64,000 nt of DNA from a virus (Duplodnaviria > Caudoviricetes): IMG/VR virus record IMGVR_UViG_3300028914_000003, positions 1 through 64,000 of that record. One strand, given 5' to 3'. Positions 1 to 64,000 of the stretch are shown here, piece by piece (position 1 is the first letter of the stretch; each line of letters begins with the position of its first letter). The notes below the pieces were generated by a model, which was not told the origin of the DNA, did no database searches, and saw only the letters and a program-made list of their open reading frames with translations. The position numbers and the translations under genes are program-made.

Positions 1-789
1 CGGGTCAGGGGTCTCGCCTGCAGGGATATACACACCGGGATAGCTCCATAAGAGATCTGCCTCGGCATTGCCGGTATTACGGGTGATGGTCCAGAAGAGA
101 ACGCCCTCGGCGGTATCGCTCCAGCCCTTCACAAGACGGGCACGCAGCACGGCTGCCCTGTTCCATACGACATACGGTGTCTGTCCCAGTTCCTCGCCGT
201 CGACGGCACACTCGAGCTCCACACGCAGCGGCAGGGAGTCGGGGTTGATAAACCATTCCTCGTTGTACCTGTCGGTACCGAGGATGCCGGTATCGAGGCT
301 GACGGTGCGACGGCCGTCGATGACCTCGGACACCTCGCCGAGCTTTATCCACCAGTAGTCGGGATGGTCGACGACCTTCGGGAAGCCGCGGTCGTCATAC
401 TGACCGGACAGGAACTCCTGCGTGACGTAGGAATAGCAGTCGTCATACTGTCCTGCCAGTCCGTAAGGGTTGTCCTGGCTGTACTGCTTCTTGGCGACAA
501 ACACGAGATAGCCGGTGGCATCCTCGCCGGTCACCGATCTCTTCTGCAGACGGGCATAGATGGTGTACGGGCCGTCGCCGTTTCTCAGCGCGCGGTTACG
601 TCCGGAGATAGGCCACTCGCGGTAGGCTCCGGTGTCCGGATCCGGCTTCAGCTCATCGCTGTAGGTGCTGTATACCTTGATCCTGGCGCCACTGGCGACA
701 TAGACGGCAAGGTCGTTTGCATTGCCGTTGGCGTTTGGGATGATGCTGATGTCCGACGGGACGATGTAATATACCGGAGAGGTGCGCAT
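1..789 (-). CDS. Putative virion/tail-associated protein, runs off the left edge (MRTSPVYYIVPSDISIIPNANG...)
   Basis: Manually translated open frame from ATG 789 to base 1 (absent from the ORF track); divergent from the tail-like genes. Confidence 0.6.
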   Translation of the reverse strand, partial: MRTSPVYYIVPSDISIIPNANGNANDLAVYVASGARIKVYSTYSDELKPDPDTGAYREWPISGRNRALRNGDGPYTIYARLQKRSVTGEDATGYLVFVAKKQYSQDNPYGLAGQYDDCYSYVTQEFLSGQYDDRGFPKVVDHPDYWWIKLGEVSEVIDGRRTVSLDTGILGTDRYNEEWFINPDSLPLRVELECAVDGEELGQTPYVVWNRAAVLRARLVKGWSDTAEGVLFWTITRNTGNAEADLLWSYPGVYIPAGETPDP

Positions 790-842
790 TGATATATGTC
801 GTTTCTGATGTATGTGGTGAAAATACGACAAAAAAGGGTCCC

Positions 843-878
843 CGTCAAGGGCACGGACAAGACCGGCTGCCCTTGACG
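843..878. promoter_or_regulatory. 11-bp inverted repeat CGTCAAGGGCA/TGCCCTTGACG in the divergent intergenic region; candidate late-promoter element
   Basis: 843-853 and 868-878 are reverse complements; related GTCCTTGAC at ~5326 upstream of the lysis pair. Confidence 0.45.
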
Positions 879-925
879 AATAGCGGTTGCAGGCATACTT
901 TAACGATAAATATCACAACAACTGC

Positions 926-3900
926 ATGGAACATCTGTCACTTGAAATATTCGACCTCGAAGCGGGTGCTGGCGGCGAGTACGGCAGCAAGTTTGCCTTT
1001 CTGCCGGAGGACGCCTCCGTCACGATAACAAAGACGTCGGAGATATTCGCCAGCGGAGACGTATGGTCGTACTCCTTCACGCTGAACATACCGGCAAATG
1101 CACATATCTTCGGAAGTGCCGGGGATATCCACGGCAGCCGTCTGCATGACATCATCCACAAGCGCAAGGCACGCCTGTGGGCAGAGAAGATACCGCTGTA
1201 TCTGGGCTATCTGACGCTGGAGGACGAAGCGGATGTGGACAAGGACGGCAACATAGACGTGTCTTTCGAGAGCGGACATAAGACATTTGAAGAGATGATT
1301 GACGGCGCCAGCGCACAGCAGGTGCCGATGCTCGGCAATGTAAAGATAGGTGTGGCGCTATGGCGGGAGAGATGGATCAATGTCGGTGCCGAACTGAAGG
1401 CGTCGGCAAAACTGAGTGACGGAAAGAGCACCGGATCGGAAATCATCACACATACCGTAAGACCGTCCATCGCCGGAGACGATGACGAAAGAAAGACCGT
1501 CTTCGTCAGTGACGGCGAGAACGACACCAACTCCGTACAGCCATACCCGAGGATGGTCTTCCCGAAGGGTACGTTCAAGGACTACACCACAGACGAAGAA
1601 TACACCGTCGACTGTGTCAACACGGACTATCCATACACAGAGGACGATAAAGGAACGCCGACACATCCGTACTGCAATGTAGCCCTGTGCTATCAGAAAC
1701 AAGGATACGAGAGGACCGACGAACACGGGAGGGTGGAAATCAATTACAACGAGGAGCCGGAAGCGCAGCGCGGATACGAGTACATGCCGGCAAACCGCGT
1801 CAACTCAGCACCGAACTTCTACGTCATCTACTGGCTACGTGCGCTGATGAAGCATCTCGGTATCTACATCGACGAGAACCAGATGATGGATGTCGAAGAC
1901 CTGCGCAGGCTGTTCTTCGTCAACACCAACTGCGACTACAAGAAACCGAAGCATCTGCGCGGTCCGGAGTACGACTTCTCCTTCGGCAAGTACAAGTTTG
2001 CAAGCTACGGCGGCAGACTCGTACCTGAGCAGTTCGGCGAGGAAACGAAGGACTTTACCGGAAAGAAGGGACTGAGCATCACAAAGAAGCTCATCAAGAC
2101 GGACAAGTGCTGCATGCAGTGCGACGGCTTCCATGTGGACGATGTGTGGTACGTTCCTGACGCGCCGCAGCTCCCGACGCCGGCTGATATCACCGAAATC
2201 AATATTGACGTGAGCGAAATAGCGGCGATGACAAACGAGGTGGTGCAGTTATACAGGGAGAAGAACAGCCTGCTGCATGACGCATACGCCACCAGCAAAT
2301 GCTTCCCCAATGCCAACATATCGGATGTCATCAAGGCCATAGAGGACGGCTTCGGTGTACGCTTCATCTTCAACGACGACTTCAAGCGCGTCCGCATTGT
2401 ACTCATACGCAACACATTCCTGGACGAGAGCATACAGGACATCGCATGTGACATTTTCGGCAATGACGAAAAGGTGGAGAACGTCATCCGCGGTTTCCGT
2501 ATGACATACGGCGAGAGCGAGGATACCAGTTTCTACTATAAGGGATTTGCCGACAAGATGCCGCACAAGAAGAAGCTATGGCCGGATCCGGATGACAAAC
2601 ACGACTACTCGAAATGGGAACTGGATGCACGGTACGGCGACATCATCAACAGGGTGTCTGCATTTGACACCACCTGCTTCGTGACACCTTCGACAGGCAA
2701 TGCCTACGTGATAAAGATTGACAAGGACGCAAAGAGATACTACGAACTGTATCCTTCGCTGTTCGAGAATGCAGGATTCATGGATGCCGAGGACGGTGAC
2801 TGTACGGGCGAAGACGAGACCATCAGCACGGTAACAGTGGGATTCAAGCCGGCCATCATGAACGACCTGAACATGGAGGAAGAGCGCAAGAACCCGGAAG
2901 CGCAGAACCAGCGTTTCGCCCTCTTCGTCGATGACCAGATGAGACCAAGACGCCCGGATCTGAAGGACGGTACGGACTACAACGACCCCGATGCCGTGTA
3001 CGACGTAGACGGAGTCCTCTATGCGAAGAAAGACGGCAAGTATGTCTTCGGCGACATGATGGCAGATGACGGTGTGATCAAACCGGGAGAGTTTGCGATA
3101 ACGTCAGACACCAATATGTCACAAAGTGACCTGCATACCACACTCAGTGAACGTGTCCCATACTCTGTCTACGACCCTACGCATAGCCAATGGGTAGTAA
3201 AATGGGCCACTTGTTACTGGAGATGTACGCTCGGCATCAAGGGATACATCAACGAGGGCTACCGCCTGTATCTTCAGGACAACTTCGAGCCTAACGATGA
3301 CGGCATCGCCCCGATAGAGAGCCATGACTGGGGACTGACGCTTGGCATCATGAGAGGAAGCGGCGACGATGCAGGGGTAAGATACTGGAACGACTATAAG
3401 GACGGAGAAGGAAACGAGACATGGGATATCATACCAGGGTCAAGCGCAACGGCGCATGCTGACACCTGCGACAACTACGGCAACATGTGGGACTATAATG
3501 GCGCAGGCAGCCAGTCCTCGACAGTCAACACAGCCCAGGAGGCCTTGGAAAAGCTGCAGGAACTGTTCGCCGGCAGCAATGCGCCTTTCTTTATACCGGG
3601 AAGCGGATATGTCAGATATGTGACAATCGTTCCGATAGAGGACGACAGGAGCTATATACACCACGCACTCATTGCCGTCAGCCGCAGTATATCCGGGTCG
3701 CTCGACGTCAATTCAATACAATTGCTTCGGGGCCTGAGTGTGTATGATATTATGGCAACGGACATCTCCGGCGCCAAACTGATCATCGAGCTGGACAGCA
3801 GCGAAGAACGCGGCAAGACATTCATGGACCTGTGCAATAAGGCCTACGGCGGAAGCACATCCAATATGGTCATCGACAACGGCGTGGGCTCTCTCTACGG

Positions 3901-4237
3901 CCGCTTCTCGCTGAAACTGAGGGCGGAGAAACTGAATCCGTACTTTGATCCGAAGCAGCCGGAGAGTGCCGAGAACAGCCGATACCTGACGATAGACAAC
4001 GAGAACCTGCGCGGACGCGGCCTGTGCGACCAGTTCTACAAGGAGTACTCGTTCTGGGTGCGCAACGCGCGTATCGTGAAGCGCACGGTCAGAATGGAGA
4101 TGGCACAGCTGCTGGCCATCGACATGACCAAGCGTGTGAAGGTGGGCGACGTGACGGGCTTCGTCCGTAAGATGCAGTACACCGTCAGCGGCAAGACAGG
4201 CCTGGGTATGGTAACAATGGAAATAATGTATATTTAA
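926..4237 (+). CDS. Large phage structural (tail/baseplate-like) protein
   Basis: ~1100 aa, acidic; N-term 'SYSFTLNIPANAHIFG' and C-term beta hairpin resemble Bacteroidota siphophage tail proteins; ATG 926 preferred as start. Confidence 0.6.
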   Translation: MEHLSLEIFDLEAGAGGEYGSKFAFLPEDASVTITKTSEIFASGDVWSYSFTLNIPANAHIFGSAGDIHGSRLHDIIHKRKARLWAEKIPLYLGYLTLEDEADVDKDGNIDVSFESGHKTFEEMIDGASAQQVPMLGNVKIGVALWRERWINVGAELKASAKLSDGKSTGSEIITHTVRPSIAGDDDERKTVFVSDGENDTNSVQPYPRMVFPKGTFKDYTTDEEYTVDCVNTDYPYTEDDKGTPTHPYCNVALCYQKQGYERTDEHGRVEINYNEEPEAQRGYEYMPANRVNSAPNFYVIYWLRALMKHLGIYIDENQMMDVEDLRRLFFVNTNCDYKKPKHLRGPEYDFSFGKYKFASYGGRLVPEQFGEETKDFTGKKGLSITKKLIKTDKCCMQCDGFHVDDVWYVPDAPQLPTPADITEINIDVSEIAAMTNEVVQLYREKNSLLHDAYATSKCFPNANISDVIKAIEDGFGVRFIFNDDFKRVRIVLIRNTFLDESIQDIACDIFGNDEKVENVIRGFRMTYGESEDTSFYYKGFADKMPHKKKLWPDPDDKHDYSKWELDARYGDIINRVSAFDTTCFVTPSTGNAYVIKIDKDAKRYYELYPSLFENAGFMDAEDGDCTGEDETISTVTVGFKPAIMNDLNMEEERKNPEAQNQRFALFVDDQMRPRRPDLKDGTDYNDPDAVYDVDGVLYAKKDGKYVFGDMMADDGVIKPGEFAITSDTNMSQSDLHTTLSERVPYSVYDPTHSQWVVKWATCYWRCTLGIKGYINEGYRLYLQDNFEPNDDGIAPIESHDWGLTLGIMRGSGDDAGVRYWNDYKDGEGNETWDIIPGSSATAHADTCDNYGNMWDYNGAGSQSSTVNTAQEALEKLQELFAGSNAPFFIPGSGYVRYVTIVPIEDDRSYIHHALIAVSRSISGSLDVNSIQLLRGLSVYDIMATDISGAKLIIELDSSEERGKTFMDLCNKAYGGSTSNMVIDNGVGSLYGRFSLKLRAEKLNPYFDPKQPESAENSRYLTIDNENLRGRGLCDQFYKEYSFWVRNARIVKRTVRMEMAQLLAIDMTKRVKVGDVTGFVRKMQYTVSGKTGLGMVTMEIMYI

Positions 4238-4238
4238 T

Positions 4239-5321
4239 ATGGCAGTAACAGTATCAGGGATGTTCGGCGACGACAAGACTTATTTTGCCGACTCGCCAGT
4301 GGTGATAGACATCAGCGGACTGGAATGGGGCGCACAGCCGACCAGCCCCTTCACGATCGTGCGCACCGAGGTGATATACGACAACCGCATCGTCGGTGAG
4401 TTCAAGGCAGACACCGGCAGGCAGACAAGTATCAGCTTCGACATATCGTCGGCACTCAGGGCGATATGGAGTGACTATGGATATACTGCAGAAGTAGCCA
4501 AGGCTAACGCTGCACTGACAGCAAACGGCGGAGAGAGTCACCAGCGTGCCATGCGCCAGTACTCACTGCAGCTGTACACGGAGTATCTTGACAGCCATGA
4601 CGGCGAGCTGAACCCGTCAGGCTACGGCCCGTTTGCTGGAGGACAGTGTCTGACAGGAGGACTGACGGAGTGGGAGAGAGCGGGCGTCGGAAGCAAGGAG
4701 AACGCAGACGCGTCGCACTGGGAGGGCTCGAACCTGCGTAACGGCGATGCCAGCACGAAGCCTGTATCATCGCCGGAGCGTGTGGGAAGCACAAGCATCA
4801 CCTCATGGGTGGACATCAGCGCCACCGGGACAAAGAGTGTCTTCTATCCGGCTGGCACGGAGCCTGAGGAAGACAGCGCGACAGCACATGCACCGCTGGT
4901 GCTGCGCGACAGCATACCCTATGCAGACTTCCTGTTCGTGAACAGGCGCGGTGCCGTGGAGACATGCTCGGCACTGATGAAGGAGGGGATGGCCGTCAAC
5001 ATGAAGACGGACATATACGCGCTGACGGGGAAGCCGGTGTTCAATCCTGAGCGTACGCTGATGAACATACCAAGCGGCGGACCGCGACGCAGCTGGTCGA
5101 TGGCCAGCGGCTACCAGACGCGCGAGTGGGCAGAGTGGTGGGTGACGGAGTTCCTTGCAGCCAAGCGCCACTGGATGCTCTACAAGGGACCGGGCAGGCA
5201 GGCGGCGGAATATGTGCCGGTGACCGTGAAGGCGGCAAAGGACGACAACGCCATATACGACCTGTCGAAACAGCAGATGCCGAGCATCGAGTTCACGGTG
5301 ACGCTGGCACTGGAAGGGTAG
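4239..5321 (+). CDS. Phage structural (distal tail-like) protein
   Basis: 360 aa, directly coupled to the upstream gene; 'FLFVNRRGAVET' motif typical of Bacteroidota phage tail genes. Confidence 0.55.
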   Translation: MAVTVSGMFGDDKTYFADSPVVIDISGLEWGAQPTSPFTIVRTEVIYDNRIVGEFKADTGRQTSISFDISSALRAIWSDYGYTAEVAKANAALTANGGESHQRAMRQYSLQLYTEYLDSHDGELNPSGYGPFAGGQCLTGGLTEWERAGVGSKENADASHWEGSNLRNGDASTKPVSSPERVGSTSITSWVDISATGTKSVFYPAGTEPEEDSATAHAPLVLRDSIPYADFLFVNRRGAVETCSALMKEGMAVNMKTDIYALTGKPVFNPERTLMNIPSGGPRRSWSMASGYQTREWAEWWVTEFLAAKRHWMLYKGPGRQAAEYVPVTVKAAKDDNAIYDLSKQQMPSIEFTVTLALEG

Positions 5322-5387
5322 GGGTGTCCTTGACTGTCTTCCGGAAAATGACGATATTGAAGTGTAACAATCCAAAAAGACAACGAA

Positions 5388-5762
5388 ATGAACCAAGTGA
5401 TGATTGATATTTGGCCGTATCTGATCGTGCCCATAGCAGGCGTGGTCGGATGGCTTTTCCGTCAGGTCTTCGTCCTGAAGTCAGAGGTCGACGTCCTGAA
5501 GAAGTCTGTAGAGAGCCTGCAGACGACTCTGAAGAACACCATCGAGAGCATCGAGAAGACCATCGAGAACATACAGAAGAGACAGGACAGCCACTCCAGG
5601 AAGCAGGATGAGTTCCTGGAAAAGATGAACTCGATGGAGAAGAAGTTCATCGAGCAGGTGGGCGGCGTGCGGACGGACATACAGGGACTGGCATCAGACG
5701 TGAAGGGACTCAGCAACCTGATACTGATATCAGATCCTGGCGTAAAGATAAACCGACAGTAG
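5388..5762 (+). CDS. Membrane-anchored coiled-coil protein (holin/lysis accessory-like)
   Basis: N-terminal TM helix then heptad repeats. Confidence 0.5.
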   Translation: MNQVMIDIWPYLIVPIAGVVGWLFRQVFVLKSEVDVLKKSVESLQTTLKNTIESIEKTIENIQKRQDSHSRKQDEFLEKMNSMEKKFIEQVGGVRTDIQGLASDVKGLSNLILISDPGVKINRQ

Positions 5763-5764
5763 CC

Positions 5765-6097
5765 ATGGGAGAGAGGATAAGACATACCGGCAACGTGCTG
5801 AAGGGACGCTGGCATCAGAAGATGCCGCGGTTCTTCTACTGGCTGGTGGTCATCGCCTGCGGCATCGGCGGCACAGCCTTCGCCGTACACAGCGGCGTGC
5901 TGGCCCTCGGCGGCACTCACGCGGAATGGTGGGAGGAAGCATACAGGTATATCATAGGCGGCTGCATTGCCACGGTGTTCGTATGCAAGTTCACCGTGGC
6001 AGGCGGCTACAAGGACATCAACCCGGACCGGCTGCAGAAGGACGGCAACGTCATCAGGGAGAAGGGCGGTGATTCCGACGAAAAGAATGATGATTGA
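5765..6097 (+). CDS. Putative holin (2 TM helices, charged tail)
   Basis: Two hydrophobic segments, acidic/basic C-terminus, last gene of the late block. Confidence 0.5.
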   Translation: MGERIRHTGNVLKGRWHQKMPRFFYWLVVIACGIGGTAFAVHSGVLALGGTHAEWWEEAYRYIIGGCIATVFVCKFTVAGGYKDINPDRLQKDGNVIREKGGDSDEKNDD

Positions 6098-6162
6098 AGA
6101 AAGTCATGGCAACATAGGTTTTTAGTCAAATATATTGATAGATTGTTTGTTTTAGAAAGCAC

Positions 6163-6195
6163 AAAGACTGCCAGCCGTGAGGTTCGCAGTCTTTT
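6163..6195. terminator. Bidirectional intrinsic terminator between convergent blocks
   Basis: AAAGACTGC...GCAGTCTTTT stem with A/T tails. Confidence 0.7.
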
Positions 6196-6216
6196 CATGT
6201 AATGGCGGTGATGGTA

Positions 6217-6555
6217 TCAGTCGAAGCCGAAGGCTTTGTCTATCTCTATCTCCGTCTCGTCGGGTTCGTGTTTCGGCTCCAGCATGTACGCCGGTGTCTT
6301 CTCGGGCTTCAGCAGATAGTCGGGTATCCATGTCTCGTCGAGCTTGCCGCCAGGTGTGTCGTGGAAGCGGAGACGGCGGAAGCCGTGACGGATGTCTATA
6401 CACTCACCGACACGTCCGTTCCATCGGTCGCGTATATCCCTGAGGGCACACCTGAAGTCACGCTCGTTCTCGTAGCCGTGCAGCAGGTGCTCGGAGAGAG
6501 GCGCACAATCAAGGTCATCGGCGACGACACGGAAGAAATTCATTCCTTCTTTCAT
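6217..6555 (-). CDS. Hypothetical protein
   Basis: 112 aa, overlapping-gene chain. Confidence 0.7.
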   Translation of the reverse strand: MKEGMNFFRVVADDLDCAPLSEHLLHGYENERDFRCALRDIRDRWNGRVGECIDIRHGFRRLRFHDTPGGKLDETWIPDYLLKPEKTPAYMLEPKHEPDETEIEIDKAFGFD

Positions 6556-6956
6556 GGCTCTGTCTTTTTTGGTTCATACTCCACCACCTCAAAGGAATCC
6601 CTGCGCAGCCATAGAGACCACCAGCGGCGGCGGCGCCGCAGAAGCACAGTGCATATCAGGTCGTGAGGTTCATTGTCCTGCACGACATGCACGGCGAAAG
6701 ATCTGTTCAGATACTCTTTCCCTTCCGTGGACTTCCAGCCGGCATAGGTGCGCAGGTGACGTACAACCTTGCCGAGTGACATACACTGACGGAAGATATC
6801 GTCCGCGGTGTCAAACCCTGACAGCGACGGGAGAGCCGTCTGGGTGATGTATGCCTCATGCTTACCTTCCTCCACTTGCAGGAATCCGTTATTCTCATAC
6901 GCGTGCAGCATCTCAAAATAGTCGAGCCATGGCTGCATATCCTTACTTTTTGCCAT
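6552..6956 (-). CDS. Hypothetical protein
   Basis: 134 aa, 4-bp overlap with next gene. Confidence 0.7.
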   Translation of the reverse strand: MAKSKDMQPWLDYFEMLHAYENNGFLQVEEGKHEAYITQTALPSLSGFDTADDIFRQCMSLGKVVRHLRTYAGWKSTEGKEYLNRSFAVHVVQDNEPHDLICTVLLRRRRRWWSLWLRRDSFEVVEYEPKKTEP

Positions 6957-7119
6957 CGCCGTTCACTTTATTAACGAGAAATGCCGTCATGAGAATGCAG
7001 ACCAACAGAAGCATAATAATGATGCCGGCAGACACCTGAAGGGGTAAAATCCAGCCCGCACCAAGGCCCATTGCAAAGATAATTGCAAAAAAAGCGATGT
7101 TTGTAACAATGTTTTTCAT
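6943..7119 (-). CDS. Small 2-TM membrane protein (58 aa)
   Basis: Manual translation MKNIVTNIAFFAIIFAMGLGAGWILPLQ... Confidence 0.55.
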   Translation of the reverse strand: MKNIVTNIAFFAIIFAMGLGAGWILPLQVSAGIIIMLLLVCILMTAFLVNKVNGDGKK

Positions 7120-7148
7120 TTATTTAACATTTTAATAATGATGTTTGT

Positions 7149-7454
7149 TTACCATATATCCATTTCCTGAGACGGACCTTCAGCCGAATCCCGGGATGCA
7201 GCGCCATGACTGGTGTCCTTTACCGCAGGTGCAGCCTGCTCATCCTCCCACCGCCTGCCATTGAGCCAGCCTTGCGGGTACTTGATGCCAACACCCGTCT
7301 GCCGGATGTATTCGCAGTAACGGTGGATGCCGTTGTACGCGGCATGCTGATCCTTGGCGGACAGGCGCATCCATGCACGCTCGGCATCACGCTTACCCAC
7401 GTGAAGCGGGTAGGCTTTCCAGAAGTCTTCAAATGTAATCTTCTTGTTTGTCAT
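7149..7454 (-). CDS. Replication-initiator C-terminal-like (DnaD-like) domain protein
   Basis: FEDFWKAYP..VGKRDAERAW...YPQGWLNGRRWED motif. Confidence 0.6.
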   Translation of the reverse strand: MTNKKITFEDFWKAYPLHVGKRDAERAWMRLSAKDQHAAYNGIHRYCEYIRQTGVGIKYPQGWLNGRRWEDEQAAPAVKDTSHGAASRDSAEGPSQEMDIW

Positions 7455-7455
7455 A

Positions 7456-7707
7456 CTATTCTCCTTTCTGTGCTTTAATCCCAAGTTCAAAGAAATGTTT
7501 GGCAAGGTGCTTTATATTTACTGTTGCTACATCTCCTCTATATTCAAAATACTTTTTCCATTCAGATTCAAAATCCACCTCTTTCACTTCAAGGGTGTCA
7601 AGAAAAGAAAGCATATCTTTCAAACATACCAAATAACCACTATGATGTTCTTTTATTCTTTTTTCTATCTCCGCTACTACAACGGTTTTGGGTATGTACT
7701 GTTCCAT
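7456..7707 (-). CDS. Hypothetical protein (AT-rich island)
   Basis: 83 aa, ends AKHFFELGIKAQKGE. Confidence 0.7.
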   Translation of the reverse strand: MEQYIPKTVVVAEIEKRIKEHHSGYLVCLKDMLSFLDTLEVKEVDFESEWKKYFEYRGDVATVNIKHLAKHFFELGIKAQKGE

Positions 7708-7710
7708 AAT

Positions 7711-7902
7711 CTAACTTTTTGATATAACAACAACTTCTTCTATAATAATTTCCTTATTACGACGATAAGGTGATAAATTACCAGCCTTTTCAACTGCGTC
7801 AATAAATGTCTTAGCATTTACTTCGTCCAAATCAAATAAACACTGAATATTCTTTTTTGTGCCATTTTCATGCCAGCCGTATGCTTTTACAAAATATGTC
7901 AT
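7711..7902 (-). CDS. Hypothetical protein
   Basis: 63 aa, tight packing. Confidence 0.6.
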   Translation of the reverse strand: MTYFVKAYGWHENGTKKNIQCLFDLDEVNAKTFIDAVEKAGNLSPYRRNKEIIIEEVVVISKS

Positions 7903-7906
7903 ACCA

Positions 7907-8161
7907 TTACTCTCCTTTCATGTACTTTCTAAAGTCCTCAACTACTTTTTTATGGGCTATATGCGCCTCGTTTGTTGGCTTTCCTGTCGCAGTATCATAC
8001 TCAACGTGGATATAATCGTCCATGTTTGTTTTAATCCACTCGCAAGCCTTCTCAATAAAGGCATCTTCCATGACATACACAGTATCACCTTCAAGTGGTG
8101 TCACCATTGCATCATTGTAGTCGAAAAGATATATCTTTTCGGGCATTTCGTTTGGTTTCAT
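7907..8161 (-). CDS. Hypothetical protein
   Basis: 84 aa; 'PEKIYL...DAFIEKACEW' motif recurrent in Bacteroidota phages. Confidence 0.7.
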   Translation of the reverse strand: MKPNEMPEKIYLFDYNDAMVTPLEGDTVYVMEDAFIEKACEWIKTNMDDYIHVEYDTATGKPTNEAHIAHKKVVEDFRKYMKGE

Positions 8162-8165
8162 AACT

Positions 8166-8468
8166 TTATTCCATTAAATCGTGAATATAACTATTGCATT
8201 TTTCCCACATTTCTCTTTCAAATTGTTTTTTATCGCTATCAGTCCACTTCACAACTTTTCCATCAGCAACTTCTCCCCATCTGCCTTTGAGTACATTGCG
8301 AATATAGAAATCGGTCATTTTACGCATAACTTCCACATTCTTCATATAACGCTTACTCGTGTACTCTTTCCAGAGTACCTTTATATCCCTAATGCTTGTA
8401 GGGAATCTAAAACTAATATTTTTCATAACTATTTCTCCATTAGTTTCTTTAATCCTTAAATCCCCCAA
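8166..8468 (-). CDS. Hypothetical protein
   Basis: 100 aa. Confidence 0.6.
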   Translation of the reverse strand: MGDLRIKETNGEIVMKNISFRFPTSIRDIKVLWKEYTSKRYMKNVEVMRKMTDFYIRNVLKGRWGEVADGKVVKWTDSDKKQFEREMWEKCNSYIHDLME

Positions 8469-9679
8469 ACATAGGCTGGCCTGTCAGGTTGTAATATTTT
8501 TGCTTTAACAACTCTTGTACAGCCTTACTGATACCTGTTAGATTACCTCTTACAACTTTTGCAAATTCTTCAAGTTCATAATGCTCATCACTCGGCTTCC
8601 ACTGTTTCTGAGGACGAATAGAGTTGAGCCAATCATGTGACTTCCCATATTCTTCCAATTCAACATTTGGGTGGGAGTGTAATCTTGCAATAATAAGATT
8701 AAGCATCTTCTCGTCTTCCTCGCTCCACTCTACAGGCTGCTCACCTTGCCTTTCAAGCCAAGCAATAATGTCGGAGATTTTTAGTGTGCAATCGGGGTCA
8801 ATGTACCTATCCTTTTTTGATGTAAGGCGGTCAAAGTGTTCTATTAAACCTTTCCTAATCCTCTCGTCCTCGCTTTCAGCAAGTTCGGGCATGATATTAT
8901 TCATTACGCAACAGAAACGTTCATCGTTCACACTTTCGTCGTTGTAAGCATCTGTCAACTTGGCAACGAGTTCTTTATATTTCTTCTCGTAATCCATAAC
9001 TATAATGTTTTTTTGTTCAATAGCAAGTTTCTTTAGTTCTTTTGTTTCAGCATCCCATTCGTAGCCACACTCGCGCATCTTATCGAAGAGCACCTGTCGC
9101 TGCTCCAGAGTGGCTGGATGGAAGTCAAGCGTCAAATTCCCCATGAAGTCGCCGGCTTTTTTATGTGCGTGGCCTGTACTAAAATTGTACATGAAATAGT
9201 AGTCCACCACTTGCATAGAGCCGTTCATGGCAAATCCAGCACAGATGAATATCATCGTCCCAAACGTATTATCCTTTAGTACCAGCACATCACCGTCCTT
9301 TGCATCTTTTGTAATATCCCAAAGTCTCCACTCATCTTCAAATATTGTTGCAGAATAGCCGTCCGTGTGCTTATATACGCCATTCTTATAAGATAAGATT
9401 TGTTTAACTATTCCGTCCTCATCGACCACCCAATCACCAACCTTAAACTTTGGTTCAACCTTTTCAGCAGGCTTCTGTTCATCCATAGTAGCCATAGCAA
9501 CTTTTTCACCATTCATTATCTTAATACTTTCTCTTACAATTTTGGCATCAACAATATAACCATTAGATTCCAAAGTATCAGCAAGTTTGCTGGCATATCC
9601 CTTTGCTTTTTTCTTTATTTAATTTTTCCTCACGTTCAGCATATTGCAGTTGACGTTTAAGTCGTTCTTTATCAAACAT
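8449..9679 (-). pseudogene. KFKVGDWVV/DAKDGDVL repeat protein; apparent frameshift at 9607-9612 and in-frame fusion to a gene starting MDYEKKYK at 8997
   Basis: The ATG 9679 frame joins the 9573 frame if one A of an A6 run is removed; internal ATG has its own AT-rich leader. Confidence 0.5.
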
Positions 9680-9681
9680 AA

Positions 9682-10074
9682 TCACAACATTTTAAGTTCA
9701 TGTAGTTTAATAATCATTTCCACACAAGCATCAACAGGATTGTCTGCTGATGTAATGCAATTATTCAACCAATTGGTTTCATCTTCATAATCAACAAACC
9801 AACTATTTGTGTATTGAAGAGTTGATATTCTATAACCTCCTTTTGAAAGACTTGTACTTATGGTTTCGCTATTAGGTAAAACACTAAGCAATGCTGCAAG
9901 ACTCCAACAAGGGATAGCGGTATTATCTGCTGTAACTAATCCATCATCAATATATTTAGACATCACAGGGATAGTTCCATCTAATGCTAAGAACATATCC
10001 GCACTTTCAAGTGGGAGTATTTTAGCAAGTTTCTTGCTTTGTTCTATGTCTGTGTATGCTTTAATTGTTGTCAT
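9682..10074 (-). CDS. Hypothetical protein (AYTDIEQSKKL...PCWSLAALL family)
   Basis: 130 aa. Confidence 0.7.
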   Translation of the reverse strand: MTTIKAYTDIEQSKKLAKILPLESADMFLALDGTIPVMSKYIDDGLVTADNTAIPCWSLAALLSVLPNSETISTSLSKGGYRISTLQYTNSWFVDYEDETNWLNNCITSADNPVDACVEMIIKLHELKML

Positions 10075-10076
10075 AG

Positions 10077-11675
10077 TTACTTCTTCATTAAGTTATACAT
10101 ATTCTCCAAACCTTGCTTAAATGCTTCTGCAAGAGCATCGCCATAGGATTGATAATCACCCGTAAAAGGCAGATTATTTCTGTACTCTTTCACCATAGCG
10201 TCTATATCAACCTCTGGCTTAATTTTATCCAATTTTAGTTCTTTTTCATCCCATTCATACCCTGCTTCGTGCATCTTTTGGAATAAGAGGTCACGCTGCT
10301 CTTTGGTAGCAGGATATATATCCCTATCAGTAGCGTAGCCAATACCTGTATTTGGTTTACCGATATTGTATTTCAAGAGAGGACTTCCATCGTTTGATTC
10401 AATATAAGAATATAACAACGCACCATCTGGATTGATTCCATCATATATGAAAATGAAACCACAAGTAGTATCGCAATACAGCACATCACCCACCTTTGCG
10501 TCTTGGATAGTCCAAAGACGAGAAACATTATCTATTATGTAAAAAGGTATTTTTGGTCTATCGCCATTGCCGATAATAAGTTCATAAGTATGTTCAAAAA
10601 CTTTATTGACATAATAAATACTATCGTTTTTGAAAACAACCCAATCGCCAACCTTAAACTTTGGTTCAACTTTATTAGCAGGCTTCTGTCCAATCTTTCT
10701 CAACTCTTTCTTTTCAGCATCCCATTCATAACCATTTTCAAGTATATTTCTGAACAAAAGGTTACGTTGAATTTCTGTTGCAGGTTTAACTGTCTCAACC
10801 TCAATGCAGTCAGGGCCTTGAGTTCCAAACTCTATCCTATCGCTATACACATTAATACAACAATAGCCAGTTGCCACTGCTTTTTCTCCATTTGGTTCAC
10901 CAAATTTCCAATTATCAAGACCATTGAAGATAAATATGCAATCAGAATTCCATCCTGTTGCATGGAGTACATCACCTGCCTTTGCATCTTGGATAGTCCA
11001 CATTCTCCACTCATCTTCAAATATTTCCGCAGAATAGCCGTCTATATGCTTATATATACCATCCTTATAAGATAAGATTTGTTTAACTATTCCATTTTTA
11101 TCTACTACCCAATCCCCAACTTTAAACTTTTGTTCAATCTTATCAGCAGGCTTCTGCTCATTTCTATATTCTTTTGCTAATTCTCCATTAGAATCCATTA
11201 TACCAGTAGACTTCAGAAATTTAATAGCAGAATCTTTATCTTTTATAACCTCCTTGGCTACGTATTCTACTATCTCCTGCTCACCTTGCTTCTCAAGATG
11301 GTACGCGTCATGTACTCTATCGTGAAGGCTCCTGAGTTGTTCATATAATTCTTTATCATTCAACTTAGCCGTTTCAAGGCAGCATTGTATAGCGAGTACG
11401 TCATCAAAGGTAAATAAAGGATATTTACAAGTTTCTACTGACTTCTGATCGACTTGCTTCTCAAGCCAAGCGATAGCAGCAGATACTTTAATTCCAGGGA
11501 TGATTTCTTCGTTTACGTCATGTACCGAACCTTCTATGTATCCAATCAAAGCGTTTACAATCTTCCCATCCTCACTTTCAGCAAGTTCAGGAAAATACTT
11601 CTCTGCCACTTCTTGTGACAAAAATCCATCGGCAATCATGCTCTTGACTGTTTCGATAGTCTTGTTTTCTTTCAT
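10077..11675 (-). CDS. Repeat-module protein with two KFKVGDWVV...WTIQDAK.GDVL...PAT.EQR.LLF...GYEWD modules
   Basis: 532 aa with internal repeats; paralog of 8449-9679. Confidence 0.75.
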   Translation of the reverse strand: MKENKTIETVKSMIADGFLSQEVAEKYFPELAESEDGKIVNALIGYIEGSVHDVNEEIIPGIKVSAAIAWLEKQVDQKSVETCKYPLFTFDDVLAIQCCLETAKLNDKELYEQLRSLHDRVHDAYHLEKQGEQEIVEYVAKEVIKDKDSAIKFLKSTGIMDSNGELAKEYRNEQKPADKIEQKFKVGDWVVDKNGIVKQILSYKDGIYKHIDGYSAEIFEDEWRMWTIQDAKAGDVLHATGWNSDCIFIFNGLDNWKFGEPNGEKAVATGYCCINVYSDRIEFGTQGPDCIEVETVKPATEIQRNLLFRNILENGYEWDAEKKELRKIGQKPANKVEPKFKVGDWVVFKNDSIYYVNKVFEHTYELIIGNGDRPKIPFYIIDNVSRLWTIQDAKVGDVLYCDTTCGFIFIYDGINPDGALLYSYIESNDGSPLLKYNIGKPNTGIGYATDRDIYPATKEQRDLLFQKMHEAGYEWDEKELKLDKIKPEVDIDAMVKEYRNNLPFTGDYQSYGDALAEAFKQGLENMYNLMKK

Positions 11676-11956
11676 AGTTCCTTTTCTTTATCATCTTTAA
11701 GTTGTTCCCACGCCATCTGTGCTGTGTAATGTTTAAGGCAATACGGATTATTTATGGTTCCATCCTTCACTGCGTCCGACATGTGCATTAACTTATTGCC
11801 TAACCTTTTACTGAACAAGTTGCACTCCTCTATTGGCAATGTTAGCAGTTTGACCAGCCATTCCAAAATCGGAATGACAAGCTCAAACGGCAGTAGGATA
11901 ATAATCGTCACAAAGTTAAACGTGTTTTCGATTTTTCTTGCAGTGTTTAGTGTCAT
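11672..11956 (-). CDS. Hypothetical membrane protein
   Basis: 94 aa, hydrophobic N-term. Confidence 0.65.
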   Translation of the reverse strand: MTLNTARKIENTFNFVTIIILLPFELVIPILEWLVKLLTLPIEECNLFSKRLGNKLMHMSDAVKDGTINNPYCLKHYTAQMAWEQLKDDKEKEL

Positions 11957-12524
11957 AGTCCCTTTTGTTTTATGTGGTTTCTATAATAATGTTAGTTGTG
12001 TTTGCTCTGCCTTGATGCTCAATCTATGCTTTTTATAAAGATTCGTCAGTCGCCTTGCGATGTAGTTCATTTGTTTTGGGAACAACTCGCGGGCTTCTTC
12101 CTCGCTGTCAAATATCTGGTCAATGCGCCATGCAAGGTTGCCTTTGATGTCATCAAATGCCTTTGCATTTTTCAAATCTTCAACGACATATTGCACGCTA
12201 TCCTCGGAAAAGTCACACATGATAAGTGCCGCATTGAGCTGACAGCCACATTCAGAGCAACACTTAAAGTCCTCGCTTTCGGGCGATGTCTCTTCGTGTA
12301 CTTCGTGATAATACTTGCCACCGTCCTCTTTGTCGAGCTCCCTTGCCTTTTCAGCAGCGCACCCGTGACAGTAGTCACCATCTATTTCCTCAACCTTGTA
12401 ACCTTCGCCGTCGTACTTTTCAATGTAGTGTACGGCTTCAGGGTCGCTGGCCATTCGCCAGATCTTGTCTCTAATCTCTTCTGATAGTTTCATAGTCCCT
12501 TTTGTTTTATGCGGTTTCTATAAT
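11953..12524. repeat. 35-bp direct repeat (11953-11987, 12490-12524; 1 mismatch) bracketing one gene
   Basis: TCATAGTCCCTTTTGTTTTATG(T/C)GGTTTCTATAAT. Confidence 0.9.
11981..12493 (-). CDS. Hypothetical protein with two CxxC pairs
   Basis: 170 aa; CHGC, CSEC. Confidence 0.7.
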   Translation of the reverse strand: MKLSEEIRDKIWRMASDPEAVHYIEKYDGEGYKVEEIDGDYCHGCAAEKARELDKEDGGKYYHEVHEETSPESEDFKCCSECGCQLNAALIMCDFSEDSVQYVVEDLKNAKAFDDIKGNLAWRIDQIFDSEEEARELFPKQMNYIARRLTNLYKKHRLSIKAEQTQLTLL

Positions 12525-12533
12525 TCAGATGCC

Positions 12534-12929
12534 TTAGTCATCGCCTTCCTCTTTATGTTTTGTCACGCCGCAAGCGTCGGCCAGCAGCACCACCTTCTCG
12601 CAAACGAAGTCCACTTGGTCGGCCAACTCATGCACCGCCCAATTATACTTCGACCGCTCAACGGCTCTGTCAATCATGGCGAAGAACTCCGTGCGCTGCT
12701 CGTCCGTCACGCACTTCTCTTCCACCAGATAGTTGCAAAGCTCCTTGAACGTCTCGGCCTCCGTCTTGATCACCTCGCGCAAGTAGTCCTGCGTCTTCGT
12801 CAGACACCACTCCCGCCTTTTCTCCTGCGTGCAATCTTCCACGCACGTCGGCTTCCGTTTCTTGTCACCCGGCAGCGTGTCAAAGATGTATATGCCGCTC
12901 AGGTCTCTCCGTTTCAATTCTGTTGCCAT
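12534..12929 (-). CDS. Hypothetical protein
   Basis: 131 aa. Confidence 0.7.
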   Translation of the reverse strand: MATELKRRDLSGIYIFDTLPGDKKRKPTCVEDCTQEKRREWCLTKTQDYLREVIKTEAETFKELCNYLVEEKCVTDEQRTEFFAMIDRAVERSKYNWAVHELADQVDFVCEKVVLLADACGVTKHKEEGDD

Positions 12930-13258
12930 AGGTCAGCCCTCCATTTCCTTTTCATCCCGTTTCACTATCTTCCGCGAGTTGTCGGTGATGAACGACACCA
13001 GTCCGAATCGGAACACCACGGCCAGGATGACAACCAGCCCCAGCCAGTGCCAGAAGTTCGTGAAGAAGAACTCACATAGATACTTTGTTATTTCCATAAT
13101 CGCTAATGTTTATACTACATTTTGCTTATGAATCGTTATTCGCGGACTGCCGTCGGCATAGCGCACGGCTTCGTCGTGGTCGTAGAAACAGCCGACAATC
13201 GCCTTGAACTTTCCGTCATCGTGCCGCAACACGCAAAGGAAAACTTCCGTTGGTCTGC

Positions 13259-13750
13259 TCATAGGTTCGTGTTTTTATCTATTTCGTCTAACATCTTTGC
13301 CAAGCCGTCCACAGGTGTAAGCGGCTGTTCCTGCGGGACGTAAGGCTGTTTTTCAATTCCGACTATCAGCGAGGCAGTAAATATCATATTCCCGTGTTCG
13401 TCCTCGCGATTACGGACATGGATTAGTTTTTTCTTTGCGATGTCGCGCAATAAATCGTCTTCTGCACCGCGACGGTAAAGACGTTCGATATGCTCCAACT
13501 CGCTATGCGGAAATTCCATGACGTTAATCTTACAGCTATGCTCCAGCCGCTTGATTTCGATCTTCTCGCACTCCATTTCGTTTGGCATGGAGGTGACGGC
13601 TACCGTCTCACGCAGGTCTTTCACGATGCCGCCGATGCTTTCTGCATAGCTATGACAGCGGTAATCCCTGTTCATCTCGTTCTGGATATCCTCCAGCATG
13701 TCAGCCAGATACAGTATCTTGGCATACTTCATTTGGTCTATCAGTCCCAT
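13259..13750 (-). CDS. Hypothetical protein
   Basis: 163 aa. Confidence 0.65.
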   Translation of the reverse strand: MGLIDQMKYAKILYLADMLEDIQNEMNRDYRCHSYAESIGGIVKDLRETVAVTSMPNEMECEKIEIKRLEHSCKINVMEFPHSELEHIERLYRRGAEDDLLRDIAKKKLIHVRNREDEHGNMIFTASLIVGIEKQPYVPQEQPLTPVDGLAKMLDEIDKNTNL

Positions 13751-13753
13751 CGT

Positions 13754-14131
13754 CTATTTCTTTAATTCCATTTCCTTTTCCACTCCGCACAGCCGCAGGA
13801 CATGCTGCAACTGATGCACATACTTGATATCCACAGGACTGTCAAACCACACGGCGAACGGGTCGCCGTCGCAGTACACCCTCGGTGAGTCATCGCGCTT
13901 GAAGTACGGCGCAATCGTCACACCAAACGCACCTTTCTCACCGACATGCTCTTCATATCCGTTCGCTTTCAGAATCTCCTCGGTAAGCGGTATCGGCTCT
14001 ATCTCGTCGTAGTCGTACAGGTCGTTGTAGTCCAGCATCACCATGCGCTCCCTGACCTCGCACACCTGCTCCGGCTTTCGGTTATGAGTATTGAATACCC
14101 AGTCGCCAGTCATCAGTTCTTCTTTCTTCAT
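13754..14131 (-). CDS. Phage hypothetical protein (YopX-like ELMTGDWV...IEPIPLTEEIL...YVHQLQH)
   Basis: 125 aa, recognisable motif. Confidence 0.65.
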   Translation of the reverse strand: MKKEELMTGDWVFNTHNRKPEQVCEVRERMVMLDYNDLYDYDEIEPIPLTEEILKANGYEEHVGEKGAFGVTIAPYFKRDDSPRVYCDGDPFAVWFDSPVDIKYVHQLQHVLRLCGVEKEMELKK

Positions 14132-14316
14132 ATTCGTTTTACTTTTTTAATAATGCCAATAATTCCTCTGCCTTGTCCCTGTCACAGAAGCCTTTTACGT
14201 CCACCCACTTGTCGATAAGGAATCCCTCTTGTCACCGTTCACGCCGTTGTCGTCAAACACGTGCTGCAGGTAGTCCAGCGATATGTATGCTATGTACTTC
14301 GTTGCCCCTTCCATAG

Positions 14317-15126
14317 TCACTCCTCCTGCTTTTCGACCAATACAGACATGTCGTTGTAGATATTGCCGACGTAGAGAAATCCTTTGCCCGATGCTTCGAG
14401 CATATAGTCGGAATAGAAGTGCTTGTCATCGACAAAGCTCAACTCACCGTCACGCTCGACATAGCCACGGGTCGGCGTATAGAGCAGTTTGCGCCAGCCA
14501 TTTGCAGTGGCGACATAAACGCCAGCATCCTTGGCGCGAGTCCAGTCATAGAAAATGCGGTCGGTCGGATTGCCATAGAGCATATAGATGTCTCCCTCAA
14601 AGTAGTGGAACTTCTTTCGGCTGTTGCGGTTGAGCTCGCCTTCCAAATAGCCAAGGTGTTCGGCCACGCCGTCAATCTTCACCTCGCGGCGCAGCAGTTC
14701 GGACAGCTGCAGCAGGTCGTCGCGCGATGACATGCTGACATCGAGTGTCAGGTGCTTGCCGCCGTCGGTGTAGAAGTAGCGGCGCTTGTCCTCGCGTCGG
14801 TAGAAGTCGTGGTCGATGTGCGGCACGGAGTTGCCGTTCCATTCCTTCGGCTTCAGCGAGTAGGCAGATTCCGCAATCTCGATAGCCTTTGGCAGATGCT
14901 TCATGTGCTTCGGTGCCTGGATGCCCTCCACGCCGTAGTTGGCGATGTAGTACACCAGTCGCGGTGTCATGTGCAACATGCCGTACATCACGTCAATCAA
15001 GTCCTCTTCGTCGATGCCGAAGCGGGTTTGTGCAACTACCGCAAAGCGTTCCTTCGTAACGTAGCTGCGAATTCTGTTAATGCGGTTGAATATCTGAGCC
15101 GCCTGTTTCAAATCGTCAAATGTCAT
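14317..15126 (-). CDS. Hypothetical protein
   Basis: 269 aa. Confidence 0.7.
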   Translation of the reverse strand: MTFDDLKQAAQIFNRINRIRSYVTKERFAVVAQTRFGIDEEDLIDVMYGMLHMTPRLVYYIANYGVEGIQAPKHMKHLPKAIEIAESAYSLKPKEWNGNSVPHIDHDFYRREDKRRYFYTDGGKHLTLDVSMSSRDDLLQLSELLRREVKIDGVAEHLGYLEGELNRNSRKKFHYFEGDIYMLYGNPTDRIFYDWTRAKDAGVYVATANGWRKLLYTPTRGYVERDGELSFVDDKHFYSDYMLEASGKGFLYVGNIYNDMSVLVEKQEE

Positions 15127-15298
15127 AGTTCCTTTTATTTAATCCGTGAAATCCGTGGTCGTTACTCTATCCCAAACTTCTCTTTGCGCATCTCGGTCAG
15201 CTTGTCGATGAGCTTCTGGCGCAGGGCGGCCATCGCACGGATGTCGTAGGGAATCTGGTACTTTACAATCTGGTTCATAATCTTCCTGTTTTTAGCTA

Positions 15299-15781
15299 TC
15301 ACTTCAGTTCCGCATTGCAGTTCTCCAGCAGGAACTGCGGCGTGAACGCCTTCTGCAGTTTCACGAGGTCCGGGGTCAGCTTGAAGCACATATACCCGCG
15401 CTCTTTCAGATACCTGACGCAGTAGTCCTCGTCGAGCACCACGCGGCCCGTCTCCTTCTCCGTGGAGACAGGCTCCCGTCTGGTCTTGTCAGGCACCTTC
15501 CAGTTATAGAACTCCCTCTCCAGACGCTCAAAAGCCGAGTAGGGCACCATATCCCTGGGGACCATGTAGCAGGTATCCCGGCTTTTGCCTTTCTTGTAGA
15601 TGATTCCATACTTCAGTGCCAGGCGGAAGACCTTCGGCGATGCCGCCGGAAGGCCGCAAAGGTCGAGTATCGTCAGCACCGCTACTTTCTTGAGATTATT
15701 TCCGACATAGTCCTTGCGAAGACGCTCATAGTCGGCATACATCGACTGGTTTACGTCGACATCATATTTGTTTCTGTTCAT
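15299..15781 (-). CDS. Hypothetical protein
   Basis: 160 aa. Confidence 0.65.
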   Translation of the reverse strand: MNRNKYDVDVNQSMYADYERLRKDYVGNNLKKVAVLTILDLCGLPAASPKVFRLALKYGIIYKKGKSRDTCYMVPRDMVPYSAFERLEREFYNWKVPDKTRREPVSTEKETGRVVLDEDYCVRYLKERGYMCFKLTPDLVKLQKAFTPQFLLENCNAELK

Positions 15782-16205
15782 AGCCGTTCGTTTCAATATT
15801 ACTAAACTGTTCTTCCTTTGCCTTCAGGCCAATCCCGTAGAAGTCAAGGTCATGCGCACGTTCCAGCTCACAAATCAGCGCATCGGCCTGCGCTACGGCC
15901 AGCTCAGCGGCCCTGCGGCGTACAGCCGCTCCATATTCTGGACAGAAAGCGTTTTCTTCTGTAACCTTTTCGACAAGGGCTTCATATAAGGAGTGATTCG
16001 ACAAGATGCCCTGCATAGCACGGCCCGCAAACTCTCCGCGCAGGCTGTCATATTCGTGCACGTCCCGAAACACAAATTCGCCTACCGCCCCCACGTACCC
16101 TGCTTCAGTACAGCATGTATTATCATCCAAATCAATCCATCTCACCGGGCTCTTCACGCCCGTTGCCTTGATGATTGCCGTCAGCTTCGGTTTGATAAGA
16201 TTCAT
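15762..16205 (-). CDS. Hypothetical protein (FAGRAMQGIL...AVAQADALI motif)
   Basis: 147 aa, common phage motif. Confidence 0.7.
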   Translation of the reverse strand: MNLIKPKLTAIIKATGVKSPVRWIDLDDNTCCTEAGYVGAVGEFVFRDVHEYDSLRGEFAGRAMQGILSNHSLYEALVEKVTEENAFCPEYGAAVRRRAAELAVAQADALICELERAHDLDFYGIGLKAKEEQFSNIETNGYEQKQI

Positions 16206-16483
16206 GGCCTGTCCTCCTCTCTGGCATCATCAAGCAGGTCAAGGACCAGTCCCTGCAGACAGGCATCGGCGCCTTCAAGCATGTATTTGATGCCGCCGGT
16301 CATCGACAGCAGGTGACGGAGACGCTGGTACTCGGGAGTCCCCTTCTTCTCATCCCCAAGCTGTCCGAGACGGTCGAGGATATTCTTGCATGTATGGGTG
16401 ATGATGCTTGTCGCCATCGTGAGGTCCCTCGTCGCCAATGACAGCAAGACACCCCATTTTTTCTCGTCTTCCTGTTTCTTCAT
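16202..16483 (-). CDS. Hypothetical protein
   Basis: 93 aa. Confidence 0.65.
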   Translation of the reverse strand: MKKQEDEKKWGVLLSLATRDLTMATSIITHTCKNILDRLGQLGDEKKGTPEYQRLRHLLSMTGGIKYMLEGADACLQGLVLDLLDDAREEDRP

Positions 16484-16485
16484 AG

Positions 16486-16788
16486 TCAGTTTCCTTTGCT
16501 TCCTGAGTTCTTCTCAATCAGATGATTCATCTTGACGTTCCTCGCTTTTTCGCCGTGCTCGTCGTTCAGCTCATTAAAACGCCCGGCGCAGGTCCTGATG
16601 ATATCCCTTACCACGGGATAGCGCATCATCGCAAAGAGTATCTGCGCCTCAATATTGACCGGGTCTCCACTGATGACGAAATGATTGCCCTCATGGCCGA
16701 TGAACATGAAATTGGCACCGGCATCCTGCATCGAGTCCAGTATCCGCTGGACCTCGTCAAACTTGTTCTTGATCTCTTCTCTGTTCAT
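16486..16788 (-). CDS. Hypothetical protein
   Basis: 100 aa from MNREE. Confidence 0.65.
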   Translation of the reverse strand: MNREEIKNKFDEVQRILDSMQDAGANFMFIGHEGNHFVISGDPVNIEAQILFAMMRYPVVRDIIRTCAGRFNELNDEHGEKARNVKMNHLIEKNSGSKGN

Positions 16789-17077
16789 GATTCCTTTGTC
16801 TTGGTTCGTTCTCTTTCTCTTCGTGCTTAATGCCTGCTTTTTCTTCCAGCACATCAATCATCAAGTGCTGCAAGACAATCAGTTGCTTCAAGTGCTTGTT
16901 CTGATGTATCAGAAGTGAACAGCAGAACACAATAAATGTATAGAGGAATGAAGCGAAGGCTTTGAGGTAATCTCCCGTTGCCACTTCCAATATACCAACC
17001 AGCAATAATACGCCTGCTATCATGTAGCAGCCAACCGTGGCATCAATGCCACCAAACAGTTTCTTTATTATCTTCAT
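16757..17077 (-). CDS. Membrane protein
   Basis: 106 aa, 2 TM. Confidence 0.6.
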   Translation of the reverse strand: MKIIKKLFGGIDATVGCYMIAGVLLLVGILEVATGDYLKAFASFLYTFIVFCCSLLIHQNKHLKQLIVLQHLMIDVLEEKAGIKHEEKENEPRQRNHEQRRDQEQV

Positions 17078-17257
17078 TTCTTTTTTCTTCCTAAAGGCTC
17101 AGGGCAGGGCCGGAACCCTTGGTCCTGAACCGTTAATTACTCTGACTTCAAATCACCCCTTCTCATTATTCCCAGTCTGGGGATTCACCGTCGAGCCGCC
17201 CAGTTTCTGCTGACCGCATGTGGCATCGGTTTGTAATCTGGATTAGCATAGTCGTAT

Positions 17258-17836
17258 TTACGCCTTATAGTTCTCGTCAGTAAGCTCGTGAACCTTCGCC
17301 AACTTGTCGGCATGTTCGACGCGCATCTGTTCGATGTGCTCGGCTATCTTCTTGCGCTGATTCTCGTTCAAATCCTTCTTGAAGAACTTGTCGATGATGT
17401 CGTCAACCGCCATGTTAGGGTCTGCGATGGCGAGTATCACGTCCTTCTTGGTCTCAAACGGAATGTCGCCCTTCTTTTCCTTCTTGGCGCTGTTCAGCGC
17501 ATAGTCGCTCTCGCTGTCCGAAATATGTCTGCACAGCGGCAGCAATTCCTCTGTGTAGAACTTGAACACGTCATTGCCGAGCTGTGGCTGCGTCTTCTGC
17601 ATGGCATAGAGCATCTTGCAGGTGGCACGAGCCAGCGAAATCAAGATGGTGTAAGGCCATCCTTTATCCTCATCGCCATGCTTGTTGGTGTAGTCGATAC
17701 AGGACGATACGATAGCCGATGACAACTCGTAGATCGCATATTTATCACACTCATTGAACCCTTTGCTCTGCATGAACTTCGGGTCGTTCTTGTAACGTTC
17801 GTACATTTCTTGGAATGTCTCTTTCTTCTTTGCCAT
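17258..17836 (-). CDS. Hypothetical protein
   Basis: 192 aa from MAKKKET. Confidence 0.65.
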   Translation of the reverse strand: MAKKKETFQEMYERYKNDPKFMQSKGFNECDKYAIYELSSAIVSSCIDYTNKHGDEDKGWPYTILISLARATCKMLYAMQKTQPQLGNDVFKFYTEELLPLCRHISDSESDYALNSAKKEKKGDIPFETKKDVILAIADPNMAVDDIIDKFFKKDLNENQRKKIAEHIEQMRVEHADKLAKVHELTDENYKA

Positions 17837-17901
17837 AATGTTGTAGTCTTTATTGATGAATAATTCGTGTTCAATTCGTGTTGTTTCAGCAACTCCATCT
17901 T

Positions 17902-18687
17902 CTAATACATCTTGTTCTCCCATACGTATATCCTCGCCTTCGAGGAGTCGCCACGGGTAACGAGCCAGTCAAACGACAGGCGCTTGTGCGGCATACGCAT
18001 GATCGGGTCGCGGTAGTGGATATTATCGTTGCCGATATGATAGAACCGGCGGCAGTGGGACCGCACCCAGCGGGTGTCGACGCCCAGCGAGTTGCCGCTC
18101 TTTATCCCTCCCGTGCCGTAGAGATGCGTGCAGTAGGAGGCAATGACATATTCCGGCTCGTACTTGCGGATGGCCTCCAGTGCATCCAGCTTCTCCACAT
18201 CCTTCGGGTAGCTGATAGGCACGGCACCCTCCTGGCGATATATCTCCTTGATGTCGTCACGCTCCTGCATGCGGCTGTCCGTTGTCGGTATGCCCAGCGA
18301 GCGTCCGAGCCAGCCGGTGCCGGCACAGATCTCGATGGCGGAGTGGGGCTCCAGCTCCGGGTCGTCATCGATCTCACCATGCAGGAAGTCGACGAGCTCC
18401 TGTGTCGGGAATGTGTACAAACCTACAGCCTGCATCACTATGTTCAGCGTGGCCTCCGTATCGTCCTGTATCTCGGCGTAGGGGATAGGGCGGATGACGG
18501 TGCCGAGCACATCGTCCTTCACGGCCAGACGGTTGATAATCTCCCTGCCCCTTTTCAGGTCCACGCGGTCCGGGTCTATCACCGTCCGCTTGTTGTACTT
18601 CTGCGCGGCAGCAATCGACTGCATCATCGCCTCGCTGCCGATGCCCCTGCCGAGGGTGCGGTTCATGATTCTTATGTCCTTGTTCAT
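17902..18687 (-). CDS. SAM-dependent methyltransferase-like protein
   Basis: Motif I AIEICAGTGWLG; VEKLDALEAI. Confidence 0.6.
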   Translation of the reverse strand: MNKDIRIMNRTLGRGIGSEAMMQSIAAAQKYNKRTVIDPDRVDLKRGREIINRLAVKDDVLGTVIRPIPYAEIQDDTEATLNIVMQAVGLYTFPTQELVDFLHGEIDDDPELEPHSAIEICAGTGWLGRSLGIPTTDSRMQERDDIKEIYRQEGAVPISYPKDVEKLDALEAIRKYEPEYVIASYCTHLYGTGGIKSGNSLGVDTRWVRSHCRRFYHIGNDNIHYRDPIMRMPHKRLSFDWLVTRGDSSKARIYVWENKMY

Positions 18688-18690
18688 ATC

Positions 18691-19263
18691 TTAGTCCAAT
18701 AAAATGATTTCACTCTCGCCACGCCGGGTGACGTAGGCAAATATCTCGTCACGATACACTTCGCGCTCTTTGACGGAACGACCTTTGCTTTTGGCATAGC
18801 CGATGCACCACTCATGGTCGAGCGTCCACGATATGCCTGGATCGCCACCTTCGATGGCATCATAGGCGGTGTCGTAGGCACGCCACACGGTCAGTGGGAA
18901 CGTCATCTTGTCGAGGTCGGCAGCATCTTCGGGGGTCATAAACCACGACTTGCACGGCCTCTGTGACTTCATCAGCCTGCGGAACATCGGGGCGGTCTCT
19001 GTGCTGCCGGCTGCCACCCATACAGTGCGCATCAGTTCCCAATAACGGGGATTGCTCAGCAGCTTGGCCTTCTTGGTGAACACTTCAATAATGGCATCCG
19101 CGCCCTGCTCCTGTGCCCTGACAAGTTGCATGGCAATCTTTGAGTCGCGTGCCAACTGCTTTTCGGGCAGCGACGGTATGCGACGTGTGAAGTCCGTCCG
19201 CTCGTTATCGACCATGCTGTTTGGGTTGTAGGTCGGTACGCTGTATTTCGGTAGTTCTATCAT
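18691..19263 (-). CDS. Putative ADP-ribosyltransferase-fold protein
   Basis: R-S-E-like pattern: VWRA...ISWT...GESEII. Confidence 0.45.
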   Translation of the reverse strand: MIELPKYSVPTYNPNSMVDNERTDFTRRIPSLPEKQLARDSKIAMQLVRAQEQGADAIIEVFTKKAKLLSNPRYWELMRTVWVAAGSTETAPMFRRLMKSQRPCKSWFMTPEDAADLDKMTFPLTVWRAYDTAYDAIEGGDPGISWTLDHEWCIGYAKSKGRSVKEREVYRDEIFAYVTRRGESEIILLD

Positions 19264-19432
19264 AAGCAGGATGTTTGTCGGTTAGCGAAGTCAGGATTGT
19301 CAGTACCAGATACTACTGTCAACAGCATGGTCGGTGTCTATGGATGTTGGCCATTCGCTAAACAGCAGTGAAGAGCCATCGGCCTCCAGGTCGCGCCGGA
19401 CGGCCTGGGCCGGTGGCATCGTGAGATGCTTC

Positions 19433-19909
19433 TTATTCATCGTCGCCCTCCTTGTCTTCATCGGACTTCTTGTACTCGAACACATCCATCAGCTTCGTGT
19501 CGGTGATGGCGGCAGCGTCGTAATCAATCATTGTACCAGCCATCACATCTTCAATGTTGGTAAAGGCATTTCTGAGAGATCTGGCCTGTACCAGATAGGT
19601 CACGCGGCTGCGCTTCTCCTTCTCCGTCCGCTCGTCGATGGTAATGAAGTCGAGCTTGGCGCGGTACCAGCGGTCGGCTTCTGCGTCGTCGCTGAAGAAC
19701 ACCTCCTTATAGGGAGCCTTCTTGATGTCGGCCACCTCGAACTCACCGCTGATGTACGATGACATCTCCTCGATGATACGCTTCTCGGCCTCTGAATACG
19801 ACAGGGCATCCACTGCATACTGTTCGGTCACTTTCTTCTGCAAGCCGTCCTCCATGACCTTCTCGTAACGGATCTTGCACTCAAACCAGATTGCTGTTCT
19901 GCTTCTCAT
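19433..19909 (-). CDS. DUF4494 family protein
   Basis: WFECKIRYEK..EDGLQKKVTEQY.VDALS.SEAE; Bacteroidota family. Confidence 0.85.
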   Translation of the reverse strand: MRSRTAIWFECKIRYEKVMEDGLQKKVTEQYAVDALSYSEAEKRIIEEMSSYISGEFEVADIKKAPYKEVFFSDDAEADRWYRAKLDFITIDERTEKEKRSRVTYLVQARSLRNAFTNIEDVMAGTMIDYDAAAITDTKLMDVFEYKKSDEDKEGDDE

Positions 19910-19945
19910 AATTCTGTTGTTTTTAGTTGTGAATAAAATTGTATA

Positions 19946-20929
19946 TCAAACTCTTCTTTGTGCCTTTTCTTTACACCGCATGTCTTCCACGTCTTTCACG
20001 GCAGCAGCCTTCATCTCGCCGATTTCACGCAATGCCTTCTTCATCTCCCCCTTTGTACGGAAGATGTCGTCATAGTCTTCAACGGCACCTGACAGGGAGT
20101 CAAAGGGAGTGTCGGGGTGAATCCATTCCTCTTGAAGCTGCTCGATGCCGAGCTTGATATTGCGTTCTTCGCTGCTGTCCAGCTTGTAGTCTCCTGTCTC
20201 CGGAGACATGGCTATGAGCGCCTTTTCCCACCAATCAGCAACCTTTGTCAGCAGGAACGGGCGATACATGTGCTCGATGAAATCATCCGTGAGACGGCCG
20301 TCAATAGCCTCTTTGACAGAGCACATGGTACGTTTCCACGTGTCAACGGATAACTGAAGCACAGTAAGAGCGGTAATTCCCCAGGCAGTCTGTGCGGCAT
20401 TGGCAATACCATGATTCTCCATCGACAGTCTGAACTTATTACAGAGGCTCGTCATCAGCGGGAGACATTTCATGTAGGCCTTGGAACCTGTTGCCTGCCA
20501 GAACTCAAAATACTCCCGGTCGGTCATTGCACCATATATCTTCCTGGCCGATGGCTCCATGTCGTCGACATGGAAGAAGCGGATGTCTCCGTGAGGCGGA
20601 TTAAGCAGGCTGGCACGCCAGACAACGGACTCGTCGATAGCCTTACGGAAAAGCATCTTGGTCTTGTGCCTGTAATTAGGGTGTGGTCGTCTGGGGCGCT
20701 CCGTATAGCTGTCATTGTCTCTCAGGTCGGAAATCTTGTCATGGGCATGGCGCATTACCATAAGCGCACAGTTGTCGGCGACGCCCATCATCATCTTGAC
20801 AAATCCGGACATCCGTCCAACCTCAAGATTCAGGCTGTCTATCTCTTCCTGCGTCATCGGGGCGCGGCCGATATAGTCGGCTCGCGGATATATGCCGTTG
20901 TATGTCGTAATCAGATTCATATCACTCAT
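19946..20929 (-). CDS. Hypothetical protein
   Basis: 327 aa. Confidence 0.7.
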   Translation of the reverse strand: MSDMNLITTYNGIYPRADYIGRAPMTQEEIDSLNLEVGRMSGFVKMMMGVADNCALMVMRHAHDKISDLRDNDSYTERPRRPHPNYRHKTKMLFRKAIDESVVWRASLLNPPHGDIRFFHVDDMEPSARKIYGAMTDREYFEFWQATGSKAYMKCLPLMTSLCNKFRLSMENHGIANAAQTAWGITALTVLQLSVDTWKRTMCSVKEAIDGRLTDDFIEHMYRPFLLTKVADWWEKALIAMSPETGDYKLDSSEERNIKLGIEQLQEEWIHPDTPFDSLSGAVEDYDDIFRTKGEMKKALREIGEMKAAAVKDVEDMRCKEKAQRRV

Positions 20930-21663
20930 TTTATTAGTTCAAACTCATATACCCACACCCAGGGATTCTCGTCCCATGTCTTCTTGCCCATCAGTTCGCG
21001 GATGAGTACATAAAAGGCCACCTTCGGGCTTTCAGCCATGAACTCGTCCGGATCCGTCTTGCCCCACGAGTCGTTTATGCTCTCCGCGAACTTCGGCACC
21101 GTCCATACATCCCACAGCTTGTACTGCTGCGGGCCGAAATCGTCCATGTCCTGCCAGAGCCACTGCTTCCACTGCACATATACGATGCCCTCCTTGCGGC
21201 AGTCCTCGTCCGAGATATCCTGCAGCCGTTCCATCTTGATGTCTTTAATCTTGATGTGGTGCGGCATCAGGTCGGCACGGACAAACATCTTGTTCTTCCA
21301 GCCGGCCTGGTTGGCTACGGCCCTGCAGACCGCTGCCGGCCAGTGCATGTTGTTGTAGTCGCCGTCATACTCTGCTTGCGGCTCTGGGTATATCTTCAAG
21401 AATGAGCCATACGCCTGCCCAATAGCCACCACCTCGCCCACCTGATACTGCGGGTACAGGTCGCGCTGTTTCCCGTCGATGCAGTCCACGGTGAAATACA
21501 CTTTGCCCTTATCGTCGATGCCCATCACCGGGTTCCACACGTCCTGGGGCTCCAGTCCGTCTGGCAGCCTCGCCCCGCGTCTGGTCATCGTCTTCAATCT
21601 CTCCAGCACCGCCTGCTCCAGTCCGAACCTGCGGTGGTCAAACATTATTTTCTGCATACTCAC
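20926..21663 (-). CDS. ASCH/PUA-like phage protein
   Basis: KTMTRR...ERLQDISDEDCRKEG...WDENPWVWVYEF. Confidence 0.7.
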   Translation of the reverse strand: MSMQKIMFDHRRFGLEQAVLERLKTMTRRGARLPDGLEPQDVWNPVMGIDDKGKVYFTVDCIDGKQRDLYPQYQVGEVVAIGQAYGSFLKIYPEPQAEYDGDYNNMHWPAAVCRAVANQAGWKNKMFVRADLMPHHIKIKDIKMERLQDISDEDCRKEGIVYVQWKQWLWQDMDDFGPQQYKLWDVWTVPKFAESINDSWGKTDPDEFMAESPKVAFYVLIRELMGKKTWDENPWVWVYEFELIK

Positions 21664-21914
21664 TCCTTGCTTGGTAATTCTATTTCCATCCAGTGTGTAA
21701 ACGTCAGGTGACGGTCTTTTCCTCTTCCGCCGTGGAACGGTATAAACTCTCCGATGTGCTGTGTATGCCAGCCGCGCTTAGAATATTCGCCATTGCTGTA
21801 CTTCACCACCTTCGGGACAGACCGTACGTCTGCATTGCAGGCAAGCACATAATCGCTCTCGCCAGAGGCATCCACGCCGGGAAGATGTTCTTCAACTTTT
21901 ATCCAGTCAATCAT
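21660..21914 (-). CDS. DUF551-like protein
   Basis: WIKVEEHLP...THWM. Confidence 0.65.
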   Translation of the reverse strand: MIDWIKVEEHLPGVDASGESDYVLACNADVRSVPKVVKYSNGEYSKRGWHTQHIGEFIPFHGGRGKDRHLTFTHWMEIELPSKE

Positions 21915-22147
21915 CGTCTCACGTTTTGTCCCAAAATCAGTTTCAGTGCAAACAGGGCGTTGGTCTTGTCGCCGACACGCACAACCTCGTCATACACTCG
22001 CTCCAACTGGCGGGGATTGATATCCTTGATTCTGTTCAACTGCGGCACAGACAGTTTCACACCGGCTATGGTTGCGATCTTGAACACCATTGATGTGCGG
22101 CTCATGCCGTTGCCAAGGAAAGGCCTGCCGTAATGATTCTTTGTCAT
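21911..22147 (-). CDS. Hypothetical protein
   Basis: 78 aa. Confidence 0.6.
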   Translation of the reverse strand: MTKNHYGRPFLGNGMSRTSMVFKIATIAGVKLSVPQLNRIKDINPRQLERVYDEVVRVGDKTNALFALKLILGQNVRR

Positions 22148-22149
22148 AA

Positions 22150-23031
22150 TCAGTCCTCTTCTTCCAATTTCTTCAACTCTTTCTTCGTTTCCTTTTCCTC
22201 GTCAACGACCTCGATTGTACCGAACGAAGGACGGTACTTGCAGTAGCCTACCTCACGGTAATATTGCTGGCCGGTGGCAGAGTGAAGGTTACAAAGGTTA
22301 TTCTCCGAGGCTTCGTTGGCATAGCCGGCGCAGCATTCTTTCAGATTGCAGTTGTCGCACGGGGAATACAGTGAGCCGTTGGGCTTCTCTTTCTTTTCGG
22401 ACGTCAGACAGTAGGCCGTTCCTCCGATAATGATGATATTCAGCGGGTCGTAGTTGTCAGGCTCTGTGTCTCTCACGCCGCCAGGCTTGGCCACATAGTC
22501 CTCACCCTCCACAGCCACACCTTGTATGATATCAGCCGTATCCTTCACATCTTTGCAGGCCAGCATCATATTGATATTGAGGATGCGGAGATGGATATGG
22601 CGGGTGGCTATTTGCAGACACTCCGACCAGTCATCTTCAGCATATAGCGTACTTCCGCTAACTATTCCGACACGAAGCAGATAATCCATAGCGGTTGCGA
22701 CATCCTCGTCATATCCTTTTGTCACGTCCTCGATATGATGGCCGCTCAGCCTGAAAAGCAAACAGCCTGCAGACGAACGAGGGCGACGATGATGGCACCG
22801 CATGTTGTCGCACATAGAACGGTAGTCCTCAATATACCACAACGCCTTTTCCAGGTCCTCAATCTCCTTGTCGGCATCGTCCTTACCCATCTCCAGCTTT
22901 AGTCCGGCGCGCCACAGGTACTTGATGGCGTTTGCGATGTCACATGTGTAGTGACGGATAATCTCGATGCACTCGATGCCGTTAGGATGGCTGTTGTAGT
23001 GCTGCGGATGGTTTACGTTTTCTGTTGCCAT
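22150..23031 (-). CDS. DUF3310 (SaV/T7 gp1.7 nucleotide-kinase-like) domain protein with Cys-rich C-terminus
   Basis: VNHPQHY...IECIE...NAIKYLWRAG...EDLEKALWY. Confidence 0.75.
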   Translation of the reverse strand: MATENVNHPQHYNSHPNGIECIEIIRHYTCDIANAIKYLWRAGLKLEMGKDDADKEIEDLEKALWYIEDYRSMCDNMRCHHRRPRSSAGCLLFRLSGHHIEDVTKGYDEDVATAMDYLLRVGIVSGSTLYAEDDWSECLQIATRHIHLRILNINMMLACKDVKDTADIIQGVAVEGEDYVAKPGGVRDTEPDNYDPLNIIIIGGTAYCLTSEKKEKPNGSLYSPCDNCNLKECCAGYANEASENNLCNLHSATGQQYYREVGYCKYRPSFGTIEVVDEEKETKKELKKLEEED

Positions 23032-23215
23032 AGTTCTATTTGGTTTATATTTTGTTCTCTTTTGGTGGTATGACAGTGTATCCCAGAGACTTTAACACCC
23101 TGATATATGTCTTGATGTTCGGGTATGGCTGTCCGAGTTGACGAAGCCTACCTTGCGATACCCAGCCAAAGTGTCTCATCGGACGCTCCAGTTTGTTTAA
23201 TTTCCCCATATCCGT

Positions 23216-23653
23216 TCAATCCGTAAATCCGTTACTTCCATTCTGAATCCTCTCCACCTCGCGACATATATCGGCCTGCAGTATCTGGATATGCTCCAGT
23301 GCTTCAATATCGTAGCGTCGCTCCGGGTGCGCGCGCCACTCGCGCAGTTTCGGCACATGCAGGCGGTCGCTGGCCGAGGCTACGATATGCACATATTCCT
23401 GGTACCTATCGTACTCCTCCTGACTGATACCGTTGTCCACGATATACTGCATGGTGTCGAGTGATATGAAATAATTGGAGTGCATCGAGTATGGTGCGAC
23501 GCATGGGTCTTCCACACCGCCAATCCAGTAGTCGTCAACTGTGCGCTCCACGCCCCACTGCCTGTGCAGCTCCAGTGCATAGGCGTTAGCAGCCTTAGCC
23601 AGCTGGCTGCGCAAATTGCGGACAATGTCAGCCCTGTTCTTGTTCTCCTTCAT
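23216..23653 (-). CDS. Hypothetical protein
   Basis: 145 aa. Confidence 0.65.
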   Translation of the reverse strand: MKENKNRADIVRNLRSQLAKAANAYALELHRQWGVERTVDDYWIGGVEDPCVAPYSMHSNYFISLDTMQYIVDNGISQEEYDRYQEYVHIVASASDRLHVPKLREWRAHPERRYDIEALEHIQILQADICREVERIQNGSNGFTD

Positions 23654-23971
23654 AACCGTTCTGTTTAGTCATTCCTCAGTTATTTCTTCTCCTTCCTCAT
23701 AACAGTCAACCCGTATGATATGCCTGCGCTTCCTGGGAGATGTGGCAAACTGGATAAGAGACATCGTCTCCTTGTGTCCGTCCATGAAATAGGCCACAAC
23801 AGTTCTGATGCTGGCATCAAATGACAGCCAGCCCGTTTTTGTCGGATCTATGTCGTATGTTCTCATATAGTTTTTTCTTATTGGTAATAATACTCGGGAA
23901 TCATCCGTCTTTCTTGACTGAATGATAAGCAAAAAGCCAGATAATGGCAAGGACAACAAATATTATGATGG

Positions 23972-24214
23972 CTATGATATCTTGCATGGCTGTTCCTTGT
24001 TTTGTCTTATGGGTGATGCGATTCTGATTATCTTGCCGGAATCAAAGCACTTCGCCGTCAAATCAGTTACAATATGTTCCTTCCCGTCGCGGCCGACAAG
24101 AACACCATCGGCAGGGCTGTAATGGAAATAGCCCTCGCTAAAGTACTCCGTGCCGGTATGACACAGATACCACAGCCCTTGCTTGATTCTTTTGGTTCTC
24201 ATCTCTGCCATCAT
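23972..24214 (-). CDS. Hypothetical protein
   Basis: 80 aa. Confidence 0.55.
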   Translation of the reverse strand: MMAEMRTKRIKQGLWYLCHTGTEYFSEGYFHYSPADGVLVGRDGKEHIVTDLTAKCFDSGKIIRIASPIRQNKEQPCKIS

Positions 24215-24229
24215 CGCATATACATCTTG

Positions 24230-24460
24230 TCAGGATTCCAGGATTTTGGTAAACAGTTTGCGTATCTCGCGGCGGTTCTTGCCAGCTACATCAGCCATGG
24301 TATCCAATACTTCAACCAGGCCGGAGGCGATGACGACAAGTCCTTCTCCGAGCTTCACTTTGGCAGGCACCAGCACATGCAAGACCGATTCTTCCACCTG
24401 TCTGCTCAGCGACCGCAGCTTCATGGCTTCTTCGGCAGTAGATTCTGTATACTTCTTCAT
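24230..24460 (-). CDS. Hypothetical protein
   Basis: 76 aa. Confidence 0.6.
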   Translation of the reverse strand: MKKYTESTAEEAMKLRSLSRQVEESVLHVLVPAKVKLGEGLVVIASGLVEVLDTMADVAGKNRREIRKLFTKILES

Positions 24461-24490
24461 ATATTCTTAGTTTTAGGTCCATGGTATCTT

Positions 24491-25540
24491 TTACTTTTTC
24501 TTTATCTTAGAGTTCATCTTCTCTATCTCCTTCGCCTCCTTCGTCATCGTATTCAGGATGTCAAAGACATAGGGGAGCCATGATTCGTACACCTGCTGCT
24601 GCTCGGAGTAGCCGGCGTACTTCATGATAGTGTTGATGGTGCCCACCTCGCCGGTCAGCGCGTCGCGCAACGGGTCGCTCTTTCCAGAGTCCTGGAAGAG
24701 CAGGGGATAGCTGGCGGCGTAGTAGGAGATAGCCGTCTGGTAGCATTGGAAACAGATATGAAACAGCGTCGATGCACTGGCTGATGACATGTCGCAGGGA
24801 CAGAACACCGAAGATGTCTTCCGGTCGCGTCTGCGTGCCTCGCTCGCCAAACGCCGCGACCACCACTTACACATAGTATCTGCCTGCTCGTCATTATACC
24901 GGTACTCATAGTGCAGGCGAAGACGGATGCTTCCGCCTGTATTATCAAGAATGGCCATGTTGCGCGGCACAAGGATATGTGCCAGGAACTGCGCCTGCAG
25001 CAGGAGTGCCAGACTGTCGTCAATGTCCTCACGGAAAAGCTGCTGGGCGATGGCCTGCAGCGAGCGGTACTGGTGCCATGTCAGGTTGTTACAGGCGGCC
25101 TGCGGCAAAGCAAGCCACTTGCCGCCGAACTTCAGATGCTCTACCGGCAGCACAAGCGCATCACGCATGGGACCGACATAGCCGCGTACGGGATTACGGC
25201 CTTCCTTGACGACCTTTCCCTTTTCGTCCTTCACGGCCGGCTCACCTGGATCGCCATACGGATAGTCAAACCATGGCATCGCCTGTTTGGCGGTATATGC
25301 CAGCTCGCGGGCTGTCGCCGTCCACAGCCGTCCTTCGCTGTCTTCCATCTGATAGACAGTCTCCCCTGTGCTGCCGTCATGTGAACCACATGCGACAGTC
25401 TTTATCCCGCACAGCGAAAGCAGCGCAGCCGCTCTCGCCACGTCAGCATTGCCGCCATAGCGCTGTTTGACGTCCCACATCTGACATAGCTGTGTCCATG
25501 TCAGACCAGACCATGAGGAAGGGAGTGAGGGGATCTTCAT
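24491..25540 (-). CDS. Conserved phage hypothetical protein
   Basis: 349 aa. Confidence 0.7.
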   Translation of the reverse strand: MKIPSLPSSWSGLTWTQLCQMWDVKQRYGGNADVARAAALLSLCGIKTVACGSHDGSTGETVYQMEDSEGRLWTATARELAYTAKQAMPWFDYPYGDPGEPAVKDEKGKVVKEGRNPVRGYVGPMRDALVLPVEHLKFGGKWLALPQAACNNLTWHQYRSLQAIAQQLFREDIDDSLALLLQAQFLAHILVPRNMAILDNTGGSIRLRLHYEYRYNDEQADTMCKWWSRRLASEARRRDRKTSSVFCPCDMSSASASTLFHICFQCYQTAISYYAASYPLLFQDSGKSDPLRDALTGEVGTINTIMKYAGYSEQQQVYESWLPYVFDILNTMTKEAKEIEKMNSKIKKK

Positions 25541-25571
25541 TTCTTTGACTGGTTATACGGATTTCTTTATG

Positions 25572-26144
25572 TCAACAGTCGAATAATATAGCCTTTGCGA
25601 AATATATGACCGGTATCGTTATGGTTATCATCTTCAGCCAGAAGAACAGCCATTCACCACACCCCACCCAAGACGGGTAGTCCTTCGGTGCTACGTCCAT
25701 TTTCTTCAGCTGACGCATGAACAGCCATGACGTGAATGTCTGCCAAACGGCTTGCAGTACAGAGAGCATCATGTAGATGGCAGCCATGACAGCGCCTTCT
25801 ATGAACACCCCCCATGTATGGCCGGAAAAAAGCACTGCCGCCGCCATGACGACAAACATCCAGGCCAGCTGGTCGGCTCGATTGCCTGCAGCACCGCTGC
25901 GCTCCTGGTAGTAGTCGTAGACTTCCTGCCCGGTGATGATATCGGAAGACTCTTGCACTGTCTCCGGCTTAGGTTCCAAAACGCTCTCCGGCTTATTGGC
26001 AATCTCCATCTCCGTACTGAACTCGTAAGCGCCGCACTTCGGGCAGATATATCCATACTGCGGCGGGATGGACGTGTAAACCTTGTCGGAGTCCATCATC
26101 ATTACTGTTCCACATTTCTTGCAAATCATAATTCGGTAATTCAT
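25572..26144 (-). CDS. Zn-ribbon (CKKC/CPKC) plus multi-TM membrane protein
   Basis: Likely start MNYRIMIC at 26144; three hydrophobic segments. Confidence 0.65.
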   Translation of the reverse strand: MNYRIMICKKCGTVMMMDSDKVYTSIPPQYGYICPKCGAYEFSTEMEIANKPESVLEPKPETVQESSDIITGQEVYDYYQERSGAAGNRADQLAWMFVVMAAAVLFSGHTWGVFIEGAVMAAIYMMLSVLQAVWQTFTSWLFMRQLKKMDVAPKDYPSWVGCGEWLFFWLKMITITIPVIYFAKAILFDC

Positions 26145-26166
26145 TGATTGTTGTTTTTCATTCGTG

Positions 26167-27087
26167 TTAGCCGTTCCTGCCGTTTGAGCCGATGACAGCC
26201 ACCTGCTGTCGTGTAAGCTCGCCGAACCATCCGCGACGCCCGAGCTCGTCCTGCAGCTCGTCATCAGAGAACACCTCAAGAGCACGTTCGGCCGGAGTGC
26301 GGTTTGACGGTCTGTCCTGTTCATCGGGTGGAGCAAGAGACTGAGACGGCTCCGGTTTGGCTTTAGCAGACGTGCTGCTGCTTTTCTTCTTGGCACCAGT
26401 TGTCTTCTGCGCCTGCTTGGCTGCAAAACGCTCGCGGAAGGTGTCGGCATTAGCAGCATCGCTCCAGTAGAAGCCGCCAGCCTTGCAGAGCAGGGAGGCG
26501 CAGCGTCCGATGTTCTTAATACCAAGTTCCGTCTCCGCCCGGGAAATGGAAGGCCATGACATCACTGCTTCAAGGGTGTCCGGGTCGATCTGCACTACGG
26601 CACGAGACGGCCGGCATTCTTTGTTTTTGGTGTTTTCTTCCATATCTTTGTCTGTATCATCTCCGGATTTGTCGGTATCATCTTCCTGTTTGTCAGTATT
26701 ATCACCGTCTTCCGCTCTGCTGCCAGACGGAACCGGTTTAGTTGCGACTAAACCAGATGGCGTAATCCTTGAAAGGTCAGCCAGCGGCCCCTTGGTGTAC
26801 TCCATCAGATCATTGTGTGTGAAGTTCGGAGCAGGGTTCACGTCCGGCTCTGCGAAGTTGGCCCATGACAGGACTTGTACCATGACACTGGCTGCAGACG
26901 CCTTGGAGCTTACAACCTCCCTGGTCTCAGAAAGTGCCTTTCCGAGAACGTCCATCGTGTAGTAGGCGCATGGCTTGTTTGTCGGAAGCGTGAACCAAGC
27001 CTTCTGGAAGAACTGTCTCGTTCTCCTGTAGAGTTTAATGTTCTGGGTCTGCTGGCTCCAGTCATCGTATGCCTGTCTAAGTGTCAT
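26167..27087 (-). CDS. DNA-binding protein with NUMOD1-like HTH
   Basis: AVVQID...WPSISRAETELGIKNIGRC...AGGFYWS. Confidence 0.6.
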   Translation of the reverse strand: MTLRQAYDDWSQQTQNIKLYRRTRQFFQKAWFTLPTNKPCAYYTMDVLGKALSETREVVSSKASAASVMVQVLSWANFAEPDVNPAPNFTHNDLMEYTKGPLADLSRITPSGLVATKPVPSGSRAEDGDNTDKQEDDTDKSGDDTDKDMEENTKNKECRPSRAVVQIDPDTLEAVMSWPSISRAETELGIKNIGRCASLLCKAGGFYWSDAANADTFRERFAAKQAQKTTGAKKKSSSTSAKAKPEPSQSLAPPDEQDRPSNRTPAERALEVFSDDELQDELGRRGWFGELTRQQVAVIGSNGRNG

Positions 27088-27119
27088 AGTATGTCCTCCT
27101 GTTTCTTTAGTATGTGATT

Positions 27120-27794
27120 CTATTCTTCATCGTCGTCACCAGAACTTCTGCGCCTGATCATCTCACCCAGTACAGACTTCAGAGTACGTTCCATGCGCTC
27201 ACGGAGGTCACGGAGTTCGTTGATTTCTTTATCTTCCTCCTCCTTGATGGCCTTCAACGAACGCCGTATGTCGCGTATCATGCTCCAGGTCTGGAATGTC
27301 GTGAAAGCCATCAGCATCACATTCGGAATAAAGACAGCCCAGGAGGCGACGCCCGGTATGGCAAAACTCTGAACAGTCAATTCAGCTATCAAAAGTGCTA
27401 TCAGGCAGAGCATCCATACGATTTCTACTCCGGCAAAAATGTAACATGTGCGCAGACGGCGACGCAGGATGCTTGCGCTTATACGGTTATGTTCCGCATT
27501 ACGGGCTGCCATGCCTGCTATGTCGAATATCGCGCGATTGTCACTGTCGCTCATCATGTTTTTGAGACTGCAGGCAATGACACTTTTGCCGCCCATCATT
27601 ATGTCTGCCATGCCAATCTGGCCGTTACCGATGGTTCTGTCGCCAGCACATATCAGTAGCCCCATGTCCCCGTCGTCATTTTCGATGTACTCTTTCTTAA
27701 TGTAGTGTGCGAACTCGTTTATCCTTCTGATAAACTCTGAGCGCTCCATCGTCTGCTTCGACTGGGCAGAGCCGTAGTTTCCACTTATTTCCAT
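27120..27794 (-). CDS. Membrane protein
   Basis: 224 aa, 2 TM. Confidence 0.65.
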   Translation of the reverse strand: MEISGNYGSAQSKQTMERSEFIRRINEFAHYIKKEYIENDDGDMGLLICAGDRTIGNGQIGMADIMMGGKSVIACSLKNMMSDSDNRAIFDIAGMAARNAEHNRISASILRRRLRTCYIFAGVEIVWMLCLIALLIAELTVQSFAIPGVASWAVFIPNVMLMAFTTFQTWSMIRDIRRSLKAIKEEEDKEINELRDLRERMERTLKSVLGEMIRRRSSGDDDEE

Positions 27795-27825
27795 ACTCTC
27801 TTACTCTTTTTTATGTTTATGTTTC

Positions 27826-28299
27826 TTACAATAGTTCAGAAATCGTCTTTTCAGACCTGAGGCGCAGGTCATCGGTCCATATCTCGCTGTCGGAACGGAA
27901 CTCAGCGAACACCGGGATATCCAGTATCTCCGCCATGTGCAGCTCCATCTGTACGCCATGCGACGCAACACATTGGTTGACATCGCCAATGAGATACACG
28001 CCGTGAAGCATATCAAACTCCTTTCCCATCTTCATACGCTCCAGACATCCCATGATGTAGTCGGCGCGGCTTGGCCTGCCTGAGCACTCGCAGGCACCTC
28101 CGCAGGATCCATGCTTCCACATCTTAGCATCCTCCACCTCCCTTGCGATGTCAATGGGGTTCATCACCAGGAATCCTATTTCCCTGAGCTTTGCCTCGGC
28201 ATCCAGAAAATCCTTCTGCCAGCCGTCACGCGGCTGTCCTGTCCTATTATCCGTAATCGGGCCAGATATGTATATTGTCTTCTTCATAATCCGCTTCAT
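27826..28299 (-). CDS. DUF4406 / nucleoside 2-deoxyribosyltransferase-like protein
   Basis: IYISGPIT...F..AE..L...NP...S.G...E...A. Confidence 0.75.
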   Translation of the reverse strand: MKRIMKKTIYISGPITDNRTGQPRDGWQKDFLDAEAKLREIGFLVMNPIDIAREVEDAKMWKHGSCGGACECSGRPSRADYIMGCLERMKMGKEFDMLHGVYLIGDVNQCVASHGVQMELHMAEILDIPVFAEFRSDSEIWTDDLRLRSEKTISELL

Positions 28300-28305
28300 T
28301 CACAG

Positions 28306-28998
28306 TTACTCGTCCAGCCATTTCAGCGCCTGCCACGTGTTCCAGCTGGAGCGCCGTGCATCATAGAGCGCGTCGTGCGCCTCGCTTCCTGCGGCATACT
28401 GCTCCGGAAGCGGTATGCAGAGTTCATAGGCCAGCGAAGGTTTTTCCATAATCTGTTCCGGAAGACCGACACCGACTCCGCGAACACTCTCTCCTCTCAA
28501 AGTCCTCCTTGCCTCTGTCAATGCCGCCTCCAGTATCACCGTCCGGCAGTCGCGGAACGACGTATGCGGAATATCCTCCTCCAGTTCCACGCCGTACTTG
28601 CGGCACAGGTTACGGAGTATAGCGATGTCGAAGTCCATGCCTTGGCACCATATACAGATGCTCGTCAACTCGTACTTCTCACGGAGTCTACGTATGTAGT
28701 TCAGCATGCCTATCAGCACGTCGTCGATGGCCTCCGGCTTACCCTTAACAACAGCCTCCTTTGCCGAGAAGCCTCTCTCCGACCACCACTTGATGGTCTC
28801 CGGATCAAAGTCAAACCCGCCGACCACGCACGTCCTCAGATCCACGTAGCCGACATAGGGAGCCGTGTCGCCGTCCGCGAACAGGAACGGGTCGGTCTCG
28901 TTGTAGCGCGCCCACGGCACCATCGCCACCTGCATCACAGCCGCATTGGCCGTCATGGCACAGGTCTCAAAGTCTATCGTTATGTCCAAATGTCTCAT
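28306..28998 (-). CDS. 3'-5' exonuclease (DEDDh, Rv2179c/DUF5051-like)
   Basis: IDFET, WCQGMDFD, RDCRT, HDALYDA. Confidence 0.85.
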   Translation of the reverse strand: MRHLDITIDFETCAMTANAAVMQVAMVPWARYNETDPFLFADGDTAPYVGYVDLRTCVVGGFDFDPETIKWWSERGFSAKEAVVKGKPEAIDDVLIGMLNYIRRLREKYELTSICIWCQGMDFDIAILRNLCRKYGVELEEDIPHTSFRDCRTVILEAALTEARRTLRGESVRGVGVGLPEQIMEKPSLAYELCIPLPEQYAAGSEAHDALYDARRSSWNTWQALKWLDE

Positions 28999-29119
28999 AT
29001 CTCTGTTACTTTTTTTTCTTTCAAAAGTGGGGCGCGCCGCCCGCCTGAATACCCTAAAGAATACCACTGGGTCTCAAGCAGACAGCGACGCACCCCGGGG
29101 CGTGCAGGCCGTTTTTTTA

Positions 29120-29533
29120 TTATTTATCATAATCGTCATTTTGTTTGTTTTCACGGAGGCGCATCTTGCGTCTGATTTCCTGGTCTTCAGCGCGACGGCG
29201 TCTCTCCTCCATGATATGGTCGTAGAACTCCCTGTAGCAAGGAACGTCGCTGTTGCCGATGGCCTCCAGCTGACGGGCCGCCTCTGCCTGCTGCGGGGTG
29301 AGCTCCGTATTCTTCGGGAGTCCACCGAGGATGGCTTTCAGCGTATTGGCGATGCTCTCGCGGCGGCGGGCTACCGTCTCGCCCCAGTTCCTGACACGCT
29401 CTATCTCGGCCTTGCAGGCTCTCCAGTACGCAACACGTGCGGCTCCCCTGGATGGTCCCCTGTATATCCATACCACCTTGCCCGTCAGGCAGGACTTGCA
29501 GATAACCGTGATAAGATTCTTCTTTTTCCTCAT
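29120..29533 (-). CDS. Hypothetical basic protein
   Basis: 137 aa. Confidence 0.6.
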   Translation of the reverse strand: MRKKKNLITVICKSCLTGKVVWIYRGPSRGAARVAYWRACKAEIERVRNWGETVARRRESIANTLKAILGGLPKNTELTPQQAEAARQLEAIGNSDVPCYREFYDHIMEERRRRAEDQEIRRKMRLRENKQNDDYDK

Positions 29534-32500
29534 TGTGCCGTCTCTTTTTCAGGATCCTGTTCTGCTGCTGCCTGCACATAGTCCGGATCGCCGACGTGCG
29601 CCTCGTCATAGAAGTTATGGGGCACCATGCTCTTCCGGTAGAAATAGTAGACTCTCGGGTACGGCGCCTTCTTAACCAGCTCACGCGGCAGGCGGTTGCC
29701 CTCCTGGTCGGTGGCTATGCCATAGCCGTCCGTAGCCCTGGGGTACTGCCATGCAGCGCAGCGGCGGAAGCCGTGCTCACGGTCAGTGGGAGTAGATAAT
29801 ACAACTGGAGGATCGACGACATAGGCGCTGGTGCGCATGTAGTCGTCAAGATTGTCTCGGATGCGTTTATAGGCTGATTTTAATGTTTTCTCGCCGACGG
29901 TGATGCCACAGTAGTCCAGCAGGCTGATGGCCAGTTCTCTCTGCGCAATGGGCTGTGCAAGGTGTCGCTCGTCAGCGAGGTACCCGGATATCCACATCGT
30001 GAACTTCTCGTCACGTGAGGCAGCCAGTGCCTGACGAAGCAGGGCACGGCTGTCACGCGGCGGGGTGAGCGTCTCTTCCGGCAACTGCAGGAAGAGCTGC
30101 ACACATCCCAGCAGGAAATTGCGGGCCTCGTTCAGCTGCAGCGACGGAAGGTTCCTGGCCACCTCCTTGATGCCGAACTTCTCCCTGAAGTCATCGGCAG
30201 GAGTGTGGGCAGGTCGAGAGCCATCAATGCTGCGGGGGTGATACCAGTCGGAGACAAGCACCTGATAGGTGCGTCTCGATGTCGACTCTGAACTGAGGTC
30301 CATTTGTTCGTTAGAAGCCACGACGAACTTAGGCAGGGCATCGCCCTCCAGTACCACGCTCGCACGGTACAGGCCGCGCGAGGTAAGAGAGAGCGTGTAA
30401 TTGTACAGGGTCTTGGGCGAAAATCCCTGCGGCAGTTCGTCTATGGCAACTATATTATGAAGGCCAGGCACTACTTTGTCAAGTTCCTGAGTAAGGGTGA
30501 CATTACCACCCTCGAGTGCCTTGCCGTCAATCTTCAATACTTTGCGCATCAGTCCCAGCAACTCCAGGATAGCGGTCTTTCCGGTTCCTCCGGATGCCAG
30601 GTCCTCACGGCGTGTGCCGTTGTCTGTGATATGCAGGAACTGCTGGCGGTTGGCAGAACGGTGGCGCACCAATGCAGAGCCAAGAGCGTGCATCATGGCA
30701 ACGAAGTACATATCCTGTGCCTGTTTCTCTGCTGCACTCAGCGGCCTACCGGAGGCTTCCTTCTCCCAGAAGATGCGCGAAGTGTTATACAGGAAGCGGA
30801 AATGCAGCGGCATCTCCTCGAGCGGCTTGTCGAGAACGAGCCTGTATTTCCATAGCGAGGACCATGAGTCCCACCGCATATTCTCCTGCGCACGTTCCTC
30901 CGGTGTGCTGGCCTTCATCATGATATCCTCATGCTTCAGGCGCTCCGGCTCGTACAGGGGGCTGACCTCTACGCGCCATGCCTGCGGCACCTTCGTGAAG
31001 TTACCTTCGAGAATAGCCTCGGAGTTGGTACGCCATTTCATGCGTGAGTACGGGACAGCCTCCCAGCCTTCCTTCGTGACCTTCACAGCCGTGTTCTCGA
31101 AGAAGAAGTAGTCGAAGTCCTCTCCGAAGCTCTTCTCGGCAAAGTCCACCTCCTCGATGGCCTCGAGTGTGCCCTGCTCCAGCTTTGCCGAGTAGATGGC
31201 GCGCGAGAGCGCACCCTTCTCGTCATTATGCTCCTTATGGGCACGGAGCCATTCGGCCATCAGGTCGCGGGCCTGGGCCACGAGCTTGTTAGGACTGCCC
31301 TTCTCGCCGGGGAAGCACTCTGTATATGTCTCGTTGTTCCCCAGTATGAAAAACCGCGAGAAAGACACCTTGCCTTGGTGCATCACCTTGCGGACCATGC
31401 CGCGGGCACGCAGGAAGACGGGTGTGTTCCTCAGGTCGAACTTGTACCTGGCACGGCCGGTGCCGTCAGCGTCCTTGCGTTCGCTTTCCCATTGCCAGAA
31501 CTGTGTCGTCGGAGTGTCAAAGAGCGCGTTGTCGAACCATTCGACTGGATCGTCATGTTGCAGGTCTGCCGGCATCCTGCCTTCCACTTCCTGGAAGCGG
31601 TTAATGAAGTCTGTAACGTCCTTCAGGTGCTTACCATGCCCGGAAGGTATCTCGGAGAGCTCCTTCGGCAGACGGAGCCAGTGTACCTGCGGTGAGTTCA
31701 GGGCGATAGCCTGGCTGGATGCCAGTCCTGTCTCGTCCTCGTCGTAGCAGACATATAGTCCGCCTTCTACCGTGATGCCCTGCAGTCTCTTCAGCAGAGA
31801 ACGGAGCCATCTGTTGGGACGGAGACCGTCTCCCTTGTTGCTGAATCCGGACTGCTCGGAGTGCAGCCAGATAACATGGGCGTTGCTGTGCGAATACACG
31901 GCGATGGCATCCCTCGGCCCTGAGCACAGCACCACGCGGCGGAAGCGGTACTTCCTGACGTTGCCGTCCTTGTCCTTCTCTATGGCGACAAACGGGTGGC
32001 GCTCGTCCTGCTGCGGGATGACGCCGTCTTTAACAAGGGCGTCGTCAAGAGCTTCCGCCAGTGCGCTGTCAGCATACCACCTGTGGTCAAGGTCGGCGTC
32101 CTCAGACAGGTTCCACCATGTCCACTTCATGCCGGCATATCTGGCCTTCGGCTCGTATTTCTTCACACCGTGTGCATAGCGGAATACGAACATCGGATAG
32201 TTCCTCGTGGCCTTGGCTATGATGACCACTGCCCCACCCTGCTTCGGTGTGTCTCTTTTGATGAAACGGTCTATCGGCTCCACGCCGAAGACACGCTCCA
32301 CCTCTTCGCCCCATGCGGCTATCGTCCTTGTCTCGGCCTTGGCTCCCCGGTAGAAGTCACGGCCCAGCGAGCAACGATACAGAGGCTCTCCGGTGTCCGG
32401 TTCAAACTCGGTAATCAGATCACCGAGACGTATCTCGGCTGCCGTGTTCCCGACTGCTCCCGTGACGTCGTTCTTCTTTGCCCTGCGAGTAGCCATCTCC

Positions 32501-33003
32501 ACCTTCAGTCCCAATGCCTTCAGTCCTTCATCCGTCCATTCTCCGCGCTCGAAGATAGGCTGCTCTCCCGTCCAGTCGGCATATTGCTGCTCCTGCAGGT
32601 GGAACAAATCCCAGCCGACGATGCTGACACGCGAGTTGTCGTACGCGGGGCGGCTGTCGCCCTCTTCTATCAGCTTCACGTCGCAGCGCGTGGCCAGCTC
32701 ATCGAGGACTGCCGGAAGGTCTTCCTTCTTCACCTGCCCTGCAGGGTGCCCCATCAGACGCGCAGCAAGCTGTATGGCTCCATAGCCAGTCTCACCGCAT
32801 GCCATACACTTGAAGCCCAAGTCCGAAGCTCCTTCGCGCAACTGCTTATCAACGACCAGCGAGGGGTGATGGTCATCATGCCATGGACAGAGATAAGACG
32901 CAAACGCTCCGTTCTTCGCTTCGCGCACTGGCACATACCCCCAACCCCTCATCACCTCAATGAGCGGCGTGTCGTTCAGCAGTTTCAAATTATCTTCGGT
33001 CAT
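29530..33003 (-). CDS. DNA primase-helicase (CHC2 Zn finger + TOPRIM + P-loop NTPase)
   Basis: CPWHDD..PS...CMAC; SGPRDA / YDEDETG; Walker A GGTGKT; Walker B AIDE. Confidence 0.85.
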   Translation of the reverse strand: MTEDNLKLLNDTPLIEVMRGWGYVPVREAKNGAFASYLCPWHDDHHPSLVVDKQLREGASDLGFKCMACGETGYGAIQLAARLMGHPAGQVKKEDLPAVLDELATRCDVKLIEEGDSRPAYDNSRVSIVGWDLFHLQEQQYADWTGEQPIFERGEWTDEGLKALGLKVEMATRRAKKNDVTGAVGNTAAEIRLGDLITEFEPDTGEPLYRCSLGRDFYRGAKAETRTIAAWGEEVERVFGVEPIDRFIKRDTPKQGGAVVIIAKATRNYPMFVFRYAHGVKKYEPKARYAGMKWTWWNLSEDADLDHRWYADSALAEALDDALVKDGVIPQQDERHPFVAIEKDKDGNVRKYRFRRVVLCSGPRDAIAVYSHSNAHVIWLHSEQSGFSNKGDGLRPNRWLRSLLKRLQGITVEGGLYVCYDEDETGLASSQAIALNSPQVHWLRLPKELSEIPSGHGKHLKDVTDFINRFQEVEGRMPADLQHDDPVEWFDNALFDTPTTQFWQWESERKDADGTGRARYKFDLRNTPVFLRARGMVRKVMHQGKVSFSRFFILGNNETYTECFPGEKGSPNKLVAQARDLMAEWLRAHKEHNDEKGALSRAIYSAKLEQGTLEAIEEVDFAEKSFGEDFDYFFFENTAVKVTKEGWEAVPYSRMKWRTNSEAILEGNFTKVPQAWRVEVSPLYEPERLKHEDIMMKASTPEERAQENMRWDSWSSLWKYRLVLDKPLEEMPLHFRFLYNTSRIFWEKEASGRPLSAAEKQAQDMYFVAMMHALGSALVRHRSANRQQFLHITDNGTRREDLASGGTGKTAILELLGLMRKVLKIDGKALEGGNVTLTQELDKVVPGLHNIVAIDELPQGFSPKTLYNYTLSLTSRGLYRASVVLEGDALPKFVVASNEQMDLSSESTSRRTYQVLVSDWYHPRSIDGSRPAHTPADDFREKFGIKEVARNLPSLQLNEARNFLLGCVQLFLQLPEETLTPPRDSRALLRQALAASRDEKFTMWISGYLADERHLAQPIAQRELAISLLDYCGITVGEKTLKSAYKRIRDNLDDYMRTSAYVVDPPVVLSTPTDREHGFRRCAAWQYPRATDGYGIATDQEGNRLPRELVKKAPYPRVYYFYRKSMVPHNFYDEAHVGDPDYVQAAAEQDPEKETAQ

Positions 33004-33061
33004 GGTCGATTAGTTATATGGTAAATGGACTTATGCAGCCCGTGGTTTATGATATTGACGG

Positions 33062-33379
33062 CTATTGCTCCTTCTTCCTGGTTCTGTCGTCAAGAGCTTT
33101 CTGGAGTTCGCCGATTCTTTCTTCGTATGCTTGGGCAGTCTTGGCACCGTCGCGCATCATCTGCGCTATCAGTGCGTCCTTCTCTACCAGACGCCGGCGC
33201 TGGTTCTCTATCAGATTCTGATAACCGTTTATCCTCTGTTCGAGATCGCGGTATAATCTGTATGTTTCTTCAATCCTCTGTCGTGTCGCTTCCACGGCTT
33301 TCTTTTCTTGCTCCAGCTCTTCCTGGAACGGGTTTCTGCCGCAGGCGGCCATCATCAGGTTTCTTAGGTATCGTTTCAT
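33062..33379 (-). CDS. Coiled-coil protein, first gene of the leftward block
   Basis: 105 aa from MKRYLRN. Confidence 0.65.
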   Translation of the reverse strand: MKRYLRNLMMAACGRNPFQEELEQEKKAVEATRQRIEETYRLYRDLEQRINGYQNLIENQRRRLVEKDALIAQMMRDGAKTAQAYEERIGELQKALDDRTRKKEQ

Positions 33380-33399
33380 AATTGCTACATTTTCTGCCC

Positions 33400-33480
33400 G
33401 ATTTGTTACAGAATTTGTCGAAATTTTGTAACTTTGCCTGCAAAGATACGACAAATTCCTGAATTTCCACCACATTTTTT
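33400..33480. promoter_or_regulatory. Face-to-face Bacteroidota -7 elements (TAACTTTG + 33429-33436; TATCTTTG - 33441-33448) driving divergent genes
   Basis: Two TAnnTTTG elements 4 bp apart between the replication block and the repressor. Confidence 0.7.
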
Positions 33481-33529
33481 GAAAATTATATCTAATTAAC
33501 GTTACATAAGTTTTAATAAACGTAGCATT

Positions 33530-34225
33530 ATGAACAAAATTGTTAGACTTAACACTAAGCTGATAACGTGTCTGACAGGCGTTTTATTCGTAAATTCGAC
33601 GGATATAACAAACGCAACAACCATCGCCGCATCCACATGGTATTATATCATGAGGAAACCGGAAAGTATATCTGTACAGCAGCTGCTGGCGTTATCCAAC
33701 GGACTGCATATACCTGTCCGCAGATTCTTCTCCACAGATTCTACGGACATCATAGGACGGCGGGAGGACTATGTGGCTGAACCATATCTCGAATGCAGAT
33801 ATGACGACGCAACCCTGCAGGCTATCATCGCAAGCAGGACGGTGACGACCTGGCAGAAGGCAGCCAAGGCGACCGGTATGAGCCGATCGCGACTAAGAGA
33901 CTCGCTGATGGCGGTGACACGTACACCCGTGAGCAGATTCCTGAAAGTGTGCGCATCTTTCAACATCGACCCGTTTAAGATTCTGGTGGACCCTAACCCG
34001 GATGCTAAGACGAAAACAAAAAGACGGGGAGGAGAGACAGCTAACGCCGGAAGCCTGGCAGAAATCGTCGAACTCAGGAAAGAGATATCAAGACTATCGG
34101 GAGCCATCGACGACCTGACTGCAAAATACAATGCACTGTTGGCTGTTTGCAATCGAATGGAGCAAACAGCAGAAAGAGAAATATATGCCGGAATGGCGGC
34201 AGATGATGGCTCTGATGGCAAGTAA
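33530..34225 (+). CDS. Repressor-like regulator with two XRE-type HTH modules and a C-terminal coiled coil
   Basis: SVQQLLALSNGLHIPVRRFF and PVSRFLKVCASFNIDPFKIL; lone + strand gene in the region. Confidence 0.6.
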   Translation: MNKIVRLNTKLITCLTGVLFVNSTDITNATTIAASTWYYIMRKPESISVQQLLALSNGLHIPVRRFFSTDSTDIIGRREDYVAEPYLECRYDDATLQAIIASRTVTTWQKAAKATGMSRSRLRDSLMAVTRTPVSRFLKVCASFNIDPFKILVDPNPDAKTKTKRRGGETANAGSLAEIVELRKEISRLSGAIDDLTAKYNALLAVCNRMEQTAEREIYAGMAADDGSDGK

Positions 34226-34239
34226 GCACGGCCGCGCGC

Positions 34240-34281
34240 AAAAAAAATGGCTACAGCCACCATCGGCTGCAGCCCTATAAT
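34240..34281. terminator. Terminator between convergent units
   Basis: A8 + GGCTACAGCC-accatc-GGCTGCAGCC. Confidence 0.65.
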
Positions 34282-34492
34282 ATATAATGTGCGCGAGAGT
34301 TATCCTATCAGCTCAGGGTGCTTTTCTCATAGTTCATTATTTCTCGTTATCGTGTTCTATCACTTCCAGCCCGTTCTTCCGGGCCCGGTCATAAATATGC
34401 TTGCGTACTTCGTCGTTGGCCACCAGCCACAGGTCGGTCTTCTCCCGCCCGTCCTTGGCGCGCAGGATGATGGGATATACGTTGTTTGTCAT

Positions 34493-34756
34493 TCACTTGT
34501 CGTTATTGTCCCAGCTTGAAGATATCTCCTCGTTGGTGATGTTCCACTCGTACCATATACGCTTGCGTTCACTGCCAATAAACACAATAGCGCTGAACCG
34601 CTCACACTCGGATCCGTCGCCCTGCTTATAGACCTCGTTGTCATCTTCGACGTAAATATCCTGTACTGTTATGCTCTTCGGCTCAATGGCATCGTACTCC
34701 CACGCTAAAATTTCTTTCTTGACCTGCTTGATGGTCAAATCTTCAAATCGTTTCAT
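34493..34756 (-). CDS. Hypothetical acidic protein
   Basis: 87 aa. Confidence 0.6.
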   Translation of the reverse strand: MKRFEDLTIKQVKKEILAWEYDAIEPKSITVQDIYVEDDNEVYKQGDGSECERFSAIVFIGSERKRIWYEWNITNEEISSSWDNNDK

Positions 34757-34769
34757 AGTCGTATTGTTT

Positions 34770-35287
34770 TTAATTGTTTCTCAGTTGCGGATAAATTCTC
34801 ATAATCTCGTCGTTTATGCGACGCTGTAAGATGTCGTGCGCCTCGCTGATGCCAGTCTTGCCGTAGAGCTTATATAACTCATTCTCATACGACGTACACT
34901 CGTGGCGCAGATAGTTCGTCGTGATGCGGCGCAGGAAGTCGGGGTCTGAGTCAACACCAGCAGGTGCAGCATCATCCAGTCGAAGTCCGTCACAGGCACA
35001 TGAATTTCAACCGTCTGCGCAAACTCCTTCGCCTTGTCCGTCTTGGTCTTTACGGCCTTCTGAGCCGATGTCTTGCGACCAGCCGACTTCTCCTTCTCAG
35101 CTTTCCACTCTGCCGTGCGCTCTACCTGGTTCACCCGCTTTGCCAGCCACAGCCCCATTGGTGCTGCACTCTTATAATGCGGGTTCGGCTTCGTCATGTC
35201 TGGCGCACCCAGGAACTTCTTGACCATTGCGTCCGTCCATCCCCTATTCTTCAGGTTCGGCTTCGTGATATACTCGTCGTTTGCCAT
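34770..35287 (-). pseudogene. Phage gene (LKNRGWTDAMVKKFLGAPD...) frameshifted at a 39-bp segment identical to part of the J-domain gene
   Basis: 34955-34993 = 46877-46915; downstream frame VDSDPDFLRRITTNYLRHE...RNN* ends at 34770. Confidence 0.7.
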
Positions 35288-35468
35288 ATTCTTGTCCTCC
35301 TTATTTCACTATAACCGACCGTGCGATGGTCTTTCCGTTGTTTGTATGTACGGTCTCTTGTCCGTGACCCACCTTCTTCACGAGTGCGTAATAGGTGGTC
35401 TTACTTATCTCTGCCTTGTGCCCGTAGGCGTCTTCCTTGTAGTATTTCATAATTTCGTCCTCCTATAA

Positions 35469-35795
35469 TTACACCCAATACTTCTCCAGTGGCTCGGCAC
35501 TATCGTATGACAGCACTACCACCAGCGCCTTTGCGTTCTTGTCACCGTACCAGTCCTCAAAGTCGGCAGACGTACAAGAGTTTGCCAACAGTGTATTGTC
35601 GTACTCCTCTTCGTCCATCAGTTGCACGTCGCCCTTGAACTCTTCCGGCAGGTCGTCCACCTTCATATCCATGCAGGCCGTGTTGTCCGTATGGATTCTA
35701 TGAACAAACTTATCCAGCTGTGTGAAACGGAATATCTGAACCTCTGCAGCCTGCTTTGCCAGTTCCTGCACTTCTTGTCTTGTTTGTGTAAGCAT
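35469..35795 (-). CDS. Hypothetical protein
   Basis: 108 aa. Confidence 0.65.
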   Translation of the reverse strand: MLTQTRQEVQELAKQAAEVQIFRFTQLDKFVHRIHTDNTACMDMKVDDLPEEFKGDVQLMDEEEYDNTLLANSCTSADFEDWYGDKNAKALVVVLSYDSAEPLEKYWV

Positions 35796-35814
35796 AATTT
35801 TGTCCTCCTATAAA

Positions 35815-36420
35815 TTATTCCCAATCAACAATACGTTCGTACTTCGTCAGGTGTCCGCAAGGGGCACCATACACGAACTGCGTACCCATACAGCCTCCGA
35901 CACTGATCGGCTGGTCGAGCTTGATGGTGGTGGCCGTCCTGCCGTCGCAGTCGTACTGGCTACACTGATAGCCGATGGTCATCTTCGGCAGTTGCCACAA
36001 TCCCCAGTTCTTCGTGTTCAGGTAGCGCAGCAGGACATAGACGGTCTCGGCCTTGGTCTCCACGACGTCCACGCCTTCAAAGACGGCCCGGTACTCTGCC
36101 TCCGCCATGCTCGTGGCTGCCATCTGCTGGCGCACCCGCTCGGCATTAGCCTTGCGGCGGATCTCCGCCTTCACCTCGTTCATCTCTGCAATCATAGCCT
36201 CGAGGTCCTCAACGTCCTCGCACTGGCTGAGCAGGCCCTCGATGCCTCCGGCCGTGATAATCAGCGAGCCGGCGTTCCTGTATGGCCTGGTGTCTTTTTC
36301 CTTCTCCCAGTGGTCCATGTTCTTCAGGCTGAAATACTCACGGTAGATGTCGAGCGTACCGTTCTCGTTCTTCTCCACGCGATAGATGACGCGCTTTGTC
36401 TTGAAAATCTTAGTTGCCAT
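35815..36420 (-). CDS. Hypothetical protein
   Basis: 201 aa from MATKIFK. Confidence 0.7.
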   Translation of the reverse strand: MATKIFKTKRVIYRVEKNENGTLDIYREYFSLKNMDHWEKEKDTRPYRNAGSLIITAGGIEGLLSQCEDVEDLEAMIAEMNEVKAEIRRKANAERVRQQMAATSMAEAEYRAVFEGVDVVETKAETVYVLLRYLNTKNWGLWQLPKMTIGYQCSQYDCDGRTATTIKLDQPISVGGCMGTQFVYGAPCGHLTKYERIVDWE

Positions 36421-36460
36421 AATTCCTAAGTTAAAAGGTTTTGTGTTAAATCGTTGTAAC

Positions 36461-36500
36461 TGGGTGCAAATATACAAAATATTTCCGAAACTTGCACCCA
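36461..36500 (-). promoter_or_regulatory. Promoter (TATATTTG) overlapping inverted repeat TGGGTGCAA-N22-TTGCACCCA
   Basis: Direct inspection. Confidence 0.6.
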
Positions 36501-36794
36501 TTTTGAAAAATAATTGTCATCACACTTTGATTATGCCGGCTCTCATCAGAAGATACACACAGCAAAAACCAAAAATCCAATTCGCCATAGTCGTTTATTT
36601 TTTAGTGAAATATTTACGCCACCCTCTTGTAGCGGTTGCGGGTGTAGTAGGGTACATGGAGGTTCTCGCGCCACACGGGGCGATGGTTCTTACGGATGCA
36701 GGAGGCGAGGAGCGTTAGCAGCTCCTGCATGTCTGCATCCATCTCAATTTTCTTTGTCATAGCCGTCTTGTTTTAAGTCTTAAAAATCGCACAA

Positions 36795-36828
36795 TAAATA
36801 AGGGCCAGCCCTTTTTAAGGACCGGCCC
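36795..36828 (-). terminator. Terminator after hicB
   Basis: GGGCCGG...CTGGCCC hairpin + U-rich tail on the minus strand. Confidence 0.6.
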
Positions 36829-36863
36829 ACTGCCGAGTACTTGCGTCGTCAAACAATAAGAAC

Positions 36864-37271
36864 TCAGACAGCCATGAGACGGCGGCCTATGCTGTGAAGG
36901 CCGTCGATAATACGCATACGCTGCTGCTCACGAGGAACCTTCAGGCCGTTGGCATAGTGGCTCAACAAGCGCTGGTTGATGCCGGTGGCACGGCTGACGG
37001 CAGAGAGTGGTACGTCGGGCTGAAAGGACTGAAGCAGCGCGGCGGTCGTCAGTTGGAACTCCAGCTCGTAGTCCTTGTCGAGATACCACTGCGGCACCTC
37101 TTCGCCGCGCTCGATGTAGCCTTCCATGTGGAAGTCCAGCGTCTCCTGCGCCTCGCGCTTCGCCTCCTCAAATGTGGCAGCGGTAAACACTGCCGCACCT
37201 GGCACGTTGTCGCCATACCCGCCGCAATAGTTCTTCTCGCACCAGTCGATAGTTACAATCACTTTTTCCAT
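36864..37271 (-). CDS. hicB: HicB-family antitoxin with C-terminal HTH
   Basis: ATFEEAKREAQETLDFH; LSAVSRATGINQRLLSHYANG. Confidence 0.85.
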   Translation of the reverse strand: MEKVIVTIDWCEKNYCGGYGDNVPGAAVFTAATFEEAKREAQETLDFHMEGYIERGEEVPQWYLDKDYELEFQLTTAALLQSFQPDVPLSAVSRATGINQRLLSHYANGLKVPREQQRMRIIDGLHSIGRRLMAV

Positions 37272-37291
37272 ATCCGTTTCGTTTTTAGAGT

Positions 37292-37489
37292 TTAATTCTT
37301 CCATCCGGCCTGCTTCCAGATACTGTTCAGATTACCTTGCGACATGACGTCGCTCTCCTTTCCGTTCACTGTTACCAGACCTTTCTTCGTAGGATGCTTG
37401 AACTGGCGGTGGTCGCCCTTGATCCGGTCGATATACCAGCCGTCCTTCCTCAGCAGCCTGATAACTTCGATTACCTTATACGCCTTCAT
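37292..37489 (-). CDS. hicA: HicA-family mRNA interferase toxin
   Basis: LRKDGW...KGDHRQFKHPTKKGLVTV. Confidence 0.9.
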   Translation of the reverse strand: MKAYKVIEVIRLLRKDGWYIDRIKGDHRQFKHPTKKGLVTVNGKESDVMSQGNLNSIWKQAGWKN

Positions 37490-37516
37490 AGCCTTCGTTC
37501 TTATTGTTTGACGCTG

Positions 37517-37585
37517 CAAAGATAGTAAATATAATACTTTTTATCAAACGTTTCGCGGGAAAAGATAGTATATTTAATACTTTTT
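37517..37585 (-). promoter_or_regulatory. hicAB promoter (TATCTTTG) with duplicated operator AAAGATAGTAwATwTAATACTTTTT
   Basis: Copies at 37518-37542 and 37561-37585, each with an AGTA..TACT palindrome. Confidence 0.7.
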
Positions 37586-37942
37586 AGCGTTATCACACAC
37601 AACACAATGTTTTAGAGTCTTGCTTTCAGCGCTTCGTAGCGTTTCATTTCCATGAGGTAGGCCATCTGTGCATCGCGGTTGCCGTTGTCGCGATGGGCGG
37701 TGGCTAACTTATACAGGCGCTCGGTGTGTGTATCTATTGCCTGTTTCAGCATGTCGATGTCTTCTTTGGTCATAGTCGTGTGGTTTTAGTTGGGTCACAT
37801 TTCTTCGTACTCTATTCTTTCTCCAAGCTGTCTGGCAAGTTTCTTGAAACGTCTTACGCCATTCCAATCTACGTTGCTCGTGTCTTTGTAGTTGTATCCA
37901 CCGCTGGTGAACCACCTGACATAATATCTCTTTGCCATAGCC

Positions 37943-38359
37943 TCACTTATTTTTCGGTTCCTTGTAGTAGCATGTCACTTTCAGACCGTCCTTGGCCATG
38001 TACTTGGCCAGCGTCTGCATTCCCTTGTAGTAGATATTGAGCTTGATATTGCGCAGCTTGCCACAGAACAGGCCCTCGAAGTTGTCCTTTTTCAGGCAAC
38101 GCTTCATGTGTGCTACGTCCACAAAGAACATCTGCAGGTCGTGATGCCAGGGCCTTTTAGGGTCTTCCGGATTGGGGTCTTTCCATACGTGGATGGCGCA
38201 CATCAGGCAGTTGCTATCCCGTATCTGTATGGGATATTTCTTATACACCGGGCGGCCTTTCTCGTCTTTCTTCTCAACGTACTGGTCGCCTTGCTTCTCT
38301 CTCACTGGTTGGCACAGGGTAAGCGTGCCGATGGTTGTACCCGTGTAAGTTAATGCCAT
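37943..38359 (-). CDS. Hypothetical protein
   Basis: 138 aa. Confidence 0.7.
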   Translation of the reverse strand: MALTYTGTTIGTLTLCQPVREKQGDQYVEKKDEKGRPVYKKYPIQIRDSNCLMCAIHVWKDPNPEDPKRPWHHDLQMFFVDVAHMKRCLKKDNFEGLFCGKLRNIKLNIYYKGMQTLAKYMAKDGLKVTCYYKEPKNK

Positions 38360-38373
38360 AGTCGTTACTTGTT

Positions 38374-38805
38374 TTAGGGTTTATAGATATAACTTCCGTA
38401 GTCGATGGAGTGCAGGCGCATGGAGCGCTTGTCACTGTCCGATAGTTGCTTGTCGCGGCTTACGAGGCGAACCTTGAATTGTTCGTTCTTGCTGGTACGC
38501 GGGTCGTCCAGATCGCTGTAGGCTCGGCAGGCCATGAGGTGACATGTGGTGTAGTTGATGTCGCACACATCCCTTCGCTGTTCGGGGTCGTAGTGCAGGT
38601 CTTTCATCACGGCTTTGCCACAGAGGTTGATGCGGACGGGAGCGTTAGTGGCGTAGTCGCCGACGTTGCACATCCATACGCCGTGATAGTGATACACCAT
38701 GTCGCTGTCGATGGGTATTGTCACCCAGTACCACGATGTGGTGCAGTTGGGCGTGTCGAATGGCAGCAGCACCTCGACGTTGATGTTTTCTTTCCAGTAT
38801 GCCAT
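38374..38805 (-). CDS. Hypothetical protein
   Basis: 143 aa from MAYWKEN. Confidence 0.65.
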   Translation of the reverse strand: MAYWKENINVEVLLPFDTPNCTTSWYWVTIPIDSDMVYHYHGVWMCNVGDYATNAPVRINLCGKAVMKDLHYDPEQRRDVCDINYTTCHLMACRAYSDLDDPRTSKNEQFKVRLVSRDKQLSDSDKRSMRLHSIDYGSYIYKP

Positions 38806-39061
38806 AGTTGTAAAGTGTTTATAAGTTCGTGAATTGCTTTGCCACAAAGGCATCGTCCTCGGCTTCGTCGGCGGAACGGCTCCAGCCTGCGAGTTCACTC
38901 TTTGCCTGCGGCTTGTTTTGGGGTTAATAAAAACCCGACGGGGAAACCTCCGGGCACTGTCTGTTGTTCGCGTTTAAGAGTTTGCCCACTTCCATACGTT
39001 GGCGAGCAGGAGGAATAAAAGGATCCAGTTTGTCAACATGTCGTTTTTCGTTTCAAAGGGT

Positions 39062-39307
39062 TTATTGTTTTTGTTTTACAAAATGTCTACCATTAATTCT
39101 CTTGTATTTCACGTTCCTGTCAAAATGCTTAATAAGCATACGCATTTGTGCGTCTGTCAGATCTGGGCAGTCTAAGTACTTGAAAGCCTTAGCGTCACCT
39201 TCGCGATCTCCAAAGTTACGAAGAGGGAACCACTTGTGCAATCCCCTCTCGTCAGCCATGAGTACACAGACCTCATAACCATCGTTCCAGTTTATTCCAA
39301 ATTGCAT
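39062..39307 (-). CDS. Hypothetical protein
   Basis: 81 aa from MQFGINW. Confidence 0.6.
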   Translation of the reverse strand: MQFGINWNDGYEVCVLMADERGLHKWFPLRNFGDREGDAKAFKYLDCPDLTDAQMRMLIKHFDRNVKYKRINGRHFVKQKQ

Positions 39308-39318
39308 TGTCGCTACGA

Positions 39319-39570
39319 TTACTGTTTCTCGGTCATTCCGTCGTAGCACTCCAGGGCACGCTTTACGAGCTTGTCGCGGTTCGTGTCCGAGAGCATCATG
39401 TAGAAGTATTCGGCGGCACCACGGGGGCCGTGCATCGTGTCGTAGGCCTCGCACCACTTGTTCCAGAAGTGCGGTGGGAAGTCATCCTTGAACACTTCCT
39501 TGCACTCCTCCTCACTCCAGCGGTTCCACATGTAGTAGAAGAAGCTGGTCACGTCGTTTGTCTTTGCCAT
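39319..39570 (-). CDS. Hypothetical protein
   Basis: 83 aa. Confidence 0.7.
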   Translation of the reverse strand: MAKTNDVTSFFYYMWNRWSEEECKEVFKDDFPPHFWNKWCEAYDTMHGPRGAAEYFYMMLSDTNRDKLVKRALECYDGMTEKQ

Positions 39571-39588
39571 AGTCGTTACTTGTTTTCG

Positions 39589-40194
39589 TTATTTACTCAT
39601 TATGACTGTCTTTTCACCCTGCTCGGTCACGCCATACAGGGTAGCCGTCTGTGCCTTGCTGTACGAGGCGAAGGCATGACGGTATAGGCGATAGCTATAC
39701 TCACCCTTCTCGTGGGAGATGATATAGCTTTCGTATTGGTTGTCGGCGAACACTTCTTCTATCCAGCAGACAATATTGTGCAATACGTCTGCGGGGACGC
39801 TTTCGGGCTCCACATCGATGTCGCCGCCGTCGCCGTATTCGTCATGCGAGAACAGGAACACGAGCGGTGTCACGTCGTCGGGGTCGTAGTGCATACAGAA
39901 CAGATGTCCGATGTCGTGCGAGCCGTCGTCATAGGTGATGGTGCAGGGCTTCAGGCCGTCGCATACGGGCTTGCCGTCGCCCTCGAAGTGATAGAGGTCG
40001 ATGCTGATGCCGCCTTCGCTGCCCTCATGCACTCGCAGGCCGCCTCGTACCTTGGAGTTGCTGTCGTACTCCAGCGGCATAAACAGGCCGCGCTTGTAGT
40101 AGGCGTTCTGTATCACACCCATCAGGTCGGTGAGATACTGAATGGTCTTTTGTTTGTTCTGGTCGTCGATGACCATGTTCTTTGTCTTACTCAT
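39589..40194 (-). CDS. Hypothetical protein
   Basis: 201 aa. Confidence 0.7.
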   Translation of the reverse strand: MSKTKNMVIDDQNKQKTIQYLTDLMGVIQNAYYKRGLFMPLEYDSNSKVRGGLRVHEGSEGGISIDLYHFEGDGKPVCDGLKPCTITYDDGSHDIGHLFCMHYDPDDVTPLVFLFSHDEYGDGGDIDVEPESVPADVLHNIVCWIEEVFADNQYESYIISHEKGEYSYRLYRHAFASYSKAQTATLYGVTEQGEKTVIMSK

Positions 40195-40262
40195 AATCGT
40201 TTTGTTTTGGGGTTAATAATACGGGGTAAAAGTCCGATCCTCGGTTGGATTGTCTGAGGGTA

Positions 40263-40299
40263 TAAAATAAGCATCCCCTGCCATAATAGCAAGGGATGC
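40263..40299 (-). terminator. Terminator after the XRE gene
   Basis: GCATCCC...GGGATGC + U tail. Confidence 0.65.
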
Positions 40300-40327
40300 A
40301 GTAGTGATAAAAAAACTTAGAGGATAC

Positions 40328-40630
40328 TCAAATTGCTGGCCGCACAATGGACAGCCCGAGGGCACCGATAATCCTCATGAACAGACCAGCGGAAGGCTCC
40401 ACACGTCCGTTCTCAATACGGGAGATGTACGATTTCCTGACACCTACCCTCTCGGCCAACTCCTGCTGGGTGATACCATCCTCCTTGCGGGCATCGTGGA
40501 TAAAGGTGCTCACACAATAGGCATAGGCCTCGCGGCGGAACTGCTCACGCCCAGGAGTTCCGGGTGCGCCGTACTTAGCATCCAGGATCTTGTCAAAACT
40601 GTGTACGTCAGGGTTGCCTGTCTGCTTCAT
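40328..40630 (-). CDS. XRE HTH protein, HigA-like antitoxin
   Basis: LDAKYGAPGTPGREQF...ITQQELAERVGVRKSYISRIENG. Confidence 0.8.
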   Translation of the reverse strand: MKQTGNPDVHSFDKILDAKYGAPGTPGREQFRREAYAYCVSTFIHDARKEDGITQQELAERVGVRKSYISRIENGRVEPSAGLFMRIIGALGLSIVRPAI

Positions 40631-40731
40631 TTTGCCGCTTCAGCCTTGTCGTGCAAATAGCCAATGTAGTTTACCACTCCAATCACTGCGGCCACTGCGC
40701 CGACCGCCAGAAAGAAATATACAAGTTCCAT
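40627..40731 (-). CDS. Small membrane peptide (34 aa)
   Basis: MELVYFFLAVGAVAAVIGVVNYIGY..., ATGA overlap with the XRE gene. Confidence 0.55.
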   Translation of the reverse strand: MELVYFFLAVGAVAAVIGVVNYIGYLHDKAEAAK

Positions 40732-40736
40732 AACTC

Positions 40737-41003
40737 TTATTTTTTAATGTTTCCACGTTTGACCAATATCCACGCCGTGATGGCAAGTACTGCCATGACA
40801 AGCGCCCCAATATAGAGAATCACCATCTTGTTCTTGTCGAAGTGGATGATGTAATTCAGGACAACACCAGCATAAGTCAGGCCTGAAAGCGAATAGAAGA
40901 ACTTGCCAAGCTGTATCAGGCCTTCGTTCTTTTCCTTCACCCTCGGCTCCAGATGTTTATTCAGCGTGTTCCGGGGTTTGTTCTTTTCTCTTCGATTAGT
41001 CAT
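40737..41003 (-). CDS. DUF6722-like 2-TM protein
   Basis: LGKFFYSLSGLTYAGVVL; upstream promoter TAATTTTG ~41019-41026. Confidence 0.6.
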   Translation of the reverse strand: MTNRREKNKPRNTLNKHLEPRVKEKNEGLIQLGKFFYSLSGLTYAGVVLNYIIHFDKNKMVILYIGALVMAVLAITAWILVKRGNIKK

Positions 41004-41121
41004 ATCTGTCCACGGCTGCAAAATTAGTAAATAGTTTCCATATCTGCAAACTTTTTTGCCGTAAAAGTTACATATTTGTAGTCAAGGAAGGCACCCGGCG
41101 GCAGAACCGCCGGGCACACTG

Positions 41122-44100
41122 TTACGCTGCCTTCTTGTACTCCCCCTTCTCGCTCTTGTGGAGCTCCTGGTTGATCTTCAGGTCCAGGGCGGAGAGGTCC
41201 TTGCGGAGCTTAGCCAGTTGCTCTTCCTTCGTCCATGACTGCTTGATGATAGTCGAGAGCTGCTGGATACGGCTCTCGTTCTCGTCGTAGATTTCCTGCC
41301 AGCCGTGGGCAATGTCGGCGATGCGCTGCAGGGTCTGCAGGGGCAGCGTCGCGGAGATGGCGGCAGAGGTGCGGTTGAGATGACCGGTCTTGTTGACGAT
41401 GTACATCAGTCGGCTGCCGGAGACGTAGAACTGGTTGTCAAAGGTCTCGTGGGGCTTGCCGTCGATGTAGTTCGTATAGGTCGTGGTCTTCACCAGCAGG
41501 GGGAAGCCATAGACGGTGCCTACCTCGACGTGCTTGCCGTCGGTGCGGGCGGTGTCGGCTATCTTCAATAGGGCGCGGCCTATCTCGGCGTTCCAGTCGT
41601 CACTCCCGACGGCAAAACCGTCGGGCACACTAACACCGTTGATGGTGATAGAGTTGACAATCGCACCGTCCCTCTCAAACTTCTTCATGCCGAAAGTAAC
41701 GGCATCCTCCGTCGCGCTCTGGATGTTGCGCTGTAGTGTCTCGTTGTCCTGCTGCAGGCGGTGCTGCTTCTGTTCCTGCTCGTTCTTGTCGCGCAGGAAC
41801 GACTTGCGCTCGGCCTCCAGTGCGGCTATCTGCTTCTCCAGCTTGGCACGGGTCAGCAGGTCGGTATTACCGCTCAGGATAGCCATGTACTCGGAGAAGT
41901 TCATGCCGGTCTTCTCGTCAAACGCTCCCTCGTCAAGGGTACGTATCGAGAGCTGACCGCGCTTCAGCTGGTTGATGAACGTCTGCTTACAGTGCAGGAG
42001 GTTGAACTTATACGAGTCCAGCGACCGCTCCACGGCATAGATTATAATCTCCACCTGATTGTCGTTGAACTGCTTGGCCACCTCGTTACCCTTTCGGATG
42101 GCGCGGCCGTCGCGCTGCTCCAGGTCGGAGGGTCGCCACGGTGTGTCTAAGTGATGCACGGCGACGACACGCTGCTGGGCATTGACACCCGTTCCGAGCA
42201 TCGACGTAGAACCGAACAGCACGCGCACCTTACCCTCGTTGACCTCCTTGATAAGCTGCTGCTTCTTCGAGTCACATTTACATTCCTGTATGAAGCGTAT
42301 CTCCTTCGATGGGATGCCGTACTCCTCGACCAGCTTCCGCTTAATCTCCTCATAGACGTTCCACCCTTTGCCGGCACCCTGATACGTCGAGAGGTCGGAG
42401 AATATCATCTGCGTACCCTTCTGGGCGTCGAACTTGCGGTAGTACTCGTTCACCAGCCAGGCGCACTTCGATGCCTTCGTCCGGGGATGGTCGCCGTAAC
42501 TCTCGTCAATCATCCTCATGTCGAGCGACATCTTACGGGCCATGTCCGTTGCATAGAGCATCTTGGCTCGCTGCTGGGCGTCGGTGACGTGGTACTTGCC
42601 AATCAGGGAGAAGTCGCCGGTCTTAGCAAACTTCATCAGCGTCTCGATAAAGGCCTCCTGGTCGGGCGTCGGCTTGATGTTCAGCAGTCTGGCGTGCTTC
42701 TTCGGACGGTCGATGCCTACGTCCTCGGCGGTGCGGAAGTCCGTTATCTCGTTGTAGAACATGGCCAGCTCAGGCACCTTGATAAAGTAGCGGAAGCGCT
42801 CCTTCAGCACGATCTGGTTGGTCAGTCCAAACTCAAACTCCGCGCTCTTCTTGGTGAAGATGGCAGCCCATGCGTCGAAACAGGTGATGCCCTGCTTGGC
42901 CAGAGCCTGCGGACGCAGATAGCGGAACAGAGAATAGAGCTCGGTCAGCGAGTTCGTCACCGTGGTACCACTGAGGAACGTCGCTCCGAGGTCGCGGCCC
43001 GTCCGCTTCTGGATGGTGCGGATAGCCATCAGCAGATTGAAGGCTCGCTTCGAGCCGTCCGAGTTGCCAAGGCCTGCCACACGGTCGTGACGAGTAGAAA
43101 AACCGAGGTTCTTGAATTGGTGGCTCTCATCGACGAAGATATGGTCGATGCCCATCATACGGAAGTCCACCACGTCGTCGGCACGCCTCTTGATAGCATC
43201 CTGCAGCTTCAGTATCTCGGCCTCCTTGTTGCGCTTGCGGCGCTCCAGACCCTTGCGCATCTGACTGCTGATGCTATAGTCGTGCAGACCGTTCAGTGCC
43301 TGCAGCGAATCCTCAATCTGCTTTAACTCGTCGGCCAGCACCTCCTCCATGATGTCGTCGCTCTGAGGGATACGCCCGAACGAGTCGTGACTCATAATCA
43401 CCACGTCCCAGTTGTTGTTCTTCGCACGGTTCAGGAAGTCAGCACGGGCCTCGCTGCCCGAGTAGTCCTTCTCCGAGGCATAGAGCACCTTCGCCTGGGG
43501 GTAAGCCATGCGGTAGGTGTCGGCAATCTCCTTGACGTTCGCCTTCAGACCGATAATCATCGGCTTGTGGCAGAAGCCCAGGCGCTTCATCTCCGCAGCG
43601 GCGATACACATGATCAGTGTTTTGCCGCCGCCCACCTCGTGGTCACAGATGCCGCCGCCGTTCTGTACCAGCATCCAGATGCAGTCCTTCTGACTCTGAT
43701 AGAGGTCCTTGAAACCCTTGATGTTCTTCGCCAGGTTCTCACGGCTCAGGCCGGGGAACTTCTGATGACTGCCGTCGTACTTCGGCTTCACGAAGCAGTT
43801 GAACTTGCGGTTATAGATACGCGCCGTCTCATCCTTCCACTCCTTGGGCTGACGGATGAGCCAGTCCTGGAAGCCCTGACGGATTTCCTCAATCTTGGCA
43901 TTCGCTAACTGCGTCTTCTCGGGGTCCTCCTCCTTCAGGTGCTCACCCTTGTCGTTATACATACAGCGGCCTTGGCTGTCGCGCTGATACTTCATCATCT
44001 TCGGACAGGTATTCTGCAGGGCATGGATGAACAGCCCCACGCCGTCTATCGACTTCGTGGCCTCACTCGATACCGAGTACTGGCTCCATATCTTCTCATT

Positions 44101-46131
44101 GCGGCAGCTGCACGATACGGCAAACTGGTCCAGCAGTGCGTCGTACTTCACCTTCATCGTCACGCTGCTTCTCCATGCGTAGCTCTCTTCTTCAGAGCCT
44201 TCCGGCATCGAGAAGAACTCCGAGCCAAAGTCGGCATACACCTGCGGGTTCATCCATCGCTCACCCAGATTGAAGTCCAGGTCGGCAAACGGAATCGGTG
44301 CCGGGATAGCATCCTGCAGCGCTCTCATCGACTGCAATATCCGAATCTCCTCGGGAACAACAAGCGACGGCAGTTTTCGTTCAGTGCTCGGCGCTTCAGC
44401 GTCGAGATACATTGCCACCTTGGGAAATTTCCCCTTAATTTCCTCTAATTTCCCAATCACATCCCCGGCAATAAACTTCGCCTTGATCTCAAACTCACCG
44501 TTCAGCGGGTTATAGAACACCTCGCCGTCCAGCTCCCTGAGTATCTCGTCCTCGGTCAGCCCCGTCATAGCCGTCATATACCCCATGTCCGGCTTGCCGT
44601 AGTCATTCAGGCTCTGCGCCAGCGCATCCTGTGCCGTCTTCGCCTCGTGCAGCTCCTCCGTCGAGAACGCCACCGGCTTCTGGAAGATGTCGGCCTTGTG
44701 CGCCACACCTTTCTCGTCTCGATATTCTAACGATAATATATCCTCAATCTTCAGCTTCTTTGCAGCTGGCTTGTTATGGCAGTTATTCAGGCAGCCAAAG
44801 TCAAGTTGAAACTCGTCATAGAGCCTGTTCAACTCCTTGCGCAGCTCCGTATTCTCTTCCTGCTTGGTAGCCTCGTATTCATACAACTCCGTATAAACCT
44901 TGTGCATTGCCAGCATCTTCTCTTCACGCTCCGTCATCTTCGGCTCCTGCTGAGAACTCTGATTACTCTGAGTATTCCGAGTGTTCTGATTACTCTCAAA
45001 CAGCCCCTTGTCAAACTTCTCCGCCATATCCTTCGCCAGTACATCGCCCATCTGCTTGCTGATGCCGCTCACCCCGTCACGGTGCATATAGACGAACCCA
45101 GGCTTGCCGTAAGCATCCGTGTCTCTCTCCGTCGAAGTCGCAATCACATGGTCCTGATAGCACTGGAAGTACAGGTTCGTCGGACACCCCTCGTCCTCAT
45201 ACTGCGTCAGCAGCATACTCTCATCGGCGGTGATACCCTGCTTGTGCGAGTCCTTCTGCAGCACCAGCAGGTCAGTACCAACCTCGGTACCGGCTTCCTT
45301 AAACAGGTTGTTCGCCAGACGGTAGGCACCAATCAGCCGTGCCTGCTTCAGTGCCTCGGCCAACTGCTCCCCGTCGCGGTTCAGGTAGTTCGAGGTGATG
45401 ATATACGCCTCGATGCCGCCATCCCTCAGACAGTCAAGCCCCTTCAGCACATAGTAGCGGTGGATATACCGCACCGCCTCCCGACGCACCGCCTCCTTCG
45501 AGTTCGAGTACGCAGCGTCGAACACCCTGATATCCCCGAACGGCACATTCGTAGCCACCAGGTCAAACAGCCCCAGCTCCGAGTTAGGGATAGTCTCGAA
45601 ACCCTTCGTGTGAACGACGGTTTTCCCGTCGTTAAACTGTCTGTCGAGTATCAGCCCCTGCAGCAGGTCTTTCTCGTAGGCCGTCACCTGCATCTCGTTA
45701 CCGTCAACAATAGAAGCGAACAAACCGCCTCTCATAAAGATACCGTTACCGGCAGCAGGATCCAGCATAGACTTCAGGCGAACACGTTTTTCATAAAACG
45801 AATGCTGAAACCCATATATGCTACTAAAGATAGCTGTCACCATCTCCTTCGGCGTATAGTACGCCGTCAGTACGCTGCTCTTCAGGCTCTGCCACCAGGC
45901 ATCATACTTGTTTCCGTTGCCTGCTGCCTTCACCAGCATCTGGCGAAGACGTACCGTGTCCTCGTAATAGACCTGGTCACTCTTGCTCCATGTGGACTTG
46001 TCGCCAGTATTCAGCAGGAAGTTCATCCCGCCGAAGCCGCTGTACTTCGCCAGCACATCCCGGTCGTTCCCCCCGTTCAGCGCATGCTCTATCGCCGCGA
46101 GATTATCGCGCAGTCTCTGTAACTTGCTCAT
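41122..46131 (-). CDS. DarB-like N6-adenine methyltransferase / SNF2 helicase (anti-restriction)
   Basis: MLDPAAGNG, ATNVPFGD; HEVGGGKT, DESH, LSGT, QRDGRAIRKGN. Confidence 0.85.
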   Translation of the reverse strand: MSKLQRLRDNLAAIEHALNGGNDRDVLAKYSGFGGMNFLLNTGDKSTWSKSDQVYYEDTVRLRQMLVKAAGNGNKYDAWWQSLKSSVLTAYYTPKEMVTAIFSSIYGFQHSFYEKRVRLKSMLDPAAGNGIFMRGGLFASIVDGNEMQVTAYEKDLLQGLILDRQFNDGKTVVHTKGFETIPNSELGLFDLVATNVPFGDIRVFDAAYSNSKEAVRREAVRYIHRYYVLKGLDCLRDGGIEAYIITSNYLNRDGEQLAEALKQARLIGAYRLANNLFKEAGTEVGTDLLVLQKDSHKQGITADESMLLTQYEDEGCPTNLYFQCYQDHVIATSTERDTDAYGKPGFVYMHRDGVSGISKQMGDVLAKDMAEKFDKGLFESNQNTRNTQSNQSSQQEPKMTEREEKMLAMHKVYTELYEYEATKQEENTELRKELNRLYDEFQLDFGCLNNCHNKPAAKKLKIEDILSLEYRDEKGVAHKADIFQKPVAFSTEELHEAKTAQDALAQSLNDYGKPDMGYMTAMTGLTEDEILRELDGEVFYNPLNGEFEIKAKFIAGDVIGKLEEIKGKFPKVAMYLDAEAPSTERKLPSLVVPEEIRILQSMRALQDAIPAPIPFADLDFNLGERWMNPQVYADFGSEFFSMPEGSEEESYAWRSSVTMKVKYDALLDQFAVSCSCRNEKIWSQYSVSSEATKSIDGVGLFIHALQNTCPKMMKYQRDSQGRCMYNDKGEHLKEEDPEKTQLANAKIEEIRQGFQDWLIRQPKEWKDETARIYNRKFNCFVKPKYDGSHQKFPGLSRENLAKNIKGFKDLYQSQKDCIWMLVQNGGGICDHEVGGGKTLIMCIAAAEMKRLGFCHKPMIIGLKANVKEIADTYRMAYPQAKVLYASEKDYSGSEARADFLNRAKNNNWDVVIMSHDSFGRIPQSDDIMEEVLADELKQIEDSLQALNGLHDYSISSQMRKGLERRKRNKEAEILKLQDAIKRRADDVVDFRMMGIDHIFVDESHQFKNLGFSTRHDRVAGLGNSDGSKRAFNLLMAIRTIQKRTGRDLGATFLSGTTVTNSLTELYSLFRYLRPQALAKQGITCFDAWAAIFTKKSAEFEFGLTNQIVLKERFRYFIKVPELAMFYNEITDFRTAEDVGIDRPKKHARLLNIKPTPDQEAFIETLMKFAKTGDFSLIGKYHVTDAQQRAKMLYATDMARKMSLDMRMIDESYGDHPRTKASKCAWLVNEYYRKFDAQKGTQMIFSDLSTYQGAGKGWNVYEEIKRKLVEEYGIPSKEIRFIQECKCDSKKQQLIKEVNEGKVRVLFGSTSMLGTGVNAQQRVVAVHHLDTPWRPSDLEQRDGRAIRKGNEVAKQFNDNQVEIIIYAVERSLDSYKFNLLHCKQTFINQLKRGQLSIRTLDEGAFDEKTGMNFSEYMAILSGNTDLLTRAKLEKQIAALEAERKSFLRDKNEQEQKQHRLQQDNETLQRNIQSATEDAVTFGMKKFERDGAIVNSITINGVSVPDGFAVGSDDWNAEIGRALLKIADTARTDGKHVEVGTVYGFPLLVKTTTYTNYIDGKPHETFDNQFYVSGSRLMYIVNKTGHLNRTSAAISATLPLQTLQRIADIAHGWQEIYDENESRIQQLSTIIKQSWTKEEQLAKLRKDLSALDLKINQELHKSEKGEYKKAA

Positions 46132-46152
46132 AGTCGTATCTCGTTTTAGTTG

Positions 46153-46446
46153 TTAATCCCATTCACCGAAGGCGATGAGTCCGCAGACCTCGTTGTCGCA
46201 CGTCAGCACATACACAATCCATTCGTTGTCGAACTTCCAGAAGAACTCCTCCATGCCGTCGATGTCAGCGGGAGGTATCTCAGAGTGGTGATGACTCGCA
46301 ACATAGCCCGCAAGATTCTCTCCGTCCTCGGCAATACTCTCGACGCTCTTCAGGTGGTACTTGCCGTCATCCCAGTTGTCGTCATTAAACATACGCAGCG
46401 CTCTCAGCACCTCGTTGTTGCTCATTGCATAGCTTTCAATTTTCAT
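46153..46446 (-). CDS. Hypothetical acidic protein
   Basis: 97 aa. Confidence 0.65.
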   Translation of the reverse strand: MKIESYAMSNNEVLRALRMFNDDNWDDGKYHLKSVESIAEDGENLAGYVASHHHSEIPPADIDGMEEFFWKFDNEWIVYVLTCDNEVCGLIAFGEWD

Positions 46447-46462
46447 AATTGTCTCGATTTTA

Positions 46463-46494
46463 TTTGGTCGTTTCAAAAATTGTTCGTACCTTTG
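46463..46494 (+). promoter_or_regulatory. Consensus Bacteroidota sigma-A promoter, antisense to flanking genes
   Basis: TTTG (46463-66) - 20 nt - TACCTTTG (46487-94). Confidence 0.8.
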
Positions 46495-46499
46495 CACCC

Positions 46500-46690
46500 A
46501 GAAGATGGCCGATACCTATCGGCACAGCCATCTTTCGGACTTTAGAGAATTTTCACCCGAAGACGGATGAAAGTGAATCTCCAAATCCTGGCAAATACAA
46601 TCTCAACCATTGTAATGCAGGGTTTGAACGACGGGAATAAGCCCGTCTCTCAGGGAGCGAATAACTGACGTTCGCCCTCTTTTTTTATTT
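46500..46690 (+). ncRNA. Candidate ~190-nt structured small RNA
   Basis: Own promoter, four hairpins, then terminator GGGAGCGAA...TTCGCCCTC-T7. Confidence 0.55.
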
Positions 46691-46723
46691 GCGAATAATT
46701 CGTGGTAGTTCGTGTTCGTATCC

Positions 46724-48103
46724 TCACGCCGCCTTCTTCGTTTTCGTTTTCGTTGCCTTAGCATAGCTGCTGTGCTGGAACACAAACCGCACCGCCGCCA
46801 TGACGCTCACACTCCGTAAGCCGTCGGCGTGCATCGTGCTCATACACTCCCGCTGGCCTTTGCCAATCTCGATACCCACCAGCAGGTGCAGCATCATCCA
46901 GTCGAAGTCCGTCACCGTCACCTCGTCGTTGATGGCCGACGTGCTGAACGCCTCGGTCACGCTGCCAAGCTGCTGCAGGATCTTCGCCTTTGTGAGCACC
47001 GACATCTTGCGGTTTGTTTCAGACACGACCGCCCTTCCGTAACGCTCCTGCCATGGAGTAGGCTCGTTGCCGAACTTCAGCCACGGCTCGAACAGCCCGA
47101 TAACCTTGTCGACATCCTCCGTCACAGGGCCATCCTCCCATTCCAGGTGGACGTTTCCGAGGGCGTACTTGTCGGTCTTGAACTTGAACGTCGTGCCGGG
47201 GAACTTCGCCTTGAGCATCGTCTTCAGGTTGGCGACGGCCACCTCCTGCTTCTCCCTGTCCGATAGTCCGGCACTGATAGCAATCAGCTTCTCGCTCCAC
47301 TCCTCAATCAGCGGCTTCTGCTCGGCCAGCAGCTTCGCCTTGCGCTCCGCCTCGATGCGCAGCTGCTCCTGGCGCTTCCATGCAATCTCGGCAATCAGCG
47401 TGTCGAGCTGTGAGTGGAACATCGTGCCGTACATCGAAGGCATATAATACTCGCCAATGCTCTGGTCACCCTTGGGGTTGCCGAACATACAGTAGTGCTC
47501 TGAGCGGAACATCACCACCTTGGCTAAACGCCTTTCCTTGTGGATGCCATTGAAGGGGTCGGGTTTCTGCAAAACATCCCAGCCGCCGTAGATGTCGCCG
47601 GCCAGCCATTCATAGAAGAACGTTCCGAAGAACTCTTCATCGGTCATAGTGAACACCTTCTCAATCATCACCACCACCATCTCGTCGTTCACGCCATCCT
47701 TTAGCACGGCCTCCAGAACACCATCAGCTTTCTTGTCGCAGTAGGTGCCCTTCAACTTCCAGGCATAGACATACTCGCCAGCCTTCCATTCCAGGTGGCT
47801 CTTCTGCTTGTTCTTCCTCGCCTGCTCGATAGCCTGCTCCACCTTGCGGCGCTCACGCTCCTTGCGCTCACGCTCCGCCCGTTCCCTGGCCTCACGCTCC
47901 CTACGCTCCCTACCCTTGCGGGCCTTGGTATAGTCGCCAGCCAGCTCTGCCTTGCGCTCCTCATACTGCGCCTGCATCTCCTGGAACTTGGCGGTAGCCT
48001 CCGGGTCGTTGGGGTTCCTGTCCGGGTGCAACTGAATCACGAGCCGCTTGTGCTCCTGCTCCAGCTGCTCCGTAGTCATGCAATTATCGAAATATCCTTT
48101 CAT
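46724..48103 (-). CDS. J-domain (DnaJ HPD) protein with LPD29-like C-terminal domain
   Basis: LVIQLHPDRNP...AKFQEM; ANLKTMLKAKFPGTTF...WEDGP. Confidence 0.7.
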   Translation of the reverse strand: MKGYFDNCMTTEQLEQEHKRLVIQLHPDRNPNDPEATAKFQEMQAQYEERKAELAGDYTKARKGRERREREARERAERERKERERRKVEQAIEQARKNKQKSHLEWKAGEYVYAWKLKGTYCDKKADGVLEAVLKDGVNDEMVVVMIEKVFTMTDEEFFGTFFYEWLAGDIYGGWDVLQKPDPFNGIHKERRLAKVVMFRSEHYCMFGNPKGDQSIGEYYMPSMYGTMFHSQLDTLIAEIAWKRQEQLRIEAERKAKLLAEQKPLIEEWSEKLIAISAGLSDREKQEVAVANLKTMLKAKFPGTTFKFKTDKYALGNVHLEWEDGPVTEDVDKVIGLFEPWLKFGNEPTPWQERYGRAVVSETNRKMSVLTKAKILQQLGSVTEAFSTSAINDEVTVTDFDWMMLHLLVGIEIGKGQRECMSTMHADGLRSVSVMAAVRFVFQHSSYAKATKTKTKKAA

Positions 48104-48138
48104 GTTGCTTCAAAGTTTCATGTTTTATGTTTCAAGTT

Positions 48139-48468
48139 TCACGCTGCCATGCCATACCACATCCGCTCCAACTGGTTGCGCAACTCGTCGCACTCCTGTT
48201 TCGTAGGTTCGTGGTCGCAGGAGGCAAATGGCTTGTCGGCGGTGCCTACCCGGAAGTATGGCGTCCATGCAACATTCTCCTGCCAGAAGATAATCAGATA
48301 CCACCGCTTCCCATGCTTCTGCACGAGATAGCCGTCCCAGTCGCCAGCACTGCTGGTAGTGTTCCACAACTCAGCCCTCACCACGCCGTTCACATCGTTG
48401 GCAAGGAACCTCTCGGGAGCGTACCATGTACCCTCCACTTCCCATTTTCTGTTTGTCAATAGTGCCAT
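48139..48468 (-). CDS. Hypothetical protein
   Basis: 109 aa. Confidence 0.7.
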   Translation of the reverse strand: MALLTNRKWEVEGTWYAPERFLANDVNGVVRAELWNTTSSAGDWDGYLVQKHGKRWYLIIFWQENVAWTPYFRVGTADKPFASCDHEPTKQECDELRNQLERMWYGMAA

Positions 48469-48499
48469 AATCGCTGATGTTTTGATGTTTATAATCCGT

Positions 48500-48811
48500 T
48501 TACGCCTCGTAGCTCAGTTCAAAGTGGTGATACGTATAGTTCTCGTGGAAGATGAATCCGGCGATGTCGCCGAAGTACTCCCACTTTTCGAGCGTGTCTT
48601 CGGGATAGTCCATGAAGAGGTCATCCCGCATGTGCTGCTCAGCATACAGGCCAGGATATTCCTTGATGCACTCGTCAGCCTTCTTGCGGTACTTGTCGCG
48701 CTGCTTGTTGTAATACGCCTGCGCTTCCTCCAGGTTGTCAAAGCACTTGTCGGGATAGTTATGGTGACCGTCCGGCTCATAGTTTGCTCTGTGTGATACA
48801 ATGTACTCCAT
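48500..48811 (-). CDS. Hypothetical protein
   Basis: 103 aa. Confidence 0.7.
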   Translation of the reverse strand: MEYIVSHRANYEPDGHHNYPDKCFDNLEEAQAYYNKQRDKYRKKADECIKEYPGLYAEQHMRDDLFMDYPEDTLEKWEYFGDIAGFIFHENYTYHHFELSYEA

Positions 48812-48871
48812 AATTCTGAATGATTTTTTTGAATAATTTTCTGTTAATTTTGAGCGAAGCGACCCGATGAC

Positions 48872-49795
48872 TCAGGCCGCCTGCCTGAATTGTTTCAGCA
48901 GCGCGGCCCTTAACCTCTCCGCAAGAGTAGGCTCTGCCTTGGTTTCAGGTTTTACGTCGGCCCTATTGTCAACCACCACCGTTCCCAGATCCGCACCGAC
49001 CCACTTCTCCAGGTCGAACGTGCTGTAGTAGCGCTTGTCAACCGTACATGTAGTGACGTCGGCATCCAATAGAGGCATTATCAGCAGCAGCGTGTCCTCG
49101 CCGACGAACAGCACCGCACGGCTGCTGTCCACGAAGCGCATCTCCGTAGGCTGCATAGCCAGCAGGTCGCGCAGATACTTGCCGTTCAGCGATACCCACA
49201 TCTTGTAGGGCATCTCGCCGACGCCGACATCCTTCTGTCCGCGCTCGTCCATGTCGTAGTTCTCCCAGCAGAAAGCCAGCGTCTTGCTGCCCTGCTCTCC
49301 ATAGAGCCTGACGGGATAGATGCTGCTGTCCTGCTTTGCCACGATTTCCTTCAGCGCAGCGTCCCACGCCTTCCAGTCCACGTCAATAGGCCAGCCAGTA
49401 GTCTGGGGAATGACCGAACGCCAACGAGGATAGCGGCTCGTCTGCCGCAGCTCAGCCGTCTCGCCCTTCTCGTCGGTAGCCGTGGTCACCGTCTCGTAGC
49501 CGTCGATGGCCACCGTCACCTCTACCCTGCCCTTCATCTGCAGCACCTCCTTGGGCAGCATCATCATGTCGCCCAGCACAGCGCCGTCGCTCGGGTCAAA
49601 GTGATAGTCCTTCAGCTTGTGGGCCGCCAGCACATGGCCGGTAGTAGCCACCATGATACCCGTCTCCATCTCAATAGCCGGAAAAACCTTGAACACGTTA
49701 GGGTCTTTCTTTTCCAGACACTTCTTCATCTTCTGAAGCATCTTGTCGGCAGTGAACTGAATCCGTGCCGACACGTTTTTTGTCGTCTTTTTCAT
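48872..49795 (-). CDS. DNA polymerase III beta-clamp-like protein
   Basis: MVATTGHVLA, YPRWRSVIP, LNGKYLRDLL, LLLIMPL mirror DnaN motifs. Confidence 0.6.
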   Translation of the reverse strand: MKKTTKNVSARIQFTADKMLQKMKKCLEKKDPNVFKVFPAIEMETGIMVATTGHVLAAHKLKDYHFDPSDGAVLGDMMMLPKEVLQMKGRVEVTVAIDGYETVTTATDEKGETAELRQTSRYPRWRSVIPQTTGWPIDVDWKAWDAALKEIVAKQDSSIYPVRLYGEQGSKTLAFCWENYDMDERGQKDVGVGEMPYKMWVSLNGKYLRDLLAMQPTEMRFVDSSRAVLFVGEDTLLLIMPLLDADVTTCTVDKRYYSTFDLEKWVGADLGTVVVDNRADVKPETKAEPTLAERLRAALLKQFRQAA

Positions 49796-49990
49796 ACACG
49801 TATATGTTTGGGGGTTAATTACTGTCGTTCAAAAAGACCGGCGGGCTTCACAGCAGGCCGGGCTTCCACTCAAAATCATCAATGGGCCGCCGGAGCACCC
49901 GGCTGGCCCTACAATTATGAAAACACAAATGTATAGTGCCCCGCATCCCATCAAAGGGTAGGCTCTTGTGGCCGTGCAGGGCGATAGGGT

Positions 49991-50620
49991 TCAGTTCTGT
50001 ATCGACGTGAGAATGCCATTCTCGAAATACAGGTAGTTGTGTCCGCCGTAGCACCACTGCTCATGCTCGCCGTATCTTCCTGTGCTGCGGTTGATGTCGC
50101 GCGGCCTGCCCCAAGCCGCGCGGCACTGCTCGGCGGTCATGCCGAGGCACACCTGGCCCTTGTGGATAATCGTGGCCGTCTCCTCGTCACACCCGAGCTT
50201 CTCCATGATACGCTCGATAGGCTTCATCTTCGCACGCCTCTCCGCCTCTCGCCTGGCAGCTTCCGCCTCGGCCTTCTTTCGCGCCGCCTCCTGATCCTTC
50301 ACGGCCTGCTGGCAGATGCCGTTGGCCGTGACGTACTCCGCAGCGTCGGGGTGGTACTTCTTCATCATGGCGAGGTTCGTCTTCAGCGCGTCGTACTCCT
50401 TCGCCGCATAGTTCTCACGGATAGCGGCCAGCAGCTTGCCCGGTGCGTAGCGGTAGCCGTCCAGCTCCTTCTGCAGGTCGGCATAGTCAGCCGACAGTTT
50501 CTTACACACAGCCGTCAGGCTGTCCGTCATTCTCACCTGGGCGTCGTACTTTCTCTGGTCAACGCCACAACTCGTCAGCAGCATTACCACGGCTGCCGTC
50601 ATCCAAATAAATCTCTTCAT
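49991..50620 (-). CDS. Lipoprotein with C-terminal SmpA/DUF2845-like domain
   Basis: Lipobox LTSC; GMTAEQCRAAWGRP...EQWCY...YLYFENG. Confidence 0.7.
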   Translation of the reverse strand: MKRFIWMTAAVVMLLTSCGVDQRKYDAQVRMTDSLTAVCKKLSADYADLQKELDGYRYAPGKLLAAIRENYAAKEYDALKTNLAMMKKYHPDAAEYVTANGICQQAVKDQEAARKKAEAEAARREAERRAKMKPIERIMEKLGCDEETATIIHKGQVCLGMTAEQCRAAWGRPRDINRSTGRYGEHEQWCYGGHNYLYFENGILTSIQN

Positions 50621-50661
50621 AATCTCGTTGTTTTTTTAATGGGTTAATAATTCGTGATTGT

Positions 50662-51093
50662 TCAAATTTTCGCAATGATATCCTGGAACACGACGCTCTC
50701 GCTCCACCACTCCTCGGAGAGGTGGCCGTGCTCCTCGCCCCACTCTTCCAGCAGGTCATGCACCTCGTCGTCATAGTCCGTCTCCAAAGGCCGGCGCTGC
50801 TCGTAGCACACATTAACCTGTGCCTTAATCACTGCCACGATGCTTGCGCCAAGCTGCTCCCTCACATAGTTCAGAGCCTCGGTGAGCTCAGGGAAGCCAT
50901 CCTCCTCCGGCTCATCGTCCTCGTCGAAGTCCTCCACCTCGGCCTTCACGAAGCCGTCGGCATGAGCCGCATAGTAGAAGGGCTCGTTCTTCACCTTCTC
51001 CAGGGCGATGGCCTGTGCCTGCTCGTCCGTCTCAGCCTCGATGCCGTATAGTATCTTCGACACCGTGATATCCATAAACACTTTGTACTTCAT
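50662..51093 (-). CDS. Hypothetical acidic protein
   Basis: 143 aa. Confidence 0.65.
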   Translation of the reverse strand: MKYKVFMDITVSKILYGIEAETDEQAQAIALEKVKNEPFYYAAHADGFVKAEVEDFDEDDEPEEDGFPELTEALNYVREQLGASIVAVIKAQVNVCYEQRRPLETDYDDEVHDLLEEWGEEHGHLSEEWWSESVVFQDIIAKI

Positions 51094-51112
51094 AGTCTCT
51101 TTTCGTTTAAGT

Positions 51113-51511
51113 TCATTCACAAATCCACCAGAAACCCACATATAGCACGTTGCCCTCACGCTTGAACTCCACCTCGGCAGAGTCGGGCTCGATGCAGTTG
51201 TCCTTCAGTCCCGTCTCCCAGTCACGGAAGATGCCCTCATAGTAGCGGAAGAAGTCGTCACGCATAGAGAAGAAGTCCGTCACAGCCGGACAGGCCTTCA
51301 GCTCGATACGGATGGTGTTGCTCGACTCGCTCCACTGTGCATCGACGATGCAGTCCAGATAGAGGTTGTCGCAGTCCACTTTCACAGGCCCCGTCATGTG
51401 GCTCTTGCGGCCTTTCATGTCGGCGCACTCATAGCAGCCCTGGAACACCTCGTCACGCAGGCTGTCGTCAATCAGGTTCTTGCCGTCGAACGGCGCAGGT
51501 ATTCTTTTCAT
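51113..51511 (-). CDS. Hypothetical protein
   Basis: 132 aa. Confidence 0.7.
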   Translation of the reverse strand: MKRIPAPFDGKNLIDDSLRDEVFQGCYECADMKGRKSHMTGPVKVDCDNLYLDCIVDAQWSESSNTIRIELKACPAVTDFFSMRDDFFRYYEGIFRDWETGLKDNCIEPDSAEVEFKREGNVLYVGFWWICE

Positions 51512-51514
51512 AAC

Positions 51515-51757
51515 TCAGTTGCCGTTTTGTTTTAACAGTTCATACAGCGAGGGACCGCCCTTGCGCTCCTCGTCCACGTAGGCATCGACCATCCACTGGG
51601 GATAGACGCCGAACTTGACTTCCTTTACGTCGAAATAAAGCCCTCTGTAGTACGCTGCCTTTTCCAGACACTCTTGCTTCTTGCCGCCACATATCTGTGC
51701 AGCATACTTCTCTCCGTCGTGGAACTTAATCACGACGCAGTTTCCTTCAAATCCCAT
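51515..51757 (-). CDS. Hypothetical protein directly downstream of the ncRNA array
   Basis: 80 aa. Confidence 0.65.
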   Translation of the reverse strand: MGFEGNCVVIKFHDGEKYAAQICGGKKQECLEKAAYYRGLYFDVKEVKFGVYPQWMVDAYVDEERKGGPSLYELLKQNGN

Positions 51758-51784
51758 AATCGTTTTGATTTTTCGTTTTCGTTA

Positions 51785-52822
51785 ATTGACTGCCTCGCGG
51801 ACCGGCATAGTGCTTTAATAGCTTGATGATACACGAGCTGGGAAGCCCAGGCTTGGAGTCTGCCATCGAAGGTCTCGATGGCAAGACTCTCAAGCAGGGC
51901 TTATCCGAAAGCTCGAGTACTAAACAACTCCGCTCCACAATCTCATCGTGGCAGTATGCGCTGCCGCTGCTCATCATTCCTGACGCATGGCTTTATCAGG
52001 TCGATATCAACAGGTTAAGAACCTGGATGAAGACTGGGAATATCCCAGTCGGAATCCAGGTCTACTTTACCTGTTGGATAAATATGAATGCCTTGCAGCC
52101 ATCATACCACTGCGCTGTGGTCGTTCGTCCTGCTCTGCGGATACGGCATAGTGCTTTATCTCTCCGATGTCAAACAGTGTGAGCGAAGGCAGGCACGCCG
52201 TCGCTGGCATGGTAAGGCTTGCGACGGCGTGCCTGCCTTACGTTGAACACTGTTGATTAAATATCATCCGCCTTGCAGGATAGGGGCAGTATGCTCTGCC
52301 GTAGAAAGTGCTCCGTGCCCGGTGCGTTGGCTTTAGATGTTCGATGACAAGCTGGATGTCAGTACAGCTCATCAGATGCCCGCGGAGATAGTTCGCGGGC
52401 ATCAGATAGAGCTGGACTTCATAACATCCAGCTCGCTAAACATGGCACGTCTCACTGACCATAGCGGCGCACGCCGCTCTTTCCACCTCCCCGTGCTTGG
52501 TGTGTCGCTGTATCTCTCCGATGTTGCTAACCGGCTGGGGACGGTGATGCGCCTTCAGAGTACAGGTGATGCACCTGTATTCTGAGGCACTTCCCGTCAA
52601 TTGTTGCAGGTTAGCCTAAATCGTCGCACGTCCCGGTGGCTCATAGTCCACACTGACTAAGTGACTTCCGCCTTGCGGCCTGGCATAGGGCTATAATACT
52701 TCGATGATGACAGATCACGAAGGAGATCGGACCCTGACACCATAGGTTCAGGGTCCATCTCCGATAGAGTGATCTGTTATTAAATCTCTGCCGCCCTGCG
52801 GAAGCCATGCTGTATGCGCAGC
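51785..52822 (-). ncRNA. Array of six structured RT-associated ncRNA units: A 51785-51965, B 51966-52121, C 52128-52300, D 52307-52478, E 52483-52659, F 52665-52822
   Basis: GCTNTA-N6-YGATR at 51812, 51990, 52153, 52330, 52507, 52690 (spacing 163-183); each unit has a long hairpin, TAAA, closing stem and hexaloop hairpin. Confidence 0.85.
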
Positions 52823-52832
52823 CTCTCATGCC

Positions 52833-53990
52833 TTAGCGGTTACGGCGCTTGTCGCACGCAGCCTCCTTCGCCTCGCGCCACTCCTGACGCTTCTTCTCGA
52901 TGTCGATATGGTTCTCCTCAATCATCTGCTTCATCAGGCCGAACAGGCGCCAGCCCTCGTCCCAGTACAGCTCGGCGGCAGCGTCAAGCATCTCCAGAGA
53001 GCTCTTGCCGCGCTCATAGAAGTCGTTGTCCTTGGGGAACTTCGCACCGTGGAAGCGCAGCAGGTTCTGCATGGTGAAGTAGGCACCGGCACCCTTGTAG
53101 GCATCCTTCCAGCGGGCGCACTGCTTGTACTTACACATCCACTCCTTGCCATAGGCCTGCTTCCAGAACACACGCACAGCCGTCTCCAACTGCACGGGTG
53201 TCTTCGCGTGCCTGATGCCGGTGAGTGCAATACGCAGCGGCTGGATGAGCTTCTTGTCGATATCCTCGACGAACACGCCCTTGCCGAAGCCATTCACGCG
53301 GATATAGGGCGCACCCTTGCAGTGGCGGATGTCCTGCTTCAGCGCCACCTCGCGCAGCTGCTTGATGAAGTCCTCGGCCATGGCCACGCAGACCTCCTTG
53401 TTGAACCAGCGGCTGCGCGCCTCGAAGTTCTCCATGTCCTTGCCGTACATCTTCGCCTGGGCATGCAGCTCGTCGATGAGCATCTTCCACTGATACTCGT
53501 AGCCGTGACGCTCCATCCACTCGGTGAAGCCGATGAGACGGCCGTGGTAGTCACGCTCAGACAGGCCGCGGAATACCTGCGACATCACCCAGCGGCGGAA
53601 CAGGTTCTTATTTGGTACGGTGCCACCGCCGATAATCTGACGGATGACAGGATCGTCCTCGTTCACCTGCACGGGGCGTCCGTCCTCGTCATAGGTCATC
53701 AGGCACTCGCTGCCGTCGAGGGCAGTCATCGAGAAGTACTTCTTCGTACCGATGCCTGCCTTGTTCAGCGCCTCGGCACGCTTCGACACGGGCAGATAGA
53801 CGGTGCCCAGTCCGGAGTCAGCACCCAGCACCGTCACGTTCTTGGCCGTGTGCTCATGCTCTGCCAGGATATCGAACTCCGCGCCGCACTCCGGGCATAC
53901 CACGCGGGTAGGATTGTTGGTCACTGTAGTGCTCTTCTTGGTGGTAGCACTCTTCTTGTCAGTCACTGTAGTTGCTTTCTTTGTTGTCAT
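52833..53990 (-). CDS. RT-associated partner protein (N-terminal CPEC motif, helical core)
   Basis: 385 aa, embedded between ncRNA units, co-oriented with the RT. Confidence 0.75.
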   Translation of the reverse strand: MTTKKATTVTDKKSATTKKSTTVTNNPTRVVCPECGAEFDILAEHEHTAKNVTVLGADSGLGTVYLPVSKRAEALNKAGIGTKKYFSMTALDGSECLMTYDEDGRPVQVNEDDPVIRQIIGGGTVPNKNLFRRWVMSQVFRGLSERDYHGRLIGFTEWMERHGYEYQWKMLIDELHAQAKMYGKDMENFEARSRWFNKEVCVAMAEDFIKQLREVALKQDIRHCKGAPYIRVNGFGKGVFVEDIDKKLIQPLRIALTGIRHAKTPVQLETAVRVFWKQAYGKEWMCKYKQCARWKDAYKGAGAYFTMQNLLRFHGAKFPKDNDFYERGKSSLEMLDAAAELYWDEGWRLFGLMKQMIEENHIDIEKKRQEWREAKEAACDKRRNR

Positions 53991-54031
53991 AATTGTATGA
54001 ATTAAAGGGTTTATAAAAAAGTTATTGTTTG

Positions 54032-54317
54032 TCTATCGCCATTAACATGGCACATGGATATGCTCTGCTGATATAAATGCTTGATAAAAAAGCGTGTCTT
54101 ACTGCGATAGATAGTCAGGGTGTGCGCCCTGAAAATGCCTGCTCCTTGCGACAGAAGCACATGGCTATAGGTTGTCGATGATTGAGCTGTGGCGCCAGAA
54201 CAGGCGCCAGGATCCATCCACGGTGACAACCTGGACGGATCCAGGCGCCCGCTCTGGTTCAACCCAGCTCAACTAAACACGTTGTCGCCATAAGCAGGCG
54301 GGGCGGTGTGCGCCGCC
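54032..54317 (-). ncRNA. Two further units: G 54137-54317 (complete) and H 54032-54131 (lacks the long hairpin)
   Basis: GCTATA-N6-CGATG at 54164; GATATG-N6-TGATA at 54057; same closing stem and TGTGCG hexaloop hairpins. Confidence 0.8.
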
Positions 54318-54324
54318 AATAGTA

Positions 54325-55971
54325 TCACGCTGCCTCAGTCAGCGGCTCAGTCCACGACCGCAGCACCACGAGGTCGGTGTCGTTCTCGCTCTGCCAGAAC
54401 CAACCGCTACCTTCAGGCATCGTGAAACCCTGCAAGGCTTTCAGTAGCTCTCGCTCGGCCTGCTCACGGCTGATGCCATAGAGCATGTCGTCATCTGACA
54501 GCTCGCTTTCCGGCAGGGCATAGAACCGATGCGTCCGGTTCATCGTCTTCTCGCTCGGCACGGAGTGCTTGTAAGCAGCGTAAGCGGCTTCAAGCATCTC
54601 GATAGATGTCTGCTCCCCTCCCTCGGAGGGGTCGGGGGTGGCCTTGGGGTGGGTGGGCTGGATAATCGACAGCGAGCGCACCAGCGTGTCATACGCCGCA
54701 CGGCTCGTTCTTATCGCATTCTGCATACACCCCAGCGAGATATAGCCAGAGATATCGTCGCCCGTCTTGCGGCGGTTAGCCGAGACGTTGCGTCCCCTGC
54801 CTCTGACGATACATCCTACCTTGCCCTGCTTGTCATAGCCCAAGCCTCCGATTTTCCGCTTGCCGGTCTCGACGGCACGCAGGGCATCCATGACAAACGA
54901 GTTCATCGTGTCGATGTCCTCTCTGACATTGACGACACCGAGGATGCCCGTAGCCCACGAGTGACCCTGTCCGTCACCATGATAGAGATAGCGGTTCACC
55001 GAGTTCAGCGCCTTGGCAAATGAGATGCCATGATACCTGCCGTCCTTGCCTTTGACCTTGGCCTTGATAGTGCGTGTCTCTATCTCCTTCTGGAACTTCT
55101 TCAGCCGGCTGCTGCTCATAGACAAGCTCGCTCCCTTGATAGAGAAGCCGAGGAACTTGAACCAGTGCTTGTCATCCAGCCACTCGACTTTCTTCGGATT
55201 CAGGTGCATCTGCATCTTCTCCAGCTCCTCACTCAGCGCGTCCATAGCCTGCTTGGCATCAGGACCGATACACAGGATGTCGTCGCAATACCTGACGTAA
55301 TAGACATTCATCCCCGACAGCCGCTCGTCGATATGATAGAGTATCACGTCGGCCAGCCAGCTTGCCACGGCGCAGCCCTGCTTCAGGGAGCGGTACTTCT
55401 CCTTGACCACATGGTCGGTGTCGATATACAAGTCACTGTGGTAGTACTTCCTGAGCACATCCACCAGCGCGCTCTTGCCGCAGCGCTCCTCGACCATGTC
55501 AAATGCCTGGTCGATATACTCCGCGGGCACGGAGTCAAAGTACTTGCTCAAATCGGCCTTGAAGCCGATAGGGCCGTCAGCATCACGACTCGCCACGACG
55601 ATAGCCTGACTTGCCTCCTGCACCACCTTGCCGCAGCCGACACCCTTGAGGTACGACATACACCTCGGATGCACCTTGTCGCGGAACAGCTCGAAGAGCA
55701 TGTCATTCACGATACTCAGCACCACACGGTCGGCAGGCTCGTTGACACACACCTCGCGATACTCGCCCGGCGTGTCCTTCGGGATAAGGGCGATATGCGG
55801 CGGGGCAATCTCGTACTCTCCGGCCTTGATAGCCTTATAAATCTTGATGCGCACCTCCTCCTTACAGAGCTGGTACAGCCAGTTCTTAGGGATATCCTTC
55901 CCAACGCCCTTGGCGATAGCATACTCCCACCGCTCGGGCTCAAAGAACATCTGCAATAGTTTATCTTCCAT
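54325..55971 (-). CDS. Reverse transcriptase (unclassified/UG-type)
   Basis: IPKD..GEYREV, FKADLSKYFDSV, LKQGCAVASWLAD, YVRYCDD, FKFLGF; start MEDKLL at 55971 (alternative 55992). Confidence 0.92.
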   Translation of the reverse strand: MEDKLLQMFFEPERWEYAIAKGVGKDIPKNWLYQLCKEEVRIKIYKAIKAGEYEIAPPHIALIPKDTPGEYREVCVNEPADRVVLSIVNDMLFELFRDKVHPRCMSYLKGVGCGKVVQEASQAIVVASRDADGPIGFKADLSKYFDSVPAEYIDQAFDMVEERCGKSALVDVLRKYYHSDLYIDTDHVVKEKYRSLKQGCAVASWLADVILYHIDERLSGMNVYYVRYCDDILCIGPDAKQAMDALSEELEKMQMHLNPKKVEWLDDKHWFKFLGFSIKGASLSMSSSRLKKFQKEIETRTIKAKVKGKDGRYHGISFAKALNSVNRYLYHGDGQGHSWATGILGVVNVREDIDTMNSFVMDALRAVETGKRKIGGLGYDKQGKVGCIVRGRGRNVSANRRKTGDDISGYISLGCMQNAIRTSRAAYDTLVRSLSIIQPTHPKATPDPSEGGEQTSIEMLEAAYAAYKHSVPSEKTMNRTHRFYALPESELSDDDMLYGISREQAERELLKALQGFTMPEGSGWFWQSENDTDLVVLRSWTEPLTEAA

Positions 55972-55988
55972 AGTCGTAATCGTTTTAG

Positions 55989-56213
55989 TCATTCAAAAGT
56001 CTTCGACGCCAACGACTCGATAGTAAAGCCGCACAGCGTCATCATGATATCGTCTACAAACTGAGGGTCTTTCTCGTAGGCATCCATGAGCCTGCGGAAC
56101 TTCTTGCGCGACGGCTCTTCGTCGCTTGCCATCTCGTCACCGATGGTGATGAAGAAATCGTCCATCAGGTCCTCGTCGTTGGCAATCTTGATAAGATTAG
56201 GGTCTGTCAGCAT
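55989..56213 (-). CDS. Hypothetical protein upstream of the RT
   Basis: 74 aa. Confidence 0.65.
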   Translation of the reverse strand: MLTDPNLIKIANDEDLMDDFFITIGDEMASDEEPSRKKFRRLMDAYEKDPQFVDDIMMTLCGFTIESLASKTFE

Positions 56214-56226
56214 ATTCGTATCGTAT

Positions 56227-56589
56227 TTAGTAACTCATAAAATGCAGGTATCCGTCACGGGTGTCGGCCTCCTGCTGATAGCTCTTCATAATCTTCAGCA
56301 CCTCCTCGGCCGTCATCTTCAGAGCATTCAGGTGCTCCTTGATGTCGTCGCTCTCGTCGAGCAGCGTCGGGTCGCTGATATACACCTCGAGGTTCTGCAC
56401 CGCGTCGTTATAGTCCCCCACGGTGCACTCGAAGATGTCGCTCGGACAGTCCACATCACCGCAGACATAGTTAGGCTCACCGCCCAGCGCACCGAGCAGG
56501 TCATAGAACTTGTCGTGGCTGTAGTTGAACGCCTCCGTATTGCCAAACTCCACCTCGTAGTGCTTGGCTACATGTAATCTCTTTCCCAT
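56227..56589 (-). CDS. Hypothetical protein
   Basis: 120 aa. Confidence 0.7.
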   Translation of the reverse strand: MGKRLHVAKHYEVEFGNTEAFNYSHDKFYDLLGALGGEPNYVCGDVDCPSDIFECTVGDYNDAVQNLEVYISDPTLLDESDDIKEHLNALKMTAEEVLKIMKSYQQEADTRDGYLHFMSY

Positions 56590-56595
56590 AATTGT

Positions 56596-56967
56596 TTATT
56601 TTTCGATTTCGCATTTGGTTATTGTCAACTCGATGTGGTCGGTGGGATAGTAGCCTTGCTTGCAGGCTCGGTAGAGCATGGACTCGTCGTGCTCCACCTC
56701 CCAGTCCTTGCGCTTCACATACTGGAGGATAGACTCGTCGCCGCCGTCATCCAGCAGGAAGTCGTGCATATACTTCACGGCTGCATCCTCAGTCGGGAAT
56801 ACCTTGACGATAATGTCGGCACACTCGCCGTCCCACGCCTGCTCGCCGGTAAACACCCAGACATACTCCGGCTTGCTCTCTGCAATAGCATGCAGCGACT
56901 CCGAAATATCATGGAGCAGGTTCGGCACCCGCTCCATGAACTGTTGTTCTAATACTGTCATAGTCAT
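56596..56967 (-). CDS. Hypothetical protein
   Basis: 123 aa. Confidence 0.7.
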   Translation of the reverse strand: MTMTVLEQQFMERVPNLLHDISESLHAIAESKPEYVWVFTGEQAWDGECADIIVKVFPTEDAAVKYMHDFLLDDGGDESILQYVKRKDWEVEHDESMLYRACKQGYYPTDHIELTITKCEIEK

Positions 56968-57006
56968 TGTCGTTAAAGTTAGTGATATCCGTATTCCAGT
57001 GCAAGG

Positions 57007-58044
57007 TCACGCCGCCATAGGCAGGGCCACAGGCCCCTCCATCGCCTTGCGGATAGCATCGTACTTCCGCAGGATATAGTTCGTGGCCGACTGCACCTGG
57101 TCGATGACCTTGGGGATAAACTCCTTGTCGCTCTTCAGCGCCTGCCGCCAGTTCTGCACATAGGCGATGTGGTTCTCATCCAGCAGCTTGCCGATGCCGA
57201 GCATCGAGCAGACGCAGGCCGACGACAGCTCCGCCACGAACTCCTCCATGGCATAGTCCTCGTCGCCGAAGTGTCCCTTCACCTCGCGCTTCACGTCGGG
57301 AGCGGTAGAGTGCGCCATCTCATGCAGCGCCGTGGCATAGAACCGCTCGTCGCCCAGGAACTGACTGCGCTCTGGCAGACAAATCTTGTCCTGCGTCGGC
57401 GAATAGTAGCACTCATGCCCCTTGAACTCAATCTTGCAGCGCCACTCGCCCTGCATGATCATACGCTCCAACACCTCGTCCACTGTGCCGTGTACATAGT
57501 CGTGCTCTGGCACTCTCGTCAAATTTTCCCACTTGTCAGGGAACTTCTCCCTGAAGTCGGTCTGCGATAGGTTGAACTCCGGAAAGGCACGCATAGAGAA
57601 ATACTTGCGGCACTCGTCCTTCTCCTCCTGCGACAGCGCGTCATACTCCTTAGCGGTCAGGCGGTTGCCGTCCTTGTCGTAAATCTTCGGGAGCATCTTC
57701 ACCACGGGGAAACTGCTCTCGAACTGCGGCATACCGTTGTCCTTGAACTTCGGCATACCCTGCTCGTCCATAGCCAGGTTTAGGCTCAGCCCCATCTCCG
57801 TCAGCTGCTCGAACGTCAGGAACATAGGCACCTCCCACCCCTTCACGGCGCACAGCAGCGTCAGGAAGAAGTCGTTCATCCCTCGATAGGGCTTCTTATA
57901 CTTGTAGTTGCAAGGCGACCCGTGTCTCGGTGCCACCCACGGCTTCTGATAGTTCGCGCCCTCCATCGTGTCGAGCGCCGTAGCGAACAACTCCGCATAC
58001 TTTTCCTTCTGCTTGTCGTTCATCGTGAATTGTTTCTTTGCCAT
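57007..58044 (-). CDS. ardC: ArdC-family antirestriction protein (ssDNA-binding + zincin metallopeptidase)
   Basis: KPW...PYRGMN...FLTFEQ; YYSPTQDKICLP; ALHEMAHST; YAMEEFVAEL; YVQNW. Confidence 0.85.
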   Translation of the reverse strand: MAKKQFTMNDKQKEKYAELFATALDTMEGANYQKPWVAPRHGSPCNYKYKKPYRGMNDFFLTLLCAVKGWEVPMFLTFEQLTEMGLSLNLAMDEQGMPKFKDNGMPQFESSFPVVKMLPKIYDKDGNRLTAKEYDALSQEEKDECRKYFSMRAFPEFNLSQTDFREKFPDKWENLTRVPEHDYVHGTVDEVLERMIMQGEWRCKIEFKGHECYYSPTQDKICLPERSQFLGDERFYATALHEMAHSTAPDVKREVKGHFGDEDYAMEEFVAELSSACVCSMLGIGKLLDENHIAYVQNWRQALKSDKEFIPKVIDQVQSATNYILRKYDAIRKAMEGPVALPMAA

Positions 58045-58075
58045 AGTCACTTCGTTTTAGTTTCAAGTTTCACGT

Positions 58076-58558
58076 TTAACCCATATAGGTTGTCTGCCAG
58101 TCATCGCACGACGGGTCGAGCGTGGTAGCACGGAACGACAGGTCGTTGCATCCGCAGGGCGTAAACAGGTGGAAGTCCTCGCCACGATAGCCGCTCTTGA
58201 AGTCAGCCTTCCATGCGGCATAGTTGTGCATGATGGCGTCCATAGTCACATTAAATCCGTTGGCCTTGAACTCTTCCATAATCTTACGGGCACGCCCCGG
58301 TTTCAGATCCCACACATTAGGCAGGTCGATGTCATACTCACGATAGGGAAACCCCTCCTTGATGTCACGGCCGCTAAAGTTCATTTCATTCAGCGTAGGC
58401 CAGTCGCACGTCTTCCACTCGTCGTCGCCCGGCTCCACATACTGCATAGTCTGCATGTTCACCTTAATCTCCCAGTTCCACGGCAGGAAGCAGTCCTTGC
58501 CCTCGATGACGAACCAGTGGGAGTCGCTGGCTTGCCTCGTTGTTCTGATAGTCTCCAT
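58076..58558 (-). CDS. Hypothetical protein
   Basis: 160 aa. Confidence 0.7.
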   Translation of the reverse strand: METIRTTRQASDSHWFVIEGKDCFLPWNWEIKVNMQTMQYVEPGDDEWKTCDWPTLNEMNFSGRDIKEGFPYREYDIDLPNVWDLKPGRARKIMEEFKANGFNVTMDAIMHNYAAWKADFKSGYRGEDFHLFTPCGCNDLSFRATTLDPSCDDWQTTYMG

Positions 58559-58651
58559 AATCTGGATATTTTTGAGTTAAATTTTGAGCGGAGTGACCCA
58601 ATAGAGTCACCCCGCCCATTCGTGAAATCCGTGCAATCCGTGGTCGAAAAG

Positions 58652-60268
58652 TTATGCCGCCTTGCTCATGGCATTGACAATCTCCATAGCCTCCTTGTCG
58701 CCTGCCACCACACGCTTGATAAGGTCAGCCACCTCGGCCTCTGTATAGGTCTTGCCCTTGGGCTCGTCCTCCTTGGCAGCCTTGCGCTCCTCGCGCTTCT
58801 GCTTCCACTCTTCCCGCGTCCGGGCACGCTCCTCGGTAGCCTTGTCGATGATTGACTGGCAGTCCTTGAGTGCCTTGCCTGCGTTCAGCGCGTCGCACAC
58901 CTCCTTGGCAGCGTCGGCATAGCGAGGACCAAAGATGAGATAGAAAGTCTTGCCTCCGTCCTTGTTGCGCTCATAGGTAGCCGATCCGTGCAAGTCGGCA
59001 GCGTTCACGTAGGCAGGGTCGTTCTCGCCAAAGCCCAGAATACGGGCACACGTCTTGCCCTTCTTGTTGGTGTAGGTCGAATAGGTCAGCTTGCCGTCAG
59101 CCTTGGCCTTCGGCTCCTGCTTCTTAGGCTTGCCGCTCTTCTTTGCCTTAGGCATCTCGATAGTCTTAGCGGTAGTCTTGGCAGGCTCCACCTTGATGTC
59201 GTCCACCTCCTCGACCTCGTCGGCAGGTGTCTCGGCAGCGGTATCGCCCTGCAGTTTCCACACCTTGTCGGAGAGCATCTTCTCCAACTGTGCCAGCTTG
59301 ATAGGCATGGGGATAGCGGCAGCGTCGCCCTTTTTGAACTCACCCTGCAGGGTGTCATCCTCTGCACTCTTGATAGTAATACTTGCGACGTTGTCGCCTA
59401 CGATAATCACTTTGCCGATAAGGTCGGCGGCCTTCATGTTGTTCTGTGCCATAGTTGTTTGATTTTTATTGTTTGACTCTTCCGTGGCGGTAGTAATCTG
59501 TTCGGTGATGCCACGCTTCACCAGCTTCTTCGTTAGTTTCGGGTCCTCCAATTCGTCGCAGATAGCGACCCGCTTGCCAGCTCGGATGAGCTTGGGCAGA
59601 TAGGTGTCGAGTGCATGGTGGGGGAACATAGCCATCTGATAGCCGTCCTTATGGGTGGTCAGCGTAATGCCCAGTATCTTCGCGCACTCCACCGCGTCCT
59701 CACAATACGCCTCGTAGAAGTCGCCGCAGCGGAACAGCAGCAGCGCATCGGGATGTTTTGCTTTCAAGTCCTTAAACTGCTTCATCGTCTTCTGTCCCAT
59801 AGTCTCACTCGGTTTTTCGTTGGCGCTCTCTCTTGCAGCCCGCACCTGAGCCTTCACCATAGCCTCGTTCTTCACGTTCTTCATGAACTCGCAGGTGCTT
59901 GCCGTATAGCCGTACAGCGCAACCGACTTCATCAGGTGTTTCAGATGCTCCCAGTCACGCTCGTTGAACAGATAGGCGATGTCATCCTTTGCCTGCTGAA
60001 GAGCAGCCGCCATCACGTCGATGGTCTTCTGCGAGTTCTTCGGGCTGTCCTTTACATCCACCCAGATAGTGTCCGTCAGCGGATTGCCGCTGAAGTCGAA
60101 CGTGCAGCCGTAGCCGCCCCAGTCCGTCTTCCACCCTGCATGGATATTCGCATAGAAGCCCCTACCCTTGCGGTAGCCGGCCGTCACGTTAAGCACGTCA
60201 TACGTCTGTCCCTCGTGCTCATAGGGAGTCACTCCAATATAGAAGTTCTTGTCTTCAATCTTTGCCAT
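58652..60268 (-). CDS. Polyvalent protein with a MutS domain I; probable second in-frame start at 59452
   Basis: [18 protein letters not shown]...[24 protein letters not shown]. Confidence 0.75.
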
Positions 60269-60276
60269 ACTCTTAC

Positions 60277-60648
60277 TCAGTTTAGCATCCACTTAAACTC
60301 AATCTCACGCTCGTCTTTGTGATTGTCCAATAGCTTATCAATCCACGCCACGAGCGACCAGGGGTCGAGCGTCTTGAAATACTTGCGTAGACGCCCGATA
60401 GTGTTTTCATCTTTCAGCACGAGGTTCGTCTGCAAATCCAGCAGCTTCATGTAGCTGATACGGAACTCGCTGCCGATAGAATAGCAGCCCATATAGATTT
60501 CGCCGGCCATGTCAAGCAGGCACTGGGTCACGGTTTCCCTCACGACGGCTTTCTTCGTTTCGATGCCAGTCGCTTCATAGACGGGCATATCAGTAACCAT
60601 AGCGGCACACAGCTGCATAGGTCTTGTGGTATCAGGAAATACGCTCAT
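60277..60648 (-). CDS. Hypothetical protein
   Basis: 123 aa. Confidence 0.65.
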
Positions 60649-60650
60649 AG

Positions 60651-60911
60651 TCAGTCCTCCAATATATAGTCCGAATAGTCCTCCACCTTGAAGATGACAT
60701 CAAGCAGCCACTTGAAGTTCCTCATGCTCACGGTCACAGCCGACCGCCCGTAGTGCTCCCAGTAGATATACTCCTTGCCGTAGCTCGGCGAACCATAACG
60801 GTCGCACACGCCGATAAAGCATAATGCAGTCCCGTACTTCAGCGTCCAGCCTGCCTTTAGCCTCTGATAAGCCTCACGCAGTTTCTCTCGCTTTGTCATT
60901 TTCTTCTCCAT
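60651..60911 (-). CDS. Hypothetical protein
   Basis: 86 aa. Confidence 0.65.
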   Translation of the reverse strand: MEKKMTKREKLREAYQRLKAGWTLKYGTALCFIGVCDRYGSPSYGKEYIYWEHYGRSAVTVSMRNFKWLLDVIFKVEDYSDYILED

Positions 60912-60915
60912 AGTT

Positions 60916-61239
60916 TCACGCTGCTTTGTCTAAGTCTTTCATCCATCCCTCGGCCACCACCTCGGTCTCGTTGTAGCCGTCAGGGGTGGCGATAATCTGA
61001 TAGCGGGCATCGTCGCGTGTCAGCGTAGCGAACAGCGTAGTCCACCCGTGCTCCTTAGCCTGCTTGCGCCACCCAGCCAGATAGCGCAGCGCCGTCTTCA
61101 CCAGCTTCACCGATACGCGGTTGAAGTCGCGCTCGGCTATGCGATTGCCATTCTCGTCGCGCTTGCCCTCCAGATACAGGGCTTCGCGATAGGTATCAGC
61201 ACCATACCAGTGCTGAATAATGTAAGTCTGCTTTGCCAT
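60916..61239 (-). CDS. Hypothetical protein
   Basis: 107 aa. Confidence 0.7.
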   Translation of the reverse strand: MAKQTYIIQHWYGADTYREALYLEGKRDENGNRIAERDFNRVSVKLVKTALRYLAGWRKQAKEHGWTTLFATLTRDDARYQIIATPDGYNETEVVAEGWMKDLDKAA

Positions 61240-61242
61240 ACC

Positions 61243-61356
61243 TCACGCTGCTTTTCTGATAAACATGGGCACCAGCTGCTGTGCCTCGTTATTGCTCACG
61301 TGCAGGGCGACCGCAATCTGGCGGCGCACCTTGTTGATAGAAATTCTCTTCGCCAT
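61243..61356 (-). CDS. Small basic protein (37 aa, ends RKAA)
   Basis: Manual translation; ACGACTATG start context. Confidence 0.5.
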   Translation of the reverse strand: MAKRISINKVRRQIAVALHVSNNEAQQLVPMFIRKAA

Positions 61357-61677
61357 AGTCGTTTATTTTTTTAGTTACACACTTCGTCACGCAGATAGTC
61401 TCTGAACGATACATTTACTCTCGTTGCGTCTTGACGCTGCCATGCAAGGTAGTCGTCATAGACCTCTTGGATAGTTCTCATCATAGTCATGCCAGTGAAT
61501 AAGTTTCATACACTCCTACCCCACTCGATTGCAGGGTACGCCCTATGCGCCATGCCTGATGGCGTAGATAGGACACAGCACCTGCACTCAATCGGTAGGC
61601 TGCAATAATCTCGCCGCAGAGAAGCATACTCCATGCCTCGCTCCACGATAGGAAATTCTTTCGTCTCGGTTTCATAT

Positions 61678-61944
61678 TTAGAACGGGATTTGCTCATACA
61701 CACTCGGACGCTCATAGATGGTCACAAACTCATCCATGCCGTCGCTCCACGTCAGCAGGTGGTGCTCGCTTGTCGCTTGCACATCGTCCACCACTTCCTC
61801 CGCCTCAGGCTCATGCACAAGGTGGGGATAGTGCTCGCGGATATACTCCACGAACTCATCCAGCGTCATGCGCTGGTATGCCTCTGCCAGTTCTTCCCAC
61901 GCTTCCTCGCTTTGGGAATACCAGATAAAACGTTTTGCTTCCAT
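61678..61944 (-). CDS. Hypothetical protein, paralog of the N-terminus of 62325-62873
   Basis: LDEFVEYIREHYP.L..EP vs LDEFVEHVRTHYP.A..EP. Confidence 0.7.
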   Translation of the reverse strand: MEAKRFIWYSQSEEAWEELAEAYQRMTLDEFVEYIREHYPHLVHEPEAEEVVDDVQATSEHHLLTWSDGMDEFVTIYERPSVYEQIPF

Positions 61945-61947
61945 AGT

Positions 61948-62322
61948 CTAAGCTGATTTTAGTTCAACATTCTTCTCCCTGCACTCCCGTTCGTCCTCAC
62001 GCCAGCGGAACCCCATAAGAGAGTCTGTAAAACGTGAGAAACTACCGCTCCATGAGTCTCCGCCCTCACGGAAGAATGAGTGCCACAGTGTCTCCTGATA
62101 GCACGCCTTAACACTCCACGTCTCGATGCCGTCGATAAGCACAGAGACATCCATAGGCGCATAGCCATAGAGCGCAAAGAGCTTGTCGGCCTCCTTGTCG
62201 TAAAACTCCTGCATGGCAGGGCGCAGGCGGTTGCAGTTCAAGTCACGCGGATAGGTGTAGTCAAACGTGCGATCTATGTTCGGGAAATAGAGACGCACAG
62301 TCTCTTGTCTTTCGTTTGCCAT
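61948..62322 (-). CDS. Hypothetical protein
   Basis: 124 aa. Confidence 0.7.
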   Translation of the reverse strand: MANERQETVRLYFPNIDRTFDYTYPRDLNCNRLRPAMQEFYDKEADKLFALYGYAPMDVSVLIDGIETWSVKACYQETLWHSFFREGGDSWSGSFSRFTDSLMGFRWREDERECREKNVELKSA

Positions 62323-62324
62323 AG

Positions 62325-62873
62325 TTAGTCCTCCAGCTTATAGAACACAACAGACTGGTTTATCAGCGGCTCTGCGCCGTCGCGCTTCAGCGCCATCTCA
62401 TAGTCAGGCTCAGACAGACGCTCCGACCAACGACCCAGCGGGTTCACGCCGCCCTCGTCGGTGTACACATAGAGCCACTTGCCAGGCATCCGATGCACGC
62501 CAACGGTGCCGAACTCATAGTGCGTATCGTCCACATCCTCGCATACGCCCCACTGCGAATTGTCCACACCGCTGCGGTTGATAGCGTCGAACAGACCGAA
62601 CATACGCTCCTTCCACGTCTTCGACATCTGCTTCTCGTATATACGCATCGTCTCGCCCATATTGTGCTGCTCGTTAGTCAGGATATAGCGGTCGCTCTGC
62701 TCGTCCACCATGCCCTGCACCTGCTCCTCAGCAGGCTCACACAATGCCTGCGGATAGTGGGTGCGCACATGCTCCACAAACTCGTCCAGCTCGCCCTCGA
62801 AGTTATAGAACTCGTTAGCCAGCCTCTCCGAATACTCGTCGGTGTCATGCACCATGATAATCACTTTTGCCAT
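62325..62873 (-). CDS. Hypothetical protein
   Basis: 182 aa from MAKVII. Confidence 0.7.
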   Translation of the reverse strand: MAKVIIMVHDTDEYSERLANEFYNFEGELDEFVEHVRTHYPQALCEPAEEQVQGMVDEQSDRYILTNEQHNMGETMRIYEKQMSKTWKERMFGLFDAINRSGVDNSQWGVCEDVDDTHYEFGTVGVHRMPGKWLYVYTDEGGVNPLGRWSERLSEPDYEMALKRDGAEPLINQSVVFYKLED

Positions 62874-62891
62874 AGTCACTCCTCCCATAGT

Positions 62892-63128
62892 TTATGCCAG
62901 GATGCCGTCGAACGGATCCCACGTGTAATTCAGCTCGTGCGCCATGTCCTGCACAGCCGCCTTGCCGCACTCGTCCATAGCAGGCGCAGCCAGCAGGCCG
63001 GCTGCCATGGAAACTATTACTGCACTGCCTGTAGAGCAGCGGATAGCCTTCGGGGTATTCTCCCACATCTTCTTGAAGATAGTCTTTACACTCTTCTTGG
63101 CGGTGTTTGCCATGTCTTTTGTTGCCAT
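62892..63128 (-). CDS. Hypothetical protein
   Basis: 78 aa. Confidence 0.6.
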   Translation of the reverse strand: MATKDMANTAKKSVKTIFKKMWENTPKAIRCSTGSAVIVSMAAGLLAAPAMDECGKAAVQDMAHELNYTWDPFDGILA

Positions 63129-63162
63129 AGTTGTAAATTTTTTGAATTGAATTTGTTGATGA

Positions 63163-63378
63163 TTATGCTGCGCGCTTATAGTTAGCGCGTTTGTTGTCGA
63201 TAGAGCGATAGCGGGTGTCGCGCTTCGCGTCGAACACTCCCACTAATGCTGCGCCCAAGATGCCCGTGCAGAAATACACGGCCACCACTACGTTAGTGCT
63301 GACGCCATGCTCCACCAGCACCAGCGCCATAAACATAGCCACGATAGCGGCTATCAACATTTTTGCGATTGTTCTCAT
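63163..63378 (-). CDS. Small 2-TM membrane protein
   Basis: 71 aa from MRTIAKM. Confidence 0.6.
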   Translation of the reverse strand: MRTIAKMLIAAIVAMFMALVLVEHGVSTNVVVAVYFCTGILGAALVGVFDAKRDTRYRSIDNKRANYKRAA

Positions 63379-63568
63379 TTTCGTTTTGGTTTTAGTTACT
63401 TTACTTCTTCGGCATAGTCTGCCGTCTGCTCTCCAAGTTCCCACTCCACTTCGTCCAGACGTTCACTTGCAATAGCACATGCCTCGTCCTTGCTATCCGC
63501 TTCCAAATACAGATAGCCATTGTGGATCTGCGTACATGTTACACAATATTTTGCCATAGTTTATGGTT

Positions 63569-64000
63569 TTAGCTGTTCACATAGTTACCAACAGGCGTGT
63601 CAATAGTCACGTCCTCAAATTGCAGGCGATAGTCCGCAGGCTCGCCGTCGAAGAAGTGGTTGATAGCCACGACGCACTGCTCGGCGGTAACATCATGCTC
63701 GTACTCCTTGCTCGCCTCATAGAGGGAGTTTACATAATCCTCGTGCCCCTGCATGCCGTCTACGAACTCCGACAGCGGCAGGCACACGCCACGCACGTCG
63801 ATAGTCTTCCAGTTGTCGCCCTTATAGGTGTATCCCAAGAGCGAAATCTGCTTCTGTCCCATGTCGTCAAGTTCGACAGCATAGAAGTCGATAGCCTCTG
63901 GCTGGCGCACGGGCTTGAACCGCGTCATGTCGCAAAGGTGCTCCCGCAGATAGTCCAGCAGCTCCTCGTCCGTAGGATCCCTGCGTATAAACTCCGAGTC
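63569..64000 (-). CDS. Hypothetical protein, 5' end outside the window
   Basis: Frame open to base 64000. Confidence 0.65.
   Translation of the reverse strand, partial: DSEFIRRDPTDEELLDYLREHLCDMTRFKPVRQPEAIDFYAVELDDMGQKQISLLGYTYKGDNWKTIDVRGVCLPLSEFVDGMQGHEDYVNSLYEASKEYEHDVTAEQCVVAINHFFDGEPADYRLQFEDVTIDTPVGNYVNS

What the first reader, a model, noticed from the sequence alone, without database searches (positions are those of the whole stretch)
51785..55992. Phage reverse transcriptase system with an array of 8 sequence-diverse, structure-conserved ncRNA units and a partner protein
SEEN: minus-strand order is RT (YCDD) > unit G > unit H > 385-aa gene > units F,E,D,C,B,A. Read on the + strand, every unit has: outer stem P1a / 3-4-nt pyrimidine-rich internal loop / P1b; GCTNTA-N6-YGATR with the 6-nt spacing fixed in all 8; a ~70-90-nt imperfect hairpin unique to each unit; TAAA; P1b'/P1a'; then a small 4-5-bp hairpin with a hexaloop. 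H lacks the long hairpin. Hairpin examples: C has a perfect 19-bp stem 52186-52204/52221-52239; F spans 52707-52780; G spans 54182-54272. P1 examples: C TCCTGC..GCGGAT/ATCCGC..GCAGGA; F CTTCCGC..GCGGC/GCCGC..GCGGAAG; G GCCTGCT..GCGACA/TGTCGC..AGCAGGC; E CCACC..CGTGC/GCACG..GGTGG. KNOWN: retrons use one msr-msd RNA closed by a1/a2 repeats to make one hairpin msDNA. This RT has no retron NAxxH/VTG motifs, and no DGR TR/VR pair or group II intron RNA is evident. INFERENCE: one RT uses many cassettes of a common scaffold, each carrying a different hairpin template, producing a set of ssDNA hairpins (YGATR...hairpin...TAAA). Its place among darB-like, ardC and polyvalent genes suggests counter-defence or host takeover.
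Basis: partly seen in the sequence, partly recalled or inferred. Interest (0 to 1): 0.97.

Follow-up and report, generated by a model that had tools for sequence, protein, structure and literature searches.

The report
Phage UG27 reverse-transcriptase hairpin-RNA array

Summary
Eight units lie at 51790-52822 and 54033-54317. All are read on the minus strand, the strand of the RT. They share a basal hairpin, a two-part closing stem, the motifs UUUA and AUC-N7-UANAGC around a unit-specific 73-94-nt hairpin, and a covarying pseudoknot. Unit H has the scaffold but no hairpin.

The system is not new. The RT is a UG27 class-2 UG/Abi RT (E 7e-198), and the 385-aa partner is its known large accessory protein (cluster 337). 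bioRxiv 10.64898/2026.09.22.753630 (24 Sep 2026) describes these ncRNA arrays. For five homologous systems it shows RT-dependent 50-100-nt hairpin cDNAs that start at AUC and end after UUYA.

A model built from the eight units found 251 further units beside related RTs, all on the RT strand, and none in control DNA.

Modest additions from this locus:
- an RT-sORF fusion clade in rumen phages;
- an array split around the large accessory gene;
- a recurrent empty unit;
- hairpins conserved above synonymous sites, yet replaceable.

This scan has already flagged UG27 arrays on DNA of at least 49 other genomes.

The parts
54325..55992 (-). RT-sORF fusion gene (555 aa). The UG27 reverse transcriptase domain is residues 8-441 (54670-55971) with catalytic YCDD. 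A Pro-rich linker at about residues 446-466 follows, then a C-terminal domain at residues 462-550 (54343-54609) homologous to the free-standing small accessory protein (cluster 346 / sORF).
   Evidence: PADLOC RT_UG27 E 7e-198 and RTas346 E 5e-22. Pfam RVT_1 2e-20. The C-terminus is 43% identical to free sORFs of L013 and L059, E 1e-25 and 7e-24, and those sORFs hit RTas346 at 1e-60. The fusion is conserved in relatives with ORFs of 530-594 aa. Translation.
54137..54317 (-). ncRNA unit G (181 nt). The predicted cDNA is the + strand 54177-54277 (101 nt).
   Evidence: CM hit at 106 bits; fold; pseudoknot GCACA:UGUGC; 13 orthologues with a near-invariant hairpin apex.
54033..54131 (-). ncRNA unit H (99 nt), an 'empty' unit. 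It has the basal hairpin, the pseudoknot, the P1 stem and a degenerate motif (AUC-N7-UAUAUC), but UUUA overlaps AUC, so there is no template hairpin. It ends 42 nt upstream of the bORF start codon.
   Evidence: CM hit at 54.7 bits. Orthologues 83-87% identical in L001 and L135, and similar short units at the same position in L003, L118/L119 and L121.
52833..53990 (-). bORF, the large accessory protein (385 aa, cluster 337). It has an N-terminal CPxCG zinc-ribbon-like segment, a small beta domain and a C-terminal all-helical domain. It has no recognisable fold or family.
   Evidence: PADLOC RTas337 E 4e-114; no Pfam or PHROG hit; 616 representative clusters of homologues. The AF2 model has pLDDT 89.4. 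No significant PDB match by sequence or fold.
52665..52822 (-). ncRNA unit F (158 nt). Predicted cDNA is the + strand 52703-52784 (82 nt).
   Evidence: 11 orthologues.
52483..52659 (-). ncRNA unit E (177 nt). Predicted cDNA is the + strand 52520-52620 (101 nt).
   Evidence: pseudoknot GUGUG:CACAC. In a contig of an independent sample the hairpin is replaced by 99 other letters inside a kept scaffold.
52307..52478 (-). ncRNA unit D (172 nt). Predicted cDNA is the + strand 52343-52440 (98 nt).
   Evidence: pseudoknot GUGCG:CGCAC, shifted by 1 nt.
52128..52300 (-). ncRNA unit C (173 nt). Predicted cDNA is the + strand 52166-52261 (96 nt). It has a perfect 19-bp stem.
   Evidence: Another sample shows two exactly compensatory double substitutions in the stem: 52191/52234 and 52194/52231.
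51966..52121 (-). ncRNA unit B (156 nt). Predicted cDNA is the + strand 52003-52082 (80 nt).
   Evidence: The pseudoknot GCGCA:UGCGU has one G-U pair, which would be an A-C mismatch on the other strand.
51790..51965 (-). ncRNA unit A (176 nt), the last of the array. Predicted cDNA is the + strand 51825-51924 (100 nt). A 16-nt insertion sits in the 5' side of P1, and the 3' arm of P1a can alternatively pair within the basal hairpin.

Best explanation
This is a complete UG27 reverse-transcriptase system (class 2 UG/Abi) of a 132.6-kb phage from a ruminant gut.

Inferred from co-orientation: the minus strand is transcribed through the RT-sORF gene, units G and H, the bORF and units F to A.

Shown here by folding and covariation: each ~155-180-nt unit folds into a 5' basal hairpin and a two-part closing stem (P1a, a purine-rich internal loop, P1b). 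An asymmetric loop holds UUUA on the 5' side and AUC-N7-UANAGC on the 3' side of a unit-specific long hairpin. A 5-bp pseudoknot joins the basal hexaloop to the bases 2 nt after UANAGC.

Inferred from experiments on five homologous systems, not on this one: the RT, with the sORF domain and the bORF, starts DNA synthesis opposite AUC, copies the long hairpin and stops after UUUA. That would give seven ssDNA hairpins of 80-101 nt and nothing from the empty unit H.

What the DNA hairpins do is unknown. My best guess (about 0.3) is that they act as sequence- or shape-specific ligands for proteins during infection, for example as sponges for host or phage DNA-binding factors, not as antisense guides. 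The reasons are that their apical sequences are conserved and no complementary target was found.
For: Proteins: RT_UG27 at 656 bits against 122 bits for the next group; RTas337 at E 4e-114; RTas346 on the RT C-terminus.

Motifs and orientation match the published AUCNNNNNNNUANAG and UUYA.

The covariance model built from the 8 units finds only these 8 in the window and in the whole genome. It finds 118 + 133 units beside related RTs, all 251 on the RT strand. It finds none in 304 kb of unrelated viral contigs.

Covariation: 88.6% of cells are paired, against 49.6% in shuffles and 34-42% in slid controls, and 24 of 24 pairs show compensatory changes. The pseudoknot was not part of the model. 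It is 94.6% paired against 4-59% when slid, with AU72/GC30 and CG60/UA33.

Predicted cDNA lengths of 80-101 nt fit the published 50-100 nt. The YCDD motif is intact.

Selection on the hairpins: two compensatory double changes in the stem of C; 22 of 57 pairs with compensatory changes among G orthologues; cargo identity of 63-88% in most orthologues against about 54% at RT third codon positions and a 40% baseline for unrelated cargos.

No target: no cargo match elsewhere in the phage beyond 13 nt. In 401 Bacteroidales genomes the array of units A-F (G not queried) gave only three marginal hits, at about the chance rate.
Against: No RNA or cDNA data exist for this phage; only DNA contig runs hold it. 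The alignment behind the nested-pair covariation was fitted to the model, and many units are orthologues, so sequences are not independent. The RT has YCDD where the tested systems have YSDD. The sORF is fused and lacks the first ~48 residues of free sORFs, so this variant's activity is assumed. The priming mechanism is unknown even in the preprint text I read. The functional guess (protein ligand or sponge) has no direct support: restriction-site decoys and shared stem words were tested and not supported.
Confidence: 0.87

Rival explanations
1. The units are functional only as RNAs (protein sponges, regulatory or processing signals of the operon). In this fused variant the RT does not copy them, or copies something else.
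For: No expression or cDNA data exist for this locus. The empty unit H is conserved although it cannot template a hairpin, which shows that a scaffold alone can be kept. The scaffold is well conserved.
Against: Five homologous systems from disparate branches all make cDNA from every unit's hairpin. The start and stop motifs AUC and UUUA are invariant in the seven full units. The catalytic YCDD is intact and all three protein components are kept.
Confidence: 0.07
2. It is a retron-like defence or addiction module: multiplexed msr-msd units whose msDNA guards an effector, with the 385-aa protein as the effector.
For: The overall logic resembles a retron: closing stems around a hairpin that is reverse-transcribed, and an accessory protein. 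The preprint notes a generic retron-type RT domain match.
Against: The RT classifies as UG27, and no retron model is among the best 25 PADLOC hits. There are eight templates, not one. The system sits in a complete 132-kb phage genome among early, anti-restriction-like genes. UG27 shows no defence-island enrichment (PMC9226505). In homologues the 385-aa protein is required for making the cDNA, not only downstream of it. It has no toxin-like fold.
Confidence: 0.03
3. The cDNA hairpins are double-stranded decoys that carry the recognition sites of host restriction enzymes.
For: The phage genome avoids palindromes to an extreme degree (CTAG 0 against 180 expected; six hexamers at 0), so host restriction is a strong pressure. 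ArdC-like and DarB-like genes are neighbours.
Against: None of the avoided sites occurs in any hairpin. They could not, without putting the site into the phage's own dsDNA. The palindromes that do occur (GGATCC, GGCGCC, CTCGAG, CCGCGG, CAATTG) are not strongly avoided, with observed/expected ratios of 0.41-1.28.
Confidence: 0.05

Closest known systems
UG27 reverse-transcriptase systems with variable ncRNA arrays (Mestre et al. 2022, NAR, PMC9226505; 'Minerva' preprint, bioRxiv 10.64898/2026.09.22.753630, 24 Sep 2026)
   Same: RT group, large accessory protein (cluster 337 / bORF) and small accessory protein (cluster 346 / sORF). A phage location. An array of ~150-180-nt, sequence-diverse, structure-conserved units on the RT strand. 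A basal hairpin plus pseudoknot. AUC-N7-UANAG and UUYA bracket a unit-specific hairpin. Predicted hairpin cDNAs of 80-101 nt. No complementarity to phage or host genomes.
   Different: The sORF is fused to the RT C-terminus, giving 555 aa, whereas the preprint treated 380-450 aa as the canonical RT length. The array is split: two units between the RT and the bORF, six after the bORF. One unit is an empty scaffold. The catalytic motif is YCDD, not YSDD. The phage is from a rumen, not the human gut. This locus itself has not been tested.
Retrons (msr-msd ncRNA plus RT plus effector)
   Same: An RT copies a hairpin that is enclosed by a closing stem of the same transcript into a short ssDNA hairpin, and accessory protein(s) are encoded beside it.
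   Different: There are eight templates per RT, not one. The RT group differs (UG27). The system is phage-encoded. No branched msDNA is known for it. The accessory proteins are needed for synthesis itself.
DRT2, DRT3 and DRT9 (UG2, UG3+UG8, UG28): UG/Abi RTs with a single structured ncRNA template
   Same: They belong to the same UG/Abi RT superfamily. A neighbouring structured ncRNA with a pseudoknot serves as template.
   Different: Per the preprint's summary, those systems make long or concatemeric cDNA from one ncRNA, and they are host defence systems. UG27 makes many short discrete hairpins and lies in phages.

Membership tests
UG27 RT system | The RT belongs to the UG27 group of class 2 UG/Abi RTs | tested here: met
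   PADLOC RT_UG27 E 7e-198, 655.7 bits, covering profile positions 1-420 of 420. The next best is RT_UG26 at 121.8 bits.
UG27 RT system | Large accessory protein (cluster 337 / bORF) encoded beside the RT | tested here: met
   ORF 52833-53990(-) hits RTas337 at E 3.8e-114.
UG27 RT system | Small accessory protein (cluster 346 / sORF) | tested here: met
   It is present as a C-terminal domain of the RT: residues 462-550 hit RTas346 at E 5e-22. This domain is 43% identical to free sORFs. It lacks the first ~48 profile positions. No separate sORF lies in the neighbouring small ORFs.
UG27 RT system | Array of ~150-170-nt structured ncRNA units on the RT strand | tested here: met
   There are 8 units, all on the minus strand. 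Relatives carry 251 units, all on the RT strand, with length modes of 150-160 and 170-180 nt.
UG27 RT system | The conserved motifs AUCNNNNNNNUANAG and UUYA bracket the central hairpin | tested here: met
   The motifs are exact in 7 of 8 units and degenerate in H (UAUAU).
UG27 RT system | Basal hairpin and pseudoknot | tested here: met
   Five different complementary 5-mer pairs occur among the 8 units. Across 110 distinct units 94.6% are paired, with compensatory changes.
UG27 RT system | RT-dependent 50-100-nt ssDNA copies of each central hairpin | not testable with these tools
   Only DNA contig runs hold the locus. The predicted products are 80-101 nt.
UG27 RT system | Encoded in a phage or prophage | tested here: met
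   The genome is a complete virus record of 132,635 bp with direct terminal repeats.
Retron | RT of the retron clade with one msr-msd per RT | tested here: not met
   No retron RT model is among the best 25 PADLOC hits. There are eight templates. I saw no NAxxH or VTG motif when reading the translation.
Diversity-generating retroelement | Template repeat / variable repeat pair near the RT | tested here: not met
   No direct repeat of 35 nt or more above 71% identity lies within 44000-64000.
Group II intron | Intron RNA domains around the RT ORF | tested here: not met
   No Rfam family reaches its gathering score in the window.

The most novel reading that the evidence does not exclude
The hairpin cargos are sequence-specific effectors carried in a fixed RNA scaffold and exchanged as cassettes. 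The apex of cargo G is nearly invariant in 14 phages whose RT third codon positions are only ~54% identical. Other cargos are replaced outright inside a kept scaffold. An empty cassette is conserved just upstream of the bORF. The rumen clade with the RT-sORF fusion would then be a natural two-protein minimal form of UG27, which argues for a direct RT-sORF contact.
Probability: 0.4. Interest if true: 0.6.

Novelty: new member of a known kind. Interest (0 to 1): 0.35.

Why it matters
UG27 is the only known RT system in which one enzyme turns an array of RNA cassettes into a set of different short DNA hairpins. It is common in gut and rumen phages, and its role is an open question. This locus does not open a new class, but it gives useful handles:
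- a natural RT-sORF fusion, which is evidence of the Rosetta-stone kind that the two proteins act together and gives a simpler construct;
- an empty scaffold unit, which separates scaffold from cargo;
- evidence that cargo sequence, not only cargo pairing, is under selection while cargos can still be swapped.

The last point bears on whether the DNAs are specific ligands and on using the scaffold to produce ssDNA of choice.

Tried and rejected
- Rfam (gathering thresholds) and ARAGORN on the whole window: nothing.
- MAFFT + RNAalifold on the 8 units recovered only the basal hairpin. I supplied a hand-made rough structure and let the covariance model realign.
- Strand choice by folding energy or G-U counts: inconclusive. 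The strand was settled by the published motif orientation, the gene strand and the 251/251 hits on the RT strand.
- An own-versus-other pseudoknot permutation that allowed G-U pairs was not discriminating, because the loops are related. It was replaced by the column test.
- Searching IMG/VR for the 15-mer of the G apex: 40 contigs, of which only the 5 already known relatives have units. The rest look like chance.
- Restriction-site decoy idea: not supported.
- Cargo complementarity to the phage's own genome: none. The array of units A-F, searched against 401 Bacteroidales genomes, gave only chance-level hits; G was not queried.
- bORF function: no Pfam, PHROG or PDB sequence match. Foldseek gave no hit at E <= 0.001. 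VIA-align gave only generic helical-bundle matches with Z <= 7.4 over residues 156-287.
- Complex prediction of RT-sORF with bORF: no verdict (score 0.00), so no evidence either way.
- Sigma-70 promoter and terminator scan: at chance level.
- Sequencing runs: no RNA holder listed. Contigs cannot show expression.

Full report
**What is there.** The minus strand of 51790-55992 carries, in order:
- a 555-aa ORF (54325-55992);
- two non-coding units, G (54137-54317) and H (54033-54131);
- a 385-aa ORF (52833-53990);
- six abutting units, F, E, D, C, B and A (52822 down to 51790).

All seven are on the + strand within the units. Unit H has one mismatch. With one mismatch allowed there are 26 matches against 12.9 +/- 3.2 in shuffles. 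Rfam and ARAGORN find nothing in the window.

**The proteins.** The 555-aa protein has Pfam RVT_1 (2e-20) and the catalytic motif YCDD.
- PADLOC places residues 8-441 in RT_UG27 (E 7e-198, 656 bits; the next group, UG26, scores 122 bits).
- Residues 462-550 fall in RTas346.
- The 385-aa protein is RTas337 (E 4e-114).

Clusters 337 and 346 are the two accessory genes that Mestre et al. 2022 associated with UG27 (PMC9226505). The RT C-terminal domain is 43% identical to free-standing ~150-aa sORFs of related loci (E 1e-25 and 7e-24), and those sORFs are clean RTas346 members. A Pro-rich linker precedes the domain. All three UG27 proteins are therefore present, two of them fused. The fusion is not an assembly error: RT ORFs of 530-594 aa recur in the closest relatives (66-88% identity), which come from rumen, bovine and goat samples. 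More distant relatives (53-64%) have a ~420-aa RT and a separate sORF.

**Prior art.** bioRxiv 10.64898/2026.09.22.753630 (24 Sep 2026) reports that UG27 loci hold variable arrays of ~150-nt ncRNA units. Each unit has a basal hairpin, a pseudoknot and the motifs AUCNNNNNNNUANAG and UUYA around a central hairpin. Five systems expressed in E. coli made 50-100-nt ssDNAs that start at AUC and end after UUYA. Production needed the RT active site, the sORF and the bORF. The role of the cDNAs is stated to be unknown, with no obvious complementarity to phage or host.

**Structure of the units.** As minus-strand RNA, all seven full units fold into the same plan:
- a basal hairpin of 4-6 bp with a hexaloop;
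- the stems P1a and P1b, separated by a purine-rich 3-4-nt internal loop on both sides;
- UUUA;
- a 73-94-nt imperfect hairpin (dG -40 to -70 kcal/mol);
- AUC-N7-UANAGC.

The hexaloop pairs with five bases that start 2 nt after UANAGC. Five different complementary pairs occur among the eight units: GCAUA:UAUGC, GCGCA:UGCGU, GUGCG:CGCAC, GUGUG:CACAC and GCACA:UGUGC.

**Model search and covariation.** A covariance model built from the eight units with a rough hand-made structure gave these results:
- It finds only these eight units in the window and in the whole 132,635-bp genome.
- It finds 118 units in 36 related loci and 133 in 28 further rumen loci. All 251 are on the RT strand.
- It finds none in 304 kb of unrelated viral contigs.

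On the 118-unit alignment, 88.6% of cells are paired, against 49.6% in shuffles and 34-42% in slid controls. All 24 pairs show compensatory changes. That alignment was fitted to the model, so it leans towards the structure. The pseudoknot was not in the model and is therefore the cleaner test. It is 94.6% paired, against 4-59% when slid, with AU72/GC30 and CG60/UA33 at the two variable positions.

**Predicted products.** The predicted cDNAs are 51825-51924, 52003-52082, 52166-52261, 52343-52440, 52520-52620, 52703-52784 and 54177-54277, that is 80-101 nt. In unit H, UUUA overlaps AUC, so there is no template.

**What differs from the published description.**
1. *RT-sORF fusion.* The preprint's pipeline treated 380-450 aa as the canonical RT length, and its main text does not mention fusions.
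2. *Split array.* In the fusion clade 0-5 units lie between the RT and the bORF and 4-8 lie after the bORF, with 4-10 units per locus. Unfused relatives have RT, units, sORF, bORF.
3. *Empty units.* Short units of 85-110 nt sit directly upstream of the bORF in the window and in L001, L003, L118/L119, L121 and L135. H is 83-87% identical to two of them. A short unit in L058 is an F orthologue with an internal cargo deletion.
4. *Orthologous, syntenic units.* F, E, D, C and A match the 1st, 2nd, 3rd, 4th and 6th units after the bORF in L001 and/or L006.

**Selection on the cargo hairpins.** In the G family (14 members) the hairpin apex is almost invariant, while the basal hairpin and the lower stem vary with compensation. 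Against the window:
- RT third codon positions are 47-56% identical;
- scaffolds are 62-87% identical;
- cargos are 45-88% identical.

The baselines for non-orthologous units are 51% for scaffolds and 40% for cargos. Most cargos are thus conserved above the synonymous level, but some sit at the unrelated baseline inside a recognisable scaffold.

Contigs from an independent gut sample (X4) show this directly:
- Unit E's hairpin (52525-52625) is replaced by 99 other letters between matching flanks.
- The 354 nt holding H and G are replaced by 446 other letters.
- The 19-bp stem of C carries two exactly compensatory double changes (52191/52234 and 52194/52231).

**Function.** Nothing here identifies a target.
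- Cargos have no match elsewhere in the phage beyond 13 nt. The array of units A-F, searched against 401 sampled Bacteroidales genomes, gave only chance-level hits apart from a relative's own array; unit G was not queried.
- The genome avoids palindromes to an extreme degree: CTAG 0 against 180 expected; AAGCTT, ATGCAT, CATATG, CTTAAG and TTCGAA all 0; GATC at 0.33. None of the avoided sites is in a hairpin, so a restriction-site decoy is not supported.
- Shared stem words are not significant.
- The bORF folds confidently (pLDDT 89.4) into an N-terminal zinc-ribbon-like part and a helical domain, with no informative match.
- A complex prediction gave no verdict.

It holds a 1669-aa Eco57I-methylase/SNF2-helicase protein (DarB-like), a DnaJ+LPD29 protein, an ArdC-N+MPTase-PolyVal protein and a MutS-domain-I protein, all co-oriented with the RT. 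ArdC-like or MutS_I genes also lie upstream of the RT in relatives. This fits an early or counter-defence gene block but proves nothing.

**Verdict.** The system is already published, so this locus is a new member with minor variant features. Earlier notes of this scan record UG27 arrays in at least 49 other genomes, with the same conclusion.

Noticed in passing
whole genome (window 1-64000 and the rest of the 132,635-bp record): Palindrome avoidance is extreme. CTAG occurs 0 times (180 expected). AAGCTT, ATGCAT, CATATG, CTTAAG and TTCGAA all occur 0 times (9-25 expected each). TTTAAA occurs once, GTGCAC twice, ATCGAT 4 times, and GATC is at 0.33 of expectation. This points to heavy restriction pressure from the host(s).
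   Followed up: partly
window 52525-52625 and 54024-54377: In contigs of an independent gut metagenome, the template hairpin of unit E is replaced by 99 unrelated letters between matching flanks. The segment holding units H and G is replaced by 446 other letters. This looks like cassette-like cargo and unit turnover in near relatives.
   Followed up: partly
window 54493-54639: Summed contig depth is 4- to 20-fold higher than in neighbouring bins in all four runs laid. The stretch codes for the Pro/Gly-rich linker between the RT and the sORF domain and is G-rich on the + strand. It probably shares words with unrelated contigs.
   Followed up: no
window 41122-46131 (-): A 1669-aa protein has weak Eco57I-type methylase and SNF2/helicase-C matches, an architecture like DarB of phage P1. 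A DnaJ+LPD29 protein lies at 46724-48103.
   Followed up: no
window 58652-60292 (-) and L009:2690-3718, L042:3489-4613: A protein with MutS domain I only (E 5e-33) recurs a few genes upstream of the UG27 RT in this phage and in relatives. Its role in a phage is unclear.
   Followed up: no
L007:3946-4146 and 4768-4972; L042:4663-4834; L141:2175-2525; L145:2173-2373: Some relatives also carry units upstream of the RT gene, on the same strand. This window has none there.
   Followed up: no
L058:8116-8225: A 110-nt unit is an orthologue of window unit F. It matches positions 1-55 and 95-147 of F, so the middle of the cargo hairpin has been deleted. This is one way in which short or empty units could arise.
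   Followed up: partly
window 51747-51977, 51823-52182, 52337-52585, 54011-54262: ORFs of 76-119 aa listed by the mechanical ORF finder overlap the ncRNA units. They are probably spurious and could mislead automatic annotation. The preprint reports the same problem in one of its genomes.
   Followed up: no
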